Shown: positions 1 to 64,000, numbered from the stretch's first letter. The stretch: DNA of 64,000 nucleotides from Archaeoglobus sulfaticallidus PM70-1 (GCF_000385565.1 NC_021169.1:1096571-1160570), one strand, 5' to 3'. Numbers and translations: made by a program. Notes: generated by a model from the sequence alone, not told the origin.

Positions 1-79
1 GATCAGCTGGCTAAAAAGATGGAATGGCTACAATGGCTCAATTCAGAATTTGGAGAGAGACCGGCAAAACTTAATAAGC

Positions 80-613
80 TTAACCATATTTTTTAAACTC
101 TTCCAGGCAGGTTTTACAGCAGAGAACATAGAATCGGTTATGCTTTTTGTAGATTAATGGGTCATCTATCGAGGTTTTGCCGCAGTAATCACATTTGAAC
201 TCGAGTTTCAGTGAGAGGGGTTTATCCACAATCTCTGATTTGAGTACTGGAATAACCTCTTCCACTTCAATCCAATCTTGTTCTGCTATCTCAGAAAGCC
301 TTGAAAGCGAACTGATCTCGAGCTTCAGAATATATTCTCTGTCAGATATCTTGTTTATTTCGAGAACTTCTTCAATATCTTTCAATCTCCTGTAATCCTC
401 TGTTCTGACTCTCAAAATGAACAGATTTTTTCGGAAAATATCTGCAACCTCTATCGTGTATCTTTTGATAATACCGTCTTTCTCTAACCTCTCAATCCTG
501 GATTTCACTGTCTGCCTTGTTATGTTCAGGTTCTTTGCGATCTCTGTGAAACTAATCCTCGAGTTCTCCTTCAGGATATTCAGTATCTTTATATCTATCT
601 CATCGATTTCCAT
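80..613 (-). CDS. Lrp/AsnC-family transcriptional regulator with C-terminal TRASH-like Cys motif (CDYCGK…CCKTC)
   Basis: N-terminal HTH reads 'ILNILKENSRISFTEIAKNLNITRQTVKSRIERLEKDGIIKRY', typical of Lrp/AsnC. The C-terminal 40 aa carry CxxC…CCxxC like TRASH metal-binding domains fused to archaeal Lrp regulators. Confidence 0.75.
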   Translation of the reverse strand: MEIDEIDIKILNILKENSRISFTEIAKNLNITRQTVKSRIERLEKDGIIKRYTIEVADIFRKNLFILRVRTEDYRRLKDIEEVLEINKISDREYILKLEISSLSRLSEIAEQDWIEVEEVIPVLKSEIVDKPLSLKLEFKCDYCGKTSIDDPLIYKKHNRFYVLCCKTCLEEFKKYG

Positions 614-621
614 GCTTCTGC

Positions 622-1098
622 TTAGATGTAATCCTCGAGATTTATCAGCTTTCTACCACAGTAATCGCATACGGCTTTGACCCTGCTTTCATCCAGAAAT
701 ATCCTGAATCTGGATTTTATCGGCTCGTTGCTGTTGGATATGCAGTTGGGGTTGGGACATTTTATTATGTTCTCAACGACTTCCGGGGGTTTGACATTGA
801 ACTTTCTTATTATCTCATAATTCTGGATGAGGTTGATCGTTGCCTCTGGGGCTATCAGGGCTATCTTGTTCAGCTCCTGATCACCTATGTACTTACCCTC
901 AACCTTGACGATGTCTTTCTTGCCCATCTTTGCGCTCTCGACATTCATCGCCATTGAAACTGCTTCACTGGATTTCGGCTTTATTCCAAGAATTTTGAGA
1001 ACGAGTATTGCCAATCCCGGGGTTATGTGGTCTATAACTGTGCCATCCTTTATTTTGCTGATCACGAGATGCTTAACATCATTCACAGCCATCACCAT
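622..1098 (-). CDS. pyrI: Aspartate carbamoyltransferase regulatory chain
   Basis: ~158 aa with a C-terminal zinc domain CPNPNCIS…CDYCGR. It overlaps and is co-oriented with pyrB upstream. Confidence 0.88.
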   Translation of the reverse strand: MVMAVNDVKHLVISKIKDGTVIDHITPGLAILVLKILGIKPKSSEAVSMAMNVESAKMGKKDIVKVEGKYIGDQELNKIALIAPEATINLIQNYEIIRKFNVKPPEVVENIIKCPNPNCISNSNEPIKSRFRIFLDESRVKAVCDYCGRKLINLEDYI

Positions 1099-1996
1099 CC
1101 TTCAGTAGTTCGTATAATATTGCCATCCTTATCGGAACACCGTAAAAAGCCTGTTTGAAATACTTGGCATGCTCTGTGCTGTCAACATCTACATCTATTT
1201 CATTAATTCTCGGCAGGGGGTGCATTACTATCATCGACTCCTTTGCCCTGCTTATGATATTCCTGTTTATGACATAGCTTCCCGAGACCTTCTTGTACTC
1301 CTCCTCATCCGGAAATCTTTCCTTCTGAATCCTCGTCACATACAGCACATCTATTTCAGATATTACATCCTCAAGCTCAACTTCCTCTATTCTTCCGTTC
1401 AGCCCCTCAAGAAATTCTGCGGGGAGTTTCAGCATTGGAGGGCTTATGAGGTATATTGTGGTGTTGAAGAGTGTTAGCGCCTTTATGAGGGAGTGGACGG
1501 TTCTTGAGTACTTCAGATCTCCCATCAGGGCTATTTTGCAACCTTCGAGCGTGGACTCCTTCATTATTGTGTACAGATCGAGCAGCGTCTGGGTTGGATG
1601 CTGTCCGGCACCATCTCCAGCATTTATTATCGGAACCGTTGAGTTTTCGGATGCGAACCTTGCAGAACCTTCCAGCGGGTGTCTGAGAACTATGGCATCA
1701 GCATAGTTAGAAACAACTCTTATCGTGTCTGCAAGTGTCTCTCCTTTCGCAACACTGCTTGCTTCATGAGCCGTCATGTTTATGACATCACCACCAAGCC
1801 TCTTCATTGCGGTCTCAAACGACATTCTCGTTCTGGTGGACGGCTCGAAAAACAGGTTTGCCAGTATCTTTCCTTCAAGGTACTTGCATCTCTTTCCCAT
1901 AGCAATATCCTCAAATCTCTCAGCTTGCTTAAGCAAATAAAGGATATCATCCTTTGTGAGATCATCAATTGAGATTAAATGCCTGAATCTCGACAT
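1079..1996 (-). CDS. pyrB: Aspartate carbamoyltransferase catalytic subunit
   Basis: 305 aa carrying the STRTR carbamoyl-phosphate-binding motif and the HPLP / HP.QxL motifs. Forms a pyrB-pyrI operon. Confidence 0.9.
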   Translation of the reverse strand: MSRFRHLISIDDLTKDDILYLLKQAERFEDIAMGKRCKYLEGKILANLFFEPSTRTRMSFETAMKRLGGDVINMTAHEASSVAKGETLADTIRVVSNYADAIVLRHPLEGSARFASENSTVPIINAGDGAGQHPTQTLLDLYTIMKESTLEGCKIALMGDLKYSRTVHSLIKALTLFNTTIYLISPPMLKLPAEFLEGLNGRIEEVELEDVISEIDVLYVTRIQKERFPDEEEYKKVSGSYVINRNIISRAKESMIVMHPLPRINEIDVDVDSTEHAKYFKQAFYGVPIRMAILYELLKDGDGCE

Positions 1997-2122
1997 CAGA
2001 TTCTTTTATCCAGCTTAGGATATAAAGTTTGTTGAGGTGGCTTACATTTAGATGACGGGATTATTTTGTTTGTGGGGCTATCAATAATTGGAGACTTGCA
2101 TAGAAATGTTTGAAGGGAACTA

Positions 2123-3013
2123 ATGAAACTGCATAGAACAACGAATTTATTTTCAAAGCCCTTAACAGATCCAATGATCCTCAAAAAATCGCCGTTCATT
2201 TTCACGCTGGCGATGGTTCTGGGAATACTCTTCCCACAGTTCGCAAGCTCCATGAAGGATCTGATAATACCGATACTGGCTTTTGTCATGATTCTGTCTT
2301 TAAAGGATCTCGATTTCAGAAATATGAGCTTAAAATCTGGTTTTTTGAATGTACTTCTCAACTATCTCTTCCTCTCCGGTGTTATACTTGTCCTCTCCTT
2401 CTTGATTGAAGATGAAGCATTAAGGCTCGGATTCATCGTCATGGCCTCTGCACCTCCGGCGGTGGCTATAGTTCCCTTCTCCAAATTGCTTGCCGGAGAT
2501 GTGACCGAAAGCGTGGTCTCTAACGGAATGGCCTACCTGCTTTCTCTTGCTTTCACGCCAGCAATTCTTCTAGCATTTACTGGAGAGTATGTAAGCATGT
2601 ATGAGGTTCTTAAAGCATTAGTTGTTCTGATTATGATCCCTCTCATTTTTTCCAGATTCATTCGGGTTGATGGCGAGATTTTCATAAATCTCGGGTTTGG
2701 GATTGTGATATACACGATCATAGGGCTGAATATCTCTACTATCTCCGTCATATCTGGACTGCCGGAAGTTATTTTTGCGGGATTCGTGAGGACTTTTATT
2801 GCTGGCACGGTAATCTTTCTCATCTTCATCAGAAAAGGCTACTCAACGGCGATAACAAAAGCCCTGTTTTCATCGTACAAGAACCTCGGGTTCACAGCAG
2901 GTGTGGCAATGATGCTTTTTGGGGATAAAGCGAGCATCCCAGCAGCTATATGTGTATTTTTTGAGGTCCTGGTTTTCAACTACTACACAATCTTCAAAAA
3001 ATACTGGGGATAA
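2123..3013 (+). CDS. Polytopic membrane permease (AEC/BASS-like), function unknown
   Basis: 296 aa, hydrophobic throughout with ~8-10 predicted TM helices. No catalytic motifs recognised. Confidence 0.45.
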   Translation: MKLHRTTNLFSKPLTDPMILKKSPFIFTLAMVLGILFPQFASSMKDLIIPILAFVMILSLKDLDFRNMSLKSGFLNVLLNYLFLSGVILVLSFLIEDEALRLGFIVMASAPPAVAIVPFSKLLAGDVTESVVSNGMAYLLSLAFTPAILLAFTGEYVSMYEVLKALVVLIMIPLIFSRFIRVDGEIFINLGFGIVIYTIIGLNISTISVISGLPEVIFAGFVRTFIAGTVIFLIFIRKGYSTAITKALFSSYKNLGFTAGVAMMLFGDKASIPAAICVFFEVLVFNYYTIFKKYWG

Positions 3014-3045
3014 GTTTTATAAGGTATCATGGAAAAATAAATATC

Positions 3046-3663
3046 ATGGCATACAAATATGGGAATGTTGAGATTACTTTTCTGAAGCACGCGGGCTTTA
3101 AGATAAAGGGCAGCAAAACGATCTACATCGATCCTTACGATCTCCCGGACGGGCTTGAAAAAGCAGACTACATTTTCGTAACTCATGACCATTTCGATCA
3201 CAAAGATATTGGATCAATTAGAAGGCTCTCGAAGCACGATACGACGGTTGTGATCCCAAGTGGTTGTCTGCTCGAGGGATACAGAACATGCGAGCTTGAC
3301 ATCGGTGAGGAAGAGGATCTGAATGGTGTTAAGGTTAAGACTGTACCAGCATACAACATCGATAAGCCATTTCACCCGAAGGGGATTGGAGTGGGTTACA
3401 TAATCGAGATGGATGGTGTTAGGATCTACCATGCTGGAGACACGGACTTCATCCCTGAGATGAAGGATGTTGAGGCCGATATTGCTTTGATACCTGTGGG
3501 AGGGAAGTACACGATGGACATGGAGCAGGCAAAAAAGGCTATAGAGGTAATCAAAGCGAAGGTTGTAGTCCCGATGCATTATGGCACCCTTCCGGAAACC
3601 AAGGCGGATGTGGAGAAACTGAAATCAGATAGGGTTGTTGTGCTTGAACCGGAGTTTAAATAA
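3046..3663 (+). CDS. UPF0173-type metallo-beta-lactamase-fold metal-dependent hydrolase
   Basis: Contains 'HAGFKIKGSKTIYIDPY…FVTHDHFDH…HAGDT…PMHY', the His/Asp ligand pattern of the MBL fold. Size 205 aa. Confidence 0.7.
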   Translation: MAYKYGNVEITFLKHAGFKIKGSKTIYIDPYDLPDGLEKADYIFVTHDHFDHKDIGSIRRLSKHDTTVVIPSGCLLEGYRTCELDIGEEEDLNGVKVKTVPAYNIDKPFHPKGIGVGYIIEMDGVRIYHAGDTDFIPEMKDVEADIALIPVGGKYTMDMEQAKKAIEVIKAKVVVPMHYGTLPETKADVEKLKSDRVVVLEPEFK

Positions 3664-3727
3664 TCAGATAATTATTTATTGATATCAAAAAAATTACAGA
3701 TTTATACCGTCTCGACCAAAAAAAGTT

Positions 3728-3916
3728 ATGGCTAAAAAGACTCAGGGAAAGGAGGTTCCGGACGATTCCGACGAGTTGATGATGCAGGTGGCCTCATCTC
3801 AGCTTAAAGCCAACTATAGAAAATCTCTTGGAAAGGAGTATGCAAGAAGAAGCTGGGATCTGGAAATAAAGAAGGCTCTGAAGAAAAAAGAAGAAGAGAG
3901 GAAGGCTAAACAATAG
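3728..3916 (+). CDS. Small basic hypothetical protein (62 aa)
   Basis: Lys/Glu-rich ORF sitting in an intergenic gap. No homolog recognised. Confidence 0.25.
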   Translation: MAKKTQGKEVPDDSDELMMQVASSQLKANYRKSLGKEYARRSWDLEIKKALKKKEEERKAKQ

Positions 3917-4511
3917 TAGAGATTCCGGAGTAGATAAAGTATATGCCGAAGATTACGAAGATTATCGCAGATATTGTCGAGAGGGTTTTGGCAGATTTAT
4001 CCCACACCTCAACCGTTTTTGAAGAGATCAAGGAGACGAAACCCAGCCAGCCAAAATCGCACAGTTCATGGACTATTATAAAAACAATTAACCCCATAAT
4101 TCCAAATTTTTCAGCAGTGGTTACGAGAATGAGTCCGATTGTGAACCACCATATTATGAAATAGGGATTTGCGATACTCATGGCCAGTCCTGTAAAGATG
4201 GATCTCATGTCCGTTGAGCCATCGAGCTTGGATTTGGATGTGAGTTCTTTGTGTGCCATGTAGATCAAAAAGATTCCACCAAAAACTCCTACAAACACCT
4301 TTACCTGTTCGGTTATTATTGAAACTCCAAAGAAGAAGAGGATGAGAATTATCGGAATTTCAACTATTGCATGACCTGAGGAGAGCAGAAATCCTGCATA
4401 CTTTTTGTTCATTCCCTCCGATACTGCTGAAGCGAACAGGGGCCCGGGAGCCATCACGCCGCTTAGGGATATGAAAAATACCATCAGGGCGAACTCAGCA
4501 AGGTTCATCAC
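3906..4511 (-). CDS. LysE/RhtB-family amino-acid exporter-like membrane protein
   Basis: 201 aa with ~6 TM helices. The N-terminus 'FFISLSGVMAPGPLFASAVSEG' resembles the LysE family. Confidence 0.55.
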   Translation of the reverse strand: MMNLAEFALMVFFISLSGVMAPGPLFASAVSEGMNKKYAGFLLSSGHAIVEIPIILILFFFGVSIITEQVKVFVGVFGGIFLIYMAHKELTSKSKLDGSTDMRSIFTGLAMSIANPYFIIWWFTIGLILVTTAEKFGIMGLIVFIIVHELCDFGWLGFVSLISSKTVEVWDKSAKTLSTISAIIFVIFGIYFIYSGISTIV

Positions 4512-4616
4512 CTCTTTTTCAATGCTGAATTAATTTAACTTTCTGTTTGATATAATAAGCAGGTTTTATAATAATTTTAACCGAAAAAATTTTAAATTAA
4601 ATGGTAAAGTAAGGTT

Positions 4617-5054
4617 GTGGAAATCTCGATTCATCTCCGCGAGATGGAAGATGATGAGGTAGAGGATGTAATTGATCTTGAATACGAGATTCTTGGACTC
4701 AGTGTTTTTGTTGACATTTCAACGAGGCCGTACCACAAGAAGGTTTTTGTGGCGGATGTTGGCGGAGAGATAATTGGCGGTGCTGTAGCCTACTGGAACG
4801 AAAAGTTTAAGATAGGCTCTCTTTTCGTTAAGGAGGAATTTAGAAAACAGAACATTGGAAGGAATCTTGTTAAAAAGTGTATTGAGTTTGCAAATGCAAT
4901 TGGATTTGATAGCGTCTGGCTAGAGGTTCCGGTGAATCAGGGAAATCTCGTTTCATACTACAAATCCATGGGATTCAGGATCCATGAGGTCATAAAGCAC
5001 TTCTATGGTATCGGTAAGCATGCGTACAGCATGGTGTACAGGATAATCAGCTGA
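4617..5054 (+). CDS. GNAT-family N-acetyltransferase
   Basis: Motif A-like 'RKQNIGRNLVKKCIEFA' is present. The true start is possibly the internal ATG (MEDDEV…). Confidence 0.6.
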   Translation: MEISIHLREMEDDEVEDVIDLEYEILGLSVFVDISTRPYHKKVFVADVGGEIIGGAVAYWNEKFKIGSLFVKEEFRKQNIGRNLVKKCIEFANAIGFDSVWLEVPVNQGNLVSYYKSMGFRIHEVIKHFYGIGKHAYSMVYRIIS

Positions 5055-5073
5055 AGTTGGATAATGTAAAAAA

Positions 5074-6438
5074 TTAGCTTTTCTCAACACTCGCAACAGC
5101 AAAGAATGTAGCAAATGATATGACTAAGGTCCACACTGATGCCGGGATACCGAGCGGATTGAGTTTCATGTAGAATAGTAATATTGCTGTGGCAAATCCG
5201 ACAATCAGCGTTGAGATCGCCGCTTTCTCTCCACCAGATTTCCAGTGAAAAACTCCGAGGATCAGTGGTAGCTGACATAGTAGCAATGTGGAGCTGAGAA
5301 CTGCAAGGTTGACTATGTATCCTGGCCTCTGGATTGAGAACAGGGTTATGGCTATTGTTAAAACGACGATGAGGATCTGTCCGGTGTTTATCCTGTTGCT
5401 TCCAAGCAGATCTCTTGAGATCATCGATGCGAGGGTTAGAACGATCGAGTTGGCAGTTGTTATTGCTGCGGCGAAGATGCTGAGTGATATCAGAACGGCC
5501 AGGGATGGTGGCATTATGCCGAGAAATGTTGGCGTTACAGCGTCTCTGTCTTTCAGCAGTGGAAAACTTCCGATTTCGGTCATGACCCTCAGTTCCAGCC
5601 CAAGGAATGTTACGAGGATTGTATAGATCAAGCCAAAAGTTCCGAAGAGTATGACCATCTTTTTCAATGCTCTCTCATCTCTGGGGACATATATCCTCTG
5701 GAAAACCTGGGGATTGGTTAATGCAAAGAAGAACCAAGGCACTGTCAGGGCTATGAACCTTTCCGGAGTCCAGATCTTGTTCGGTACTATCAGCAAATCT
5801 CCGATCCTTGAGATCTCGCCGAAGAATGTGCCGTTCAGCATGCTAAACGCCCACATCACAGCAGAAACCGCCATGATGAGCATGAATACTCCCTGAATCG
5901 CATCAGTCCATGCAACACCTCTCAGCCCCCCAAGGAATGCCCAGAATGCTATCAAGAATGCTGATGCGAGTATGGCATGTGTGAAACTGATTGTAGAGTT
6001 TTTCTCGATTATGAGAGAGACACCGATGAGCTGGACGGAGATGTACGGGATCAGGGCGATTGATACTATCACCGCCATTATTTTTGGCACCAGCTTTCCG
6101 TACCTATCCACCATCATGTCTCCGGGAGTTATGTATGCTCTCTCCTTGCCAAGCTTCCATATCTTCGGAGCGTAGTAGGACAGCAGAAAGAGCGTTCCAA
6201 CCAGATAGAACAGCTCAAACCCCAGCGATCCAACTCCTGAGGCATAGGTTAAGCCAACGAGTCCAACCATCATGAATGCCGAGTATGTTGTGGCCGAGTA
6301 TGTCAGGGCAGAAACGATCCCACCAATTCTCCTTCCACCTAGGTAGTAGTCCTCCTGCGATCTGATCCCTTTTCTTGCTATTATGGCGATGGCAGTTCCG
6401 ATTATCGCATAGGCTATGAATGCTATCAGGAAAATCAT
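5074..6438 (-). CDS. Sodium:solute symporter (SSS family)
   Basis: 454 aa with ~13 TM helices and an SSS-like architecture (GGRRIGG…, helices rich in G/A/S). Confidence 0.8.
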   Translation of the reverse strand: MIFLIAFIAYAIIGTAIAIIARKGIRSQEDYYLGGRRIGGIVSALTYSATTYSAFMMVGLVGLTYASGVGSLGFELFYLVGTLFLLSYYAPKIWKLGKERAYITPGDMMVDRYGKLVPKIMAVIVSIALIPYISVQLIGVSLIIEKNSTISFTHAILASAFLIAFWAFLGGLRGVAWTDAIQGVFMLIMAVSAVMWAFSMLNGTFFGEISRIGDLLIVPNKIWTPERFIALTVPWFFFALTNPQVFQRIYVPRDERALKKMVILFGTFGLIYTILVTFLGLELRVMTEIGSFPLLKDRDAVTPTFLGIMPPSLAVLISLSIFAAAITTANSIVLTLASMISRDLLGSNRINTGQILIVVLTIAITLFSIQRPGYIVNLAVLSSTLLLCQLPLILGVFHWKSGGEKAAISTLIVGFATAILLFYMKLNPLGIPASVWTLVISFATFFAVASVEKS

Positions 6439-6439
6439 T

Positions 6440-6655
6440 TTACCACCTCACCGCTATGTATGCTAAGTACAGCGACGCTACAATACACCAGTATATGTAT
6501 GTGGATAGGTCATAGCTCTTTATGGCGAAAAATGGTACTATCATCGCCAGTACTACTATCAGACCTTCTAGCAACTTCATCGAACATATGTTCGGTAGAT
6601 TACATATAAGCTTTTTGCAGGTAGTAGATTCTTTGGCTAGAGTATTGAAGAGCAC
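6440..6655 (-). CDS. Small 2-TM membrane protein immediately upstream of the SSS symporter (possible accessory subunit)
   Basis: 71 aa, hydrophobic, with its stop abutting the symporter start. Confidence 0.3.
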   Translation of the reverse strand: MLFNTLAKESTTCKKLICNLPNICSMKLLEGLIVVLAMIVPFFAIKSYDLSTYIYWCIVASLYLAYIAVRW

Positions 6656-7056
6656 TTAATCTTGGTTTTAATCCAAAGATTAACTTTCCTTTGGTAGAAG
6701 ATTGTTCAGTGAGGGGATTGGAAATTCTCTCTAAAGATTCCAATGTCTTATCTCGAAATTATTTCACAACCCAGCATCCAACTCTTGTGAGAAAAACTAA
6801 CGAACAGGAAGATCATGGAAATCAGACAGCTTGACAGAGGAGCACCACTAAAGGAAATAGCGGCTGTGATAAGGGTAACTCTAAGAAAAGTCTATCAGAT
6901 CAAAAAGCAGTACAAAGAGGCAGAATACCAGAGTTAAAGCATGAGTGATTTAACGAGCTTGAGACACCTTATCAGCCATTCTGGGGAGGTTGCCAGCTGA
7001 GAGAGTATTTGAGTTTGGCAGGAGTGGTTGTTTGAGGATGAGGTTACTTCGGGATA

Positions 7057-8691
7057 CTACCTTATATACTCAATAAACCCGTTGTTCTCTCTTGCATAGT
7101 TCATGAAGTGATACAGCAAAGTTTTTCGATTTTCTGGAATCAGGAAAGATTTCCTATTTCCAACAACAATGATCTTTTTCCTCGCCCTCGTAACCGCTAC
7201 ATTAAACCTCCTTTTCTCGCAGGCGAACCTCAGATTTCTGACAGCAGTGGTTGAGAACACGATAACATCCCTCTCCCTTCCCTGAAATGCATCCACTGTA
7301 TCGACTTCCACGCTGATGATCTCCCTTATCTGATCCCTCTGGGCTATATATGGGGTTATAACCCCAACATCCTCAACTCCCGCATCAAGAAGCGTTCTTA
7401 CTATATCTCCAACAACTGCTGCTTCTTTGGGATTAACTCTGCTCTTCTTCATGGGTTCATCTCTCGAATCAACAGAAACGAATATAACGGTCCTCCCGGG
7501 ATCGATGATGAACCATCTGAACCCTTTATCAGCACAATCAACCTCAAGCTTTATGTTTTTGCATGATTCGTGTGGTTTTATCTTCCCTCCATATACATAC
7601 CTCGATGCAAAGTTGATTATCTTCTCATTGCTTCTGTAATGGTTTCTCAGCCACAGAGGCTTGCTAGAAAAGAAGTTGAAGGCACTATATTTCGAAGAGT
7701 TCCATCCCGTTCTCAGTACCGGACTTAGCTGGAATGGATCACCTACCACCACAAACGAGGATTCCTGAGAGATGGACAGGAGAGCAGAAGAGATCAGAGC
7801 CTGACTGGCCTCATCTATCAGAACGAGATCGAAGTGCTGATCTACCAGAGGATACATACCGCTCTTTATCAGCGTTGAGCCGACAATTCTGGATTTCGAT
7901 AGAATTTCCAGACTCTTTCTTTCGATTTTGCTGTACTCTTTTGCCAGACTGTCGAGATCGAAGTGCATCAGCGATGTAACATCCCTCATGGCCATGTACT
8001 CAAGCAAGATTTTCCTCACATCTCCAGAGGTCTTCCAGTACCTGCCAACCCTGACAACATACTTGGATCTATGCAGATCGAATTCTAAAATCTTTTCGAG
8101 AGCATTATCCACAGCCCTGTTCGTGTGTGATGCTATGAAAACCCTTTTTCCCTCATCCATCGCGATCTTGGCACAGTATGCTATGAATGTCGTTTTTCCA
8201 GTTCCCGGTGGGCCAATAACCCTCATGACCTCGTTTTCTTCTAGGCTTAAACTGGCAACAACAGCATCGCTCTGATACTCATCCAGACCTTCAATTTTTT
8301 GCCCTGATGTCCTGACATCAACCTCCCTCGGGAAATCTGGATTCTCTATGAAGTGATCCAGTGCCTGAATTTGAAGGTCGTATGAAAGCAGACTTTCCAT
8401 CTCAACAAGCTTCAGACTTTCCTCTTCAGGAGTTGAAAATAGCTTAAGAATCGCTGATCTGCCATTTCTGTCATATCTCAGGACATATCCCAGTTCGTGT
8501 AAACCATCATCCAGAAACCCGAGCAATGTTCCCTCACTTACGGGTTTCTCCACCTTTATAGAGCAAAAGTTCCGGCTGATTCCCTCGATCTCTCCTCTGA
8601 ATGATCCTCTTTTCTCAACCTCCCTTTTAACAATCTCCTTCTCTTCTTTAAGAATATTTCTAAGTCTCTCAAGTACTTCCAGCTTCTCCAT
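7057..8691 (-). CDS. Superfamily-1 DNA/RNA helicase (Upf1/DNA2-like, AAA_11/AAA_12)
   Basis: Walker A 'GPPGTGKTT', 'DEASQ' motif II, and C-terminal 'VDAFQGRERDVIVFST…NVAVTRARKKIIVVG', typical of the SF1B C-terminus. Confidence 0.8.
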   Translation of the reverse strand: MEKLEVLERLRNILKEEKEIVKREVEKRGSFRGEIEGISRNFCSIKVEKPVSEGTLLGFLDDGLHELGYVLRYDRNGRSAILKLFSTPEEESLKLVEMESLLSYDLQIQALDHFIENPDFPREVDVRTSGQKIEGLDEYQSDAVVASLSLEENEVMRVIGPPGTGKTTFIAYCAKIAMDEGKRVFIASHTNRAVDNALEKILEFDLHRSKYVVRVGRYWKTSGDVRKILLEYMAMRDVTSLMHFDLDSLAKEYSKIERKSLEILSKSRIVGSTLIKSGMYPLVDQHFDLVLIDEASQALISSALLSISQESSFVVVGDPFQLSPVLRTGWNSSKYSAFNFFSSKPLWLRNHYRSNEKIINFASRYVYGGKIKPHESCKNIKLEVDCADKGFRWFIIDPGRTVIFVSVDSRDEPMKKSRVNPKEAAVVGDIVRTLLDAGVEDVGVITPYIAQRDQIREIISVEVDTVDAFQGRERDVIVFSTTAVRNLRFACEKRRFNVAVTRARKKIIVVGNRKSFLIPENRKTLLYHFMNYARENNGFIEYIR

Positions 8692-8693
8692 AA

Positions 8694-9917
8694 CTAAAGC
8701 ACCGATTTTATGGATTCGATGTCTGCTGGAACCTCTATCGGTGATCCGCAGGCTCTAATCACAGCTTCAGGATCTTTGAGCAGATGTCCGGTTGTTATGC
8801 ATACAACAGTCTCATCCACATCTATTTCTCTGCCTGCAAGCTTGATCAAACCGGCAACAGAGGCTGCTGAAGCGGGCTCAACACCAATTCCTTCCTTGCC
8901 AGCTAAAATTTTCTGAGCTGAGATTATCTCCTCATCTGAAACCTCCTCAGCCAGGCCATTGGACTCGTATATGGCATTCAAAGCCTTTCTTGCGTTAACT
9001 GGATTTCCAATCCTTATTGCAGTTGCGATTGTCTCAGGAGTTACAGGCTCTATCACCTTCTTACTCTCAACAAACGCTCTGTAGATAGGATTTGCTCCCT
9101 TCGCCTGAATTCCCGTCATTTTGGGTATGCTGTCAATCAGCCCCAATGTTTTCAACTCCCTGAATCCCTTATATATCGCAGAGATGTTGCCAGCATTTCC
9201 CACAGGAAGAATAACCCTGTCAGGAACATATCCGAGCTCATCGACGATCTCAAAAGCTATCGTTTTCTGCCCCTCAAGCCTGAATGGATTGACCGAGTTG
9301 AGCAAATAAAAGTTCTCCTGCCTGCTTATCTCTCTAACGAGCTCCAGTGCTTTATCAAAATTACCCTTGATACCTATAACCTTCGCATTATGCATCAACG
9401 CCTGAGCAACTTTGCCCAATGCAACCTTTCCAGCAGGAAGCAGGACATATGCTTTGAGGTTGGCTTTCGCGGCATACATCGCCAGTGATGCCGAGGTGTT
9501 GCCAGTAGATGCACAAGCTACAGCCTTCTTTCCAAGCTCTATAGCCTTCGTCACACCAACGGTCATGCCTCTATCCTTGAAGGATCCGGAAGGATTCAGA
9601 CCTTCATGCTTAACATAAATCCGATGAATGTTTAACTCTCTCTCGAGGTATTCGGCTCTGAAAAGTGGAGTACCTCCCTCGTTTAACGAAATTGGTTTTA
9701 TCTTCACTGGAAGAAGGTCTGCGTACTTCCACACCCTCAGGTTGTTTCCATCGAGCTTGAATGTGACATCTATGCTGTCAAGATCCAGGCTCACTTCGAG
9801 AAGTCCCCCACAGGGGCAGGTATACATCTCCTCATTCTCATACACTTTACCGCACTCGATACATCTAAGATAAACCATGAAAACTGATCGTTCAATTGCT
9901 ATATATAACTTCAGCAA
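8694..9917 (-). CDS. thrC: Threonine synthase (archaeal type with N-terminal zinc ribbon)
   Basis: N-terminal CIECG…CPCGG, then the PLP lysine region 'SFKDRGMTVGV' and a PLP-fold type II architecture. Confidence 0.85.
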   Translation of the reverse strand: MLKLYIAIERSVFMVYLRCIECGKVYENEEMYTCPCGGLLEVSLDLDSIDVTFKLDGNNLRVWKYADLLPVKIKPISLNEGGTPLFRAEYLERELNIHRIYVKHEGLNPSGSFKDRGMTVGVTKAIELGKKAVACASTGNTSASLAMYAAKANLKAYVLLPAGKVALGKVAQALMHNAKVIGIKGNFDKALELVREISRQENFYLLNSVNPFRLEGQKTIAFEIVDELGYVPDRVILPVGNAGNISAIYKGFRELKTLGLIDSIPKMTGIQAKGANPIYRAFVESKKVIEPVTPETIATAIRIGNPVNARKALNAIYESNGLAEEVSDEEIISAQKILAGKEGIGVEPASAASVAGLIKLAGREIDVDETVVCITTGHLLKDPEAVIRACGSPIEVPADIESIKSVL

Positions 9918-9929
9918 ATTCTGGCAGAG

Positions 9930-12647
9930 TTAGTCCCAGAATCCCCTTGTCCTTATGTATCTCCTCTCAGCTTCCATGAGTTCCAGATAGAAATCGTCCT
10001 CACTCCTGTAGTACTTTGAGAGAATTCTTGCAGCATTCTCCACTCCAACACCATGTGTGTTCATCGCGATGATGGCTCTTTTCCCGTGCGAGAGAACGAG
10101 GTTGGCAATCCTGTAAAGCTCCCTTTTCGGAATTTCATCAAGCTTTCTTCTGGCGTTGAACGCCGCAATCATCCCGGATTTGCATCTAGGACATTCAGGC
10201 CTATCTATCAGCCTTATTGGTGTCCTGATCGTGTATCCACAGTTTATGCAGTGGATAACCGTGACTTCATTCTCGAGCCTTTTCTTGAAGATGTCCAGCA
10301 GCAGATAGAGTGGTTTCTTTGGTTTTAGCAGATCGAAACTGTGTTCTCTGGATGCAAGGGATATGGGGCTGAGTTTGTTGTAAACAACAATCTTTAAATC
10401 CTTCCCGAGTCTCTCGATAATCTCTTTAGACCTCTCAATATCCATCTTCTCCAGAAATATCTCTCTGACAGCTTCCCTGTATATCGGGGTGTCTCTGAGC
10501 CTGACTACGAGTCTCGAAAGGTTTACCCTCGATAGATCGAAGTTCTTGCTCAGATAGCCGAACTTTCTCGCAGAGTGTATAACCTTCCACTGGAGCAGCT
10601 TTGTGTCGAGCAACGCCCTTTCAGCCAGTTCCTCAACACCCTCTCTCCTGAGATTCAGCAGTATATCTCTTACCTCTTCACAGCTTGCCGGGGTTAGCTT
10701 TATCCTGTATGGATCTATCTCTATGCTGACATTCCTGCCCTTCCTCGCTGTCAGCAGAAGAGCGATAATTCTTCCAAGAGTTTCATTAACCTTATGCCCG
10801 AAACAGGCGTTTATTACTGCTGTATTCTCTCCACCCTCTATGGTTACAACTTTGTCTGATGGAACCTCAAACTTCTGCTCCACATGCTCTTTTATTGTTC
10901 TGATTACGGTTTCAGCAGCTTTCTCGTTCGTCTCAAACCTTGAAAGCAGGTAATCTTTAGCGTCCTGAGTATTTCTAATCCTGTCGGCAATAACCCTTCT
11001 GAGCCTTCCAACTTCAACAGCGACCTCGAAGGGAACTGGAATCTCCTCTCCAACCCATGACGGAATCTCTCCTTCACTAACCACCGGCTCTACCTTGACA
11101 ACATCGTTTACAGCAAGAACCCTCCATAGCTCTCCCTTTATCGCAAAAACCTCTCCGGTAAAGGTTGAGAGAAAGCTTTCATCGATTTTTCCTATCTTCC
11201 TTCCAGTAGTTATATCCACAACCGTATAGCTCTTCTCATCGGGAATCATCGAGATGTTGTCGTAGAAGTACCTTCTCGCCTTTCTTTTTGCGGATATCCT
11301 CTCTCCATCGAAGAAGATCAGGTGTCCTTCCGCAAGAAACTCGCATATCTTAACAAAATCATCAAATTCCAGATTTCTGTAAGGGTAAGCCCTTCTTATT
11401 ATCTCGTATGCCTTTGCGACATCTATATCCCTGTACTCCAAGGCAAGAGCAGATATCTGGTTTGCAAGAACATCGAGGCTGTTGAAATGCATCGTTAGAT
11501 CCTCGATCTCTCCCTTTAGAGCTCTTTCAGCAATGATCCATGATTCCATTATCTCGTCAAAGGAGTTTGCGAGTATGTACCCTCTGGATGTTCTCTCCAT
11601 GCTGTGTCCGGCCCTTCCCACCCTCTGAATCAGCCTCGTTACCTCTCTCGGGCTGTTGTACTGGATTACAACATCCACATGGCCTATGTCGATTCCAAGC
11701 TCCATGGATGATGTGCAGATCAAAGCTTTAAGCTCCCCTTCCATGAATTTCCTTTCAGCCTCAAGCCTCGCCTCTCTCGACAGTGAGCCGTGATGCACCT
11801 CAACATCCATTATCTGCTTGAGCCTCAGGCCAAGAGCCTCGGCAGTCTGCCTCGTGTTCACGAATATCAATCCAGAACCATGCTCTTCAATTATTTCCTT
11901 TATTGTTCTCAAATCTGCCGAGATTTCCTGAGGGATGGAAAGCCTTTCAGAAATTTTTTTATCATCTTCAATAACTTCTGGCTGAATAACTCTGAAGGAG
12001 TAATCCTTCTTCCTGATATCCTTGATTACCACGGCATTTTCTGATATCAGTCTGGAGATGCTCTCCTTGGTAGTGGCAGATAGCCCGATCGTTGTGAAAC
12101 TGGCAATCTCTCTCAGCCTCTCAAGGGCTATGCTTAGCTGGACTCCTCTCTCGCTGTCTGCGATCTCGTGAATCTCATCTATGACAACATAGTGAACATT
12201 CTTCAAGGCTTTTCTGAGCTTTCTCCCTTGAAACAGGATTTGCAGAGTTTCAGGAGTTGTTATCAGTACCTGCGGTGGTCTGAGACTCTGTTTTCTTCTC
12301 TCTGAAGACAGTGTATCGCCATGCCTCACCGCGATGCTGATCTCAAGCTCCTTTGCGAGGGTGCTTATTCTCCTCAGCATATCTCTGTTGAGAGCCTTGA
12401 GCGGTGTTATGTACAGCAGGAATATTCCCTCGTACTCTCCAAGGAGCATTCTGTAAAAGATGGGTATTATGGCAGACTCTGTTTTCCCAGAACCGGTTGG
12501 AGCAACGATGAGAGTATCCTTTCCCTCCAAAATAACCTTGAACGCCCTTTTCTGTAGTTCGTTGAGTTCATGAATTCCGGCAAGTTTTAAGGCGTTCATC
12601 AGCCTGTCCAAAGCCTCCCTGCTGAGTCCATCAGCCAGCTTCACCAT
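9930..12647 (-). CDS. lhr: Lhr-type large ATP-dependent helicase (DEAD/DEAH)
   Basis: 905 aa with 'APTGSGKTE', 'DEIHE', 'SATT' and helicase C motifs, plus the long Lhr-specific C-terminal extension. Confidence 0.85.
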   Translation of the reverse strand: MVKLADGLSREALDRLMNALKLAGIHELNELQKRAFKVILEGKDTLIVAPTGSGKTESAIIPIFYRMLLGEYEGIFLLYITPLKALNRDMLRRISTLAKELEISIAVRHGDTLSSERRKQSLRPPQVLITTPETLQILFQGRKLRKALKNVHYVVIDEIHEIADSERGVQLSIALERLREIASFTTIGLSATTKESISRLISENAVVIKDIRKKDYSFRVIQPEVIEDDKKISERLSIPQEISADLRTIKEIIEEHGSGLIFVNTRQTAEALGLRLKQIMDVEVHHGSLSREARLEAERKFMEGELKALICTSSMELGIDIGHVDVVIQYNSPREVTRLIQRVGRAGHSMERTSRGYILANSFDEIMESWIIAERALKGEIEDLTMHFNSLDVLANQISALALEYRDIDVAKAYEIIRRAYPYRNLEFDDFVKICEFLAEGHLIFFDGERISAKRKARRYFYDNISMIPDEKSYTVVDITTGRKIGKIDESFLSTFTGEVFAIKGELWRVLAVNDVVKVEPVVSEGEIPSWVGEEIPVPFEVAVEVGRLRRVIADRIRNTQDAKDYLLSRFETNEKAAETVIRTIKEHVEQKFEVPSDKVVTIEGGENTAVINACFGHKVNETLGRIIALLLTARKGRNVSIEIDPYRIKLTPASCEEVRDILLNLRREGVEELAERALLDTKLLQWKVIHSARKFGYLSKNFDLSRVNLSRLVVRLRDTPIYREAVREIFLEKMDIERSKEIIERLGKDLKIVVYNKLSPISLASREHSFDLLKPKKPLYLLLDIFKKRLENEVTVIHCINCGYTIRTPIRLIDRPECPRCKSGMIAAFNARRKLDEIPKRELYRIANLVLSHGKRAIIAMNTHGVGVENAARILSKYYRSEDDFYLELMEAERRYIRTRGFWD

Positions 12648-12694
12648 CCTTTAAAGGAGCATTTCTGGGTTAAAAAATCTAATGGCCTGTAATT

Positions 12695-13078
12695 TTAACC
12701 ATAAATTTCCTTTATCAGCCTGATCAGCCTGTTGAATATCTTTTTTATCTCTTCATGGCTGATAGATCGCTCGATTTCATCTTTTTTTGGGCATATTTCA
12801 TCAACGATTATGCGATCTCTCTCTTCATCATAGATGAACGGATATATCCTGCACCCTTCCGGGCGATAAGGGTAGATCGTGCATATGTTATCTTCAAGGA
12901 AAAAGCATCTTCCATCAACATTCCTTAGCTGCTTCACTCCATTGACTTCAACTGCGAACTCTGATTCATTATAGCCAAGAGAGGTTATTCTTTCAATATC
13001 AGACTTGCTGAGGGGCATCTCCGTCTCGTAGCAGCACTTCCCGCAGAACTCTCCATCAATTCTACAGTCGATCCTCAT
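12695..13078 (-). CDS. YkgJ/UPF0153-family cysteine-cluster protein
   Basis: Has the CxxCCYxxEmP…CxFL…C…YPYRPxxCRxYPF pattern typical of the family. Confidence 0.55.
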   Translation of the reverse strand: MRIDCRIDGEFCGKCCYETEMPLSKSDIERITSLGYNESEFAVEVNGVKQLRNVDGRCFFLEDNICTIYPYRPEGCRIYPFIYDEERDRIIVDEICPKKDEIERSISHEEIKKIFNRLIRLIKEIYG

Positions 13079-13097
13079 CTTCGCCAGATCTTTATAT

Positions 13098-14246
13098 TCA
13101 GCTGTTCAACATCTCAATGAATTCCTTAACATTCATATTTTTCTTTCTGGCGAGCTTCTTCAGCATCGCACTCGCTTTTGTTGAATACTGTATTGCTTTC
13201 TTCTCCCTTTTCGCTATCTCTTCTGGAAGAAAATCGAGCGCTACCTCTCTCAGGATGTACTTCCTGATGCCATCTCTAACCTTCAACTCTGCTGGGATTG
13301 AGAGTGCTAGCTTTATGAGATCCCACTGGAGGTAGGGGGTCTGAAGCTTTATCTCGTTCTTGTAGCTGATTTTTGCATCTCTAACGAGGTTGTTTTTACC
13401 TATCTCTCTGACATCTTTCAGCATCTCCTCTTTCATTTCATCATGGCCAGCTTTCAGGTACTTCATGTAACCTCCAAAAAGCTCATCCGCTCCCTGGCCA
13501 AAGACTATGGAGTCATATCCAAGGCTCTTGGCAAATTCCATTGTCAGATATATCGGTATGCCTATGGAAACTTGTACGGGATTAGTGCTCTCTATAGCCC
13601 TCGACACCTTTCTTGTTACCTCCACCAGATCATCCAGATCGAACCGTCTTATCTCTATATCTCTTCCAATCATTTTTGCACTCTTTCTCAGCCATTTCTC
13701 CTCCTCATCACTGGCTGTGACAGATACAAGGCTCAAATCGTATATCGATGCGAGCAGCGATGAATCCAACCCTCCAGAGAATGCTATGCATCCCGTTGCA
13801 TCGTAACCCTCGAGGAGCTTCGCGATTCTCTCCTTTACCTGATCCACATCTGTGTCCACTTCATGCACATCGAACACATCTTCGAATGTGTATCTCTTTC
13901 TCTCGATTACATTTCCCTCGTAATCCAGCTTTACAACCTCTCCCGGCTTTACCTCCTGAAAATTATCTTCGAAGTAGTATTCGAAGGATGAAAAGCTTAA
14001 AGATTGAGAGTAGTACAGGGGCTTTCCACCAAGAACATCTCTTGAGAGGTAAATATGAGAGGGTCTGAAAGCAACAACCGAGTAAAATTTGTTCAGCTTA
14101 AGGGGGAGCTCATCAGCATACTTCAGATCAACTCGATTATCACAGTCGTAAAGGATGTTCCCCTCCTGCTTTGAAGGATACCTTGCTCCCGCAAAAATCC
14201 CCTTCGCTCTTCCCTCTTCAACCTCTGCAAAGGCGAATATCGACAT
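13098..14246 (-). CDS. Asparagine synthetase-like protein (AsnB family, N-terminal Cys absent)
   Basis: PP-loop 'SGGLDSS' and the AsnB 'DVLGGKPLYY' motif. Residue 2 is Ser, not Cys, so the glutaminase domain is probably inactive. Confidence 0.65.
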   Translation of the reverse strand: MSIFAFAEVEEGRAKGIFAGARYPSKQEGNILYDCDNRVDLKYADELPLKLNKFYSVVAFRPSHIYLSRDVLGGKPLYYSQSLSFSSFEYYFEDNFQEVKPGEVVKLDYEGNVIERKRYTFEDVFDVHEVDTDVDQVKERIAKLLEGYDATGCIAFSGGLDSSLLASIYDLSLVSVTASDEEEKWLRKSAKMIGRDIEIRRFDLDDLVEVTRKVSRAIESTNPVQVSIGIPIYLTMEFAKSLGYDSIVFGQGADELFGGYMKYLKAGHDEMKEEMLKDVREIGKNNLVRDAKISYKNEIKLQTPYLQWDLIKLALSIPAELKVRDGIRKYILREVALDFLPEEIAKREKKAIQYSTKASAMLKKLARKKNMNVKEFIEMLNS

Positions 14247-14298
14247 CAGTGATGGTAGTGAAATAGTGTTAATAAGGTTTTAGAACACCTCAGAAAAT

Positions 14299-14763
14299 TC
14301 ATCTCAACTGTGCCTTCTTGACCTCTCTCCTCAGCTCAACCAGGTCCTTGAAGTATCCGTAAACATTCTTCATCATGAAGTAGAATATCGCTGTTGCGAA
14401 AACCATCGAAAATGGTGAGGTTATATACTCTTTCAACAGAAACTCGGATAGGAACATATACGGCGAGAGGATGATGAAGAATACTGTTGATGCTATGATT
14501 AGCTGTCTGAAGAATACTTTCCAGTAAAGCTCATTCATCATCTCTCTGAACCCCTCATAGGCTAACCTGTCTCTGGAAGCTAAAGCCAGAAGGGAAAGCT
14601 CGTGATACTCAGCAATCTTCCTCTGCTGCTCCTCCATCTCCTCCAGATCCTTTCTGAAAATTATACTAACAACCCTTGCAGTAATCCTCTCAACGATCAG
14701 GATAACAGCGAAAGTAACGAGAATGAAAGGGATATAAAAAAAATTGAAATCCAATTTGATCAC
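14299..14763 (-). CDS. Small membrane protein, unknown
   Basis: 154 aa with 3-4 TM helices. Co-oriented and contiguous with downstream membrane genes. Confidence 0.3.
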   Translation of the reverse strand: MIKLDFNFFYIPFILVTFAVILIVERITARVVSIIFRKDLEEMEEQQRKIAEYHELSLLALASRDRLAYEGFREMMNELYWKVFFRQLIIASTVFFIILSPYMFLSEFLLKEYITSPFSMVFATAIFYFMMKNVYGYFKDLVELRREVKKAQLR

Positions 14764-14774
14764 CCTTCAGGCAT

Positions 14775-15806
14775 TTATGGCGGAAGCTTTATTCCGAAGA
14801 ATCCCGCTGCAATGTACCTTGTACCAACATAGAATGCCAGCAGTCCGAAGAGGATGAACAGTGAGTCCATTGGCAGATACTTCTGTGTTCTCGGGCCAAT
14901 GTATGAGCCGATGAGGATTCCAGCCCAGGCGATTACTATGCCAATCGGGAACACGAGTCCTCTGGCGAACCATCCGGCGAGTGCTGAACACTGGTTGAGG
15001 AAAACCGTCAAAGCTGAAACTGCTGGTGTGATGTACATTGGCCAGCCCAAGGCTGTGAAGAACGGAACGATCATGAATCCTCCGCCAACTCCAATCAACG
15101 CAGCGATGAAGCCTATCAGCAGACCGTAGAAGAACGGCAGATAGTTCTTAGCAACGAACCTCTCTCCGAAGAAGTCGAATTCAACCCTGTCAAGTGAGTA
15201 CTTGACATTTGTTATACCCTCAAGCTCCCCGAGTCTTCCAGCCTTTCTGAGTTCCTCAACTCTCTGCTGGAATCTCTTCGCAGCCTCTCTTCCCTTAGAC
15301 TTTGAGGCTTTGGCTCTCGGAGTTACCTGATAGAACATGTATATCGATACAGCCCAGGTAGCCAGTCCGAATAGACCTTTATACAACGCAACACCGAGCT
15401 TTCCACCAGTACCCCATACCGCAACCTGTGCACCGAGAACCATTCCGAGACCCATTGCAATTGCTGCGGGCCAAACGAGCCTCTTCTGGGTGTACCAGTT
15501 TATCGTGCTTGAGAGAGAGTTCAGCCATGTCATCAGTGTGTTCGAGAACCTGATGTGATCGGTTATGTACTTTCCTGCATCGTTGTACATCCCAATTTTT
15601 ATCGGAGTTCCCTTCAGGCTTGTCCCGTACTTACCAATACCAAGGATGGAGATATGGCCAACTCCAGCCATTATACCTCCAAAAGCTCCTACAGTTGAGA
15701 AAATCCATCCAACCCAAATTGCCCAGAGGAAATAAACAAGGGCATCGATTTTAATCGTCTGCCCTGCTATTTCCATCCAGGTAATGTCCAAAACCAAATC
15801 AACCAC
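14775..15806 (-). CDS. TauE/SafE (DUF81)-like permease
   Basis: 343 aa, polytopic, Gly-rich helices 'GAFGGIMAGVG…GVGGGFMIVPF' repeated in two halves, characteristic of DUF81. Confidence 0.5.
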   Translation of the reverse strand: MVDLVLDITWMEIAGQTIKIDALVYFLWAIWVGWIFSTVGAFGGIMAGVGHISILGIGKYGTSLKGTPIKIGMYNDAGKYITDHIRFSNTLMTWLNSLSSTINWYTQKRLVWPAAIAMGLGMVLGAQVAVWGTGGKLGVALYKGLFGLATWAVSIYMFYQVTPRAKASKSKGREAAKRFQQRVEELRKAGRLGELEGITNVKYSLDRVEFDFFGERFVAKNYLPFFYGLLIGFIAALIGVGGGFMIVPFFTALGWPMYITPAVSALTVFLNQCSALAGWFARGLVFPIGIVIAWAGILIGSYIGPRTQKYLPMDSLFILFGLLAFYVGTRYIAAGFFGIKLPP

Positions 15807-15814
15807 CTCCTAAA

Positions 15815-16663
15815 TCAGCATTTAGGCTCCTTGAAGATCAGGAAGTTACACAGCTTACAGAGGTCGAAACCTGGATAGGTTTCTCCAGTTCTCGGGAACG
15901 ATGGACCGCCGTCTCTGACTGTTCTTTCGAGCAATCTTCTCACTGTTGGCTCAAAATGCTCCCATGGGATGAAGACATTGATCTCTCCCTGCTCCGTTTT
16001 CCCAGCAGTATAGCTCCCGCTGCACATCGGAACGATGTTTATCCTCTTATTGACATACGTCCACACAGCTCCACCGCAGACAGCAGAGTTCATCATGAAA
16101 TTTGGCTGGATTGGATGTACATCCATGGCTGAGGCATAATCATTGTAGAGATGGTAGCTCTGCAGAACATCGCAGATTATGTGTATGAGGTCTGGCTCAA
16201 AGGGTGCCTTGTGTAGTGGGGCGGTGGCCAGAGCCTTCAAGCCCTCAGGCAACCTTGGCTTGGTTTTAACGAACCTCTCAGCCTGCTCCAGATCTCTTGT
16301 GTACTTCTTGTGGCTTTTGATTTCGTTCTCGTCAAAATCCTTCCAGCCGAAAAGGTATCTGGCGTTGCTGCAGCCGAGGTTTTCTCTCCTTGAAAATACG
16401 ATTTCCCCTCTCTGCCTAGAGACGGCTGAAAAGTGGCAGAAAGTGAATGGGTGGATGCCAATCTTGTACTTGTTCTTCCTGAACTCCTCCACTTCCTCCT
16501 CAGAGTAGAAGTACTTCACTGCAACCGGATAGTACTTCAGTCTCAGCAGGTTCCTAAGTGCAAAAACCATGTCTGCCCTTGAAAGCCCATCCTTGCTCAG
16601 CAGCTTCTTTGAAAACTCTACATCGTCGAGTAGTGTTTCCGAATCGAAGCAAACTTTTTCCAT
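15815..16663 (-). CDS. Conserved hypothetical Cys-rich protein (possibly DUF169-like)
   Basis: 282 aa soluble protein. The family assignment is a guess from size and Cys pattern. Confidence 0.3.
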   Translation of the reverse strand: MEKVCFDSETLLDDVEFSKKLLSKDGLSRADMVFALRNLLRLKYYPVAVKYFYSEEEVEEFRKNKYKIGIHPFTFCHFSAVSRQRGEIVFSRRENLGCSNARYLFGWKDFDENEIKSHKKYTRDLEQAERFVKTKPRLPEGLKALATAPLHKAPFEPDLIHIICDVLQSYHLYNDYASAMDVHPIQPNFMMNSAVCGGAVWTYVNKRINIVPMCSGSYTAGKTEQGEINVFIPWEHFEPTVRRLLERTVRDGGPSFPRTGETYPGFDLCKLCNFLIFKEPKC

Positions 16664-17103
16664 GACTCCCCACTTAGAAGGTTCATATTTAAGTGTTTCG
16701 AAAAATTACAAACATATTTTAAAAAATTTGATATCTCAAAAATTTTGAAATTGAATTTCGATAGAGAAAAATATTTCATCGTAAAACGCGTTAATAAATT
16801 TTATTAGGATAGATTAAGCTGGATTTGAATAGATTTTCTTTAATTTCACATCTTTTGGTGATTAGAGGAATTTCTCCAAGTATTATTATATTCAAGAAAT
16901 TTATAATTTTAGACATACCATTGAAAGTCAAAATCCTTTCAAAACTTTCGATACTTACAGATTTTGTAGAATAGCAAATTTAATTATTAATTTTTCTAAA
17001 TTCCTGTGCCACTTCAAAGGATTTAAACACATAAAAAGGAAGAAAAATTATTTAGATTGTATGATAAACTCTAACCATCTGAGAAACAGGTAAGACTACA
17101 AGA

Positions 17104-17469
17104 CTACAATTCGGCCTCACTCTTCCACAGCCCATGGATGTTGCAGAAGGATACTGCAATAAGTTTCCCAGGCTTTTCGGTTTTGAATCTAAAAACTGCT
17201 GTAGGTTCGGTATATACCGTACTCGTGTTCGGACCCTGGGTAGATTCACCATGGGTATTGAATTCAGTTCTCCCTATATGTACGGGGAATTTTGCTCCAT
17301 CCGGCAAAAACAGAAGCTCTATCCACTTTATATGGTGTTCTGTTGTGTTTGGATGGGGTATTTCCTTACCAACCACAACCTTCACATCAACAAGATCATC
17401 AGATTTTTCTATCTCGATTACTGGCACATGTTTTTCACTTTTCCAGTCTGCAGTTTGAAATAACTCCAT
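17104..17469 (-). CDS. sor: Superoxide reductase (neelaredoxin / 1Fe-SOR)
   Basis: Carries the 'EKHVPVIE' SOR signature, then His/Cys ligand region 'HHIKWIE…CNIHGLW'. Size 121 aa. Confidence 0.8.
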   Translation of the reverse strand: MELFQTADWKSEKHVPVIEIEKSDDLVDVKVVVGKEIPHPNTTEHHIKWIELLFLPDGAKFPVHIGRTEFNTHGESTQGPNTSTVYTEPTAVFRFKTEKPGKLIAVSFCNIHGLWKSEAEL

Positions 17470-17664
17470 ACAAGACTTTGTTTTTTTAATCGATATATTT
17501 CTATCGCGGATATGATTTAAATGTCGAAACTACTTGGATTTAAAACTATGGTATTGAGTTCAAATTCTAAATTTTATTTTTCATTTAATTTTATGTTAAT
17601 TGAGAATTACCGATCAATTATTTTTCGAAAATTTTAAATATTTGAAAAATAAAATTCCCCCGAT

Positions 17665-18021
17665 ATGAGAGTTCTGATTGTTGATGATGATTCAGGAATT
17701 CGAGAGATTTTAAGGCTTATGCTCTCTGAGTACACAGTTTTGGAAGCTTCCAATGGAGATGAAGCAGTTAAACATTACAAAAACTTCAAACCAGACGTTG
17801 TGATAATGGATGCTGTCATGCCAGTGATGGATGGAGTTGCCGCAACCAGGAGGATACTGGAGATTGACCCGAATGCCAAGGTTGTAGCACTCACGGCATA
17901 CTACACAACGAAAGCCAGAGAGATGCTCGAAGCTGGCTCTGTAGAGGCTCTGGAAAAACCCTTCTCGAAGAAGATCATTCTCGAAATAGTTAGAAAGTAC
18001 TGCAGGTATTCAAACTACTGA
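17665..18021 (+). CDS. CheY-like single-domain response-regulator receiver
   Basis: Reads 'MRVLIVDDDSGIREIL…DVVIMDAVMPVMDG…ALTAY…K', with the phospho-acceptor Asp context. A TATA-like box TTTAAATA sits ~26 bp upstream. Confidence 0.8.
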   Translation: MRVLIVDDDSGIREILRLMLSEYTVLEASNGDEAVKHYKNFKPDVVIMDAVMPVMDGVAATRRILEIDPNAKVVALTAYYTTKAREMLEAGSVEALEKPFSKKIILEIVRKYCRYSNY

Positions 18022-18159
18022 GTCGAATCTGACATGAAGCAATTCTGTAGTGCCAAACTGATGTCGCCAACAATCATAACAATCTACAATCATCAAACCA
18101 AGATCACCAAACGCCCAAGGATAAAATTTAAATTTCCATTCAGCACACCAACATTTCGA

Positions 18160-18232
18160 GCCGCCGTAGCTTAGCTGGTAGAGCGTCCGGCTGTTAACCG
18201 GACGGTCACAGGTTCGAATCCTGTCGGCGGCG
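18160..18232 (+). tRNA. tRNA-Asn (anticodon GTT)
   Basis: Cloverleaf readable: acceptor GCCGCCG/CGGCGGC, anticodon loop cuGUUaa, T-loop GGTTCGAATCC. Followed by a T-run. Confidence 0.9.
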
Positions 18233-18243
18233 TTTTTATTTCT
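18233..18243 (+). terminator. Poly-T archaeal terminator after tRNA-Asn
   Basis: TTTTTATTT sits immediately 3' of the tRNA. Confidence 0.4.
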
Positions 18244-18559
18244 GGTTCTAGTCCTTACCGTCTTTCAGGGTGGTGTGTAAAGCTGTTATTTAATTCAGAG
18301 ATATGGATTAATAGTATTCTGGAGGTGCGAGGGAGAACGAGCCTAAAATGAATTAAAACAAAGGCTTTTAGAATGCATCGAAGCAAACTTTAGTTTTCCT
18401 GAGAGAATTGATCTTGGCTGGAAAAATCGAGAAACTTTATGTTGGAGTTGAGGGATGAAAGAAAAGCCTTGAGGAATCCCAAATTGTTTTTTGCAGGAAT
18501 TTGAGTTTGAGAATCAGAAGGGTTTGAAGCTTGAGGCTTACTCTGATTTACTTCCTGCG

Positions 18560-19032
18560 TTCTTCTCTTTTTCAGGGAGATAAGAAAAAGCTAAGCACTT
18601 TTCAGTATTTCTCTAACTCTCCCGTAAAGTTCCACACTCATCCTGAAGCTTGTTGCGTCAAGCTGTCTAAGTATCTTTAAAGCATCATTCTTCGTTATTT
18701 TTCCTGTCTCCACCGAATGGATGAGTATTTGTTCCCGTCACTCTCCCACCTAAAGCTCTGCAAATGTTTCTGAGTCTTCTGTCTTAAGTTGCAACTACAT
18801 GACCGAGATCGAGCAGAGCTGCAACAATGTCTCCTGTCTTCTCTTCATCGCCCAGTATTTCCAGTGCCCTTCTCCTCGACATTTCTGATGGAGTGAAAAT
18901 TCTGATTTCTGGGAGCACTTTTTGTAGACTCTTTGGCAATCTCTTCCAGAACCTTCTCAGGAATTATACATTCTGGGAGTATCCTCTTCCTATATTACTT
19001 AAAGCGATCAGAACAGTTGAATCAACGATAAT
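18560..19032 (-). pseudogene. Decayed PIN-domain (DUF3368-like) toxin, paralog of 55777..56259
   Basis: Minus strand begins 'MIIVDSTVLIALSNIGRGYSQNV*', compared with 'MIVVSNSSPLITLAKIGKLS' in the intact copy. Multiple frameshifts follow, with 'IIPEKVLEEIAKE' ≈ 'IIIPKAVWVEVVEKG'. The ATGA overlap with the upstream antitoxin is preserved. Confidence 0.45.
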
Positions 19033-19262
19033 CATTCTAAAGCCTTTACCTCATCTTCAATTTCATCGGGTTTAATCTGAACGAGCAATCCCTTTTCTCT
19101 GGCAAACCTAAAACCATTCAGCAAGACTCAAACCCGCAATTCTTTCAGCCTGCTTTATACTTGCTTTGCCAGAAGCGTAGAGCTTCCTCCAGTGCTTTTT
19201 TTTAAACGCCTCATCTCTGCTTATCCCGAGGAGTTCTGCGAGTTTTGCTATTTCTTTTTTCT
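19033..19262 (-). pseudogene. Frameshifted UPF0175-family antitoxin (paralog of 55499..55780)
   Basis: Minus-strand translation gives '…GKASIKQAERIAGLSLAEWF*', then after a frameshift '…KGLLVQIKPDEIEDEVKALE*'. This matches 'GKASEIAGLSKWEMMEIL…ISLQYDEEDLKEDIEVLESL' of the intact copy. Confidence 0.5.
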
Positions 19263-19492
19263 GCTATCACATATTTTGTCTCCAAAAAGATATTAACTTT
19301 GTGTTCGTGTCATTCTCACTCACATGGGACCTCAGCTACTTTTTAGCAGCGAATCCCGATCCTGTTAAGTACTGGCCAAGAATGTTATTCTGAAAAATAG
19401 ATTAACCGAGAACTTCCCTGATACAGTTAATCAGCTCATTCTTCAATTCACCTTCAAATTCTGAAATACTTCCAAAGAACAGCCTGTAGTTA

Positions 19493-19927
19493 TCAATTCT
19501 GCTGTTTTTTTATGGGAATAATATCCTTTATCGACTTCTCGATGTTCCTGAACTGCTCTAATTTGGATGTCCTGTCTATTTCCAGTTTTGAGGAGTCCAG
19601 TATCTGTGTAAACAGCACTGAATTATCCATCTCAACAATTCCATACCTGTCATGAATGAAATACTCCGATAACGCAGACACAAGAAATTTTCCGCATACT
19701 CTAACTGGTGTGATGTCAGATTCCTCAATCTCAATGATGACCTTCACTTTGTAATCCTTCAATATAAGCAGATCAACATTGCAGTATTTTGTTCTCCTTG
19801 ATTTGGAATCATTGCAGAATAGAGGTATATGCTGGTCTCCACCACATGCGGGATCCTTCACAACTTCAAACTCTGGAAAAGCAGTGGTTATAATATCTCC
19901 AATAGTTTTATGCAAATCATATACCAT
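19493..19927 (-). CDS. Hypothetical protein, possible PD-(D/E)xK nuclease-fold core (VDLLIL…IIEIEE)
   Basis: 144 aa with a D…(12)…EIE spacing reminiscent of Hjc/NucS-type cores. Weak. Confidence 0.25.
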   Translation of the reverse strand: MVYDLHKTIGDIITTAFPEFEVVKDPACGGDQHIPLFCNDSKSRRTKYCNVDLLILKDYKVKVIIEIEESDITPVRVCGKFLVSALSEYFIHDRYGIVEMDNSVLFTQILDSSKLEIDRTSKLEQFRNIEKSIKDIIPIKKQQN

Positions 19928-20088
19928 ATGAATTCAAGCTTTACCTACATATATAAGACTTTCTTTAAGATCTGACCGCTCTGCTCACTCAGCTTAAATC
20001 CATCTCGACACCCACTAACTTTTCTATCTCCACCTTTTTATTCCGCGTACCTAAATCTTAAAGACTTCTTGAACTCATTTATTCATTT

Positions 20089-21105
20089 TCAACCGTAAAC
20101 CCTCCTCCAATCCCGTACTACATAGATAATCCCACCAAATCCTAGACTGGTGGTTATAATTCGAATAACATCCCCGACATGCGGGATTCGGAAGGCAATA
20201 AAGAGGATAACAAATCCTATGACGAGGTAAAGATACGGGTTCTGCTTTTTTCGAGAGAGGAGAACCTTTCCCATAGTGTAGGAAACGAAAACGTTCGATA
20301 GAAGTATGGCGATTGTAAATGCAGAGAGAATTAAAAGAGCAGAGGGAATCCCGATTACCGAGATGAAAAGCAGTACGACAATTATGGCTGAGACTATTAT
20401 TGCGATAAATCCAAAGATGGTTTTCTTGATTAACCCAACACTCCTAACTCCAATCTCTGAATCTATCCTCTCAAACCAATCGGAATTGAACCATACAAGC
20501 AGAAAGCCCAGCAAAAGGAAACCAAAAGCAAATATTTCGGAGAAGTAAGGTGGTAAAATCTTCGTCTCTTTAAAAATCTGCTCTCCCTTCACAAAACCCT
20601 TATTTTCGAATGTCTTTCCGAAAACTGTAATGTTGCCCTCAATAATCCCTGCATTTTCAATCTTTCCACCAGCAACGAAGACATCACCGTCAATTCTGGA
20701 ATTTTTTCCAATTACAACCTCGCCTCCGGATGCGATAACGAATTTTCCCACATTTTTCTCAATTCTTAAACTTCCTCCGGCAACAATCAGTTTTCCTCCG
20801 ACATCTCCCCTCAAATCAACTTTTCCGCCAGCAGCTATTAGATCGCCTGCCACTTTATCGAGAACCTCAACCTCTCCACCGGCAACAATGAGATCACCGC
20901 TAACCGGAGCATCAACAATCACTCTCCCACCGGAAACAATCAGATCATCTTTTGGCTGTTTGATGTGAACTTGGTCACCAGACTTAACTTCCACCGAAGT
21001 GGCTGGAATTGCAAGTACAGTTATTATCAGAACAGCAAACAAAAGCTTAGCGATTTCCATGATATTCATATCAATTCCATTCTTAAAAAATTTTGGCATT
21101 TTCAC
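20089..21105 (-). CDS. Membrane protein with N-terminal signal/TM, bactofilin/DUF4097-like beta-helical G-D-[LV]-x-[VA]-x-G-G repeats and a 4-TM C-terminal anchor
   Basis: Repeats 'GDLIVAGGEVEV…AGDLIAAGGKVDL…GGKLIVAGGSLRI…IASGGEVVI…GDVFVAGGKIEN'. Hydrophobic C-terminal 130 aa. Confidence 0.5.
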   Translation of the reverse strand: MKMPKFFKNGIDMNIMEIAKLLFAVLIITVLAIPATSVEVKSGDQVHIKQPKDDLIVSGGRVIVDAPVSGDLIVAGGEVEVLDKVAGDLIAAGGKVDLRGDVGGKLIVAGGSLRIEKNVGKFVIASGGEVVIGKNSRIDGDVFVAGGKIENAGIIEGNITVFGKTFENKGFVKGEQIFKETKILPPYFSEIFAFGFLLLGFLLVWFNSDWFERIDSEIGVRSVGLIKKTIFGFIAIIVSAIIVVLLFISVIGIPSALLILSAFTIAILLSNVFVSYTMGKVLLSRKKQNPYLYLVIGFVILFIAFRIPHVGDVIRIITTSLGFGGIIYVVRDWRRVYG

Positions 21106-22122
21106 AGACTAAAAATAATTTACACTAATACAAAAAGCATGTTGGTATCTGAGAGGAGAGAATGCGAGTTCAGATCGAAGGAGGAGTTAGGAAAAGCATC
21201 TACAGGATTTGAATAACCATTTATGGGCCGTTTTAGGATTGGATTGCTCCGCACTCCAAAATTGCTGTCTCGTCATATTGACTTTTCAAGCTACGCTCCG
21301 GCGTGCTTTTTTGATGAAATAAGGACAAATAATTCTGAAAACAAACAAAAAAACAAAAAATAAGCACGCCTCTGCTCTGGGGACGCTCGGCAGGCTCGCT
21401 GGATTGCATAATGATCGTCCCGCTTCTGCTCATCATCCCCACCCATCCATTCTTCTGCAAGTCTGCCTCGCTCGAAAAGCACGTAAGCCGGACACGCTCG
21501 CTCGTTCGCTCCACAGCCTGTTCGAGGATTCTAAGAACCACCTCCCGCAAAAAAGGGAAAAGAAAAGGAGGTGGATGTTATCGCTCACCGTTATGATTGA
21601 AAAGTTTGGTGACGGCTTTGAAGGTTTGAAGAAATCCTTGGAGTACTTATTTTTCCTGGGAGAATGACTTTAAGCTCGAAATTAAAGGAAACAGCATCCT
21701 CTCGTCCGGGCTATGTCCCGTCAAAAGGTTCTATGGTACTGCGAGAAGGATTGCCTAGCATTTGCGGGGAAATTTTCCGAACACTTTAAAGCCAAGGTTG
21801 AGCGCATAACGATATAGACTTGCACATTCAGGTTACTTTAAATAGATCCACTTGCAACAGATTCCAGTTCCTAACCAGATCAAGACAACTAATCGAACAG
21901 AAGAAAATCTTAATCCTCTGTTTCAGCGAACTAAAAACTGATTCAACTAAACTTCTCACCAAAAGGTTTGATGCTCAAATCAAGATTGAGAATTCAAGAT
22001 CGAGGATTGTTTTTTATGATATGGTATAAATATAATGCACATAGAAACTATACTTTTTTCAAAAAATCTTACTCAGAATCGAAAAGAGAAAAGAATTAAA
22101 AGATCGGAGCGAATTAATTTGT

Positions 22123-22728
22123 GTGGGCAAAAGGACATTCAGGGATAGAGTAAATAAACGGTTGGAGAAGTTTTATCTTTACTCTGATATGACCGACATA
22201 GTTTCAGTTTCCCGCAGGTATTTTGTCATAGGCTTTTTCGATGGAGTTTTAACCATCTTGGGTCTTATAATGGGTGCGCATTTGAGTGGGGAAGCGAGTT
22301 CACAGTTGATAGTCTCAGCAGGAATTGCTACTGGTCTGGCATTAGGAATCTCCAGTGGATGGGGGGCTTATGAGGCTGAGAGGGTTGAACAGACAATATC
22401 CTTGAGGGAAAAACAGAGAGCTTTACTGATAGACAGGGATTCATGTGCAATCTCTGAAGCCCACAGATTTGCAGTCATTATTTCCTCGCTCGTTCACGGT
22501 ATCGCCCCAATTCCGGCGGCGATTATACCCTTAATTCCATACATGTTCCTTCCATCCGAGGTGGCACTCATCCCGGCGATAGCTATTGGACTGGTTTCCT
22601 TGTTCATTGTGGGTGCGTTTATGGGAAGGATTTCCAAGAAAAACATTATAATATCCGGGTTGAGAATGGCATTTGCAGGAATAGCAACTCTGATTATCGT
22701 AACCGTGCTGAACCCGAGCCATTTATGA
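22123..22728 (+). CDS. VIT1/CCC1-family (DUF125) membrane protein, putative Fe/Mn transporter
   Basis: 201 aa. 'FFDGVLTILGLIMGA' resembles the VIT 'GANDGxVSxxxLxxG' helix. ~5 TM helices. Confidence 0.45.
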   Translation: MGKRTFRDRVNKRLEKFYLYSDMTDIVSVSRRYFVIGFFDGVLTILGLIMGAHLSGEASSQLIVSAGIATGLALGISSGWGAYEAERVEQTISLREKQRALLIDRDSCAISEAHRFAVIISSLVHGIAPIPAAIIPLIPYMFLPSEVALIPAIAIGLVSLFIVGAFMGRISKKNIIISGLRMAFAGIATLIIVTVLNPSHL

Positions 22729-22771
22729 CACAGTTAAAGTTAAATGTATCTTCTCATGAGAATCCTGAAAG

Positions 22772-23083
22772 GTGATACCAATGAGGAAGTACAAGTTCAA
22801 AAGGGGCTACAAACCAACACCGGAAAGATTGGAAGAGCACATTGAGAAATACTTCGGAGAATTCAAAAGGGAAGGAGAGGTTTATATCACAAAATTTGGT
22901 GCGATTGGGGAACTTAGGATGTGGTTTGAGGGTAAGTTACTTTGTGTCGAATCGAAGACCAATCCAAATGTTGCGGAAGATATCGCATTGAATACTTTGA
23001 AGACTTACAACAGATTCCTCGAAGATCTTACCGGATATACTGCAAAGGAGAGACAAAAGATGCTCAAAAAAGAGATTGGCTGA
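22772..23083 (+). CDS. Hypothetical protein (103 aa)
   Basis: An ORF with a putative RBS and a charged, soluble product. No motif recognised. Confidence 0.3.
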   Translation: MIPMRKYKFKRGYKPTPERLEEHIEKYFGEFKREGEVYITKFGAIGELRMWFEGKLLCVESKTNPNVAEDIALNTLKTYNRFLEDLTGYTAKERQKMLKKEIG

Positions 23084-23513
23084 AGAATCATATTCGATTT
23101 TTAATTCCTGATTTAATCCAATAAAAATCCGATAAAAATTAGAAAGGTGTACTGGGAAAACTACCGGTAATCAAAGCAAAAACAGATAAAACGGAGGATG
23201 ATCAGCGATCGCCTGGATAGCGTCATTAGAGGAACAACTGAGATTGCGAAGAATTGGGGTCAACATTCTCGTAATCTCAAGGAGCTTTGCAGTAGAACTA
23301 TACTAAACAATCCGAACACAAACCATCCAGATCCTCTATCCATTCAAACCATACAGACTCAAAATACTATACAACTTCCAAAAACCAACTCAGAAACAGG
23401 GATTCAACTTTAACAAAAAAATTATCAACCCCTTCTAACCTATCAACTCTGCCGATGATGACTGATGGGCGATCTGAAATGTGATGAAAAGGGAGAGTCT
23501 GAGGCGTTAAATT

Positions 23514-24407
23514 TTAAATTAAAGACAGCACGAACTCAGCAAGCTTTACAGCATCTTCCTTCGTTTTCATGATGGTTTTTGCCTTCACAACCTCAACCCT
23601 CTCATCCTCGAAGTCAAAGTCCTCCTCATCTATAACCAGAACATCCAGAAACTCCTGATATATGTCCACAACACCCCTTGAAGATACCTCGTAGCCCAGA
23701 GCTTTCATAAACTTCCCTGCAGGTCCGCTAAACGATCTCGATCCTATTATTGGAGAAACTGCAACAACAAACTTCTCCCTCAGGATTTCTCTGTAACCCC
23801 TGACTGAAATGATTGGCCCTATGCTCGTTATCGGGTTGCTGGGACCTATTATAACAGCTTCAGCCTCTTTCAGTCTTTTTTCAACCTCTTCCGGGATAAC
23901 AGCCTTATCTATGTTTTCAATGAAGACACCCTTAACCTCAGGCTCTCCTTTTCTCACCACCCAGAACTCCTGAAAGTGCATTCTTCCATCAGCGGTTTCG
24001 ATGTAGGTTGAAACTTCCTCGTTGCACATTGGATACACATCCTGCTTTATCCCGAACCGCTTTCTGAGTTCCTTTGTTGCATTGACAAGATCCATCCTTT
24101 TCAGCAGTTCCGTTCTGGCTATGTGAGTTGCTCTATCAAGATCACCAATCATCATGCCCTCATCGACTCCAAGCCTCCTTAGCTGATTGTGAGTTATAAA
24201 GGAGTCATCCTTTATCCCCCACCACTTCGATGTATCGATCATCTCCGAGAGGACATAGATAACCGAATCGATATCCGGGCAGATCTTGTTTCCAGAAACC
24301 CATACATCTTCAGCTGTATTCACAACAACAAAGAAATCGTCATAGATCTCTTTCATCCCCCATATCAGCTTTGGAGTACCTGTCCCTCCCGATAAAATCC
24401 CGATCAT
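23514..24407 (-). CDS. cofD: 2-phospho-L-lactate transferase (F420 biosynthesis)
   Basis: N-terminal '[18 protein letters not shown]' is the CofD/UPF0052 signature. Size 297 aa. Confidence 0.75.
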
Positions 24408-25384
24408 TACAGCTCACCCTTCCATCTCTCAAACTCATCCATCAACCCGGATTTTTTCATGAAGGTTAGGGATACGATGTATTCATCCATGACCTCTCTT
24501 GAGGTTCCGACGATCAAGTATCTTCTGCCGTTGATCTCCTCGACAACCCCTTTAGCCTCTATGACCTCCCCTTTTACCCCCTGTCCGACATACGTGTGAG
24601 TAAAAGACAAAACTGCTGCAATCTCTCCATGCCTCACCGGATAATATGCCGGATAGTCGAAGGTATGGCTGTCATCAACAACCTCTGCCCTTATAACCTT
24701 CTTTCCAATCCTCTTACCTTTATCCTCCGGAATCGGTATGCTGATCCCATCATAGTCTCTAACATAAAGCAGATCGAAGTATGTTGAGCCTATTATCGCC
24801 CTGTGGAACTTCCTCCTCTCATGTGAGACGAAAATATCATAGGGTATGTTCACCTTCCTCTTTTCAAAAATGAAGTTCCACGTTTCCTCAGACGGCTCCT
24901 TCAAAACCCCTCGCTCAATGCTCCTCTTTATCTTCTCCCTGCCCTTGAACCAGTAGCTGCCATACATCACAAAATCCACATCACTGTCTTCAGATTCAAG
25001 TCCTATAAGCCTCGATCCCGTGACACCCATCTTATCCACTGGGATTGTATTGAAAAAATCAACTATCCTTTTAACCTTGTCATCGCTCTTGACGATCTCG
25101 GATATTCTCTCTTCTGGTTTATACACCTCACTGATTTTGCTGTTCGGAATCAAAAAGATGCCCAGCTTGCTGTTGTAGTACTCCATGTTCTCTTTCTTGG
25201 CAAACTCTATCGCATTGCTGTGCATGAGCTTTCTGTACCTCTTACCCTCCCTGGATATCCTGTCTCCGCTGACTGAAGGCACATACCTCAGAAACGCCTT
25301 CACACCTCTGATATGCTTGTATCCAACTATTGAAAAATAGAAATCATCGGCTTTTACGAAGTCCCTGAGTCTTATCGGCTTCAT
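24407..25384 (-). CDS. Pol-beta-superfamily nucleotidyltransferase-like protein, function unknown
   Basis: '[23 protein letters not shown]' matches the G[SG]x9-13Dx[DE] nucleotidyltransferase motif. Size 325 aa. Confidence 0.45.
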
Positions 25385-25387
25385 GGT

Positions 25388-25975
25388 TTACTTTTTTATT
25401 TTGCTCTGGAACATCGCGTAAACCCTTTTGACATCCTTCGCCATAACGGTGTCGCCTTCCCTTCCATAGAGCCTTCCATCTCTTGTCTTTATCTTCGTAA
25501 TCCTGAATCTCTTGTTCTCGATGTCTATATCCTCTCCAACCCTTATCTCAGTCTCCCCGGGCATGTAGAGTGTTACGGGTGTTGTTATGGCTCTCTTATG
25601 CAGACTGAACTTCACACCAACCTCTCCGATGTCCCTAAGCCAAACAGTCTTTATCTTGTCTGATGGAGATAGATCTATTCTCTTTCCGTCTTCAAGCTCA
25701 ATTGATGTAACCTCGCCTATCTTAAAGCCCTCCTCAACCTCAACAACAAGCTCGTCCCCTTTCTCAACATTCTCGCCTTCCTTCAGCCTTACCTTACCTC
25801 TTTCTGACTCTCCTTCAGAGCTTATGATTGCATTTACAACAATCTCTTTTTCAGGAGTGATCGTTACATAGTTTCCACATTCTTCGCATTTGTAGAGGTT
25901 CGTTTTCTCCCTCACGAGGCTGTGCATGGTTGATTCCCTGCAAACATCACAGTAATACACCTTCATATCAATCAC
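25388..25975 (-). CDS. Conserved archaeal zinc-ribbon protein (CDVC…CEEC) with beta-rich C-terminal domain
   Basis: N-terminal 'YYCDVCRESTMHSLVREKTNLYKCEECGNY' forms a C4 ribbon. Confidence 0.4.
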   Translation of the reverse strand: MIDMKVYYCDVCRESTMHSLVREKTNLYKCEECGNYVTITPEKEIVVNAIISSEGESERGKVRLKEGENVEKGDELVVEVEEGFKIGEVTSIELEDGKRIDLSPSDKIKTVWLRDIGEVGVKFSLHKRAITTPVTLYMPGETEIRVGEDIDIENKRFRITKIKTRDGRLYGREGDTVMAKDVKRVYAMFQSKIKK

Positions 25976-26196
25976 CTTTCCAATGATTTCAGAACTGAAA
26001 ATGCGGCTTTAAGGTTTAAAAAGTAATCGTCAAATGCGTTCATCATCGAACCTATCTTTGGTGTTTTAACCCTGAGGATTATCTCATCTCCTTCAAAGGT
26101 GGTTTCATTCCACTGGGTGTCGTCTGGCTTAAGCGCTCTGGATATTATCTCCGCAAAATTATGCTTAATCCTCACTTCCCCATCGCAGAACAGCAT
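25972..26196 (-). CDS. Small protein, possibly KEOPS Pcc1-like
   Basis: 74 aa. The pattern 'EVRIKHNFAEIISRAL…FEGDEIILRVKT…MNAFDDYFLNLKAAF' resembles the Pcc1 fold signature. Tentative. Confidence 0.3.
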   Translation of the reverse strand: MLFCDGEVRIKHNFAEIISRALKPDDTQWNETTFEGDEIILRVKTPKIGSMMNAFDDYFLNLKAAFSVLKSLER

Positions 26197-27476
26197 AACC
26201 TGTCAACCTCCTTTATGAAGTCCTCAACCCTGTCGGGAGGTATGTTGGCTCCGGCAGCAACTCTGTGACCTCCACCTCTTCCTCCAACAGCTTTTGCAGC
26301 CTTATTCATTATCTCTCCTAAATCTACTATCTCGCTCATTCTCATCGTCGTTCTGGATGATACCTTTGCAACATCCCTCTTTATGTTAACCGCTATAAAC
26401 GGCCTATCGCTGAAGATATATCTGGAAAGCACCGTGGCTATCGGCCCTGTGGTGGGTGCGTTGTCCATCACGAGATACCTCATACACTCTCCTTCCTTAA
26501 CCTCCTCTTTCCTTTTGACAATCTCATCCAGAAGCTCAGTTAAGAATTTCCTCCAGATTTCATAACCCTTGTCAAGGAACTTGCTATCCCGCATACATAT
26601 TCCAAAGCCTATGCTGAACGCCGAAACCCTTCCACAGGAGTTTATGATATCGCTCATCATTGTAGCGTTTTTTATTAACTCTGCTTTGAGCATGAATTTT
26701 CTGCCTATGAAGTCGTTTAGTACCTCCTCGCTTCCACCATTCTCCAGCACCCTCAGGACGATAGCATTTGCAAGCCTTCTTACCTCTTCCTCATCAAGCT
26801 CATCCACTTCCCTATCCCCATCAATCCTGACCTTCTCCAGAAATTCCTCAAGCTCGTCTTCCTTCTTGTAGAAATCCAGAAAAGGCTCGATGGAAATCGA
26901 AAGAACTTCCCTCAATTTTCCAGAATACAGCGATAGGCCCTTAACCTCCTCGATGTATCCGCTCTGAATTCCCTCCCTAACTATTTCCGCATTTCCACCC
27001 TTTATTTTCTGCTTATCACCGATGATTCCTGCGAGAGCCAAGCCAGACAGATCCTTATTATCCGCAATCTGATTTGCTACAACATAAGCCGTCCCACTGG
27101 CTGAAAGCTCAAAGGATCCATCTATTCCTGCCAGATGTGGATTGACATGAACAAAGCTGGATTGAGCATCGATTTTTCCAAGCGGGAAATGGTGATCGAT
27201 CACAATGAAATCGGCCTCTATACTGGATACTATGTCCGGATAGCCACTACCCATATCGAGCAGAATAACAAGATCATCTTTCTCATAGTTTATGCCGTTG
27301 TTCAATCCATTGAGAAAGCTTAGATGAAACTTCTTGTTGAACCTGAGCAAAGACTTTGCCATTATGCTGCCAGCAGTAATTCCATCAACATCGTAGTGCG
27401 TGAATATCCTTACGAACTCGTATTTTTCGATCAGATTGACGGCTTTTCTGGCTTCAGCTTTCAGTATGTCAAGCAT
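26172..27476 (-). CDS. DHH-family phosphoesterase (archaeal RecJ/GAN-like)
   Basis: DHH motifs 'HYDVDGITAGSIM', 'LDMG', 'IDHH', and C-terminal DHHA1 'GGGH'. Confidence 0.75.
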   Translation of the reverse strand: MLDILKAEARKAVNLIEKYEFVRIFTHYDVDGITAGSIMAKSLLRFNKKFHLSFLNGLNNGINYEKDDLVILLDMGSGYPDIVSSIEADFIVIDHHFPLGKIDAQSSFVHVNPHLAGIDGSFELSASGTAYVVANQIADNKDLSGLALAGIIGDKQKIKGGNAEIVREGIQSGYIEEVKGLSLYSGKLREVLSISIEPFLDFYKKEDELEEFLEKVRIDGDREVDELDEEEVRRLANAIVLRVLENGGSEEVLNDFIGRKFMLKAELIKNATMMSDIINSCGRVSAFSIGFGICMRDSKFLDKGYEIWRKFLTELLDEIVKRKEEVKEGECMRYLVMDNAPTTGPIATVLSRYIFSDRPFIAVNIKRDVAKVSSRTTMRMSEIVDLGEIMNKAAKAVGGRGGGHRVAAGANIPPDRVEDFIKEVDRLCCSAMGK

Positions 27477-27616
27477 GTGTTTTTAGATGGCCAGGGGATA
27501 GAAAATATTATCGCAACTCATAGCATCTATTACATCCGCCATGGCATCTACATCACAACGAAAGTAACGAAAATTTTCGGGCAAACAATGATATACTTTG
27601 CAGCTAATCAACTATC

Positions 27617-29482
27617 ATGAAAATAGAAGGAAATGTTAGCTACCATGAGAGCATAAACGAGATGTACAAAAAAGTGAAGTCGGAAGAGGTAACCAATATC
27701 GTAGACAGGTTTAACTTGCAGGAGAAAACGAGATGTCCTTACTGTACAAAAGGTTTGAGCTGCCAGCTCTGCTCGATGGGACCGTGCAGGATAAGTGATA
27801 AGAACCCACATGGAGCCTGCGGTATAGATGCTGCAGGAATGGTGATGAGGAATTTCGTCCACAAGAACATGCTTGGAACCGAAGCATACACATATCATGC
27901 CGTTGAGGCTGCAAAAACATTAAAAGCCACTGCTGAAGGAAAAACCCCGTTTGAGATAAAGGATGTCGATAAGCTGAAGTTCTTCGCATCAAAGCTCGGA
28001 ATTGAAGGTGGGGATGTTAACGAGATTGCAAAGAAGGTTGCAGATTATGTCATAGCCGATTTAAGTTCTGTAGAGCAGAGCAAGCTTGTGGAGATCTTCG
28101 CTCCAGATAAGAGGAAGGAACTCTGGAAAGATCTTGGAATATTTCCGAACGGCGTATTTCATGAGGTTCTTACTGTGGGATCATCTTCAATGACGAATGT
28201 GGACTCCAACTATGTTTCATTGGCCAAGAAGAGCATGGCGATGAGCATAGCAACCTGCATGTCCGCCCAGATCGCTCTTGAGTTCATTCAGGACATCTTG
28301 TTTGGCACTCCAAAACCGCATGAGAGCTTTGCAGATCTCGGAATCCTAGATCCGGATTATGTAAACATAGCTGTTGATGGACACGAACCTTTTGTAGGAG
28401 CTGCTCTGATAAAGCTTGCTGAGAGTGAAGAGATTCAGAATAAGGCAAAAGAGGCAGGAGCTAAAGGGTTGAGAATCATAGGGTTCATCGAAACTGGCCA
28501 GGAGCTGATACAGAGGTTTGACAGTCCCGTGTTTGCAGGCATCGTTGGCAACTGGATTGTTCAGGAGTTTGCCCTCGCTACTGGTTGCGTTGATGTTTTC
28601 GCAGCGGACATGAACTGTGCACTGCCAACAATCCCAGAGTATCAGAGATATGGTGTCAAGATCGTTCCGGTGAGCAAGCTCGTGAGGTTCAGAGGGATAG
28701 ATGAGGGACTGGATTACGAGCCAGAAAAGGTTGAGGAGATAGCCAGAAAGCTCATAGACATGGCAATAGACAACTTCAAACAGAGAGACAAGAGCAAAGC
28801 TGTCAGAATCGAGAAGAAGCAGAAAATAGTGGTTGGATTTTCTCCAGAGGCTATTCTCGAGGCTGTGGGGGAGATAGAGGTTCTGCTCGATGCGATAAAG
28901 AGCGGGGCTATAAAGGGAATAGTTGCACTGGTTAGCTGCACAACGCTGAAGAACGGCCCGCACGACCTGAATACCGTAACCATTGCGAAGGAGCTTATCA
29001 AAAGAGATATCCTCGTGCTATCTCTTGGATGCGGGAATGCTGCCCTTCAGGTTGCCGGGCTAACCTCGATGGATGCTGTAAGCGAGGCTGGAGAGAATCT
29101 GAAGGCAGTTTGTGAGAAGCTCAACATACCGCCAGTCCTCAGCTTCGGAACGTGCACCGATACCGGCAGGGCAGCTTACCTGCTCAGGGTTGTTGCGGAT
29201 GCTCTGGGAGTTGATATACCTCAGCTTCCAGTTGCAGTCACAGCTCCAGAGTACATGGAGCAGAAGGCAACGATCGATGCCGTTTTTGCTGTGGCTTATG
29301 GTCTCGTAACCCATGTATCTCCAGTACCTCCGGTAACCGGAAGTGCTGATGTTGTTAAGCTGCTCACAGAGGACATCGAGAAGGTCACCGGTGGAAAGAT
29401 AGTGGTTGAAGAAGATCCGGTTAAAGCTGCAGAGATTCTGGAGAAGGAGATCGTCAAAAAGAGAGAAGCTCTCGGTATCTAA
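27617..29482 (+). CDS. cooS: Anaerobic Ni-CO dehydrogenase catalytic subunit
   Basis: 621 aa with N-terminal 'CPYCTKGLSCQLCSMGPCRI…HGACGIDAAG', the B- and D-cluster Cys pattern of CooS/CdhA-type CODH. Confidence 0.85.
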   Translation: MKIEGNVSYHESINEMYKKVKSEEVTNIVDRFNLQEKTRCPYCTKGLSCQLCSMGPCRISDKNPHGACGIDAAGMVMRNFVHKNMLGTEAYTYHAVEAAKTLKATAEGKTPFEIKDVDKLKFFASKLGIEGGDVNEIAKKVADYVIADLSSVEQSKLVEIFAPDKRKELWKDLGIFPNGVFHEVLTVGSSSMTNVDSNYVSLAKKSMAMSIATCMSAQIALEFIQDILFGTPKPHESFADLGILDPDYVNIAVDGHEPFVGAALIKLAESEEIQNKAKEAGAKGLRIIGFIETGQELIQRFDSPVFAGIVGNWIVQEFALATGCVDVFAADMNCALPTIPEYQRYGVKIVPVSKLVRFRGIDEGLDYEPEKVEEIARKLIDMAIDNFKQRDKSKAVRIEKKQKIVVGFSPEAILEAVGEIEVLLDAIKSGAIKGIVALVSCTTLKNGPHDLNTVTIAKELIKRDILVLSLGCGNAALQVAGLTSMDAVSEAGENLKAVCEKLNIPPVLSFGTCTDTGRAAYLLRVVADALGVDIPQLPVAVTAPEYMEQKATIDAVFAVAYGLVTHVSPVPPVTGSADVVKLLTEDIEKVTGGKIVVEEDPVKAAEILEKEIVKKREALGI

Positions 29483-29500
29483 TTTTATTTTTTTCATTTA
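29483..29500 (+). terminator. Poly-T terminator after cooS
   Basis: TAATTTTATTTTTTTC sits immediately after the stop. Confidence 0.35.
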
Positions 29501-29578
29501 CCATCCATCCGCGTTCGAGTTGATACTCCAGTCGCAACCACCGAAAGAATTTTTTACTATAAATTAATAAAATCGCGT

Positions 29579-30661
29579 GTGAAATATTACTATTATTACT
29601 TTCACCAGGATGAGATGGAGGATGTGCTGGGAGAGATAAAATCCTGGTTTGAGGTTAAGCCAAGGTTCGTGAAGCATAAATTCACGGAAATTCTGGCCGA
29701 TGGAGATTTGATTGTAGGAAAGTACACAAATGTTATCTTTCTGATTTCAAAAGAGAAGATCGAGCTATCGATCCAACCTCTAAGCAGGACTGTAATCTCG
29801 CTTGAATCCGGAGAAGGGTTTAAGAAGTTCAGATTTGGGGAGTACAAGGTTGAGAAAGCCGATGTTGAGGAGCAGATTTTAAAGCTCAACGCTGAGTTCT
29901 CCGAGGAGCTGTTTTATGATTTAATCCCTGCTTACAATATCGAGGCGTTTAAGATAGAAGTCACTCTGAGACAGTGCAATCTGAGTGTTGAAAGCATATC
30001 CAAAGAAGAGACTGAAATTTTAAAGCAGGTTACGAGGATTTCGGAATCTGCAAGGTCTGTAAATACGGTAGATGGGCTTGAAAACACGCTGTTTGAGGTC
30101 TCAAAAATTCAGATGAGTTTTTTCAAACGCTTCTCCACATTTAAGGACATCAACGAGGAGATATTCTCATCGATTGTCAGATTCGAAACGCTGGCGAGAA
30201 AGCTTGATGGCTGGTTTAATGACAAGATTCAGGAGTTCAGGGATTTTCATCAGAGCCTGGTGTATTATGAATCCAAATTCGAGCAAACTCTGAACGGAAT
30301 AAGAGATATGTACTCACTGCTATCCATCCAGCTTGATGTTATGAGAAACAAGGAAAATCTTGAGCTTCAGAGAAAGACTTCATCGCTTCAAGCTGCTGCA
30401 GTGGTTATAGAGTTTGTAGCGGTCCTCTACTACTCACTAAAAATCTGGGAGCACTTTGTGGATTTGGAAGTTATGCCAAAAGGTTTTGCTTTCACGATTC
30501 TGTTCCTGTTCACTCTCGCAGTGGTTGGATACACGGAAGTGCTGTCGCACATCTTCAGGGAGAAAAAGATAAGTGTTAGTTTTATTCTGACGACTTTAAT
30601 ACTTGTTTTGATAATCCTGATGATGTATCTCCTTCCAGCGTTTATCTTCTCAGGAGCCTGA
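29579..30661 (+). CDS. Hypothetical protein: ~270-aa soluble coiled-coil-like domain plus 3 C-terminal TM helices
   Basis: No recognisable motif. The true start is probably an internal Met (MEDVLGEIK). Confidence 0.35.
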   Translation: MKYYYYYFHQDEMEDVLGEIKSWFEVKPRFVKHKFTEILADGDLIVGKYTNVIFLISKEKIELSIQPLSRTVISLESGEGFKKFRFGEYKVEKADVEEQILKLNAEFSEELFYDLIPAYNIEAFKIEVTLRQCNLSVESISKEETEILKQVTRISESARSVNTVDGLENTLFEVSKIQMSFFKRFSTFKDINEEIFSSIVRFETLARKLDGWFNDKIQEFRDFHQSLVYYESKFEQTLNGIRDMYSLLSIQLDVMRNKENLELQRKTSSLQAAAVVIEFVAVLYYSLKIWEHFVDLEVMPKGFAFTILFLFTLAVVGYTEVLSHIFREKKISVSFILTTLILVLIILMMYLLPAFIFSGA

Positions 30662-30830
30662 TTGCCTTCTTCCTTTCGTTCAACATTCGAATATGCTCTC
30701 TTTCCTGTGAGATCAAAAAGTCAAGCAACTCAGCTGTTTCTGGATCTGCATCTTTCTTCATCTTGAGGTACTCCTCTATAGCCTCTTTTTCAAGCTCTAA
30801 AGCCTTGTCAAGAATTTCTAGGACCTCCAA
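30642..30830 (-). CDS. Mini ferritin-like / EncFtn-like two-helix protein
   Basis: 'EKEAIEEYLKM…DPETAELLDFLISQEREHIRML' matches the E-x-x-A-I…E..EH diiron half-site pattern of encapsulated-ferritin-like proteins. Only 62 aa. Confidence 0.35.
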   Translation of the reverse strand: MEVLEILDKALELEKEAIEEYLKMKKDADPETAELLDFLISQEREHIRMLNERKKAIRLLRR

Positions 30831-30936
30831 GGTATCACCCTATTGGAGCTTGTTTTCAACCAATATTTCTTTTTCGATGTATTCTTTGGTATCTACATCT
30901 ATAACAGACAAGGGTCTGTTTCGAGCTTGATTTTGG

Positions 30937-31030
30937 ATTTCAATCCTACAATAGTCTGGTTTTAACCTCAGGTAGCCAGCGTCCAGACAGCGTCCATGTT
31001 TGACTTTTAATACAATAGTTTGATTTTAAC
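30937..31030 (-). CRISPR. Two degenerate relic CRISPR repeats (same family as main array), ~64-bp spacing
   Basis: aTTTCAATCCTACAATAGTCTGgTTTTAAC at 30937-30966 and cTTTtAA---TACAATAGTtTGATTTTAAC at 31003-31030. Confidence 0.5.
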
Positions 31031-31069
31031 CAACTCCATATCTTCCAGTAAGTGTCACAACATTTAACT

Positions 31070-31279
31070 TCAACACTTTAATCCATATCGCTCTAGATTC
31101 TCAAGCTGTCCACTAATCATATCATCCATTATTTTCACGACATCACTTTGAGAATAGTTACTAAAATCAGCCCACCAAATATTGTAGTAATGTATCAGAT
31201 CCTCGACATCCTCAAACACCTTCATTATTTTCTTTACAGAAAGTTGAAGAAAGCTCAAGGATTTAACCGTGAGATGCAT
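31070..31279 (-). CDS. Hypothetical small protein (69 aa)
   Basis: An ORF only, with no support beyond length. Confidence 0.2.
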   Translation of the reverse strand: MHLTVKSLSFLQLSVKKIMKVFEDVEDLIHYYNIWWADFSNYSQSDVVKIMDDMISGQLENLERYGLKC

Positions 31280-31312
31280 TAGGGTGGGAGGGAGGTTAGT
31301 GGAGAATTAAGT

Positions 31313-31501
31313 TTAAGTTACCTTGCATCGAACTCTAAATTGAATACCCGTCGTCCTGTTGGACGACGAGGAACGGGGTGCTGGCACACCCTCGCTTCTA
31401 GGGCAGACAACTGGCTGAAGGGTAAAAGCCCGATGCAGGCCGGATGGGGATGAGAGCCTTAGAAGCAAGAATCTCCCGGGCTTAGCCGTGGAGAGTGTCA
31501 A
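31313..31501. ncRNA. Candidate structured RNA (GC-rich island with several perfect hairpins)
   Basis: CGTCGTCC-tgtt-GGACGACG and GGGTGCTGGCACACCC hairpins. AAGCCCG and CGGGCTT lie 70 nt apart. The stretch is markedly GC-rich against AT-rich flanks, and ORFs on it are weak. Confidence 0.25.
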
Positions 31502-31568
31502 ATATCCTTCCTAAACTCATTTTTCTTCAGTCATACTGCTACTTCCTAACAAAAAAGAGAAAAAACAA

Positions 31569-32363
31569 TTAATTTTTATCTACATCCTTAAACATCGGTA
31601 TCCCGTTCTCACCGATTGGTACATATATCACTGAGTTGTGCTTATCGAGGTTCTGTATCCAGTACCACGCCAAGTACTCATCTGTGATGGATTCAGCTAT
31701 AATCTTGTTTGCTTCAGCGATACCCTGTGCCTCAATAATCTTTCTCTGCTTCTCAAGTTCTTCCTTCTGAATTACGAACTGCATTCTCTCAGCTTCCTGC
31801 TTTGCCTGTATCTTTGCTTCGATAGCACTTTCGACACTCTGTGGCAGGTCAATGTTTCTTATAAGTACAGCAGTGATGATAATTCCGTATGGCTCAAACT
31901 CCTCAGAAAGCTTCTTCTCAAAGTCACCCTGTATCTTTGTCCTGCCTTCGGTGTACAGGTCTTCGGCTTTGTACTGAGCCACCATATCTCTTGCGTGTGC
32001 TCTAATCCTGCTTTCCATCCAAACCTCGTAGTTCTTGAGGGACTTATATACGTCGGATGCTTTAGTGGGGTTTATCTTGTACTGTACAGCCATATCGAAG
32101 TAGACTGGAAGACCCTCAGAGGTTAAGGCCTTGATGTGTCTCTCACCGACCATCTCAAGTGTTTTCTCATAGATGGGCATTCTGATGACCTCGGTGATGA
32201 AAGGTTTGACGATGTGAAGTCCTTCGGTGAGCTCTTCGTCCTTTACAACTCCAAGTTCTTTAACCACACCGACTTCTGTGCTGTCTATGACGACTACTGA
32301 ACTAAGAGCCACAGCTGCCCCTATAAACAACAAAAGAACCAATATACCCAAACCTGCCTTCAA
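31569..32363 (-). CDS. SPFH/band-7 (stomatin/prohibitin-like) membrane protein
   Basis: N-terminal TM 'GLGILVLLLFIGAAVAL', then the SPFH core and a C-terminal coiled-coil (QAKQEAERMQ…). Start placed at TTG 32363, preceded by GGAGGTG at 5-nt spacing. The ORF track's longer start at 32462 lies inside a CRISPR repeat. Confidence 0.75.
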   Translation of the reverse strand: MKAGLGILVLLLFIGAAVALSSVVVIDSTEVGVVKELGVVKDEELTEGLHIVKPFITEVIRMPIYEKTLEMVGERHIKALTSEGLPVYFDMAVQYKINPTKASDVYKSLKNYEVWMESRIRAHARDMVAQYKAEDLYTEGRTKIQGDFEKKLSEEFEPYGIIITAVLIRNIDLPQSVESAIEAKIQAKQEAERMQFVIQKEELEKQRKIIEAQGIAEANKIIAESITDEYLAWYWIQNLDKHNSVIYVPIGENGIPMFKDVDKN

Positions 32364-32455
32364 TTTACCACCTCCTTTACTAATGGCGGACTCTTCTGAA
32401 TCCCAATTAAATTTCCAATCTCCTACTGGCACGAGACCACCTCCTTGTGCAAAAA

Positions 32456-32688
32456 CTTTCAATCCTACAATAGTCTGATTTTAACGTTGTAAACATCCCT
32501 AACAGCAAATCTGATGACATCTGCTTTCAATCCTGCAATAGTCTGATTTTAACGAAGAGCGAACTACTCTAAAAATCAAAGCAGTAAACGCTTTCAATCC
32601 TGCAATAGTCTGATTTTAACTCTTGTGGTTCTATCGACTCGACCTTAAATGTCGCTTTCTTTCAATCCTACAATAGTCTGATTTTAAC
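32456..32688 (-). CRISPR. CRISPR mini-array 2: 4 repeats, 3 spacers, same repeat family
   Basis: Repeats at 32456, 32524, 32591 and 32659. The two internal repeats carry the CCTgCAAT variant. Spacers are 37-39 nt. Confidence 0.85.
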
Positions 32689-33466
32689 TAAACTGTTTAT
32701 GGTGTTCCATCAACTCGCAACCCGATCTCCATCCATACACCTCTATACCAGAAACAAAGAACTTTTCCACTTTTTCTTGTATCGAGACATAACCTGATTA
32801 CCCAAAATCAAAAATAAAGCAACAATAAACAGTAAAATTAATAAATCTCATAGATTCTTACTTTTCCCGGTAATTGGGTGAAATTACCAATTCCAGTAGA
32901 AGGAGACGAGAAATGGGAGCTTTTAAGAAAAATCATAAGCTTGAAACGAGGAAACGAAGAAAGCTTTGGCAAGAAATGGAATAACTCCGGTAAATAAGGC
33001 GATAGAGTTCCTTAGGATCATCATTCTGGCAATGTTTTTTGGTGGAATATCTTACGCTGTTAGCGAGGTAAATAAGCGTTACGAATTCAGAAAATTTTTA
33101 AGGATAGAGAATCAGATTAAAATCTGTCTACAATTTCATGTCAAAATTCAAAGCAGAGCAATTCATAAACTTCGTTTTATCAATTCTAAACGTTAATGCA
33201 AAAAAGAGTAGGAAGGAACCCTCTTTATTAATATTAGACCGGACAGATATATCACTCGACTTAAATCCTTTCAGAAGAAGGGATTTAAAGAATAAACCAT
33301 ACAGGGTTATTCAACCAAGGGATTCTTTTTGGGAATGAAGATGATGATTCTGATCAATTACAAAACTTTAACACCTCTCTTTTTCCACGTTTATCCTGCA
33401 AGTTCATGAAAGCAAGATCTATCCTTTTAATTCTAGAAATGCTGAAGAGAGAAGGTTTAATCAGGT

Positions 33467-33841
33467 TTGGAAACGCAATTATCATGGATAGAGGAATTTT
33501 ACGGGTATAAGAACTATTTGATTGGAATAAGATACGGCGTAATTTCCCTGATAATTCCGAGGGAGAAGTTCAGGTTAGAGAAGCTTAAAGATGTGTTGAG
33601 CTATCCTCTTTTCATATTTTATTCAAAGAACGTTGAGAAGGAGAAGAAAAAGTATAGAAATCTCGTGAAGAGGTTGTTTGAAGGATTGAAAAAGAATCTG
33701 AAGACTTTAAGATCCATAGTGGAGGACGTCATCAAATTGGGGAGAGCGGCGTACAGTTTGAAGAATTTGCACTGCTACGATTACGAGCCTGTTAAAAAAG
33801 AGGTGTTCTATTTCTGTCCTCTTAACAGGGATGACATTTGA
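33467..33841 (+). CDS. Hypothetical protein (TTG start called; 124 aa)
   Basis: ORF in the otherwise low-coding stretch 32.7–33.9 kb. No motif. Confidence 0.2.
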   Translation: METQLSWIEEFYGYKNYLIGIRYGVISLIIPREKFRLEKLKDVLSYPLFIFYSKNVEKEKKKYRNLVKRLFEGLKKNLKTLRSIVEDVIKLGRAAYSLKNLHCYDYEPVKKEVFYFCPLNRDDI

Positions 33842-33956
33842 GTTTGGTTTTAAGGAAAAGAAGATTATTCAGAAATTATCTGGGTGGTGAATCACAAAGG
33901 TTTTTCCGGTAGAGGTTTTTGAATTTCAGCGAACAAAAAGAAGAAAGGTAGGATGT

Positions 33957-35078
33957 TTATTTTCCATACTTTGCCTCAATTGGTGTGTACTCGATCTCAA
34001 GTCCAAGACTCTTTGGTCCGAATATTTCCAGTCCTTTTGGAGTTCTCCAAAGTTGCGGTGCGGGAAGTCCTACGATCGCGTATTCTTCTCCTTCCTGAAC
34101 GTTTGGATTCGTAACCGGATGGCCGTCGGGGGTTAGAACGCATATCAAATCCGGAATTGTCACGTCCACTTCGCCATTTCTCCACGAAATCAGGTTCTCA
34201 TTCTTGAACCACACCCTGTACGTCTCTCCTTCAAATTCACCAGTTCCATTTAATTCGAACTCACCAATCGTGAATCCTCCTTCGTCTTTCCAGCTTGATT
34301 TCGACGCTATTCCCTTAAACAGCAGGAAGCCATTTCCGGCACCTATGAGTGCTTTAATCGGATCTTCTCCTTCTTCTCTTGCAGCCCTCAACGCTTCTCC
34401 AATCTTCAAAGCATAGCTGATGGCACCCTTTATAACTGAATCTCTGAGGAGCTTACCCGGTATTGGATGGGATGTAACGCCAACGTCTGTTCCAATAGAA
34501 GCCACGATCCCTCTAACAATTTTTTCAGCTTGGAAATCGTCTTTAACTTTGGAGATAACGATTTCATCTCCCAGAGGTGTAACAACCGAGAAGGGTGTCA
34601 TCCCGATGCCCAGGATGTAGTAGGTTGTATGCTGCAACTCCGGAACAGATCTTCCAGCCGGATCTCCATCAACGATCGGCAATCCCAGCTTCGCTGCAGT
34701 AACAAGAGCCACAGCAGTATTTGCGCCTCCAAGTTCTGTTGAAATCACACCCCAGAACTCTTTTCCCATGTACTCTTCCAGCAACCTGTATGACCTGGCT
34801 CCTTCACCCTCCTCATAGACGGATTCTACTTTTTTACCCGATACAGATCCGACGAAGTACGGCATTGCGACGATTCCATCATCGGGAACTTCGTCGAGTC
34901 CGGCAAGCATGAACTTCTTTCCACTTTTCAGCTCTTTTTCGATCATTTCCCAGCCTTCTTTTGGATCTCCTCCACCTCCAGTTCCCAAAACTGTACATCC
35001 CTCTATGATGTCTCTAAGCTCAATTTCGCTCAATTCACGCACTTTTTCACCTCCCAGCAAACAGACCTCTTTTTCCAT
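33957..35078 (-). CDS. DUF917-family protein (hydantoinase-associated)
   Basis: 373 aa carrying 'VLGTGGGGDP', characteristic of DUF917. Adjacent to a hydantoin racemase as in known pairs. Confidence 0.65.
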   Translation of the reverse strand: MEKEVCLLGGEKVRELSEIELRDIIEGCTVLGTGGGGDPKEGWEMIEKELKSGKKFMLAGLDEVPDDGIVAMPYFVGSVSGKKVESVYEEGEGARSYRLLEEYMGKEFWGVISTELGGANTAVALVTAAKLGLPIVDGDPAGRSVPELQHTTYYILGIGMTPFSVVTPLGDEIVISKVKDDFQAEKIVRGIVASIGTDVGVTSHPIPGKLLRDSVIKGAISYALKIGEALRAAREEGEDPIKALIGAGNGFLLFKGIASKSSWKDEGGFTIGEFELNGTGEFEGETYRVWFKNENLISWRNGEVDVTIPDLICVLTPDGHPVTNPNVQEGEEYAIVGLPAPQLWRTPKGLEIFGPKSLGLEIEYTPIEAKYGK

Positions 35079-35718
35079 GGTAAACGCTCAAAGAGCGTGC
35101 AACAGAGTATGTAGTTAGCAACGGCTCCAGAACGGGAATCTGATATTCATGCCATATCTCCTCTTTCAGCCTTTCGGCGATGCTGGTAAAGCCTGTGCAT
35201 CCCAAAATAATTGCATCTGCGCCATCATCTATTGCATCTGTACATGCCTCTTTCGTTGCCTTGTAAAGTTCTTCTTCTCCTGCAATAACGTCTTCCACGG
35301 AGAATCTGATTTTTTTCACCGATATCAGTTTATCAAAAAGCCCATACTCCTTCGCCTGAATTCTCGTCCACGATATCATGTTGTCTCCAGGCCCTATCAC
35401 AGAAAACTCTCCCAGCATTGCCGCTACATGCATCGTCGTTTCGCCAGCTCCGAACACAGGAACTGCCAGATTCTCTCTCAGCTCAAACAGACAGGGGTCT
35501 GCAAAGCAGTTGATTACTATTGCATCGGCTTTTTTAAGCTCATCAATTTTCTCTAAAAGCTTTGAGCAGGCTATAGTCTTCTGGGTGAAGCTTTCTATTG
35601 TCTCTGGACCTTCATCCAGGGAGAAAACTTCAAACTCGTCGTTTGGGTAGTGTTTTTTCAGATATTCCTTTACACTTTTTTCGAATTCACCTTTAATGGG
35701 GTCTACGATGAGTATCAT
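35047..35718 (-). CDS. Asp/Glu/hydantoin-racemase-family protein
   Basis: 'IVINCFADP' and a second half-site 'AIILGCTGF', the two-Cys racemase architecture. Start placed at ATG 35718 with GAGGTGAT 7 nt upstream. Confidence 0.65.
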   Translation of the reverse strand: MILIVDPIKGEFEKSVKEYLKKHYPNDEFEVFSLDEGPETIESFTQKTIACSKLLEKIDELKKADAIVINCFADPCLFELRENLAVPVFGAGETTMHVAAMLGEFSVIGPGDNMISWTRIQAKEYGLFDKLISVKKIRFSVEDVIAGEEELYKATKEACTDAIDDGADAIILGCTGFTSIAERLKEEIWHEYQIPVLEPLLTTYSVARSLSVYHGKRGLFAGR

Positions 35719-35734
35719 ACGAATCACCTCTACG

Positions 35735-36793
35735 TCATATCTCCCCCGCAAAATGGCAACTTACGAAATGTCCCTTCTCAACCTCAACCATGCCCGGCTC
35801 TTCCCTTTCACAAACATCCTTTACAAACGGACACCTCGTATGAAAGCGACAACCTTTTGGTGGGTCCATCGGACTCGGAATTTCTCCTGCAACAATTCCC
35901 TTTTCAATAGAGCGTGCTTTCGGATCGGGAATTGGAATTGAATCTAAAAGCAATCTTGTATATGGATGAAGGGGGTTATCGAAAACCTGACCTATTGATC
36001 CAATTTCAACGAGCTTTCCGAGGTACATAACTCCAACTCTATTGGCTAGATACCTGACAACTCCCAAATCATGGGATATGAAAAGGTACGTGAGATTCAT
36101 CTCCTTTTGAAGGTTTTCAAGGAGATTCAATACCTGCGCCTGAACAGAAACGTCTAATGCTGACGTCGGCTCATCAAGCACTAAAAACTCCGGGTTTAGA
36201 GATAGTGCTCTTGCTATGGCGACTCTCTGACATTGTCCGCCGCTCAACTCGTCTGGATACTTTCTGGCGTGCTCTTCGCTAAGCCCAACAGCCTCCAGAA
36301 GCTCTAATACCTTGTCTTCAACATCCTCGCAGTGGTGTTCTTTCAACGGTTCAGCCACTATGTCAAAAACGGTCAATCTGGGATTTAGGGATGAATAGGG
36401 ATCCTGATATATTATTTGCATTTTGGGTCTTATTTTCCTCAGCTCTTTTTTAGGCAATGCCGTTATTTCAATGTCGTTGAAGAATATTTTTCCATCCGTT
36501 GGCTCGTAGAGCCTCAGAATTGTTCTTCCTGTTGTGGATTTTCCACTCCCGCTTTCTCCAACAAGTCCAAAGGTTTCTCCATCGTTTATTGTGAAGGTGA
36601 CATCATCAACAGCTTTTAAATATGTAATTCTCTTCTTTATCAGCCCCTGCGTTACTGGGAAGTATTTCTTCAACCCTTCGACTTTAATCACTGTTTTGCA
36701 CCTCCATACAGATGACATGCAACGAAGTGGTCCTTCGAGTATTCGATCAGCTCCGGCTTCTGCTTGGTGCACGCATCTTTCATGCAGTCGCAT
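35735..36793 (-). CDS. dppF: Oligo/dipeptide ABC transporter ATP-binding protein
   Basis: Walker A 'GESGSGKST', signature 'LSGGQCQR', Walker B 'LVLDEPTSALD', and an Opp/Dpp C-terminal extension with Cys. Confidence 0.85.
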   Translation of the reverse strand: MRLHERCVHQAEAGADRILEGPLRCMSSVWRCKTVIKVEGLKKYFPVTQGLIKKRITYLKAVDDVTFTINDGETFGLVGESGSGKSTTGRTILRLYEPTDGKIFFNDIEITALPKKELRKIRPKMQIIYQDPYSSLNPRLTVFDIVAEPLKEHHCEDVEDKVLELLEAVGLSEEHARKYPDELSGGQCQRVAIARALSLNPEFLVLDEPTSALDVSVQAQVLNLLENLQKEMNLTYLFISHDLGVVRYLANRVGVMYLGKLVEIGSIGQVFDNPLHPYTRLLLDSIPIPDPKARSIEKGIVAGEIPSPMDPPKGCRFHTRCPFVKDVCEREEPGMVEVEKGHFVSCHFAGEI

Positions 36794-37656
36794 CTCGGAT
36801 GAAATCTGCAGCCGTCTGGTGGGTTTATAAGGCTTGGAACACTGCCTTTTAAAGGCTTCAAATGCTTTCTACGCCTTGGATCCGGAACAACTGAAAGCAA
36901 AGCTTTGGAGTACGGATGGATTGTATTTTCAAAAAGTTCTTCCGTGTTTGCTACCTCAACAACGTTTCCTGCATACATAACTCCGGCTCTATCACATATC
37001 TCGGCAACTACGCCTAAATCGTGGGTTATCAAAAGAACTGAGAACCCATAACTCTCTTTTAGCTCAAGTATCAGCCCCAGTATCTGCTTTTGTATTGTAA
37101 CATCTAATGCCGTTGTTGGCTCGTCGGCTATTAGAAGAGACGGGTTGGAAGACAGTGCCATCGCTATTAATACTCTCTGCCTCATTCCACCGCTGAGCTC
37201 ATGCGGATAGCTGTTTAAGATTCGTTCCACATCCGCTAAACCAACCGACTTAAGGTACTTCTTCGCATGCCTTAAAGACTCCTCCTTGCTCAACCCCTCA
37301 TGAGTCGTTATCACATCAACCATCTGGTCTTTGATTTTGAAGAGCGGGTTTAGAGATGTCATCGGATCCTGAAACACAACTGATATGTCTTTTCCTCTTA
37401 TCTTTCTCATTTCCTCCTCTGACTTCTCGAGAATATTTTCTCCTTTAAAGATTATTTCACCGTAAACCTCGGCGTTTGAAGGCTGCAACCTTAAAATACT
37501 CATCGCAGTGACGCTTTTCCCGCATCCGGTCTCGCCAATTAAACCAAAAATTTCCTCCTTTCGTATCTTCAGGCTAACACCATTCAGAACTTTCGCTGTT
37601 CCCCACATTGTTCTAAAGTTGACGTACAGGTCGTTTATTGTGAGGAGTTCTTTCAT
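36688..37656 (-). CDS. dppD: Oligo/dipeptide ABC transporter ATP-binding protein
   Basis: 'GETGCGKS', 'LSGGMRQR', 'LIADEPTTALD'. Start placed at the internal Met (MKELLTINDL) abutting the dppC stop. Confidence 0.85.
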   Translation of the reverse strand: MKELLTINDLYVNFRTMWGTAKVLNGVSLKIRKEEIFGLIGETGCGKSVTAMSILRLQPSNAEVYGEIIFKGENILEKSEEEMRKIRGKDISVVFQDPMTSLNPLFKIKDQMVDVITTHEGLSKEESLRHAKKYLKSVGLADVERILNSYPHELSGGMRQRVLIAMALSSNPSLLIADEPTTALDVTIQKQILGLILELKESYGFSVLLITHDLGVVAEICDRAGVMYAGNVVEVANTEELFENTIHPYSKALLSVVPDPRRRKHLKPLKGSVPSLINPPDGCRFHPRCDCMKDACTKQKPELIEYSKDHFVACHLYGGAKQ

Positions 37657-38507
37657 AGGAATCTCCTCCTTAATCTCGGATCTATAGCCTCTCTGACGGC
37701 ATCTCCAAGCAGGTTGAACGCCATTACTGTGATGAATATCGCCAAACCAGGAAATACGGGATACCACCAGTAGTTCAGGAAGTAGTTCTTCCCCTCACTA
37801 ACCATCAAACCCCAGTCGGGTGTTGGTGGCTGAACACCCAGGCCGAGAAAGCTCAGACCAGCAGCCTCGAGAATTGCCGACCCAATATCCATTGTAGCTT
37901 GAATGATTACCGGCGATATTGAGTTTGGAAGCACATGCCTTAACATTATCTTCCATTCGGCAATATCCATTGCTTTTGCCGCTTCAACGTAGGGTCTTTC
38001 CTTTACCGAAACGACCATCCCCCTCATAAGCCTCGTGTACCAGGGCCACCAGCTCAACGCTAACGCCAGGATAGCGTTGAACATCCCCCTCCCCAGCGTT
38101 GTGGCTATGAGTAATGCAAGCAGTAACGGCGGGAATGCGAGAAAGACGTCCGTTATCCTCATGATTACGAGGTCGATTTTTCTACCCACATACCCCGCAA
38201 TTAGCCCCAGAGGGACACCAATTAGCAATGCTATGGCAACGACGGAGAATCCTATCATGAGGGATGTTCTTGCTCCGTAGATTACTCTGCTCAGTATATC
38301 TCTACCCATGTCATCAGTTCCGAGAGGATGCTCAGGGCTTGGTGGCTGCAGCCTCTCCTTTAGGTTTGGCTCCCCCATTGCCTGCTCTGGATAGGGTGCT
38401 AAAACTGGTGCAAGTATTGCAATCAGAATGAGTGCGATTATTATTGAAAGACCCACTATGGAAAGCTTGTTTTTAAGTAGGACTCTAAGGATTTCGTTTC
38501 GCCTCAT
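37653..38507 (-). CDS. dppC: Oligo/dipeptide ABC transporter permease
   Basis: 284 aa with 6 TM helices and the EAA-like loop 'AAKAMDIAEWKIMLRHVLPN'. Confidence 0.85.
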   Translation of the reverse strand: MRRNEILRVLLKNKLSIVGLSIIIALILIAILAPVLAPYPEQAMGEPNLKERLQPPSPEHPLGTDDMGRDILSRVIYGARTSLMIGFSVVAIALLIGVPLGLIAGYVGRKIDLVIMRITDVFLAFPPLLLALLIATTLGRGMFNAILALALSWWPWYTRLMRGMVVSVKERPYVEAAKAMDIAEWKIMLRHVLPNSISPVIIQATMDIGSAILEAAGLSFLGLGVQPPTPDWGLMVSEGKNYFLNYWWYPVFPGLAIFITVMAFNLLGDAVREAIDPRLRRRFL

Positions 38508-38516
38508 CTTCGTCCC

Positions 38517-39536
38517 TCATAGTTTTATTCTTGGATCTAGGTATACCTGAATGAGATCAACGACCAGGTTAACGATGACGTACGTGGTTGCAGCAACAAT
38601 TGTGACTCCTAGAACTGCCGGATAATCCATGCTCAGAATCGAGTATGCGGCATATCTACCCAAACCGGGCCAGTTGAAGATTATCTCTGTCAAAAATGCG
38701 CCTGTTAGAGTATACGCCACCGATAGACCAACTGTTATCAGAGCAGGAGCGATGGCATTTTTTAAGGCGTACTTGAAGTAAATCTTTCTCGAAGGCAACC
38801 CGTATGCAAACGCCGTTTTTATGTAGTTCTCCTGAAGGACTTCTACCATCATTGAGCGAACCTGCCTCGTTATGAGCCCTACTGGGTACATGGCAAGCGT
38901 CAATGCTGGCAAAATTATGTGATGCAAAGCGTTTACAAATACGGGGATGTTGCCAGTGATTAGCGAATCAACCAGGTAAAGACCTGTTATAATTTCGAGT
39001 GGATGTTCCAGCAGTATTACGGAATCTACCCTTCCAGCAAGAGGCAATAGCTGGAGGTACTTGAAGAAAGCCAGTTGCAGGATTATACCAAACCAGAAAG
39101 TTGGCAGAGACACACCACTTATCGCAAAGATCCTGCTGAAGTTGTCGACCCAGGAGTCCTTTTTAACTGCTGAATAAACACCCAGAGGAATTCCAACTAT
39201 CAGTGCAAGCAGTTCAGCAAATAGAATGAGTTCTAGGGTTGCTGTAAAGGCTGATTTTATGTCATCGACAACGGGATTGTGAGTTCTTATCGACACTCCC
39301 AGATCTCCGTTAAGCAGGGATGAGATGTAGTATAGATACTGGTTCAACAGTGGTTCATCCAGGTGAAGCTCTTTTCTTGCCTTTTCAATTGCCTCTGGTG
39401 TTGGATGTGCTCCCACCCAAAGTGCTGCCGGATCAGAAGGTATCATTCTCGAAATGAAGAATACGACTGTGATAACTCCAAAGATTACAAACACTGCGAG
39501 TATAAGTCTGTAAATCACGTAATCTCTGTACCTCAT
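38517..39536 (-). CDS. dppB: Oligo/dipeptide ABC transporter permease
   Basis: 339 aa with 6 TM helices and EAA loop 'AFAYGLPSRKIYFKYALKNA'. Confidence 0.85.
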   Translation of the reverse strand: MRYRDYVIYRLILAVFVIFGVITVVFFISRMIPSDPAALWVGAHPTPEAIEKARKELHLDEPLLNQYLYYISSLLNGDLGVSIRTHNPVVDDIKSAFTATLELILFAELLALIVGIPLGVYSAVKKDSWVDNFSRIFAISGVSLPTFWFGIILQLAFFKYLQLLPLAGRVDSVILLEHPLEIITGLYLVDSLITGNIPVFVNALHHIILPALTLAMYPVGLITRQVRSMMVEVLQENYIKTAFAYGLPSRKIYFKYALKNAIAPALITVGLSVAYTLTGAFLTEIIFNWPGLGRYAAYSILSMDYPAVLGVTIVAATTYVIVNLVVDLIQVYLDPRIKL

Positions 39537-39571
39537 TTTACTCCCTTAAATAAAAGGAAAGAAAAAAGAAA

Positions 39572-41227
39572 TTAGGTCGCACGCAGGTCGTAGAAGAATA
39601 CCACCTGCGGGTATCCTGGGTTCGCTTCGAATCCCTTAACGCTCTTGTGAATCACGTATACGTCGTCTGGTGAGTACAGGAATATCGCTGGGGCGTCCTC
39701 CATGAGTATTTCCTCTGCTTTCCTGTATAGATCCTTGGCCTTTTCTATGTTAGTGCCTTCAAGCGCTACCGCTTTGTCAATTAATTCGTCAAACTCTGGG
39801 TTGGAGTAGTACGCCAGGTTGAAGTTTATCTCGTCTTCACTGTGGAACATGCTGAAGAGGAAATCGTACGGTGTCGGGTACGTTGGCCACCAGTAGAATA
39901 TGAACACGTCCTGTGCCTTCATTGGGTCACTCTTGGCCAAAGCCCACTGCTGCTCCCAGTTCATTGGCCTGATCTCTACATCTATGCCCAGCTTGCCCCA
40001 CTCGGCCTTGAGAATTTCGGCAACCTTCGCTTCAGCTTCATCTCCGTTCGTGTACGTTAAAACGAGCTTGAATCCTCCGTTTGGATAGCCAGCCTGCTCC
40101 AAGAGCTCTTTGGCTTTTTCAGGGTCGTATGTGTATGTCTTCAAGTCTTCAAAGTATCCGAGCATTCCGGGTGGTATCGGACCCTTAGCTGCCTTGCCGT
40201 AATCGTGGAGCACGTACTTTACGATGTCCTCATAAGGCACAGCGTAGCTCAACGCCTGCCTGACAAGTTTGTTGTCCAAAGGTGGCTTCCTGGTGTTCAG
40301 CATTGCGTAAAGCTCCTGATAGGAGGACTTCTGCTTAACAACAACGTTTGGATCCTGCTGAAGCTTAGGAATGTCGTCCAATGGCAGGTCTCTTGCGATG
40401 TGAATCTCTCCACTTGCAACCATCTGTTCTCTGAGCGAAGCATCCGGGACTATCTTTATGATTGCTATGTCGAACTGATCATCGCTCCACCCACCCCAGT
40501 ATTCATCGAACTTCTTGAGCACGACCTCGGTTTTTGGCTCATATTTTTCTATTGTGTATGGCCCGCTTCCTGCGTCGTGTCCCTTGTTCAGGTAATCTGC
40601 AATAGTTTCATCGTCTCCAATCTTCGAAAGCAACTTGCTATCCATTATGTATGCGCCGTAAGAAGAAGACGCTATCAGTGGCAGGTTGGCTGGATATTTG
40701 AGCTTGAATTTGATGGTGTAGTCATCAACAACCTCTATACTTTCAACCGGATCCCAGATGAATGATGCACCGAGCCCCATTCTGACAGTTCTTTCAATTG
40801 ACCACTTAACGTCTTCAGCGGTCAGTTCGTTTCCGCTGTGGAACTTTACACCCTTTCTCAGGTGGAATATCCATTCAGTTCCATCTTCGTTGCTCTCCCA
40901 GGAGGTTGCGAGCCACGGCTTCAAACCTTCTGGAGTGTACTTAACAAGACATTCGTAAACGTTTGGCAGAATAATGATTGAGTTAGAGAACTCTGTGCTC
41001 GGATCCAATGTGGTCATTTCGCTTACGTATCCGTAAATAACCACATTTGGCTTGCTCTCCACCTTCTTGGTTTCTTCCTTTGCACCTTCTGAAGGTGGAG
41101 TGGACGGTTCTGTAGTTTTGTTTGTTCCAGCACACCCACTAATTGCTATTGCCAGAATCAGTGCAATTACAAAACCGACACTCAGCAGTTTTCTCATGTC
41201 TGGCACCTCTATTTGTTTTTTGTGCAT
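39572..41227 (-). CDS. dppA: Family-5 ABC substrate-binding protein (peptide/nickel)
   Basis: 551 aa with an N-terminal signal/lipobox-like 'AISGCAG' and an SBP_bac_5 architecture. Confidence 0.85.
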   Translation of the reverse strand: MHKKQIEVPDMRKLLSVGFVIALILAIAISGCAGTNKTTEPSTPPSEGAKEETKKVESKPNVVIYGYVSEMTTLDPSTEFSNSIIILPNVYECLVKYTPEGLKPWLATSWESNEDGTEWIFHLRKGVKFHSGNELTAEDVKWSIERTVRMGLGASFIWDPVESIEVVDDYTIKFKLKYPANLPLIASSSYGAYIMDSKLLSKIGDDETIADYLNKGHDAGSGPYTIEKYEPKTEVVLKKFDEYWGGWSDDQFDIAIIKIVPDASLREQMVASGEIHIARDLPLDDIPKLQQDPNVVVKQKSSYQELYAMLNTRKPPLDNKLVRQALSYAVPYEDIVKYVLHDYGKAAKGPIPPGMLGYFEDLKTYTYDPEKAKELLEQAGYPNGGFKLVLTYTNGDEAEAKVAEILKAEWGKLGIDVEIRPMNWEQQWALAKSDPMKAQDVFIFYWWPTYPTPYDFLFSMFHSEDEINFNLAYYSNPEFDELIDKAVALEGTNIEKAKDLYRKAEEILMEDAPAIFLYSPDDVYVIHKSVKGFEANPGYPQVVFFYDLRAT

Positions 41228-41341
41228 TGTTGAAACGGCTTATAAAAAATTTTTGGTAGATATTAAATAGATGCGTAAAATTTTTTCACAATGGCTGGTC
41301 TCTGAGGAATCAATTGGAAATGGTATCTTTGCAGGAATGAA

Positions 41342-44300
41342 TTCGCCATTCTACAATAGTCTGATTTTAACTTTTCTAACTTTTCCGAGCATGCGTCTTG
41401 TTCTGCTGTTCTTTCAATCCTACAATAGTCTGATTTTAACATTCAAAGTTTGTATTTTATCGCATCAATAAACAAGCCTTTCAATCCTACAATAGTCTGA
41501 TTTTAACAGAAAGATCCATCAAACATCGAAGTCGAGGTTCAGATCCTTTCAATCCTACAATAGTCTGATTTTAACAATGTTGGATTCATGACGAGACTCT
41601 TTTACAATGAGACTTTCAATCCTACAATAGTCTGATTTTAACGGCTCACTCTTGGTAGTTGGGATCCAATTAAGAAGGATCTTTCAATCCTACAATAGTC
41701 TGATTTTAACGGAGTTTGATGAAGCGGAGAGGTTTATTAGAGAAATTGACGCTTTCAATCCTACAATAGTCTGATTTTAACAAAAATAACTACATGTATG
41801 TGCATTCGCCCATTTTGTCTTTCAATCCTACAATAGTCTGATTTTAACAAACATGTTCCTGAGGCTGTTATGTGTGAATATTTCGGACTTTCAATCCTAC
41901 AATAGTCTGATTTTAACCTGCATCTCCAGCCCACATCTGTTGCCTCGAGCCTTCCACCGCACTTTCAATCCTACAATAGTCTGATTTTAACCACCATCAA
42001 CAACAAAATTCCACAAGCAGACATGAACACTTTCAATCCTACAATAGTCTGATTTTAACGTTGGCGACTTCAAGATGGGAGGGTTTATGAATCTGCATCC
42101 TCTTTCAATCCTACAATAGTCTGATTTTAACAAGTTTTCGCATGCAATACCTCCTTATGTGGAGTACTGCTTTCAATCCTACAATAGTCTGATTTTAACT
42201 TAACAACTCAGGACAGCTTTACTTTTGGATTGAAAGCCTTTCAATCCTACAATAGTCTGATTTTAACATTCAACACTTGTTTAACATAGTATATATTGAT
42301 TATTGCAAATACTTTCAATCCTACAATAGTCTGATTTTAACCTAAATAAAAGTTTGACCAATCCTGAAATCCGAACAATATTGTCTTTCAATCCTACAAT
42401 AGTCTGATTTTAACAAGGGATATGCTTCAGATGGCACTAACTATGACATTGTCTTTCAATCCTACAATAGTCTGATTTTAACGTATTACAAAGGACAGAC
42501 GCCCAAGGATTATGATATAACTTTCAATCCTACAATAGTCTGATTTTAACAGGTAGTCTCTCAGAGAACCGTCGCCACAAACCAAAACCTTTCAATCCTA
42601 CAATAGTCTGATTTTAACGTGAATGGATTTAGTCCAGTGGTTTCTATGTCGAAAACTATCTTTCAATCCTACAATAGTCTGATTTTAACTTGTTTAGAAA
42701 GACTGATGTTGTTATCGTAGATATCGCCTTTCAATCCTACAATAGTCTGATTTTAACATAAAGCAGTATCCTGTGTGTTTGTAACTATATCGCACTTTCA
42801 ATCCTACAATAGTCTGATTTTAACCTGTATTGCTGAAGTTCATGGACTGCTCACCTCTCTTATATCTTTCAATCCTACAATAGTCTGATTTTAACTGAAA
42901 TATCAGAGCCGTGTAATGAAATACCACGAATCCCCTTTCAATCCTACAATAGTCTGATTTTAACATCAATACATCTGCATGTAATAACCTTAGAGTTATA
43001 CTTTCAATCCTACAATAGTCTGATTTTAACGGTTTTTGTTAGGAGCTTTTACACCTTTGAGGAAAAACTTTCAATCCTACAATAGTCTGATTTTAACTGA
43101 GCTTTACAGACAAGGTTATTTGAACAAAACAGTTCCTTTCAATCCTACAATAGTCTGATTTTAACAAGTTTAACAAATGTGCACCCGTCGCAATATGGTT
43201 TCTTTCAATCCTACAATAGTCTGATTTTAACATTTTTATATACGGAGTGACAAAGATAGTATTGGGTGACTTTCAATCCTACAATAGTCTGATTTTAACG
43301 AAGAGCGAACTACTCTAAAAATCAAAGCAGTAAACGCTTTCAATCCTACAATAGTCTGATTTTAACAAGAGGTATGCTGAAAGATATAGTAAAGAGAAAG
43401 TGGGGCTTTCAATCCTACAATAGTCTGATTTTAACCAGCCAGCGTAGGCGGAGCGGCAACATCTGATAGCAGTCTTTCAATCCTACAATAGTCTGATTTT
43501 AACACGCTTGTGAATACAAACAAGGGGTGGGCGTTGTACTTCTTTCAATCCTACAATAGTCTGATTTTAACTTCGCTCAGAACCTCGATAAGAAAAGAGT
43601 TGTCAAAATGTGCCTTTCAATCCTACAATAGTCTGATTTTAACTCAGTTCTTGGTGCTGCTGATAGTGTTAAAGCATTTTTCTTTCAATCCTACAATAGT
43701 CTGATTTTAACTGTTCAGCAACAGAAAGTCTCTGGTCTCGAAATACTCAACCTTTCAATCCTACAATAGTCTGATTTTAACCTGCTCCCATTCCCGACAT
43801 ATCCACAACAACCTTCTGCTTTCAATCCTACAATAGTCTGATTTTAACCGTTGAGTTCACGCTCACGGGACTGAACAAGCTCGCTGTTTACCTTTCAATC
43901 CTACAATAGTCTGATTTTAACCATCGACGAGATTGATGAAACCCCTCGTTGCTACGAATGCTTTCAATCCTACAATAGTCTGATTTTAACGCAAGATGAA
44001 GGTGATTGATAAGAGGATTCCAGACGCTTTCAATCCTACAATAGTCTGATTTTAACAGTACCAGATTAAGGTTAAACTCCTGACCAATAATCTCTTTCAA
44101 TCCTACAATAGTCTGATTTTAACAAGATCTTCCACAAGAATTTCATCCGCCTGAAGGAAAGCTTTCAATCCTACAATAGTCTGATTTTAACTAGTACTCA
44201 AGCTTGTTGATCTCGATCTCGTAGCTCACCTTTCAATCCTACAATAGTCTGATTTTAACATTTCGGGATTGGCTTTCCGGCGGTTATCCCTCTTCCAGCT

Positions 44301-45621
44301 TTCAATCCTACAATAGTCTGATTTTAACTCTGTTCAATGTCGTCGTCGAGCTAATAGACAAAATAGCTTTCAATCCTACAATAGTCTGATTTTAACTCTA
44401 CTGCGGATTCTATTGAGTTTGCAATCCCTTCTGCTTTCAATCCTACAATAGTCTGATTTTAACGAAAAACTAGTGGAAGCAGTTAAGATATCTATGGATT
44501 CCTTTCAATCCTACAATAGTCTGATTTTAACAATCGTCACTGTCCAATAAGTTTCCACACTTCACACAGCTTTCAATCCTACAATAGTCTGATTTTAACT
44601 GAAAAAGAAACTAAACCGTAGATACGCCCGCATCTGCGATTGGTGCTTTCAATCCTACAATAGTCTGATTTTAACTGTCCCAGTGGTATTAAAAAACAAC
44701 TCAACATCTACCTTTCAATCCTACAATAGTCTGATTTTAACCTTTGACGGGGATCGAGTGGTTGTGGAGTGAGGTTAACTTTCAATCCTACAATAGTCTG
44801 ATTTTAACAAGTGGTCACGGGCAACAGCGGCTAAGGTGACAGATTTCTTTCAATCCTACAATAGTCTGATTTTAACTAGGGGAGTGGATTGGTGAAGTAA
44901 AAGCATACCTAATCTTTCAATCCTACAATAGTCTGATTTTAACCCTGAAAAGTTGCAGATCGATGTTTCAGATATACTTAGCTTTCAATCCTACAATAGT
45001 CTGATTTTAACTATATCCAGGAATTGTTTTACTCCCGTCGCCACTCCTGCTTTCAATCCTACAATAGTCTGATTTTAACTCGATGTTCCAGAAGATTATT
45101 ACGAAAGAACAAAGAAACTTTCAATCCTACAATAGTCTGATTTTAACTGAGCTTTGAGGAGATGAGGAAGCATGGGGTACACTACCTTTCAATCCTACAA
45201 TAGTCTGATTTTAACGCTGATGCTCATTGACCTGTTCCCGTTCATGATGCTGCTCTTTCAATCCTACAATAGTCTGATTTTAACTGCATGTTGATCCAGA
45301 GTATGCCAAGAAGTTAAGCAACTTTCAATCCTACAATAGTCTGATTTTAACCTGGACAGAAATCACATATACTGAAACCATACCAGACTTTCAATCCTAC
45401 AATAGTCTGATTTTAACAAATCCCAGTGTCTATGTTCAACTATCAGTTTACGGAGCTTTCAATCCTACAATAGTCTGATTTTAACAAAAAGATAAAGTTG
45501 TATCCATACTTTGTCCTAAGCACCTTTCAATCCTACAATAGTCTGATTTTAACTATATCCAGGAATTGTTTTACTCCCGTCGCCACTCCTGCTTTCAATC
45601 CTACAATAGTCTGATTTTAAC
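41342..45621 (-). CRISPR. Main CRISPR array, ~63 repeats of CTTTCAATCCTACAATAGTCTGATTTTAAC (plus-strand reading), spacers 35-40 nt
   Basis: Perfect 30-bp repeats at a ~67-bp period from 41411 to 45621, with a degenerate terminal repeat at 41342-41371. The reverse complement ends …GATTGAAAG (8-nt 5' handle), so crRNA is transcribed right-to-left and the leader is at the 45.6-kb end. Confidence 0.95.
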
Positions 45622-46054
45622 CCTCGGTAATTTTCCTTCTTTTTCCAATTTATAGTTTTCTACTGGGTGCTATAGCGACCCTCTGTCGTCGATCTCCAGT
45701 AATGCAACTCATTTATAAGGATGGACGACTTTCTCAATTGATCCTGTTTCCAATTTAACTTTCTCTAACCAGGCTTATTTCAATTTAAATAAAATCTGGC
45801 AGGGTATGTCTTAGATAGCTTCTCATAAACCTGCCATTCAGTAAAAGAAGAAAATAAAAATAACAAATTTAACCAATAAAATTACCAAATAAAAAGATGG
45901 ACGAATTGGTCTCAAACCGTTAAATCGAATGAAAGTCACGAGGAATTCTCAATTTACAAATTGGAGAAAAAAGAGATAGAATAAACATAGACGAATTAAA
46001 GTTTTGAAAGATCTTTACAAAGATTTATATTTGGTTAGATTCAAAAATATGTAA
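45622..46054 (-). promoter_or_regulatory. CRISPR leader (AT-rich, ~430 bp) between last repeat and cas4
   Basis: AT-rich non-coding stretch adjacent to the non-degenerate end of the array and the cas operon. Confidence 0.5.
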
Positions 46055-46552
46055 ATGATATCTGAGATGTACATCAAGGGAACTCAGGTCAACTATTATT
46101 TCATCTGCAAAACGAAATTGTGGTTGTTCAGTCACAACATCACAATGGAGCACGAAAGTGATGCTGTTAAACTTGGAAAGCTCATCCACAGAGAGGTTTT
46201 CAAAAGGGATGAAAAGGAAGTTCAGATAGGTCCCATTGCAATCGACGTCGTCAGGGTTGGCAATATCCTCGAGATAAGGGAGATAAAAAAGTCCAGAAAG
46301 ATGGAGGACTCGTACATATACCAGACCCTTTACTACCTGTATTTTCTCAAAAAATTTGGTATAGATGCCAGGGCCGTAATTTCCTTCCCCAAGCGAAGGG
46401 AAAACATTGAAATTGAACTCAGTAGAGAGGATGAAACCAAAATCAAAGAGATTCTAATGGATATTGAGAAAATAATCAATAGCCCTATGCCTAAACCGGA
46501 ATACAGAAAAATATGCAGAAAATGTGCATACTTTGAATTCTGTTTTGCGTAG
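46055..46552 (+). CDS. cas4: Cas4 (RecB-like nuclease with 4-Cys cluster)
   Basis: 'YYFICKTKLWLFSHN' and C-terminal 'CRKCAYFEFC', the Cas4 1+3 Cys arrangement. Size 165 aa. Confidence 0.85.
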   Translation: MISEMYIKGTQVNYYFICKTKLWLFSHNITMEHESDAVKLGKLIHREVFKRDEKEVQIGPIAIDVVRVGNILEIREIKKSRKMEDSYIYQTLYYLYFLKKFGIDARAVISFPKRRENIEIELSREDETKIKEILMDIEKIINSPMPKPEYRKICRKCAYFEFCFA

Positions 46553-46607
46553 GTGGTTTTATGAAGAAAAAAGAATAGTTTTATGAAGAAAAAGAACAGG
46601 TGGTTTT

Positions 46608-47582
46608 ATGAAGAAAAAGAATTACTACATACTTTCGGATGGTAAGCTGAAAAGGTACGAAAATACGATCTATTTCGAAAATAAGGACGGAAAGAAACCA
46701 ATCCCTATCAACGCAATATATGCAATCTATGCTCTGGGCTCTTTAAGTGTCACATCTAAAGCTCTATCGTTGCTTGCAAGCGAAGGTGTATGCATACACT
46801 TTTTCAATCGTTCTGGCTTCTATGTTGGAAGTTTTTATCCCAGAGAAACCCTGATTTCAGGAGATATGGTTGTAAAACAGGTACAGCACCATATTGACGA
46901 AGAGAAGCGGCTTTTCCTCGCAAAGGCTTTTGTCGAGGGCTCGATTTTAAACATGAGTAAGGTTCTGGCATATTACGGGTTAAACGATTTCAGAGTAGAG
47001 GTGGAAAATGCACTCCAGAGCTTGGCTAACGCTAAAACTGTTGCCGAGATCATGGGTGCAGAGGCAACGGCAAGGAATGCATACTATTCAGCCTTCGATT
47101 CAATTCTCAAGAACTTTGAATTCGGGAAGCGGAGCAGACAGCCACCGGAGAACGAAGTTAACGCAATGATCAGCTTTGGCAACTCCCTGCTTTACTCTAC
47201 CGTGTTATCCGAGATCTACCACACCCAGCTTCATCCAGCCATATCTTACCTGCATGAACCGTCCGAAAGGAGGTTTAGCCTGGCACTTGACATTGCCGAA
47301 CTCTTCAAGCCGATGATAGTTGATAGAACAATATTCTATCTTGTAAACAAGGGGATTGTTAGTGAAGGTGATTTCAACAGGGATCTGAAGAGCGTTCTGC
47401 TAAACGAAAGCGGGAAGAGGAAGTTTCTTTCCGCATATAATGATAAACTTAACACGACCGTTAAGCATAGAGGTCTTGGTAGGAATGTCTCATACCAGCG
47501 CCTGATAAGACTTGAATGTTATAAGCTTGCAAAGCATTTGATTGGAGTTGAAAAATACAAACCCTTCGTGATGTGGTGGTGA
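46608..47582 (+). CDS. cas1: Cas1 integrase
   Basis: 324 aa with a typical Cas1 N-terminus ('[19 protein letters not shown]…') and C-terminal metal-site residues (E…H…E). Confidence 0.92.
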
Positions 47583-47845
47583 TGTACGTAATCGTTGTTT
47601 ATGATGTGAATGTTGATAGAGTCAACAGGATAAAGAAGTTCTTGAGGAGATATCTAACATGGATTCAGAATTCTGTTTTTGAGGGTGAAATCACACCGGC
47701 AGATCTTGAAGAAGTGAAAATGGGTATAAGGGAAATCATAGACGAGGATGAGGATATGGTCGTGATCTACCGTCTTCCCAGCAGTAAAAGTCTGAACAGA
47801 GAGATAATGGGCGTGGACAAGAGCGGGAGTGAGGAAATCATCTGA
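47573..47845 (+). CDS. cas2: Cas2
   Basis: 90 aa reading '[24 protein letters not shown]…QNSVFEGE'. Overlaps the cas1 stop. Confidence 0.9.
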
Positions 47846-47951
47846 TTTTTTGTAATTTTTTCTGATATCTAGTAAAATTAGTTGGAATTAACATTTTTCA
47901 CTTTTACACTACTCGAAAATATTAAGTAAGTGTGATTTTAAAATTTTAAGT

Positions 47952-48692
47952 GTGAGACTTCAGGTGAATCTTGTGGCTGTATCAAATCCAGCATTTATCG
48001 ATTTTAACCATTCTTATCACCTTGCATCGATGATCTATAGAGCTGTAGAGCGGATTGATCCCAGGCTATCGCTTGAGCTACACACTCCATCGACATTCAA
48101 GTTCTTCACATTCAGCAGGTTGTTGGTTGAGGGCAAGAATTTCAGGGTTGAGAAGGGCAAGATGAGGCTGCTCAATCCAAATGTGCGCTTCTTCTTTTCG
48201 ACGCTGCAGAAGCACATCGGTGTTGCTCTCGTCGAGGGGTTGCTTGAGAAGCCGGAGGTAAAGATAGGGGACGCAAAATTTGTTGTTTCAGAGATAAAGG
48301 TGCTTAAGGAGAAGGAGATTGGCAGAAAAGAGAGGTTTATCACATTGTCGCCGATTAATGTTACGACTGTTGTGGATAATGGCAGGAGGAGGATTGTTGA
48401 TCTGTATCCCGACAGCCTGAAGTTTTACGAGAATTTGAAGAAGAATCTGGTCAGGAAGTATGTGGCTTACTATGGAAGGGAGCCAGAGGATGACGATTTC
48501 AGGATTAGGGTATTAAGATCCAAGATGAAGAGAATTCAGGTGAAGAATACTTTTCACAGGTGTGTTGAGATGGTTTTCGATGCTGAGGGTAGTAAGGAAT
48601 TGCTGGAGATTGGGTACAAGGCGGGATTTGGTGAGAGGAATTCAATGGGGTTTGGGATGGTGAAGGCTGTTGATAGTAGAAGTATTTCGTAA
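47952..48692 (+). CDS. cas6: Cas6 crRNA endoribonuclease
   Basis: 246 aa with the C-terminal glycine-rich loop 'GFGERNSMGFGMV' and duplicated ferredoxin-fold pattern. GTG start. Confidence 0.85.
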   Translation: MRLQVNLVAVSNPAFIDFNHSYHLASMIYRAVERIDPRLSLELHTPSTFKFFTFSRLLVEGKNFRVEKGKMRLLNPNVRFFFSTLQKHIGVALVEGLLEKPEVKIGDAKFVVSEIKVLKEKEIGRKERFITLSPINVTTVVDNGRRRIVDLYPDSLKFYENLKKNLVRKYVAYYGREPEDDDFRIRVLRSKMKRIQVKNTFHRCVEMVFDAEGSKELLEIGYKAGFGERNSMGFGMVKAVDSRSIS

Positions 48693-50955
48693 GTTAACCG
48701 GCGTCAATCCCTACGAATATCAAAAAATAGCTATGGAGAACTTGGTAGAAGGTAAATCGCTTATTATTAGAGCCCCTACTGGTTCCGGGAAAACAGAAGT
48801 GGCCTTAATTCCTTTTATTTATGGTCTCAACGATTTTCTGCCTTCACAGCTAATTTATTCGCTTCCGACGAGAACTTTAGTCGAAAGTATTGGCGAGCGA
48901 GCTACAAAATACGCGTCATTCAAAAAGCTTAGAGTGGCAACCCATCACGGTAAAAAAGCGACAAGTAGCCTTTTTGAGGAGGATATAATTGTTACAACAA
49001 TTGACCAAACTGCTGGAGCATATTTGAGCGTTCCATTAAGTATGCCCAAGAGATGGGGAAACATATTTGTTGGTGGTGTTGCATCAGCTCTAACCGTTTT
49101 TGATGAGGTACACACTCTTGACCCAGAAAAAGGTCTTCAGACGGCTGCAGCAATAGCCATGCAATCTGCAAAACTTGGCTTTCCTTCAATTATAATGTCT
49201 GCCACTCTACCAGATGTTTTCATTGAACGTGTTGGGGAAAGAATAGAGAAAAATGGAGGTAAAGTCGAGATTATAGATGTGGCGAATGAATCAGAAATCA
49301 AATCGAGGAAAAATCGGAAAGTTGAACTTATAAATAGGACTAATGAAGAGTTAGTGGCAGACACAGTTTTAAATAAGGCTGAAAACTGTAGGAAACTTGT
49401 TGTAGTCGTTAACACTGTTGAGCGAGCACAGAGGCTGTATCTTGATCTAAGGGAAAAAACAGACTATCCAATCCTTCTCTTGCACTCTAGGTATCTCGAA
49501 GAAGATCGGGCAAAAAAGGAGAAATTTCTTGAAGAAGTCTTCGGTAAGAACGGTAAAGGGGAGTGTATATTTATCTCCACACAGGTAGTAGAAGTAGGAA
49601 TGGACATCTCTTCTCCAGTGATTTTGTCAGAAGCAGCTCCAGTTGACGCACTAATACAAAGGGCAGGAAGATGTGCGAGATGGGGTGGCAATGGAGAATT
49701 TCACGTTTTTGGGCTCGCCAAAGACGTTGGGAATCCATATGCTCCATATTTGAAAGGGCTCGTCGAGGCTACGATAACTGAAATTAGTAGTAGAGGGAAT
49801 TTTACTTTAGACTGGCAAACTGAAGTCGAACTTGTTAACCAAGTGCTTTCGAGTCATTTTGAGTTTTTCATGGATTCGACGTTCTTTTATCAGAGGCTTG
49901 GGGAACTTGCAAGAGCAGTTTATGAGGGGAGCAAAGCAAAGGTGGAGCAAAACGTTAGAGAAGTTTTCTCGTGCGATGTTACACTGCACGAAAATCCTGA
50001 ATCTCTAGAACCAGAGGAAATTTTGGCACTGCCAAGGATACGCGTTGACGCACGAGTTTTAAGTGGTAAAGTTGAGAAGCTTGCGGAATTGGGTATTAAA
50101 ACATACAAATTAGAGGAAAATCCAGTAATCGGAGACTACGACAAAAGTGGGTACATCCCAGTACTTGTCAAAAGTAAAGAAGATGTAACTCCGTTTGAAC
50201 TTTATGTTCTGAGTGGTGCTTGCTATTCTCCAGAAGTTGGGCTTGTGTTTGACAAATCTGCTCCTAATGCAATCAAATCCTTTGAGCCCGATAAACTGAA
50301 ACTTAATGACATTAAAAGCCAAGCTGAATATAAGCTTGAGAAAGAGACTTGGGTTGAACACGCTAAGAGAGCTTTACATGCACTCGATTGCTACCTAATC
50401 CCTCGTTACTACTATGTTATCAAAAATTTCGCTGATTACTTCGGGTACGAATATAACGAGTTCGTTGATCTTATTAAATGCATAACTGCACTGCACGATC
50501 TTGGCAAATTGAACATAACCTGGCAGAAGAAAGTGAGCTGGGACAGTAAAATACCCTTAGCTCACTCAGATAAAAATAACGTCAGTGGTGGTTTGCCCCC
50601 ACACGCTCCTGTTTCTGCAAAAGCTTTGCAGCCTTATTTAGAAAGTTTATTCGACGATGAGGATGTGTTCAAAGCATTCTATTTGGCTATTGCTCATCAC
50701 CACGCACCGTGGGTGAGAGAATACAAGGAATACAGTCTAATTCCAGACTTCGACAAATTCATTGAGGAAGTTTGGAGTGTTCCGAAGGAGTTAATCAAAG
50801 CCCATGATTCTGCTGGAAGACTCGATTTTACTTATTTGGATTTAATTGATGAAAATGAGGCCTATAGACTTTACGGTCTCCTATCTAAATTACTGAGGAT
50901 ATCTGACAGGCTTGCTACAGGAGGTGTAAGTTATGAATCGATATTTTCTGCCTAA
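48670..50955 (+). CDS. cas3: Cas3 fusion: N-terminal DEAH helicase + C-terminal HD nuclease
   Basis: Helicase motifs 'APTGSGKTE', 'FDEVH', 'SAT', 'QRAGRCAR'. The C-terminus carries HD motifs 'HALD', 'LHDLGK', 'AHSDK', 'IAHHHAPW'. Confidence 0.85.
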   Translation: MIVEVFRKLTGVNPYEYQKIAMENLVEGKSLIIRAPTGSGKTEVALIPFIYGLNDFLPSQLIYSLPTRTLVESIGERATKYASFKKLRVATHHGKKATSSLFEEDIIVTTIDQTAGAYLSVPLSMPKRWGNIFVGGVASALTVFDEVHTLDPEKGLQTAAAIAMQSAKLGFPSIIMSATLPDVFIERVGERIEKNGGKVEIIDVANESEIKSRKNRKVELINRTNEELVADTVLNKAENCRKLVVVVNTVERAQRLYLDLREKTDYPILLLHSRYLEEDRAKKEKFLEEVFGKNGKGECIFISTQVVEVGMDISSPVILSEAAPVDALIQRAGRCARWGGNGEFHVFGLAKDVGNPYAPYLKGLVEATITEISSRGNFTLDWQTEVELVNQVLSSHFEFFMDSTFFYQRLGELARAVYEGSKAKVEQNVREVFSCDVTLHENPESLEPEEILALPRIRVDARVLSGKVEKLAELGIKTYKLEENPVIGDYDKSGYIPVLVKSKEDVTPFELYVLSGACYSPEVGLVFDKSAPNAIKSFEPDKLKLNDIKSQAEYKLEKETWVEHAKRALHALDCYLIPRYYYVIKNFADYFGYEYNEFVDLIKCITALHDLGKLNITWQKKVSWDSKIPLAHSDKNNVSGGLPPHAPVSAKALQPYLESLFDDEDVFKAFYLAIAHHHAPWVREYKEYSLIPDFDKFIEEVWSVPKELIKAHDSAGRLDFTYLDLIDENEAYRLYGLLSKLLRISDRLATGGVSYESIFSA

Positions 50956-51985
50956 AGCTGGCTGGGAGTTTTTTGATGTATCAAGGGCATACGGATTAGG
51001 GATTATTGTGCATGCACTAAGTGGAGATGCAGTAGTAAGTGATATGGGTGGGTTTTATTTGATAGAATCGAAAAGAGAATTGAATTTTGAGAGAATCGAC
51101 CAGATTCATCGATTTTTAGGTGATGATCGAGCTTGGAACAGGACTTTCCTAACGATTGGAAGTGGACAAAGAGAAAAGACGAAAAAGAGGGTTGTAGAGT
51201 TCTTAGGAAATGTAGAAAATATCCGAAATATATTGGATGATCTAAAAGAGCTAAAATCACCCGTTTCTATAGGAAGCGGGAAGGAGACTCTATATCAGCC
51301 AATGGAGCTGGCAGCAACGAAGGGTATTAGGGATGAAATTCTGTTAAAAAAGCAATATTCTGAAGGATCGTCTGTAAAAGTGTCGATAAATGATTTTAGC
51401 CTGTCAGTACTGGGGCACATCAATGCAACCATACGAAAGTTCTCAAACATGGGCATGGTTTTTGCCGTTCCAAGCCCTACCAGAACAAGAATACTGCACC
51501 TAATTGATGAGATTAAAAAGAGAATCGATGACTCGGTAAAAGGCTTACATAGGGCAGGGTGGTTTCCATCACTCGCTCAAATAGCCATAAATTTAGTTTT
51601 AGAAGAACTTAGAGTTGAAGAAGGCGGTAAATTTGCCCCAAAGTTCGGTTCTTTGATATACGGTGTGATGACAAGAACAGGAAATCAGTGGAAACCGTTG
51701 ACAGGTGGTATTTTTCCTCTTGATTTCCTACACCAGATAGCGGAATCCAATGAAGCAAAGGATGTGCTGAATAAATGGAAAGATATCTTTGAATGGACAG
51801 CCTTCAGAAAGGGGTACGAAGATTTGCCAAGTACTTTAGCCGAATTCATAGCAAATCCTAGTTTGTCCAATTATGAAAGATACATCAAACTTCATCTAAG
51901 AAATGAGCTTGATAAAGACCGAATAAAGTTCGGAAGTTACGAAAAGAGAGTTTTGGAGGGGGTGGTGAGTTTTGTCGGAGTTTAA
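50933..51985 (+). CDS. Candidate Cascade large subunit (Cas8a2/Csa4-sized, 350 aa), assigned by position
   Basis: No motif recognised. It sits between cas3 and the small-subunit/cas7/cas5 genes and overlaps its neighbours translationally. Confidence 0.45.
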   Translation: MNRYFLPKAGWEFFDVSRAYGLGIIVHALSGDAVVSDMGGFYLIESKRELNFERIDQIHRFLGDDRAWNRTFLTIGSGQREKTKKRVVEFLGNVENIRNILDDLKELKSPVSIGSGKETLYQPMELAATKGIRDEILLKKQYSEGSSVKVSINDFSLSVLGHINATIRKFSNMGMVFAVPSPTRTRILHLIDEIKKRIDDSVKGLHRAGWFPSLAQIAINLVLEELRVEEGGKFAPKFGSLIYGVMTRTGNQWKPLTGGIFPLDFLHQIAESNEAKDVLNKWKDIFEWTAFRKGYEDLPSTLAEFIANPSLSNYERYIKLHLRNELDKDRIKFGSYEKRVLEGVVSFVGV

Positions 51986-52334
51986 ACTTGGAGACATTTT
52001 TGGATGTGAAGCTGTAAAGAATTTTGGAGCAGCATTGAGGAAAGCACTGAGGATTGGCGACGATTACGCATCTCTTGTAGAATTAGAATACGTTGAGACA
52101 AAAGAACAGTTTGAAGAAGTTATAAAGAAGTTTTTGAGGAGATACGAGACTATAGCTAGGAGAGGTTACAAGGGAAAGGAGCTTAGTCGCCTTAGCGAGA
52201 AGGATCTAGAAGAGCTCATGGGTTTGGTGGATAAGTACGATGTAAAGCCAATTAGAGCGGCACTCATCAGTTACGCTCTCGTTAAAAGCGAGAGAGAAGA
52301 CGAAACTACATTCGAATCTGAGGAGGTGGTTTAA
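51972..52334 (+). CDS. Candidate Cascade small subunit (Cas11/Csa5-like, 120 aa), assigned by position
   Basis: Small helical protein directly upstream of cas7, overlapping both neighbours. Confidence 0.4.
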   Translation: MSEFKLGDIFGCEAVKNFGAALRKALRIGDDYASLVELEYVETKEQFEEVIKKFLRRYETIARRGYKGKELSRLSEKDLEELMGLVDKYDVKPIRAALISYALVKSEREDETTFESEEVV

Positions 52335-53288
52335 GTGAGTGGAATTTATGAAATCGCTATTTTGGGTAGAGCTACATGGCAGCTACACAGCCTGAACAAT
52401 GAAGGAACCGTTGGAAACGTTACAGAGCCGAGAAGTGTTAGAATAATCGATCCAAACACAAAGAAAGCTGTAACAACCGATGGAATTTCTGGAGAGATGC
52501 TAAAACATATTCATACAGAGATTATGTGGGCATTAGATGACAAAAACAACTTATGCGACGCCTGCAAGGTGCTGAACCCAGAAAAATTCAACTTTGCGAT
52601 AAAAACAAAAAAGGTTACAACCAAGGACGTTGAAGACGCGTTAAAACAGGCTTTAGAAACATGCGATATTTGTGACGTTCAGGGCTTCCTTCTCGAAAGA
52701 CCCACAGCTTCAAGAAAATCAACAGTAGAATTTGGCTGGGCTCTTGGAATACCTGAGGTTTATAGGGATATCCACACCCACGCGAGGCACGCTCTTGGTG
52801 AGAAAGGCAGAGGAGGTAGAAATCAAGAAAACGAGGGGGAAACTGAGGGTGTTTCAACACAGATGGTATATCACCGTCCAACCCGTTCCGGTGTGTATGC
52901 AGTTATTTCAGTATTCCAGCCTTGGAGAATTGGATTGAATGAAGTAAGACAGAGTAAATACACCTATGATGCGGACGATAGCGCGAGGGAGAGAAGATAC
53001 AAACTCGCATTGAAGGCGTATCAGCTTCTGTTTGCCCGTCCAGAAGGAGCAATGACTACCACACGATTGCCGCATGTTGAAGATTTCAGCGGAGTAATAG
53101 TTTACTCGACAGAGCCAATACCTGTTCCTATAATCTCGCCTCTTAAGAACGACTATGTTAACGAAATAAAAACTATAGCAGAAAGCTTAGACGCTTCATT
53201 AAAAGTTGTTGAGTTCGACGGTATTGCAGACTTCGCGATAAAGATAGGGCAGCTGACTAACAATAAACCATACGAAATGGAGTTTTAG
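52335..53288 (+). CDS. cas7: Cas7 backbone protein
   Basis: N-terminal 'ATWQLHSLNNEGTVGNVTEPR' is the Cas7 (Csa2/Csh2-type) signature strand-loop. Size 317 aa. Confidence 0.8.
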   Translation: MSGIYEIAILGRATWQLHSLNNEGTVGNVTEPRSVRIIDPNTKKAVTTDGISGEMLKHIHTEIMWALDDKNNLCDACKVLNPEKFNFAIKTKKVTTKDVEDALKQALETCDICDVQGFLLERPTASRKSTVEFGWALGIPEVYRDIHTHARHALGEKGRGGRNQENEGETEGVSTQMVYHRPTRSGVYAVISVFQPWRIGLNEVRQSKYTYDADDSARERRYKLALKAYQLLFARPEGAMTTTRLPHVEDFSGVIVYSTEPIPVPIISPLKNDYVNEIKTIAESLDASLKVVEFDGIADFAIKIGQLTNNKPYEMEF

Positions 53289-53298
53289 GTGAACAAAG

Positions 53299-53985
53299 AT
53301 GCAGTGGGTAAAATTATCACTACACTTTCCATCTTTTTTCTCGTACCGCATACCAGATTACTCTTCACAGTACGCTTTGAGTGTCCCATTGCCGTCTCCG
53401 TCGGCGATAAAGCTTGCAGTGGTAGCAACGGCCATAAGAGCTACTGGTAATGTTGCTGAGGGTGAGTGTGTCTTTTATGCTGTGCGGGATGCTGATATAC
53501 GAATTGTCCCGCCCGAGCAAATTGCGATTAACTCGGTTTTGATTAGGCGACTGAAGAAAAAGAAGAATCCCACAGAGTTAGAAACTTTCGAGAGGACGTT
53601 TGGAGTCAGAGAATACGTCTTCTTTCCAGATGACATAAACTTGTTAGTCGGTTGTGACGATATCGATACTGCAATCAAATATTTTGGCATACTAAGATAT
53701 CTTGGCTCAAGTGACTCGATGCTTTACGTCAAGCGCGTAGAGCAAATTGAAGAACCACCAGAAAGTGCAATTAAAGCAATAACTGATAAAGAATTTGTAG
53801 AAGCTATTTCCAAAGAATCCTACGTGATTTATCCAGTAAATGACATAAGTAAAAAGGCAAAATTCGAACAAATAAACCCGTATTCGGAAAAATCAGGCAG
53901 AAACGTCTTTGAAAGAAAATATTACCTCATCAAAGCCAAAATCAAAAAGGGCAAAAACTGGAAAGTCCTCGAAATTTGGTGTTAG
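53299..53985 (+). CDS. cas5: Cas5
   Basis: 'SVPLPSPSAIKLAVVATAIRATG' matches the Cas5 N-terminal PxPS…G motif. Size 228 aa. Confidence 0.72.
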   Translation: MQWVKLSLHFPSFFSYRIPDYSSQYALSVPLPSPSAIKLAVVATAIRATGNVAEGECVFYAVRDADIRIVPPEQIAINSVLIRRLKKKKNPTELETFERTFGVREYVFFPDDINLLVGCDDIDTAIKYFGILRYLGSSDSMLYVKRVEQIEEPPESAIKAITDKEFVEAISKESYVIYPVNDISKKAKFEQINPYSEKSGRNVFERKYYLIKAKIKKGKNWKVLEIWC

Positions 53986-54098
53986 GTTATAGGAAAGTGA
54001 GGGAGGGCTTAACCCTTCGAACATTATTGAGAACGATACAGAATCTCCGAATCCAACAGCAGAGAATCCTTAAATAGTTTCATGCAAATAATTGTCTG

Positions 54099-54305
54099 GT
54101 GTTCAAAATGGGCGAGATCACGATCAAAGTGAGGGTGCCAGATCGCTTTGAAGAGATATTCAAGCGGGAAGTTGAAGAGTTAGCCAAAGCTTTGATTGAG
54201 AAGGAACGGCTTTTTGAAAAGTTAAGGGAACTCAAAGGTATTCTTGAGACAGATAAACCATGGAAGGAGCTAAAGAGAGAGATCTATGAGCAGAGTTCTT
54301 ATTGA
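54099..54305 (+). CDS. VapB-like antitoxin
   Basis: 68 aa. Its stop overlaps the PIN gene start. A TATA-like TTAAATA and the shared motif TTTCATGCAAATAATT lie upstream. Confidence 0.55.
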   Translation: MFKMGEITIKVRVPDRFEEIFKREVEELAKALIEKERLFEKLRELKGILETDKPWKELKREIYEQSSY

Positions 54306-54741
54306 TAGCTCGCTATTAATTGAATATTTCAAAGGAAATCCCAAAGCCGTTGAAATCTTTGAGAATTTGAAGACCTCTCCAGTAGCTCTTTTGATAAATC
54401 CCATTGTATTTAGTGAAGTCAGCTACCTGTTTTTGAGATATTCTACCAAGAAGAGCCGTTTTGATTTTACACCTGAAGTTGTTAAGAGCTCAAAAATAGA
54501 GACTCTTTTCGTTTTACTGAACTCCTTTGGAATACTTGACCTTACAAAGGAAATAGTGATTCTTGCAGAAAATATCATGGTTAAGTACGGTTTGCTGCCA
54601 AACGATGCTCTAATTCTGGCGACGTGTAAATTTTACGGGATTAAATATCTGATCTCTCTCGATGGAGATTTCAAAGAACCATGCGTGAAGGAGGGAATAG
54701 AACTTATAGAGAGTGCTGAAAAACTTAAATTAATTGAATAG
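54286..54741 (+). CDS. vapC: PIN-domain toxin (VapC)
   Basis: 'RVLIDSSLLIEYF…' carries the first acidic residue. Further acidic residues lie at 'NDALILA' and 'ISLDGDF'. Confidence 0.8.
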   Translation: MSRVLIDSSLLIEYFKGNPKAVEIFENLKTSPVALLINPIVFSEVSYLFLRYSTKKSRFDFTPEVVKSSKIETLFVLLNSFGILDLTKEIVILAENIMVKYGLLPNDALILATCKFYGIKYLISLDGDFKEPCVKEGIELIESAEKLKLIE

Positions 54742-55006
54742 ACTGCACAACTCTCGAAAATCAATGGAAGACGAATTCTTAAATAATTTCATGCAAATAA
54801 TTTGTTCAGGTGTTGATAATGGTGAAGTTACAATCAGGCTCAAAATTCCAGAGGAGATTCTGAAGCAGGTTGATTTGAATAAAGTGGTTGAAAGACTTGA
54901 AAAAGAGATTATGCTCGAATACAATCTGAAAAAGCTCCACGGCAAATTAAGGGGTAAAAACCTTGAGAAGTTGCTTGAAGAGATAGAAGACGAATGGGGG
55001 ATTTGA
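54734..55006 (+). CDS. Second VapB-like antitoxin paralog (orphan; start uncertain)
   Basis: 'NGEVTIRLKIPEEILKQ' is homologous to 'MGEITIKVRVPDRFEEIFKR' of 54099. The canonical ATG is out of frame in this copy. Confidence 0.4.
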   Translation: MNRLHNSRKSMEDEFLNNFMQIICSGVDNGEVTIRLKIPEEILKQVDLNKVVERLEKEIMLEYNLKKLHGKLRGKNLEKLLEEIEDEWGI

Positions 55007-55089
55007 AGGCTTTTGTCGATAGCAATAATAAACCACCTCGAAGGCGAAATGGATTTATCCATAATTAAGGATAAGTTCATGCTTTGCTC

Positions 55090-55400
55090 CAATGCCATTT
55101 TCACTGAGGCATTAATGGTTTATCTCAATGCAACAGGAAAAAGAGCTATGAGCTGAAGAAAAAATAATTCTTGAAGAACTTATTCATGCTCTTTTAGATT
55201 TTTGAGAAAGATTTTTTGAGGAGCTGGAAATTAACAGCAGGAATTTAGCTTATGGGTTCATAAAAAAATGGATCGCTATCAAACGAAGCTTTAATTTTAT
55301 CAACATGTGGGTTTTACGGGATTAAATACCTGATACCTGATTTCCTTCGATAGCGATAAAAAAAGCCCTGCAAGACCTCTTCAAAACGATGCTCCACAAG
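55090..55400 (+). pseudogene. Remnant of a second vapC copy
   Basis: 55282-55360 is ~80% identical at DNA level to the vapC 3' end (54601-54680: …TTTTACGGGATTAAATA[TC]CTGAT…), but lacks an intact frame. Confidence 0.45.
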
Positions 55401-55498
55401 CTGATGACTGCACGGATAAGGGTTAAAGACTCGAAGTTCCAGCAGAAAAGCTTGAAACGCTGAACATAGCTTTGCTGATAGAGGCCTAAAGTATTTAA

Positions 55499-55780
55499 AT
55501 GTATAAAGGCAAGAATAACTCAATGAACGAAATCTCAGTACAGATACCTCAGGAACTCGCCAGAATCCTTGGAGTTAAAGCGAGTGAGCTTCCAAAAGTC
55601 GTAAGGCTGTACCTTGCTATAGAGCTTTACCGTGAGGGTAAGGTCAGCCTCGGAAAAGCTTCCGAAATAGCGGGGCTGAGCAAGTGGGAGATGATGGAAA
55701 TTCTTGCATCTAAAGGCATATCATTGCAGTACGATGAGGAAGATTTGAAGGAAGATATTGAAGTCCTTGAGAGTCTATGA
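55499..55780 (+). CDS. UPF0175-family antitoxin
   Basis: 93 aa reading 'LYLAIELYREGKVSLGKASEIAGLSKWEMMEIL', with ATGA overlap to the downstream PIN gene. Confidence 0.65.
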   Translation: MYKGKNNSMNEISVQIPQELARILGVKASELPKVVRLYLAIELYREGKVSLGKASEIAGLSKWEMMEILASKGISLQYDEEDLKEDIEVLESL

Positions 55781-56259
55781 TTGTTGTATCTAACTCAAGT
55801 CCTCTTATTACTCTTGCAAAGATAGGAAAACTGAGCACTCTAAAGGAGCTTTTTGGAGAAATCATTATTCCAAAGGCAGTTTGGGTTGAAGTTGTTGAAA
55901 AGGGAAGAGGAAAGCCTGGGGCTGAAGAGGTTGAAAAGGCAGAATGGATTAAAGTGATTGAGGTCAAAGACAGGCTTGGCGTTGAAATTCTGAGAAGTGA
56001 AATCGAGACTGGAGAAGCTGAGGCGATAGTTCTTGCGAAAGTGCTCGATGCAGATCTTCTTCTGATGGATGAGAAAATTCCAAGGCTCATAGCAAAATCC
56101 CTCAATATTAAGGTTGCTGGTAGCCTTGCAGTCATCTATATTGCAAAGAAAAAGGGAATAATCAAAGAAGATTTTGATGAAATTGTTAAGATACTCAGGC
56201 TTAAAGGTATCAGATTCAGCGATGAGGTTGTTAGAAAGCTGAAGGAGCTGTATGGATAG
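55777..56259 (+). CDS. PIN-domain protein (DUF3368-like) toxin partner of UPF0175
   Basis: 160 aa with acidic residues at 'LLLMDEK' and 'ETGEAEAIVLA', and a size typical for the family. Confidence 0.65.
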   Translation: MIVVSNSSPLITLAKIGKLSTLKELFGEIIIPKAVWVEVVEKGRGKPGAEEVEKAEWIKVIEVKDRLGVEILRSEIETGEAEAIVLAKVLDADLLLMDEKIPRLIAKSLNIKVAGSLAVIYIAKKKGIIKEDFDEIVKILRLKGIRFSDEVVRKLKELYG

Positions 56260-56441
56260 TGCATCAGTATGGGTTCGAGAATATTTTGTTTACAAATCCG
56301 CATTTTCGAAATTAATTGAAAACGCCGACTTAATTGATGGGAACATTACAGTCCTCGGAAAGACCCAAAAACCCCTAGAAGTTCTAAAATCGAACCAGAA
56401 GATTTTTAAATTTTAAATTGATAATAGCTCTGGTGATAAAT

Positions 56442-57623
56442 ATGAAGCCTGTTGAAGTTGCGGAAAACATTTACTGGGTTGGAGCCATAGACTGGGATGA
56501 GCGGGACTTTCACAACTTTGAAATCGATAGGGGTGCGACGTACAATGCATATCTAATTCTGGATGATAAAATCGCCCTTGTGGATACTGTTAAGCACAAA
56601 TTCTACGGCGAGATGATGGAAAGAATAAAAAAGCTCATAGATCCATCACAGATCGATTACATCATCGCGAATCATGTTGAAACGGATCATTCTGGTAGCT
56701 TAGCCGATATAAAGAGAGTGGCTAAGGATGCCGTGGTTGTCTGCACGAAAAGAGGTATGGAGGGAATATCCAAGCACTTCAACACGAATGGATGGGACTT
56801 CAATGTTGTGAAGAGTGGAGACGAGCTAAAGCTTGGAAAGAAAACCCTGATGTTTCTTGAGATGACTATGCTCCACTGGCCTGACAGCATGGCGACCTAT
56901 GTGAAGGAGGATGAACTGCTGCTGTCGAACGATGCCTTCGGGCAGCACATCGCGAGCGAGGAGAGGTTCGATGAAGAGATTGGAGTGGAGGAGGCAATAA
57001 GGAGGGCGAAGATATACTATGCCAACATCCTGATGCCTTTCGGGAATCTGATAATCAAGAAACTCAAGGAGATTGAGAGCCTTCAGATACCCATCAGGAT
57101 GATAGCACCAAGTCATGGCGTTATATGGAGAAATCCGGAAAGGATAATCAACGCTTACAAAGAGTGGGCGGAATTCAAGACAGAGGATAAGGTTGTTATC
57201 GTTTACGATACGATGTGGCACAGCACAGAAAAGCTCGCGAGGGCTTTGGCAGATGGTGCAGCCTCTGCTGGAGCCAAGGTCAGAATGTTTCACATAAGGA
57301 AGGATCCATGGGCAGCGATCATGACCGAAATTCTGGATGCTAAAGCCATAGCCGTGGGGTCTCCAACGATGCACAACACAGTATTCCCGCCAGTTGCCGG
57401 ATTTCTTGCATACATGAAGGGCTTGAAGCCAAAGAACAAGATCGGCATGGCATTCGGCTCTTACGGATGGGGTGGTGGAGCAGTCAAGGAAATAAACAGG
57501 GTATTTGAAGAGCTCAAGTTTGAGGTGGTTGAACCCCTGCAGGTTAGGTTCAGGCCAACTGGTGAGGAGCTTGAAGCAGCGTTCAACGCTGGAGCCAGGC
57601 TTGGAGAGATGGTTAAGGGTTAA
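56442..57623 (+). CDS. fprA: Type A flavoprotein (FprA; flavodiiron O2/NO reductase)
   Basis: MBL-like diiron domain 'HVETDHSGSL' plus a C-terminal flavodoxin domain 'IAVGSPTMHN'. Start set at ATG 56442. Confidence 0.85.
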   Translation: MKPVEVAENIYWVGAIDWDERDFHNFEIDRGATYNAYLILDDKIALVDTVKHKFYGEMMERIKKLIDPSQIDYIIANHVETDHSGSLADIKRVAKDAVVVCTKRGMEGISKHFNTNGWDFNVVKSGDELKLGKKTLMFLEMTMLHWPDSMATYVKEDELLLSNDAFGQHIASEERFDEEIGVEEAIRRAKIYYANILMPFGNLIIKKLKEIESLQIPIRMIAPSHGVIWRNPERIINAYKEWAEFKTEDKVVIVYDTMWHSTEKLARALADGAASAGAKVRMFHIRKDPWAAIMTEILDAKAIAVGSPTMHNTVFPPVAGFLAYMKGLKPKNKIGMAFGSYGWGGGAVKEINRVFEELKFEVVEPLQVRFRPTGEELEAAFNAGARLGEMVKG

Positions 57624-57635
57624 TAGGGTTTAAAG

Positions 57636-58238
57636 ATGATACTCGGAATCTGTGGGAGTCCGAGAAAGAAAGCTACCGAACATGTTCTCAGAGAAGCTCT
57701 GGCAATGCTTGAGAAGGATGGCATCGAAACGGAGTTCTTCACCGTCAGAAAAAAGGAGATAAGCTTCTGCCAGCACTGTGACTACTGTCTGAAAAAGAAG
57801 GAGTGCAGGATCAGGGATGACATGTATGAGCTGTATCCTTTAATGAAAGAGGCAGAGGGTTACATTTTTGCCACCCCGGTTTACAATGGTGGTGTCAGTG
57901 CACAGATCAAGGCCGTGATGGATAGAACGAGGGCCATAGTGGTGGAGAACATGGATGTTTTCAGGCACAAGATTGGCATGGCCATAGCTGTAGGGGGAGA
58001 CAGAATTGGTGGACAGGAACTCGCAATTCAGCAAATTCACACATTTTTTATCCTAAACGGAATAATTCCTGTGAGTGGCGGCTTTTTTGGAGCGAATCTC
58101 GGAGCGACATTCTGGTCGAAGGATACGCTTGATGGAGTCATGGAGGATGAAGGGGGATTCAGAAGCTTGAGGAAAACTGTGAGGAGATTTAAAGAGATGT
58201 ACTTCAGAATCTGCCGAGGCAACCAGAACCCGAAGTAA
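57636..58238 (+). CDS. isf: Iron-sulfur flavoprotein (Isf; NADPH-dependent FMN reductase fold)
   Basis: 'ILGICGSPRKKATEH' flavodoxin-like FMN site and the compact Cys motif 'CQHCDYC…C'. Confidence 0.72.
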   Translation: MILGICGSPRKKATEHVLREALAMLEKDGIETEFFTVRKKEISFCQHCDYCLKKKECRIRDDMYELYPLMKEAEGYIFATPVYNGGVSAQIKAVMDRTRAIVVENMDVFRHKIGMAIAVGGDRIGGQELAIQQIHTFFILNGIIPVSGGFFGANLGATFWSKDTLDGVMEDEGGFRSLRKTVRRFKEMYFRICRGNQNPK

Positions 58239-58262
58239 CCAGAACAGATAAAAAATTAAATT

Positions 58263-59420
58263 TTATTTGAACTTGCCAAGCACATCCTTGGCTATTGTGT
58301 TCAGCTGAACCTCTTTCGTTCCTTCGTATATCTCGGTTATCTTCGAGTCTCTGTAGAACCTCTCAACATCGTACTCTCCGATGTAGCCGTAGCCTCCATG
58401 CATCTGTATCGCCTCATCGCATACCTTCACAGCCACCTTGCCAGCCATGTACTTCGCCATTGATGTCAGACCGGGATCGATTCTTCCCTGATCGTAGTTC
58501 CAGGCTGATTTGTATATCAGAAGCCTCGTACACTCAATAAGGGTTCTCAGATCGGCTATTCTGTGCTGCAAGGCCTGGAATCCACCAATCGGCTGACCGA
58601 ACTGCTTTCTCTCCTTAACATACTTTACCGTTCTGTCGAAGGCACCCTGAGCTATTCCGAGAGCCTGAGCGGCAATCTCAATTCTGCTCTCATCGAAGAA
58701 CTCGAGAACCTGATAGAAACCCCTGTTAAGCTGGCCGATTATGTCCTCCTCAGATACCCTCACATTCTTGAAAATCACCTCTGCTGTTGGGGAGGCTCTT
58801 ATTCCCATCTTCTTGCCGATCTTGTTTGTTGATAATCCTTCAGCATCCTTCCTCACAAGGAATGTCGTGAATCCTCTGTATCTCGGTTTAGCATCTGGAT
58901 CTGTTACGGCTAAAACAATGTAGTAATCGGCAATTGTGCCATTTGTGATGAATGTTTTGGTGCCATTTATTACCCATTCATCTCCATCCTTCTCAGCCTT
59001 CGTCTTTATGGCGGTTAAATCACTTCCAGCTTCCGGCTCGGTGTAGCAACCGGCAGTTATGGCCTTTCCTCCAGCAACCTTCGGCAGAACCTCACTCTTC
59101 AGATCCTCACTTCCAAACCTCATAACAACTTCCGATGAGAAATCGGAAAGAATAATTGCACTGCCGAGCGTGCTATCTGCTCTGCAGAACTCCTCAACCA
59201 CGAGGACATTCTCCAGAATGCCCATTCCTGCGCCGCCATACTCTTCGGGGAAGTGTATGCCAATGAAACCAAGCTCACAAGCTTTCTTCCACAACTCAAA
59301 CGGGAATTCTTCTTTCTCATCAGCCTCCTCTGCCCTCTCTTTCGTGAACTCATTTTCCGCAAACTCTCTTGCGGCTTTCTGGATATCCTTCTGCTCCTGA
59401 GTAAGTTCGAAATTAACCAT
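58263..59420 (-). CDS. Acyl-CoA dehydrogenase
   Basis: 385 aa carrying 'YTEPEAGSD', 'QMHGGYGY' and the C-terminal catalytic Glu region 'IYEGTKEVQ'. Confidence 0.85.
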   Translation of the reverse strand: MVNFELTQEQKDIQKAAREFAENEFTKERAEEADEKEEFPFELWKKACELGFIGIHFPEEYGGAGMGILENVLVVEEFCRADSTLGSAIILSDFSSEVVMRFGSEDLKSEVLPKVAGGKAITAGCYTEPEAGSDLTAIKTKAEKDGDEWVINGTKTFITNGTIADYYIVLAVTDPDAKPRYRGFTTFLVRKDAEGLSTNKIGKKMGIRASPTAEVIFKNVRVSEEDIIGQLNRGFYQVLEFFDESRIEIAAQALGIAQGAFDRTVKYVKERKQFGQPIGGFQALQHRIADLRTLIECTRLLIYKSAWNYDQGRIDPGLTSMAKYMAGKVAVKVCDEAIQMHGGYGYIGEYDVERFYRDSKITEIYEGTKEVQLNTIAKDVLGKFK

Positions 59421-59511
59421 ATCTGCACCCCCGGATGAGAATGAATCAGGTAAACTTATATTATTTTTGATTTGAAATCGTAAGAATTTATCGGATCAAT
59501 TAAATAAATAT

Positions 59512-60771
59512 TTAAACTTTTCTTGGATCGGTTATCTCGCCATATATTGCTGTGGCTGCTGCGGTAGCTGGAGAGACAAGATAGATCTTTCCTTCCGGGC
59601 TTCCCTGCCTGCCAACGAAGTTTCGATTTGATGTTGAAACGCTGACCTCCCCATTACCTATCAGTCCAAAGCTTCCGCCCATGCATGGCCCGCATGATGG
59701 GAATTCAACTATCGCTCCAGCATCCACGAATATATCGATCAATCCGTCTTTCAGGGCTTTTCTGTATATACTCCTCGTTGCCGGTATTACGATCAGCCTT
59801 ACTCCTCTGGCGACCTTTTCCCCTTCAAGCATCTCAGCAGAGATCTTTAAGTCCTCAAATCTGCCATTCGTGCATGAGCCTATGAATACCTGATCAACCT
59901 TAACACCCTCAACCTCTCCAACATCCACAACATTATCCACTCTGTGGGGTTTCGCAACCTGGGGCTCAAGTTTTGTCGCATCCAGCTCCACAATCCTCTT
60001 GTAGCTGGCATCCTCATCGCTGAAAACCCAGTCAGGGTTTTCGTAACCGTCAATAATTTCTCCCAGATAGTTTTCAGTAACCTTATCCGGCTCAATTATA
60101 CCCGCTTTACCACCCATCTCTATCGCCATGTTTGCCATTGTCAGCCTCTCTGACATCCCCATCTCTCTTACTGTGCTTCCTGTAAATTCGCACGCACAGT
60201 AGTTTGCTCCATCAGCTCCAACCAAGCCTATCAGCTTCAGAATGACATCCTTGCTGTAAACCCTTTTCTGCAGCTTCCCTTCAACAATGAATCTGATGGT
60301 TTCAGGAACTTTAAACCAGAGCTTTCCCAGAGCGAATACCGAGCCCATATCGGTTGAGCCTATACCTGTTGAGAAGGCTCCTAACGCACCGTACATGCAT
60401 GTGTGGCTGTCTGCACCAACAACGAGCATTCCCGGCAGCACATGGCCTCTCTCAACCATTATCTGATGAGCAATTCCTTCATAAACATCGTAGTTCAGTA
60501 TTCCCTGCTCCTTTGCGAATTTTCTCAGCAGTTTGTGGTTTTCAGCAGCATTTATGCTATCTGCCGGAACCTGATGGTCGAAAGCTATTACGATTTTGGA
60601 CGGATCCCAAACTTTACCATTGTTGGTTATCTCGTTAAAAACCTTGATTGCAAGAGGGCCGGTTATGTCGTGAATCATAGCCCTATCTATTTCTGCAAAA
60701 ACGAATTCTCCAGCTTTAACCTCTTTGCCGCTCGCCTTTGAAAATATCTTTTCACTTAGAGTTTGACCCAT
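59512..60771 (-). CDS. leuC: Aconitase-family dehydratase large subunit (3-isopropylmalate/homoaconitate)
   Basis: '[11 protein letters not shown]', 'VGADSHT', 'GSCTNGR' and 'PSCGPCMG' cluster-ligand motifs. Confidence 0.8.
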
Positions 60772-60932
60772 GATGGAACCATAAAAGCTCTACTTATTAT
60801 TCTTTCGTTGTTTTGGAGTATTGCGTTCAGGAAACATCCGAAACTGTCCTGCATTTTTGAAAGAATGCTGTGCAGATCATGCGTCTAAATCCAAATCGAC
60901 AATAATTTATAATCCTTTTTTAACCATAACTC

Positions 60933-61478
60933 ATGGAAACCGTGATTAACGGCATTGCATGCACATACAACATTTTCGGAGAGAAAGCTGTTCTTCTCTG
61001 CCCGCCACATCCGGAAATGGGCGGTAGCAGATTCGATGTGAGGATCATGAGAATATCTGAAGAGCTGAACGATGCCGGGATCACAACTCTGGCCTTCGAC
61101 TACAGAAAGCCGTTCAGAGATGGTGTTGGAGAGGTTGAGGATGCCATAGCCTGCTTAAGGTTTTTGAGGGAGAGATTTGAGAGTGTGGCTGTGGTGGGCT
61201 ACTCATTTGGCAGCGTTGTTGCATCGAATTTGCTTGAAGCTAACTCCCTCGTTCTGATCTCACCCCTCAGAAAAATCAACTCCATTGGGCTGAAAAACTC
61301 CGAAACCCCGAAACTGGTAATAGTAGCAAAGCACGATCAGATAATTCCCTATGAGGAATCGGTAGAAATCGCCAGCTGGCTTAATCCACCTAGGAGGGTT
61401 GTAGAGGTTGAGACCGATCACTTTTATACTGGAAAGTACGATTTTCTGGCAAGAACTGTTCGAGAATTTTTGGAGTGA
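60933..61478 (+). CDS. Small alpha/beta-hydrolase-fold protein
   Basis: Nucleophile elbow 'GYSFGS' (GxSxG). Size 181 aa. Confidence 0.5.
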   Translation: METVINGIACTYNIFGEKAVLLCPPHPEMGGSRFDVRIMRISEELNDAGITTLAFDYRKPFRDGVGEVEDAIACLRFLRERFESVAVVGYSFGSVVASNLLEANSLVLISPLRKINSIGLKNSETPKLVIVAKHDQIIPYEESVEIASWLNPPRRVVEVETDHFYTGKYDFLARTVREFLE

Positions 61479-62062
61479 ATCGCATATCTGTAGCAAAAGG
61501 AGGTGATTTCATGAATCGCGAGAAGGCTTTGAATTTGTTAAAAAAGCATGTTAAATCCGAGAACCTGATAAAGCACTGCATAGCGACCTCAGCCATAATG
61601 AAAGAGCTGGCTAAAGAGTTAGGAGAGGATGAAGAGAAGTGGGAGATAATAGGCATTCTGCACGACATCGATTACGAAATGGTTGGCGAAGACATGACCC
61701 AGCATGGTCTGAAAGGTGCGGAGATCCTGAAGAGCGAGGGGGTTGATGACGAGATCGTGGAGGTTGTGAGAACACACAACCACACACTCTTCGGGAATTA
61801 CAGCAAGCCTGTTGAGATAGCCCTTCAGTCAGCAGATTCGGTTTCCGGGCTGATAGTAGCGTGTGCCCTTGTTAAGAAGGGGAAGCTGTCGGAGGTTACT
61901 CCAAAAACCGTGAAGAAAAAGTTTAAGGAGAAGAGCTTCGCTGCTGGATGTGACAGAAACAGAATAAGGGAGGTAGAGAAGCTCGGAATTGAACTGCCAA
62001 AGCTGTACGAGATAGGGATAAGGGGGTTGATGAATGTCAGAGAAGAGCTTGGACTCGAGTAA
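61475..62062 (+). CDS. HD-domain phosphohydrolase
   Basis: 'HCIATSAIM…ILHDIDY…RTHNH' form an H…HD…H motif set. Start possibly ATG at 61511. Confidence 0.65.
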   Translation: MNRISVAKGGDFMNREKALNLLKKHVKSENLIKHCIATSAIMKELAKELGEDEEKWEIIGILHDIDYEMVGEDMTQHGLKGAEILKSEGVDDEIVEVVRTHNHTLFGNYSKPVEIALQSADSVSGLIVACALVKKGKLSEVTPKTVKKKFKEKSFAAGCDRNRIREVEKLGIELPKLYEIGIRGLMNVREELGLE

Positions 62063-62801
62063 GATCGCTGTTCTGGGAGCCGGAAATCTGGGATATGCGA
62101 TAGCCAAAAGGTTAAAAGAGTCTGGCTATGAAGTTATCGTCACGGGAAGAAGAGAGGCCGTGCTGGAATCCCTCAAAAAGATGGGTTGCAGGGTTACAAA
62201 CAACAGAGATGCTGTTAGTGAGGCTGATTTCGTAATCATAACGGTCAAACCAAAAGACCTCGATAGCCTGATCGATGAAATCAGGGATTGTGCTGAGGGG
62301 AAGATAATAATCAGCTTCGTTGCCATGAAAAAGCTTGAAGATATCAGAATGAACGCAAAAATCGTGAGGGCTATGTCGAACATACTTTGCGAGTATGGAC
62401 TGGCTTTCACAGCCTACTACTGCGAATTCGATGACGATGAGATTGAGAGCATACTCTCAAAACTCGGTGATGTGTACAAAGCTAAGGATGAGAAAGAGGT
62501 TGACCTGATGACTGCTTTTTCCGGCTCAGCCCCAGCTTTCGTTGCAAAGATCATCGAAAGCTTCATCTATGCCGGGCTGAACTCCGGGCTGAATGCTGAG
62601 GTGTCAAAGAAGTGTGCTTTAAGCGTTTTTAAAGCAACCTCCGAGGCTCTAAAAACACAGTCGCCAGAGGAGTTCATAATTAAGGTGACAACACCCGCTG
62701 GAACAACCATTCAGGGATTGAGGAAGCTTATGGAGCACAGGGTTGATTTTGCCATAGTTGATGCGCTTCAAGCAACAGCAAGAAGAGCGATGGGATCATA
62801 G
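62034..62801 (+). CDS. proC: Pyrroline-5-carboxylate reductase-like NAD(P)-binding oxidoreductase
   Basis: 'IAVLGAGNLGYAIAKRL' Rossmann N-terminus and a ProC-like C-terminal domain 'TTPAGTTIQGL'. Confidence 0.6.
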   Translation: MSEKSLDSSKIAVLGAGNLGYAIAKRLKESGYEVIVTGRREAVLESLKKMGCRVTNNRDAVSEADFVIITVKPKDLDSLIDEIRDCAEGKIIISFVAMKKLEDIRMNAKIVRAMSNILCEYGLAFTAYYCEFDDDEIESILSKLGDVYKAKDEKEVDLMTAFSGSAPAFVAKIIESFIYAGLNSGLNAEVSKKCALSVFKATSEALKTQSPEEFIIKVTTPAGTTIQGLRKLMEHRVDFAIVDALQATARRAMGS

Positions 62802-63203
62802 CTACTCGAGCCTGACCTGCCTGAACCTTCCGATGAGCTCGTAGATATCGATGCCCAGGTGGTAAATATCTGCGTCTATCTTGTACTTGCTCTTGGTTTT
62901 TTTGAGCTGGTCTATTCTGAAGAACCTCCAGTCCTCTCTGGGAAGCTTTAACCCGATAAAGCATTCAGCACCAAAAAGGGATGAGAACATCGCGAGATCT
63001 TTTATCTGCTGTTCCTCGATGTACAAAGGCAGCTTTGACCTCATCTTAACCTCTATCGCTATGTACTTCTTACCATTCCCTGCTATTATGTCGGGGACTG
63101 GGTAGGCTACGGTACCGCTTCCAGGAGTTCTGATCGCAGCAAATCCGTTTTCCCACAGCTTGTGGATCAGATCTCTCTCAAATTTCGTTCCCTTTTTCTT
63201 CAC
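62802..63203 (-). CDS. hjc: Archaeal Holliday-junction resolvase Hjc
   Basis: 'KGTKFERDLIHKLWENGFAAIRTPGSG…PDIIAGNGKKYIAIEVK' matches the canonical Hjc E…PD…(E/D)xK. Confidence 0.88.
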   Translation of the reverse strand: MKKKGTKFERDLIHKLWENGFAAIRTPGSGTVAYPVPDIIAGNGKKYIAIEVKMRSKLPLYIEEQQIKDLAMFSSLFGAECFIGLKLPREDWRFFRIDQLKKTKSKYKIDADIYHLGIDIYELIGRFRQVRLE

Positions 63204-63263
63204 AGCAGATGTTTGGTTTGGAAATATTTAAACCTGTTTCGATAGTTTTTTCTTCAGTTCCGA

Positions 63264-64000
63264 TTACTGATTTCATGGAGCGTATAAAAGTACATCTTCC
63301 CTTTAAATCCCCTGAGTACTCAAATGTTTACATCATGGGTGAATTTGTTATCGATGGAGGATTCATATCAAAAGAAAAAGCTGGTGAGCTTGCAGGCGAG
63401 ATCGAGAGGCTTGGTTACAGGATAGACAGCCTCACATTCATCATAACTCATCACCACATCGACCACATAGGCATCCTGCTGTGGTATGACATAAGGGCGA
63501 TCATGCATCCCTCCGAGAATGAATTTCTGCTGTTCTACACAAACCCCCAGCACTTTGTAAAGCCATATCTCGAGTGGTCCAGCAGGTACGGAATAGATTT
63601 AGAAATGCTGAGGCCACTTGCAGAGTTTTTTAGATCGGGATCGAGAGTAAAGGGAGAGGCAAACTCTTTAAAGAAAGACTTCAGAATTGAGTATGAGACT
63701 CCAGAGGGTATGGAGATCATCCATACACCCGGGCACTCACCCGGGCATATCTGCATATACATTCCGAAAGAGAAGATCCTCTTTTCGGGAGATCTCGTGC
63801 TGAGTGTAACAACCACGCACATCGGGTACTATCCGGGATACGGTCAGGATCCGGTTGGAGATCAGATTGAGAGCCTGAGAAAGCTTCTCAGCTATGAGAT
63901 AGACGAAATCTATCCAGCACATGAAGATACAATAAAAAATGCCGAGCAGAGAATCCACGAATTAATAGAGCACTATGAGAACAGACTCGAAGAGGTTTAT
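63264..64000 (+). CDS. Metallo-beta-lactamase-fold hydrolase (partial; runs off window end)
   Basis: 'ITHHHIDHIG' and 'HTPGHSPGHICIY…FSGDLV' MBL motifs. No stop occurs before 64000. Confidence 0.6.

Follow-up and report, generated by a model that had tools for sequence, protein, structure and literature searches.

According to the Makarova classification, split cas3' and cas3'' genes are typical of subtype I-A but not universal. The closest systems of solved structure (7TR6, 7TR8, 7TR9, 7TRA and 7R2K) are those which we take to be the I-A Cascade-Cas3 of Pyrococcus furiosus, and here the Cas3 helicase (Cas3') and the HD nuclease (Cas3'') are two chains within the same Cascade entries. In subtype I-G (formerly I-U, GSU0051-0054 type), Cas3 carries the helicase at the N-terminus and the HD domain at the C-terminus. 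The archaeal variants VI-1 and VI-2, which were described from seven genomes of euryarchaea as five-gene interference modules, branch next to I-A; their Cas8 lay outside the CDD and TIGRFAM models of that time, their adaptation modules were exchange-prone and the authors considered them archaea-specific and rare (Vestergaard 2014; PMC3973734). The 2025 classification update does not discuss the architecture of I-A Cas3, and the "novel I-A Cas3 variant" of Thermococcus siculi is a split helicase-plus-HD Cas3 and not a fused form. In the literature we searched, we found neither an explicit statement of a I-A system with a fused, C-terminal-HD Cas3 nor a characterised member of such a lineage.

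Here, we analysed a window of 64,000 nucleotides of Archaeoglobus sulfaticallidus PM70-1 and found a type I-A CRISPR-Cas locus that is complete and apparently intact. It consists of an array (41342-45621) and nine plus-strand genes (46055-53985) in the order cas4-cas1-cas2-cas6-cas3-cas8a-cas11a-cas7-cas5, with an AT-rich putative leader between the array and cas4. All nine ORFs are uninterrupted and of lengths typical of their families. A sequence-only reading of this stretch had already described a complete type I locus with this gene order; its ORFs agreed exactly with ours, and HMM searches with NCBIfam/TIGRFAM, Pfam and PADLOC models confirmed nine of nine gene identities. Position 41342, given there as the start, is correct for the array but is not the start of the operon. 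Judged from the sequence data, the locus is very probably a functional-looking I-A system, belonging to a widespread and already profiled lineage in which cas3' and cas3'' are joined in that order.

The array (minus strand in the crRNA sense) contains 62 identical 30-nt repeats, one degenerate terminal repeat and 62 spacers. The 62 identical copies (CTTTCAATCCTACAATAGTCTGATTTTAAC) span 41411-45621 (0 expected by chance) and the degenerate copy at 41342-41371 brings the total to 63, in line with the earlier count of about 63. The repeat form quoted at that time, GTTAAAATCAGAC...GGATTGAAAG, proved to be the reverse complement of the plus-strand repeat, and in the crRNA sense the repeat is GTTAAAATCAGACTATTGTAGGATTGAAAG. 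Spacers are 36-46 nt long (mode 38), and all are unique except one, which occurs twice in the array. A 4-repeat array fragment located 9 kb away has one spacer in common with the main array. When the whole array was compared with 50,697 phage records (blastn, word size 11), no spacer gave a match, and so neither a PAM nor a target emerged. Upstream of cas4, positions 45622-46054 (433 bp, minus strand) have a GC content of 31%, compared with 43% for the window. Their position suggests a putative leader and divergent promoter region, because the degenerate repeat sits at the opposite end of the array. These two features, the distal degenerate repeat and the AT-rich stretch, make it most likely that the array is transcribed from the minus strand, with the leader adjoining cas4. 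Folding of the repeat is weak (-3.6 kcal/mol, z=-1.2), and an Rfam search of the repeat yielded no family at its gathering threshold. The repeat has the 3' end ATTGAAAG, and the locus encodes a stand-alone Cas6 pre-crRNA endoribonuclease (47952-48692, 246 aa; TIGR01877 E=1.3e-48, PF01881) with the Cas6_I-A N-terminal domain (PF21350).

Cas3 (48670-50955) is a single protein of 761 aa. An SF2 DExH helicase occupies residues ~1-372 (core 31-372, TIGR01587) and is followed by an accessory or linker region (~373-560) and an HD nuclease (563-750, TIGR01596). Thus, the helicase-then-HD order noted before was confirmed, as were the HD motifs LHDLGK, AHSDK and IAHHHAPW, but helicase motif II is DEVH (DExH) and not DEAH. 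The I-A trait of split cas3' and cas3'' genes is absent here, since one ORF holds both domains. Across 16 homologues, the most distant at 38% identity, the catalytic residues do not vary; this holds for the helicase (G38-K41, D145 E146 H148, Q330 R331 G333 R334) and for the HD domain (H564, H609 D610, H645, H676-H678, D746). The AlphaFold model (pLDDT 81.5) has Cas3 proteins as top fold matches. In the PDB, the helicase half matched best the I-A Cas3 helicase (7r2k_A, 7tr8_A), and the top matches of the HD half were 3s4l ("CAS3 metal dependent phosphohydrolase"), 8wth and the I-A Cas3-HD chains 7tr8_Q/7tra_Q. In two related loci (L020, L022), a helicase gene matching residues 1-369 is directly followed by a 250-aa gene matching residues 557-679, and in two others (L021, L023) Cas3 is split at another point. 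Because related loci carry a helicase gene and then an HD gene, the 761-aa protein appears to be the product of a cas3'-cas3'' fusion, and the differing breakpoints show that such an arrangement comes about locally, through fusion or fission.

Among the Cascade subunits, the large one (Cas8a, 50933-51985, 350 aa) matched the PADLOC I-A model over its full length (E=1e-158, 526 bits). Its sequence is that of Asulf_01250, a protein with the annotation "hypothetical protein". Sequence searches of the PDB with Cas8a gave nothing meaningful, either as single sequence or as 25-sequence profile; its relation to the solved I-A chain was seen by fold comparison, at a sequence identity of only 14%. The small subunit Cas11a (51972-52334, 120 aa) matched PADLOC PDLC01488 (Cas11a, CAS-I-A, small subunit) over its full length (E=7e-57, 188 bits) as well as the C-terminal part of the Cas8a model PDLC01586, and had no match among Pfam and NCBIfam models, including Csa5. 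Its gene starts with TTG, preceded by a Shine-Dalgarno-like GGAGGGGGTGGTGA inside the 3' end of cas8a. Cas7, the backbone subunit of the DevR/MJ0381 family (52335-53288, 317 aa; PF01905 E=3.7e-74, TIGR01875 E=1.9e-53), had only generic type I Cas7 and DevR models as best matches and reached 100 bits with the Csa2-specific TIGR02583, under the cut-off of 212.6. As a single sequence it found no match in the PDB. Its family profile retrieved I-A Cas7a/Csa2 chains only (7r21/7tr8 at 3e-17, 4reg, 3ps0, 9cp1), and for this reason we place Cas7 in I-A. Cas5a (53299-53985, 228 aa) passed the TIGR01874 Cas5a cut-off (31.3 bits vs 23.05), matched TIGR02593 and scored E=1e-27 with PADLOC Cas5a (PDLC01390), compared with 3e-3 for Cas5b; a search of the PDB with its profile gave no match.

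The HMM typing that had been proposed as a check on the locus gave a consistent picture. PADLOC I-A models for Cas8a, Cas11a, Cas3a1 (3e-222) and Cas5a far outscored those for I-B, I-C, I-E and I-G, the match of Cas7 being generic only, and the separate subunits of about 350 and 120 aa had been correctly taken as a sign of I-A. Against I-A we counted the lack of a split cas3'/cas3'', the preference of the adaptation proteins for I-B-labelled models, Cas7 under the TIGR02583 cut-off, a small subunit without Pfam or NCBIfam match and the Cas3g-like domain order.

The adaptation module comprises Cas4 (46055-46552, 165 aa; PF01930 E=1.5e-54, TIGR00372 above cut-off), Cas1 of the Cas1b/HMARI family (46608-47582, 324 aa; TIGR03641 476 bits vs cut-off 304, PF01867) and Cas2 (47573-47845, 90 aa; TIGR01573, PF09827). 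Cas4b and Cas2b were the top PADLOC models, and Cas1, Cas2, Cas4 and Cas6 all drew their top scores from I-B-flavoured models. This is the sole hybrid aspect of the locus, and archaeal type I subtypes are documented to exchange their adaptation modules (PMC3973734). The adaptation genes precede the effector genes here; in Thermococcus sp. 5-4 and L001 they lie downstream, and in A. neptunius they are absent beside the module. Since their position varies among related loci it is not fixed, and the order that had been considered noteworthy loses its significance. No csa3/CARF gene was detected in a Pfam scan of the flanking ORFs (about 90 aa and longer), so that its reported absence holds for these ORFs. 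Upstream of the locus lies an Opp/Dpp-type ABC transporter, and downstream follow PIN and UPF0175 toxin-antitoxin-like genes and then metabolic genes.

The block cas6-cas3(fused)-cas8a-cas11a-cas7-cas5 is also present in Thermococcus, further Archaeoglobus species, Aenigmatarchaeota, Bathyarchaeia, Chloroflexota and Thermotogaceae. The six-gene module is kept in L001, L002, L005, L006, L081 and L082. The scan of genome contigs (at least 600 stretches) is thin on close relatives, among them other Archaeoglobus and Thermococcus genomes, and the loci of these were recovered separately, through contigs encoding homologous proteins. A single ORF encodes both the large and the small subunit in L002 and L007. 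Homologues of Cas3 with 680-790 aa, mostly full-length, make up more than 120 clusters (90% identity), which span Archaeoglobales, Methermicoccus, Thermococcus, Thermoplasmatota, Hadarchaeales, Thermotogaceae, Syntrophaceae and others. A frameshift or assembly artefact as origin of the fused ORF was rejected, with more than 100 clusters of homologues sharing its length and both domains. A second I-A-typed Cas8a family, found in Chloroflexota, also accompanies a Cas3 with C-terminal HD. In the locus concerned (L013, Cas8a family PDLC01417), a fused 799-aa Cas3 is followed by Cas8a, a DevR-type Cas7, Cas5a (218 bits), Cas6 and Cas1. It differs from our locus in its 604-aa Cas8a of another family, the lack of a separate Cas11 gene, an upstream WYL-domain regulator and a Cas3 of only ~27% identity.

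Compared with the solved I-A Cascade-Cas3, our locus shares the Cas7a that is detectable by profile, a separate Cas11a, Cas5a, a separate Cas6, an unstructured repeat with the same ATTGAAAG end and two Cas3 halves that are closest to I-A chains. It departs from it in the one-chain Cas3 with the helicase first, the divergent Cas8a and the upstream adaptation module of the Cas1b family. With VI-1/VI-2 it has in common one cas3, cas8' plus cas8'', cas7 and cas5, a likeness of gene content; in contrast to these variants as published, the fused-Cas3 loci that we recovered extend to bacteria and comprise over 100 protein clusters. The suggestion of an undescribed variant or hybrid was not sustained, because existing I-A profiles place the effectors and numerous archaea and bacteria carry the same block. 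A catalogued subtype with the same architecture, which would refute that suggestion, is essentially what we found as far as effector typing and layout are concerned, although the Cas7 profile match is generic. The fused layout is widespread and existing Cas profile models already recognise it, which makes the locus ordinary: a fused-Cas3 I-A locus of an already known kind.

Could a I-A Cascade instead have recruited a I-G type Cas3 with C-terminal HD? The shared domain order would fit such a chimaera, as would the alignment of PADLOC Cas3g (PDLC01770) to residues 4-677 (E=1.6e-56) and a published fold comparison that ties Cas8g to Cas8a2 of Methanocaldococcus (PMC9638904). However, Cas3 scored 738 bits with Cas3a1 (E=3e-222) and 190 bits with Cas3g, and its 176 bits with the I-G model TIGR02621 are far under the cut-off of 400; the domain order is that of I-G, but the score favours I-A. 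Moreover, among solved structures both halves are closest to I-A Cas3' and Cas3'', the split relatives with their differing breakpoints indicate local fusion or fission, and neither Cas8g/Csx17, Csb1 (Cas7g) nor Csb2 (Cas5-Cas6 fusion) is present at the locus. Cas4 and Cas1 are separate ORFs and reach only 22 and 193 bits with the fusion model NF049935 (cut-off 560). We therefore regard a I-A/I-G chimaera as very improbable. An origin from I-B, or from a Tneap-like subtype (Vestergaard's "I-G"), by partition of Cas8b into two genes is just as hard to credit. It would account for a Cas1 above the Cas1b cut-off, for the "b" models favoured by Cas2, Cas4 and Cas6 and for the one-ORF subunits of L002 and L007, and Vestergaard 2014 reads the five-gene variants as a cas8 partition relative to Tneap-type modules (PMC3973734). 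Nevertheless, Cas8b models found no match, Cas5b (3e-3) and Cas7b (3e-4) were marginal, a separate Cas11a gene is present, and the HD domain is C-terminal and not N-terminal, so that about the first 190-250 profile positions of I-B Cas3 models are left unaligned.

Decay or silencing of the locus with loss of immunity would be compatible with the lack of an adjacent regulator gene, the duplicated spacer, the spacer shared with the 4-repeat fragment and the absence of matches to known viruses. Yet nine intact ORFs of family-typical length, conserved catalytic residues, 62 identical repeats and spacers that are unique but for one speak against it, and we consider this reading extremely unlikely.

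The I-A reading of the locus allows a mechanism to be proposed from family membership. Cas1, Cas2 and Cas4 would add new spacers to the array at its leader-proximal end, close to position 45621, and a transcript of the array would be made from the minus strand. Cas6 would cleave each repeat to leave an 8-nt ATTGAAAG 5' handle on the crRNA, on which Cas5a, several Cas7, Cas8a and Cas11a would assemble to Cascade. Recognition of a PAM-flanked DNA target would create an R-loop, and the fused Cas3 would then nick the displaced strand via its HD site and degrade it while translocating. By analogy with the solved I-A complexes, the fusion most likely does no more than hard-wire the partnership of Cas3' and Cas3''.

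The I-A lineage with fused, C-terminal-HD Cas3 reaches across numerous phyla of archaea and bacteria and comprises at least two Cas8a families. It is conceivable, if doubtful, that it forms a coherent unnamed sub-variant bridging to I-G, which would fit the Cas3 domain order, Cas3 as integral Cascade subunit and the fold likeness of Cas8a and Cas8g, or, alternatively, that the fusion alters Cas3 regulation relative to the split chains. Should biotechnology call for a compact, thermostable I-A system with single-chain Cas3, this lineage would be a candidate. The importance of the finding lies mainly in the correct annotation of the locus: homologues of the large subunit are named "hypothetical protein" at NCBI, and the large and small subunits lack Pfam and NCBIfam models, yet both are recognised by PADLOC. 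For the family, the order of adaptation and effector modules carries no typing information, and a split Cas3 is typical of I-A but not defining.

All nine ORFs of the cas locus (46055-53985, forward strand) lie exactly where the sequence-only reading had placed them. For cas4, cas1, cas2, cas6, cas3, cas7 and cas5, the NCBIfam, Pfam and PADLOC identifications were concordant. The two remaining ORFs were not recognized by the Pfam and NCBIfam models. Here, the PADLOC profiles identified them as I-A subunits: the 350-aa ORF (50933-51985) matched the Cas8a model PDLC01513 (CAS-I-A large subunit) over its full length (E=1.2e-158, 526 bits) and the 120-aa ORF (51972-52334) matched the Cas11a model PDLC01488 (CAS-I-A small subunit, E=7e-57). 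The 350-aa ORF is 100% identical to Asulf_01250 of A. sulfaticallidus PM70-1, and the locus belongs to a published, complete archaeal genome. The cas11a gene has its own TTG start, which is preceded by GGAGGGGGTGGTGA inside the 3' end of cas8a. For the Cas5a model TIGR01874, the Cas5 score exceeded the curated cut-off. When a profile built from the Cas7 proteins of ten related loci was searched against the PDB (E<=1), all matches were I-A Cas7a/Csa2 chains (7r21/7tr8 with E=3e-17, 4reg, 3ps0, 9cp1), and no Cas7 of another subtype was retrieved at this threshold. At the cas4-cas1 junction (46551-46622), a 22-25-nt unit, TTTTATGAAGAAAAAGAA, is present three times in tandem; this may be a duplicated translation-start region. 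GGTGG precedes copies 1 and 3, and only the third ATG (46608) starts cas1; the first one opens a 5-codon mini-ORF (MKKKE-stop).

The 761-aa Cas3 had been described as a single ORF with the helicase first and the HD domain last, and the HMM domain positions (helicase core 31-372, HD domain 563-750) confirm this order. Its best PADLOC model was Cas3a1 (E=3e-222, 738 bits), followed by a Cas3b model (about 225 bits) and Cas3g (190 bits). The nearest solved relatives of the helicase half were the I-A Cas3 helicases 7r2k_A (E=3e-56) and 7tr8_A (2e-53). A profile of residues 540-761 retrieved 3s4l ('CAS3 metal dependent phosphohydrolase'), 8wth and the I-A Cas3-HD chains 7tr8_Q, 7tra_Q and 7r2k_Q, all of which ranked above I-C and I-E Cas3 proteins. 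Since the leading PDB matches of each half include I-A Cas3 chains, both halves are, as judged from sequence similarity, I-A-like. Motif II of the helicase reads DEVH. Across 16 aligned homologues, with identities down to 38%, the catalytic residues of the helicase (Walker A residues, D145/E146/H148, motif VI arginines) and of the HD domain (H564, H609-D610, H645, H676-H678, D746) were invariant.

The fused enzyme is not rare. Among 5.8 billion proteins searched, we found more than 120 clusters (90% identity) of 680-790-aa proteins, most of which span the entire query and carry helicase and Cas3_HD Pfam domains. They occur in archaea, including Archaeoglobales, Methermicoccus, Thermococcus, Thermoplasmatota, Aenigmatarchaeota, Hadarchaeales and Methanocellales, and also in Thermotogaceae, Thermodesulfobacteriota, Syntrophaceae, Aminicenantes and others. 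In two related loci (L020, L022) the enzyme is split into a 541-568-aa helicase gene (residues 1-369) directly followed by a 250-aa gene (residues 557-679). Two others (L021, L023) are split at an earlier point, so that the second gene corresponds to residues 410-679. All these split loci retain the helicase-then-HD order, and in the simplest reading this order is native to I-A and more than one fusion or fission event took place. A Chloroflexota locus (L013) with a different Cas8a family, also typed as I-A (PDLC01417), combines a strong Cas5a match with a 799-aa Cas3 carrying a C-terminal HD domain. Directly upstream of this fused cas3, a WYL-domain protein is encoded (8942-9985). Because this protein is also matched by positions 1-320 of the 1009-position PADLOC Cas3c model, the profile suggests that some Cas3 proteins bear a WYL-type domain as N-terminal fusion.

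The gene block cas6-cas3-cas8a-cas11a-cas7-cas5 is kept in Thermococcus sp. 5-4, A. neptunius and an archaeal MAG. It is also present in Chloroflexota (L005) and Bathyarchaeia (L006) loci, in which no neighbouring cas6 was detected. An Aenigmatarchaeota locus (L002) and a Dehalococcoidia locus (L007) each encode a single Cas8a-like ORF (468 aa at 11043-12449 and 534 aa at 12153-13757, respectively), and no separate cas11a was found there; in these relatives, the small subunit appears to be joined to the large one. The adaptation genes do precede the effector genes in the window, as had been read, but this order is not a feature of the system. They are located downstream of cas5 in Thermococcus sp. 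5-4 and the MAG, and none lie beside the A. neptunius module. Because their position differs in this way, the adaptation-first order is a local arrangement. In A. neptunius (15433-22274), the six effector genes precede not adaptation genes but two HEPN/nucleotidyltransferase pairs, RAMP-domain genes, which may form a type III module, and one AbiEi/AbiEii pair.

The sequence-only reading had considered an undescribed I-A variant or a hybrid, and all that it described of the locus was found in the sequence. Its subtype I-A call was borne out by the I-A-labelled PADLOC models and the PDB neighbours of Cas7 and both Cas3 halves. With the same placement and the fused Cas3 in more than 120 clusters, an undescribed or hybrid architecture is not supported. 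In the type I-G (formerly I-U) structure, the fold of Cas8g is similar to that of Cas8a2 of Methanocaldococcus and Cas3 is an integral subunit (PMC9638904). These findings are compatible with a distant I-A/I-G kinship and do not make the locus a hybrid. In the literature covered, outside of which Makarova 2015 and 2020 lie, we found no explicit statement of an I-A system with a fused C-terminal-HD Cas3. According to the archaeal catalogue of Vestergaard et al. (2014; PMC3973734), two variants, VI-1 with five genomes and VI-2 with two, branch beside I-A. Their interference modules comprise five genes, with cas8 split into cas8' and cas8''. The Cas8 proteins of these variants fell outside the models of that time, and their adaptation modules were often swapped between subtypes. 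In gene content, the module cas3, cas8a, cas11a, cas7, cas5 fits this description. The 'I-G' of the catalogue, like that of the P. furiosus papers, denotes the Tneap/Cst group and not the I-G (formerly I-U) in Makarova's later scheme. Taken together, the locus is a member of a catalogued, widespread I-A lineage.

The adjacent array, estimated at about 63 repeats, consists of 62 mismatch-free copies of CTTTCAATCCTACAATAGTCTGATTTTAAC (41411-45621; chance expectation 0) and a degenerate 63rd copy at its far end (41342-41371). The spacers are 36-46 nt long (mode 38), and folding indicated that the repeat is essentially without secondary structure. Because the degenerate repeat marks the far end and the 433-bp gap to cas4 is AT-rich (GC 31% vs 43% for the window), we infer that 45622-46054 is the leader and that the array is transcribed from the minus strand. 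The crRNAs would then derive from GTTAAAATCAGACTATTGTAGGATTGAAAG, the end of which is the handle sequence ATTGAAAG. One spacer, TATATCCAGGAATTGTTTTACTCCCGTCGCCACTCCTG, occurs twice (45012-45049 and 45554-45591), one copy being the leader-nearest spacer. At a distance of 9-10 kb, there are a mini-array of four repeats (32456-32688), two of which have A changed to G, and a single degenerate repeat standing alone (30937-30966). Of the three mini-array spacers, the central one (32554-32590) recurs unchanged in the main array (43300-43336); the outer two have no related spacer there.

An Opp/Dpp-type ABC transporter operon (35735-41227, minus strand) lies upstream of the array. Downstream of cas5, we found toxin-antitoxin-like genes, namely a PIN-domain gene (54286-54741) and a pair of overlapping genes, one of the UPF0175 family (55499-55780) and one encoding DUF3368 and a PIN-like domain (55777-56259); redox and metabolic genes lie beyond this pair. 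In agreement with the reported lack of a csa3/CARF regulator, no CARF, Csa3 or WYL genes adjoin the cas locus among the neighbouring ORFs of about 90 aa or more that were scanned with Pfam. Rfam models matched a tRNA and a C/D-box sRNA of the sR1 family (18160-18232 and 23451-23504), both unrelated to the CRISPR locus.

Judging from family membership, Cas1, Cas2 and Cas4 would extend the array with spacers at its leader end, and Cas6 would process the minus-strand transcript. Cas5a, Cas7, Cas8a and Cas11a would assemble on the crRNA as Cascade, and once an R-loop has formed at PAM-flanked DNA, the single-chain Cas3 would be licensed to nick the non-target strand and degrade it. In solved I-A complexes, the Cascade entries themselves include the Cas3' and Cas3'' chains. 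By analogy, the fused Cas3 may be, as a guess, a stable Cascade subunit and not a recruited factor.
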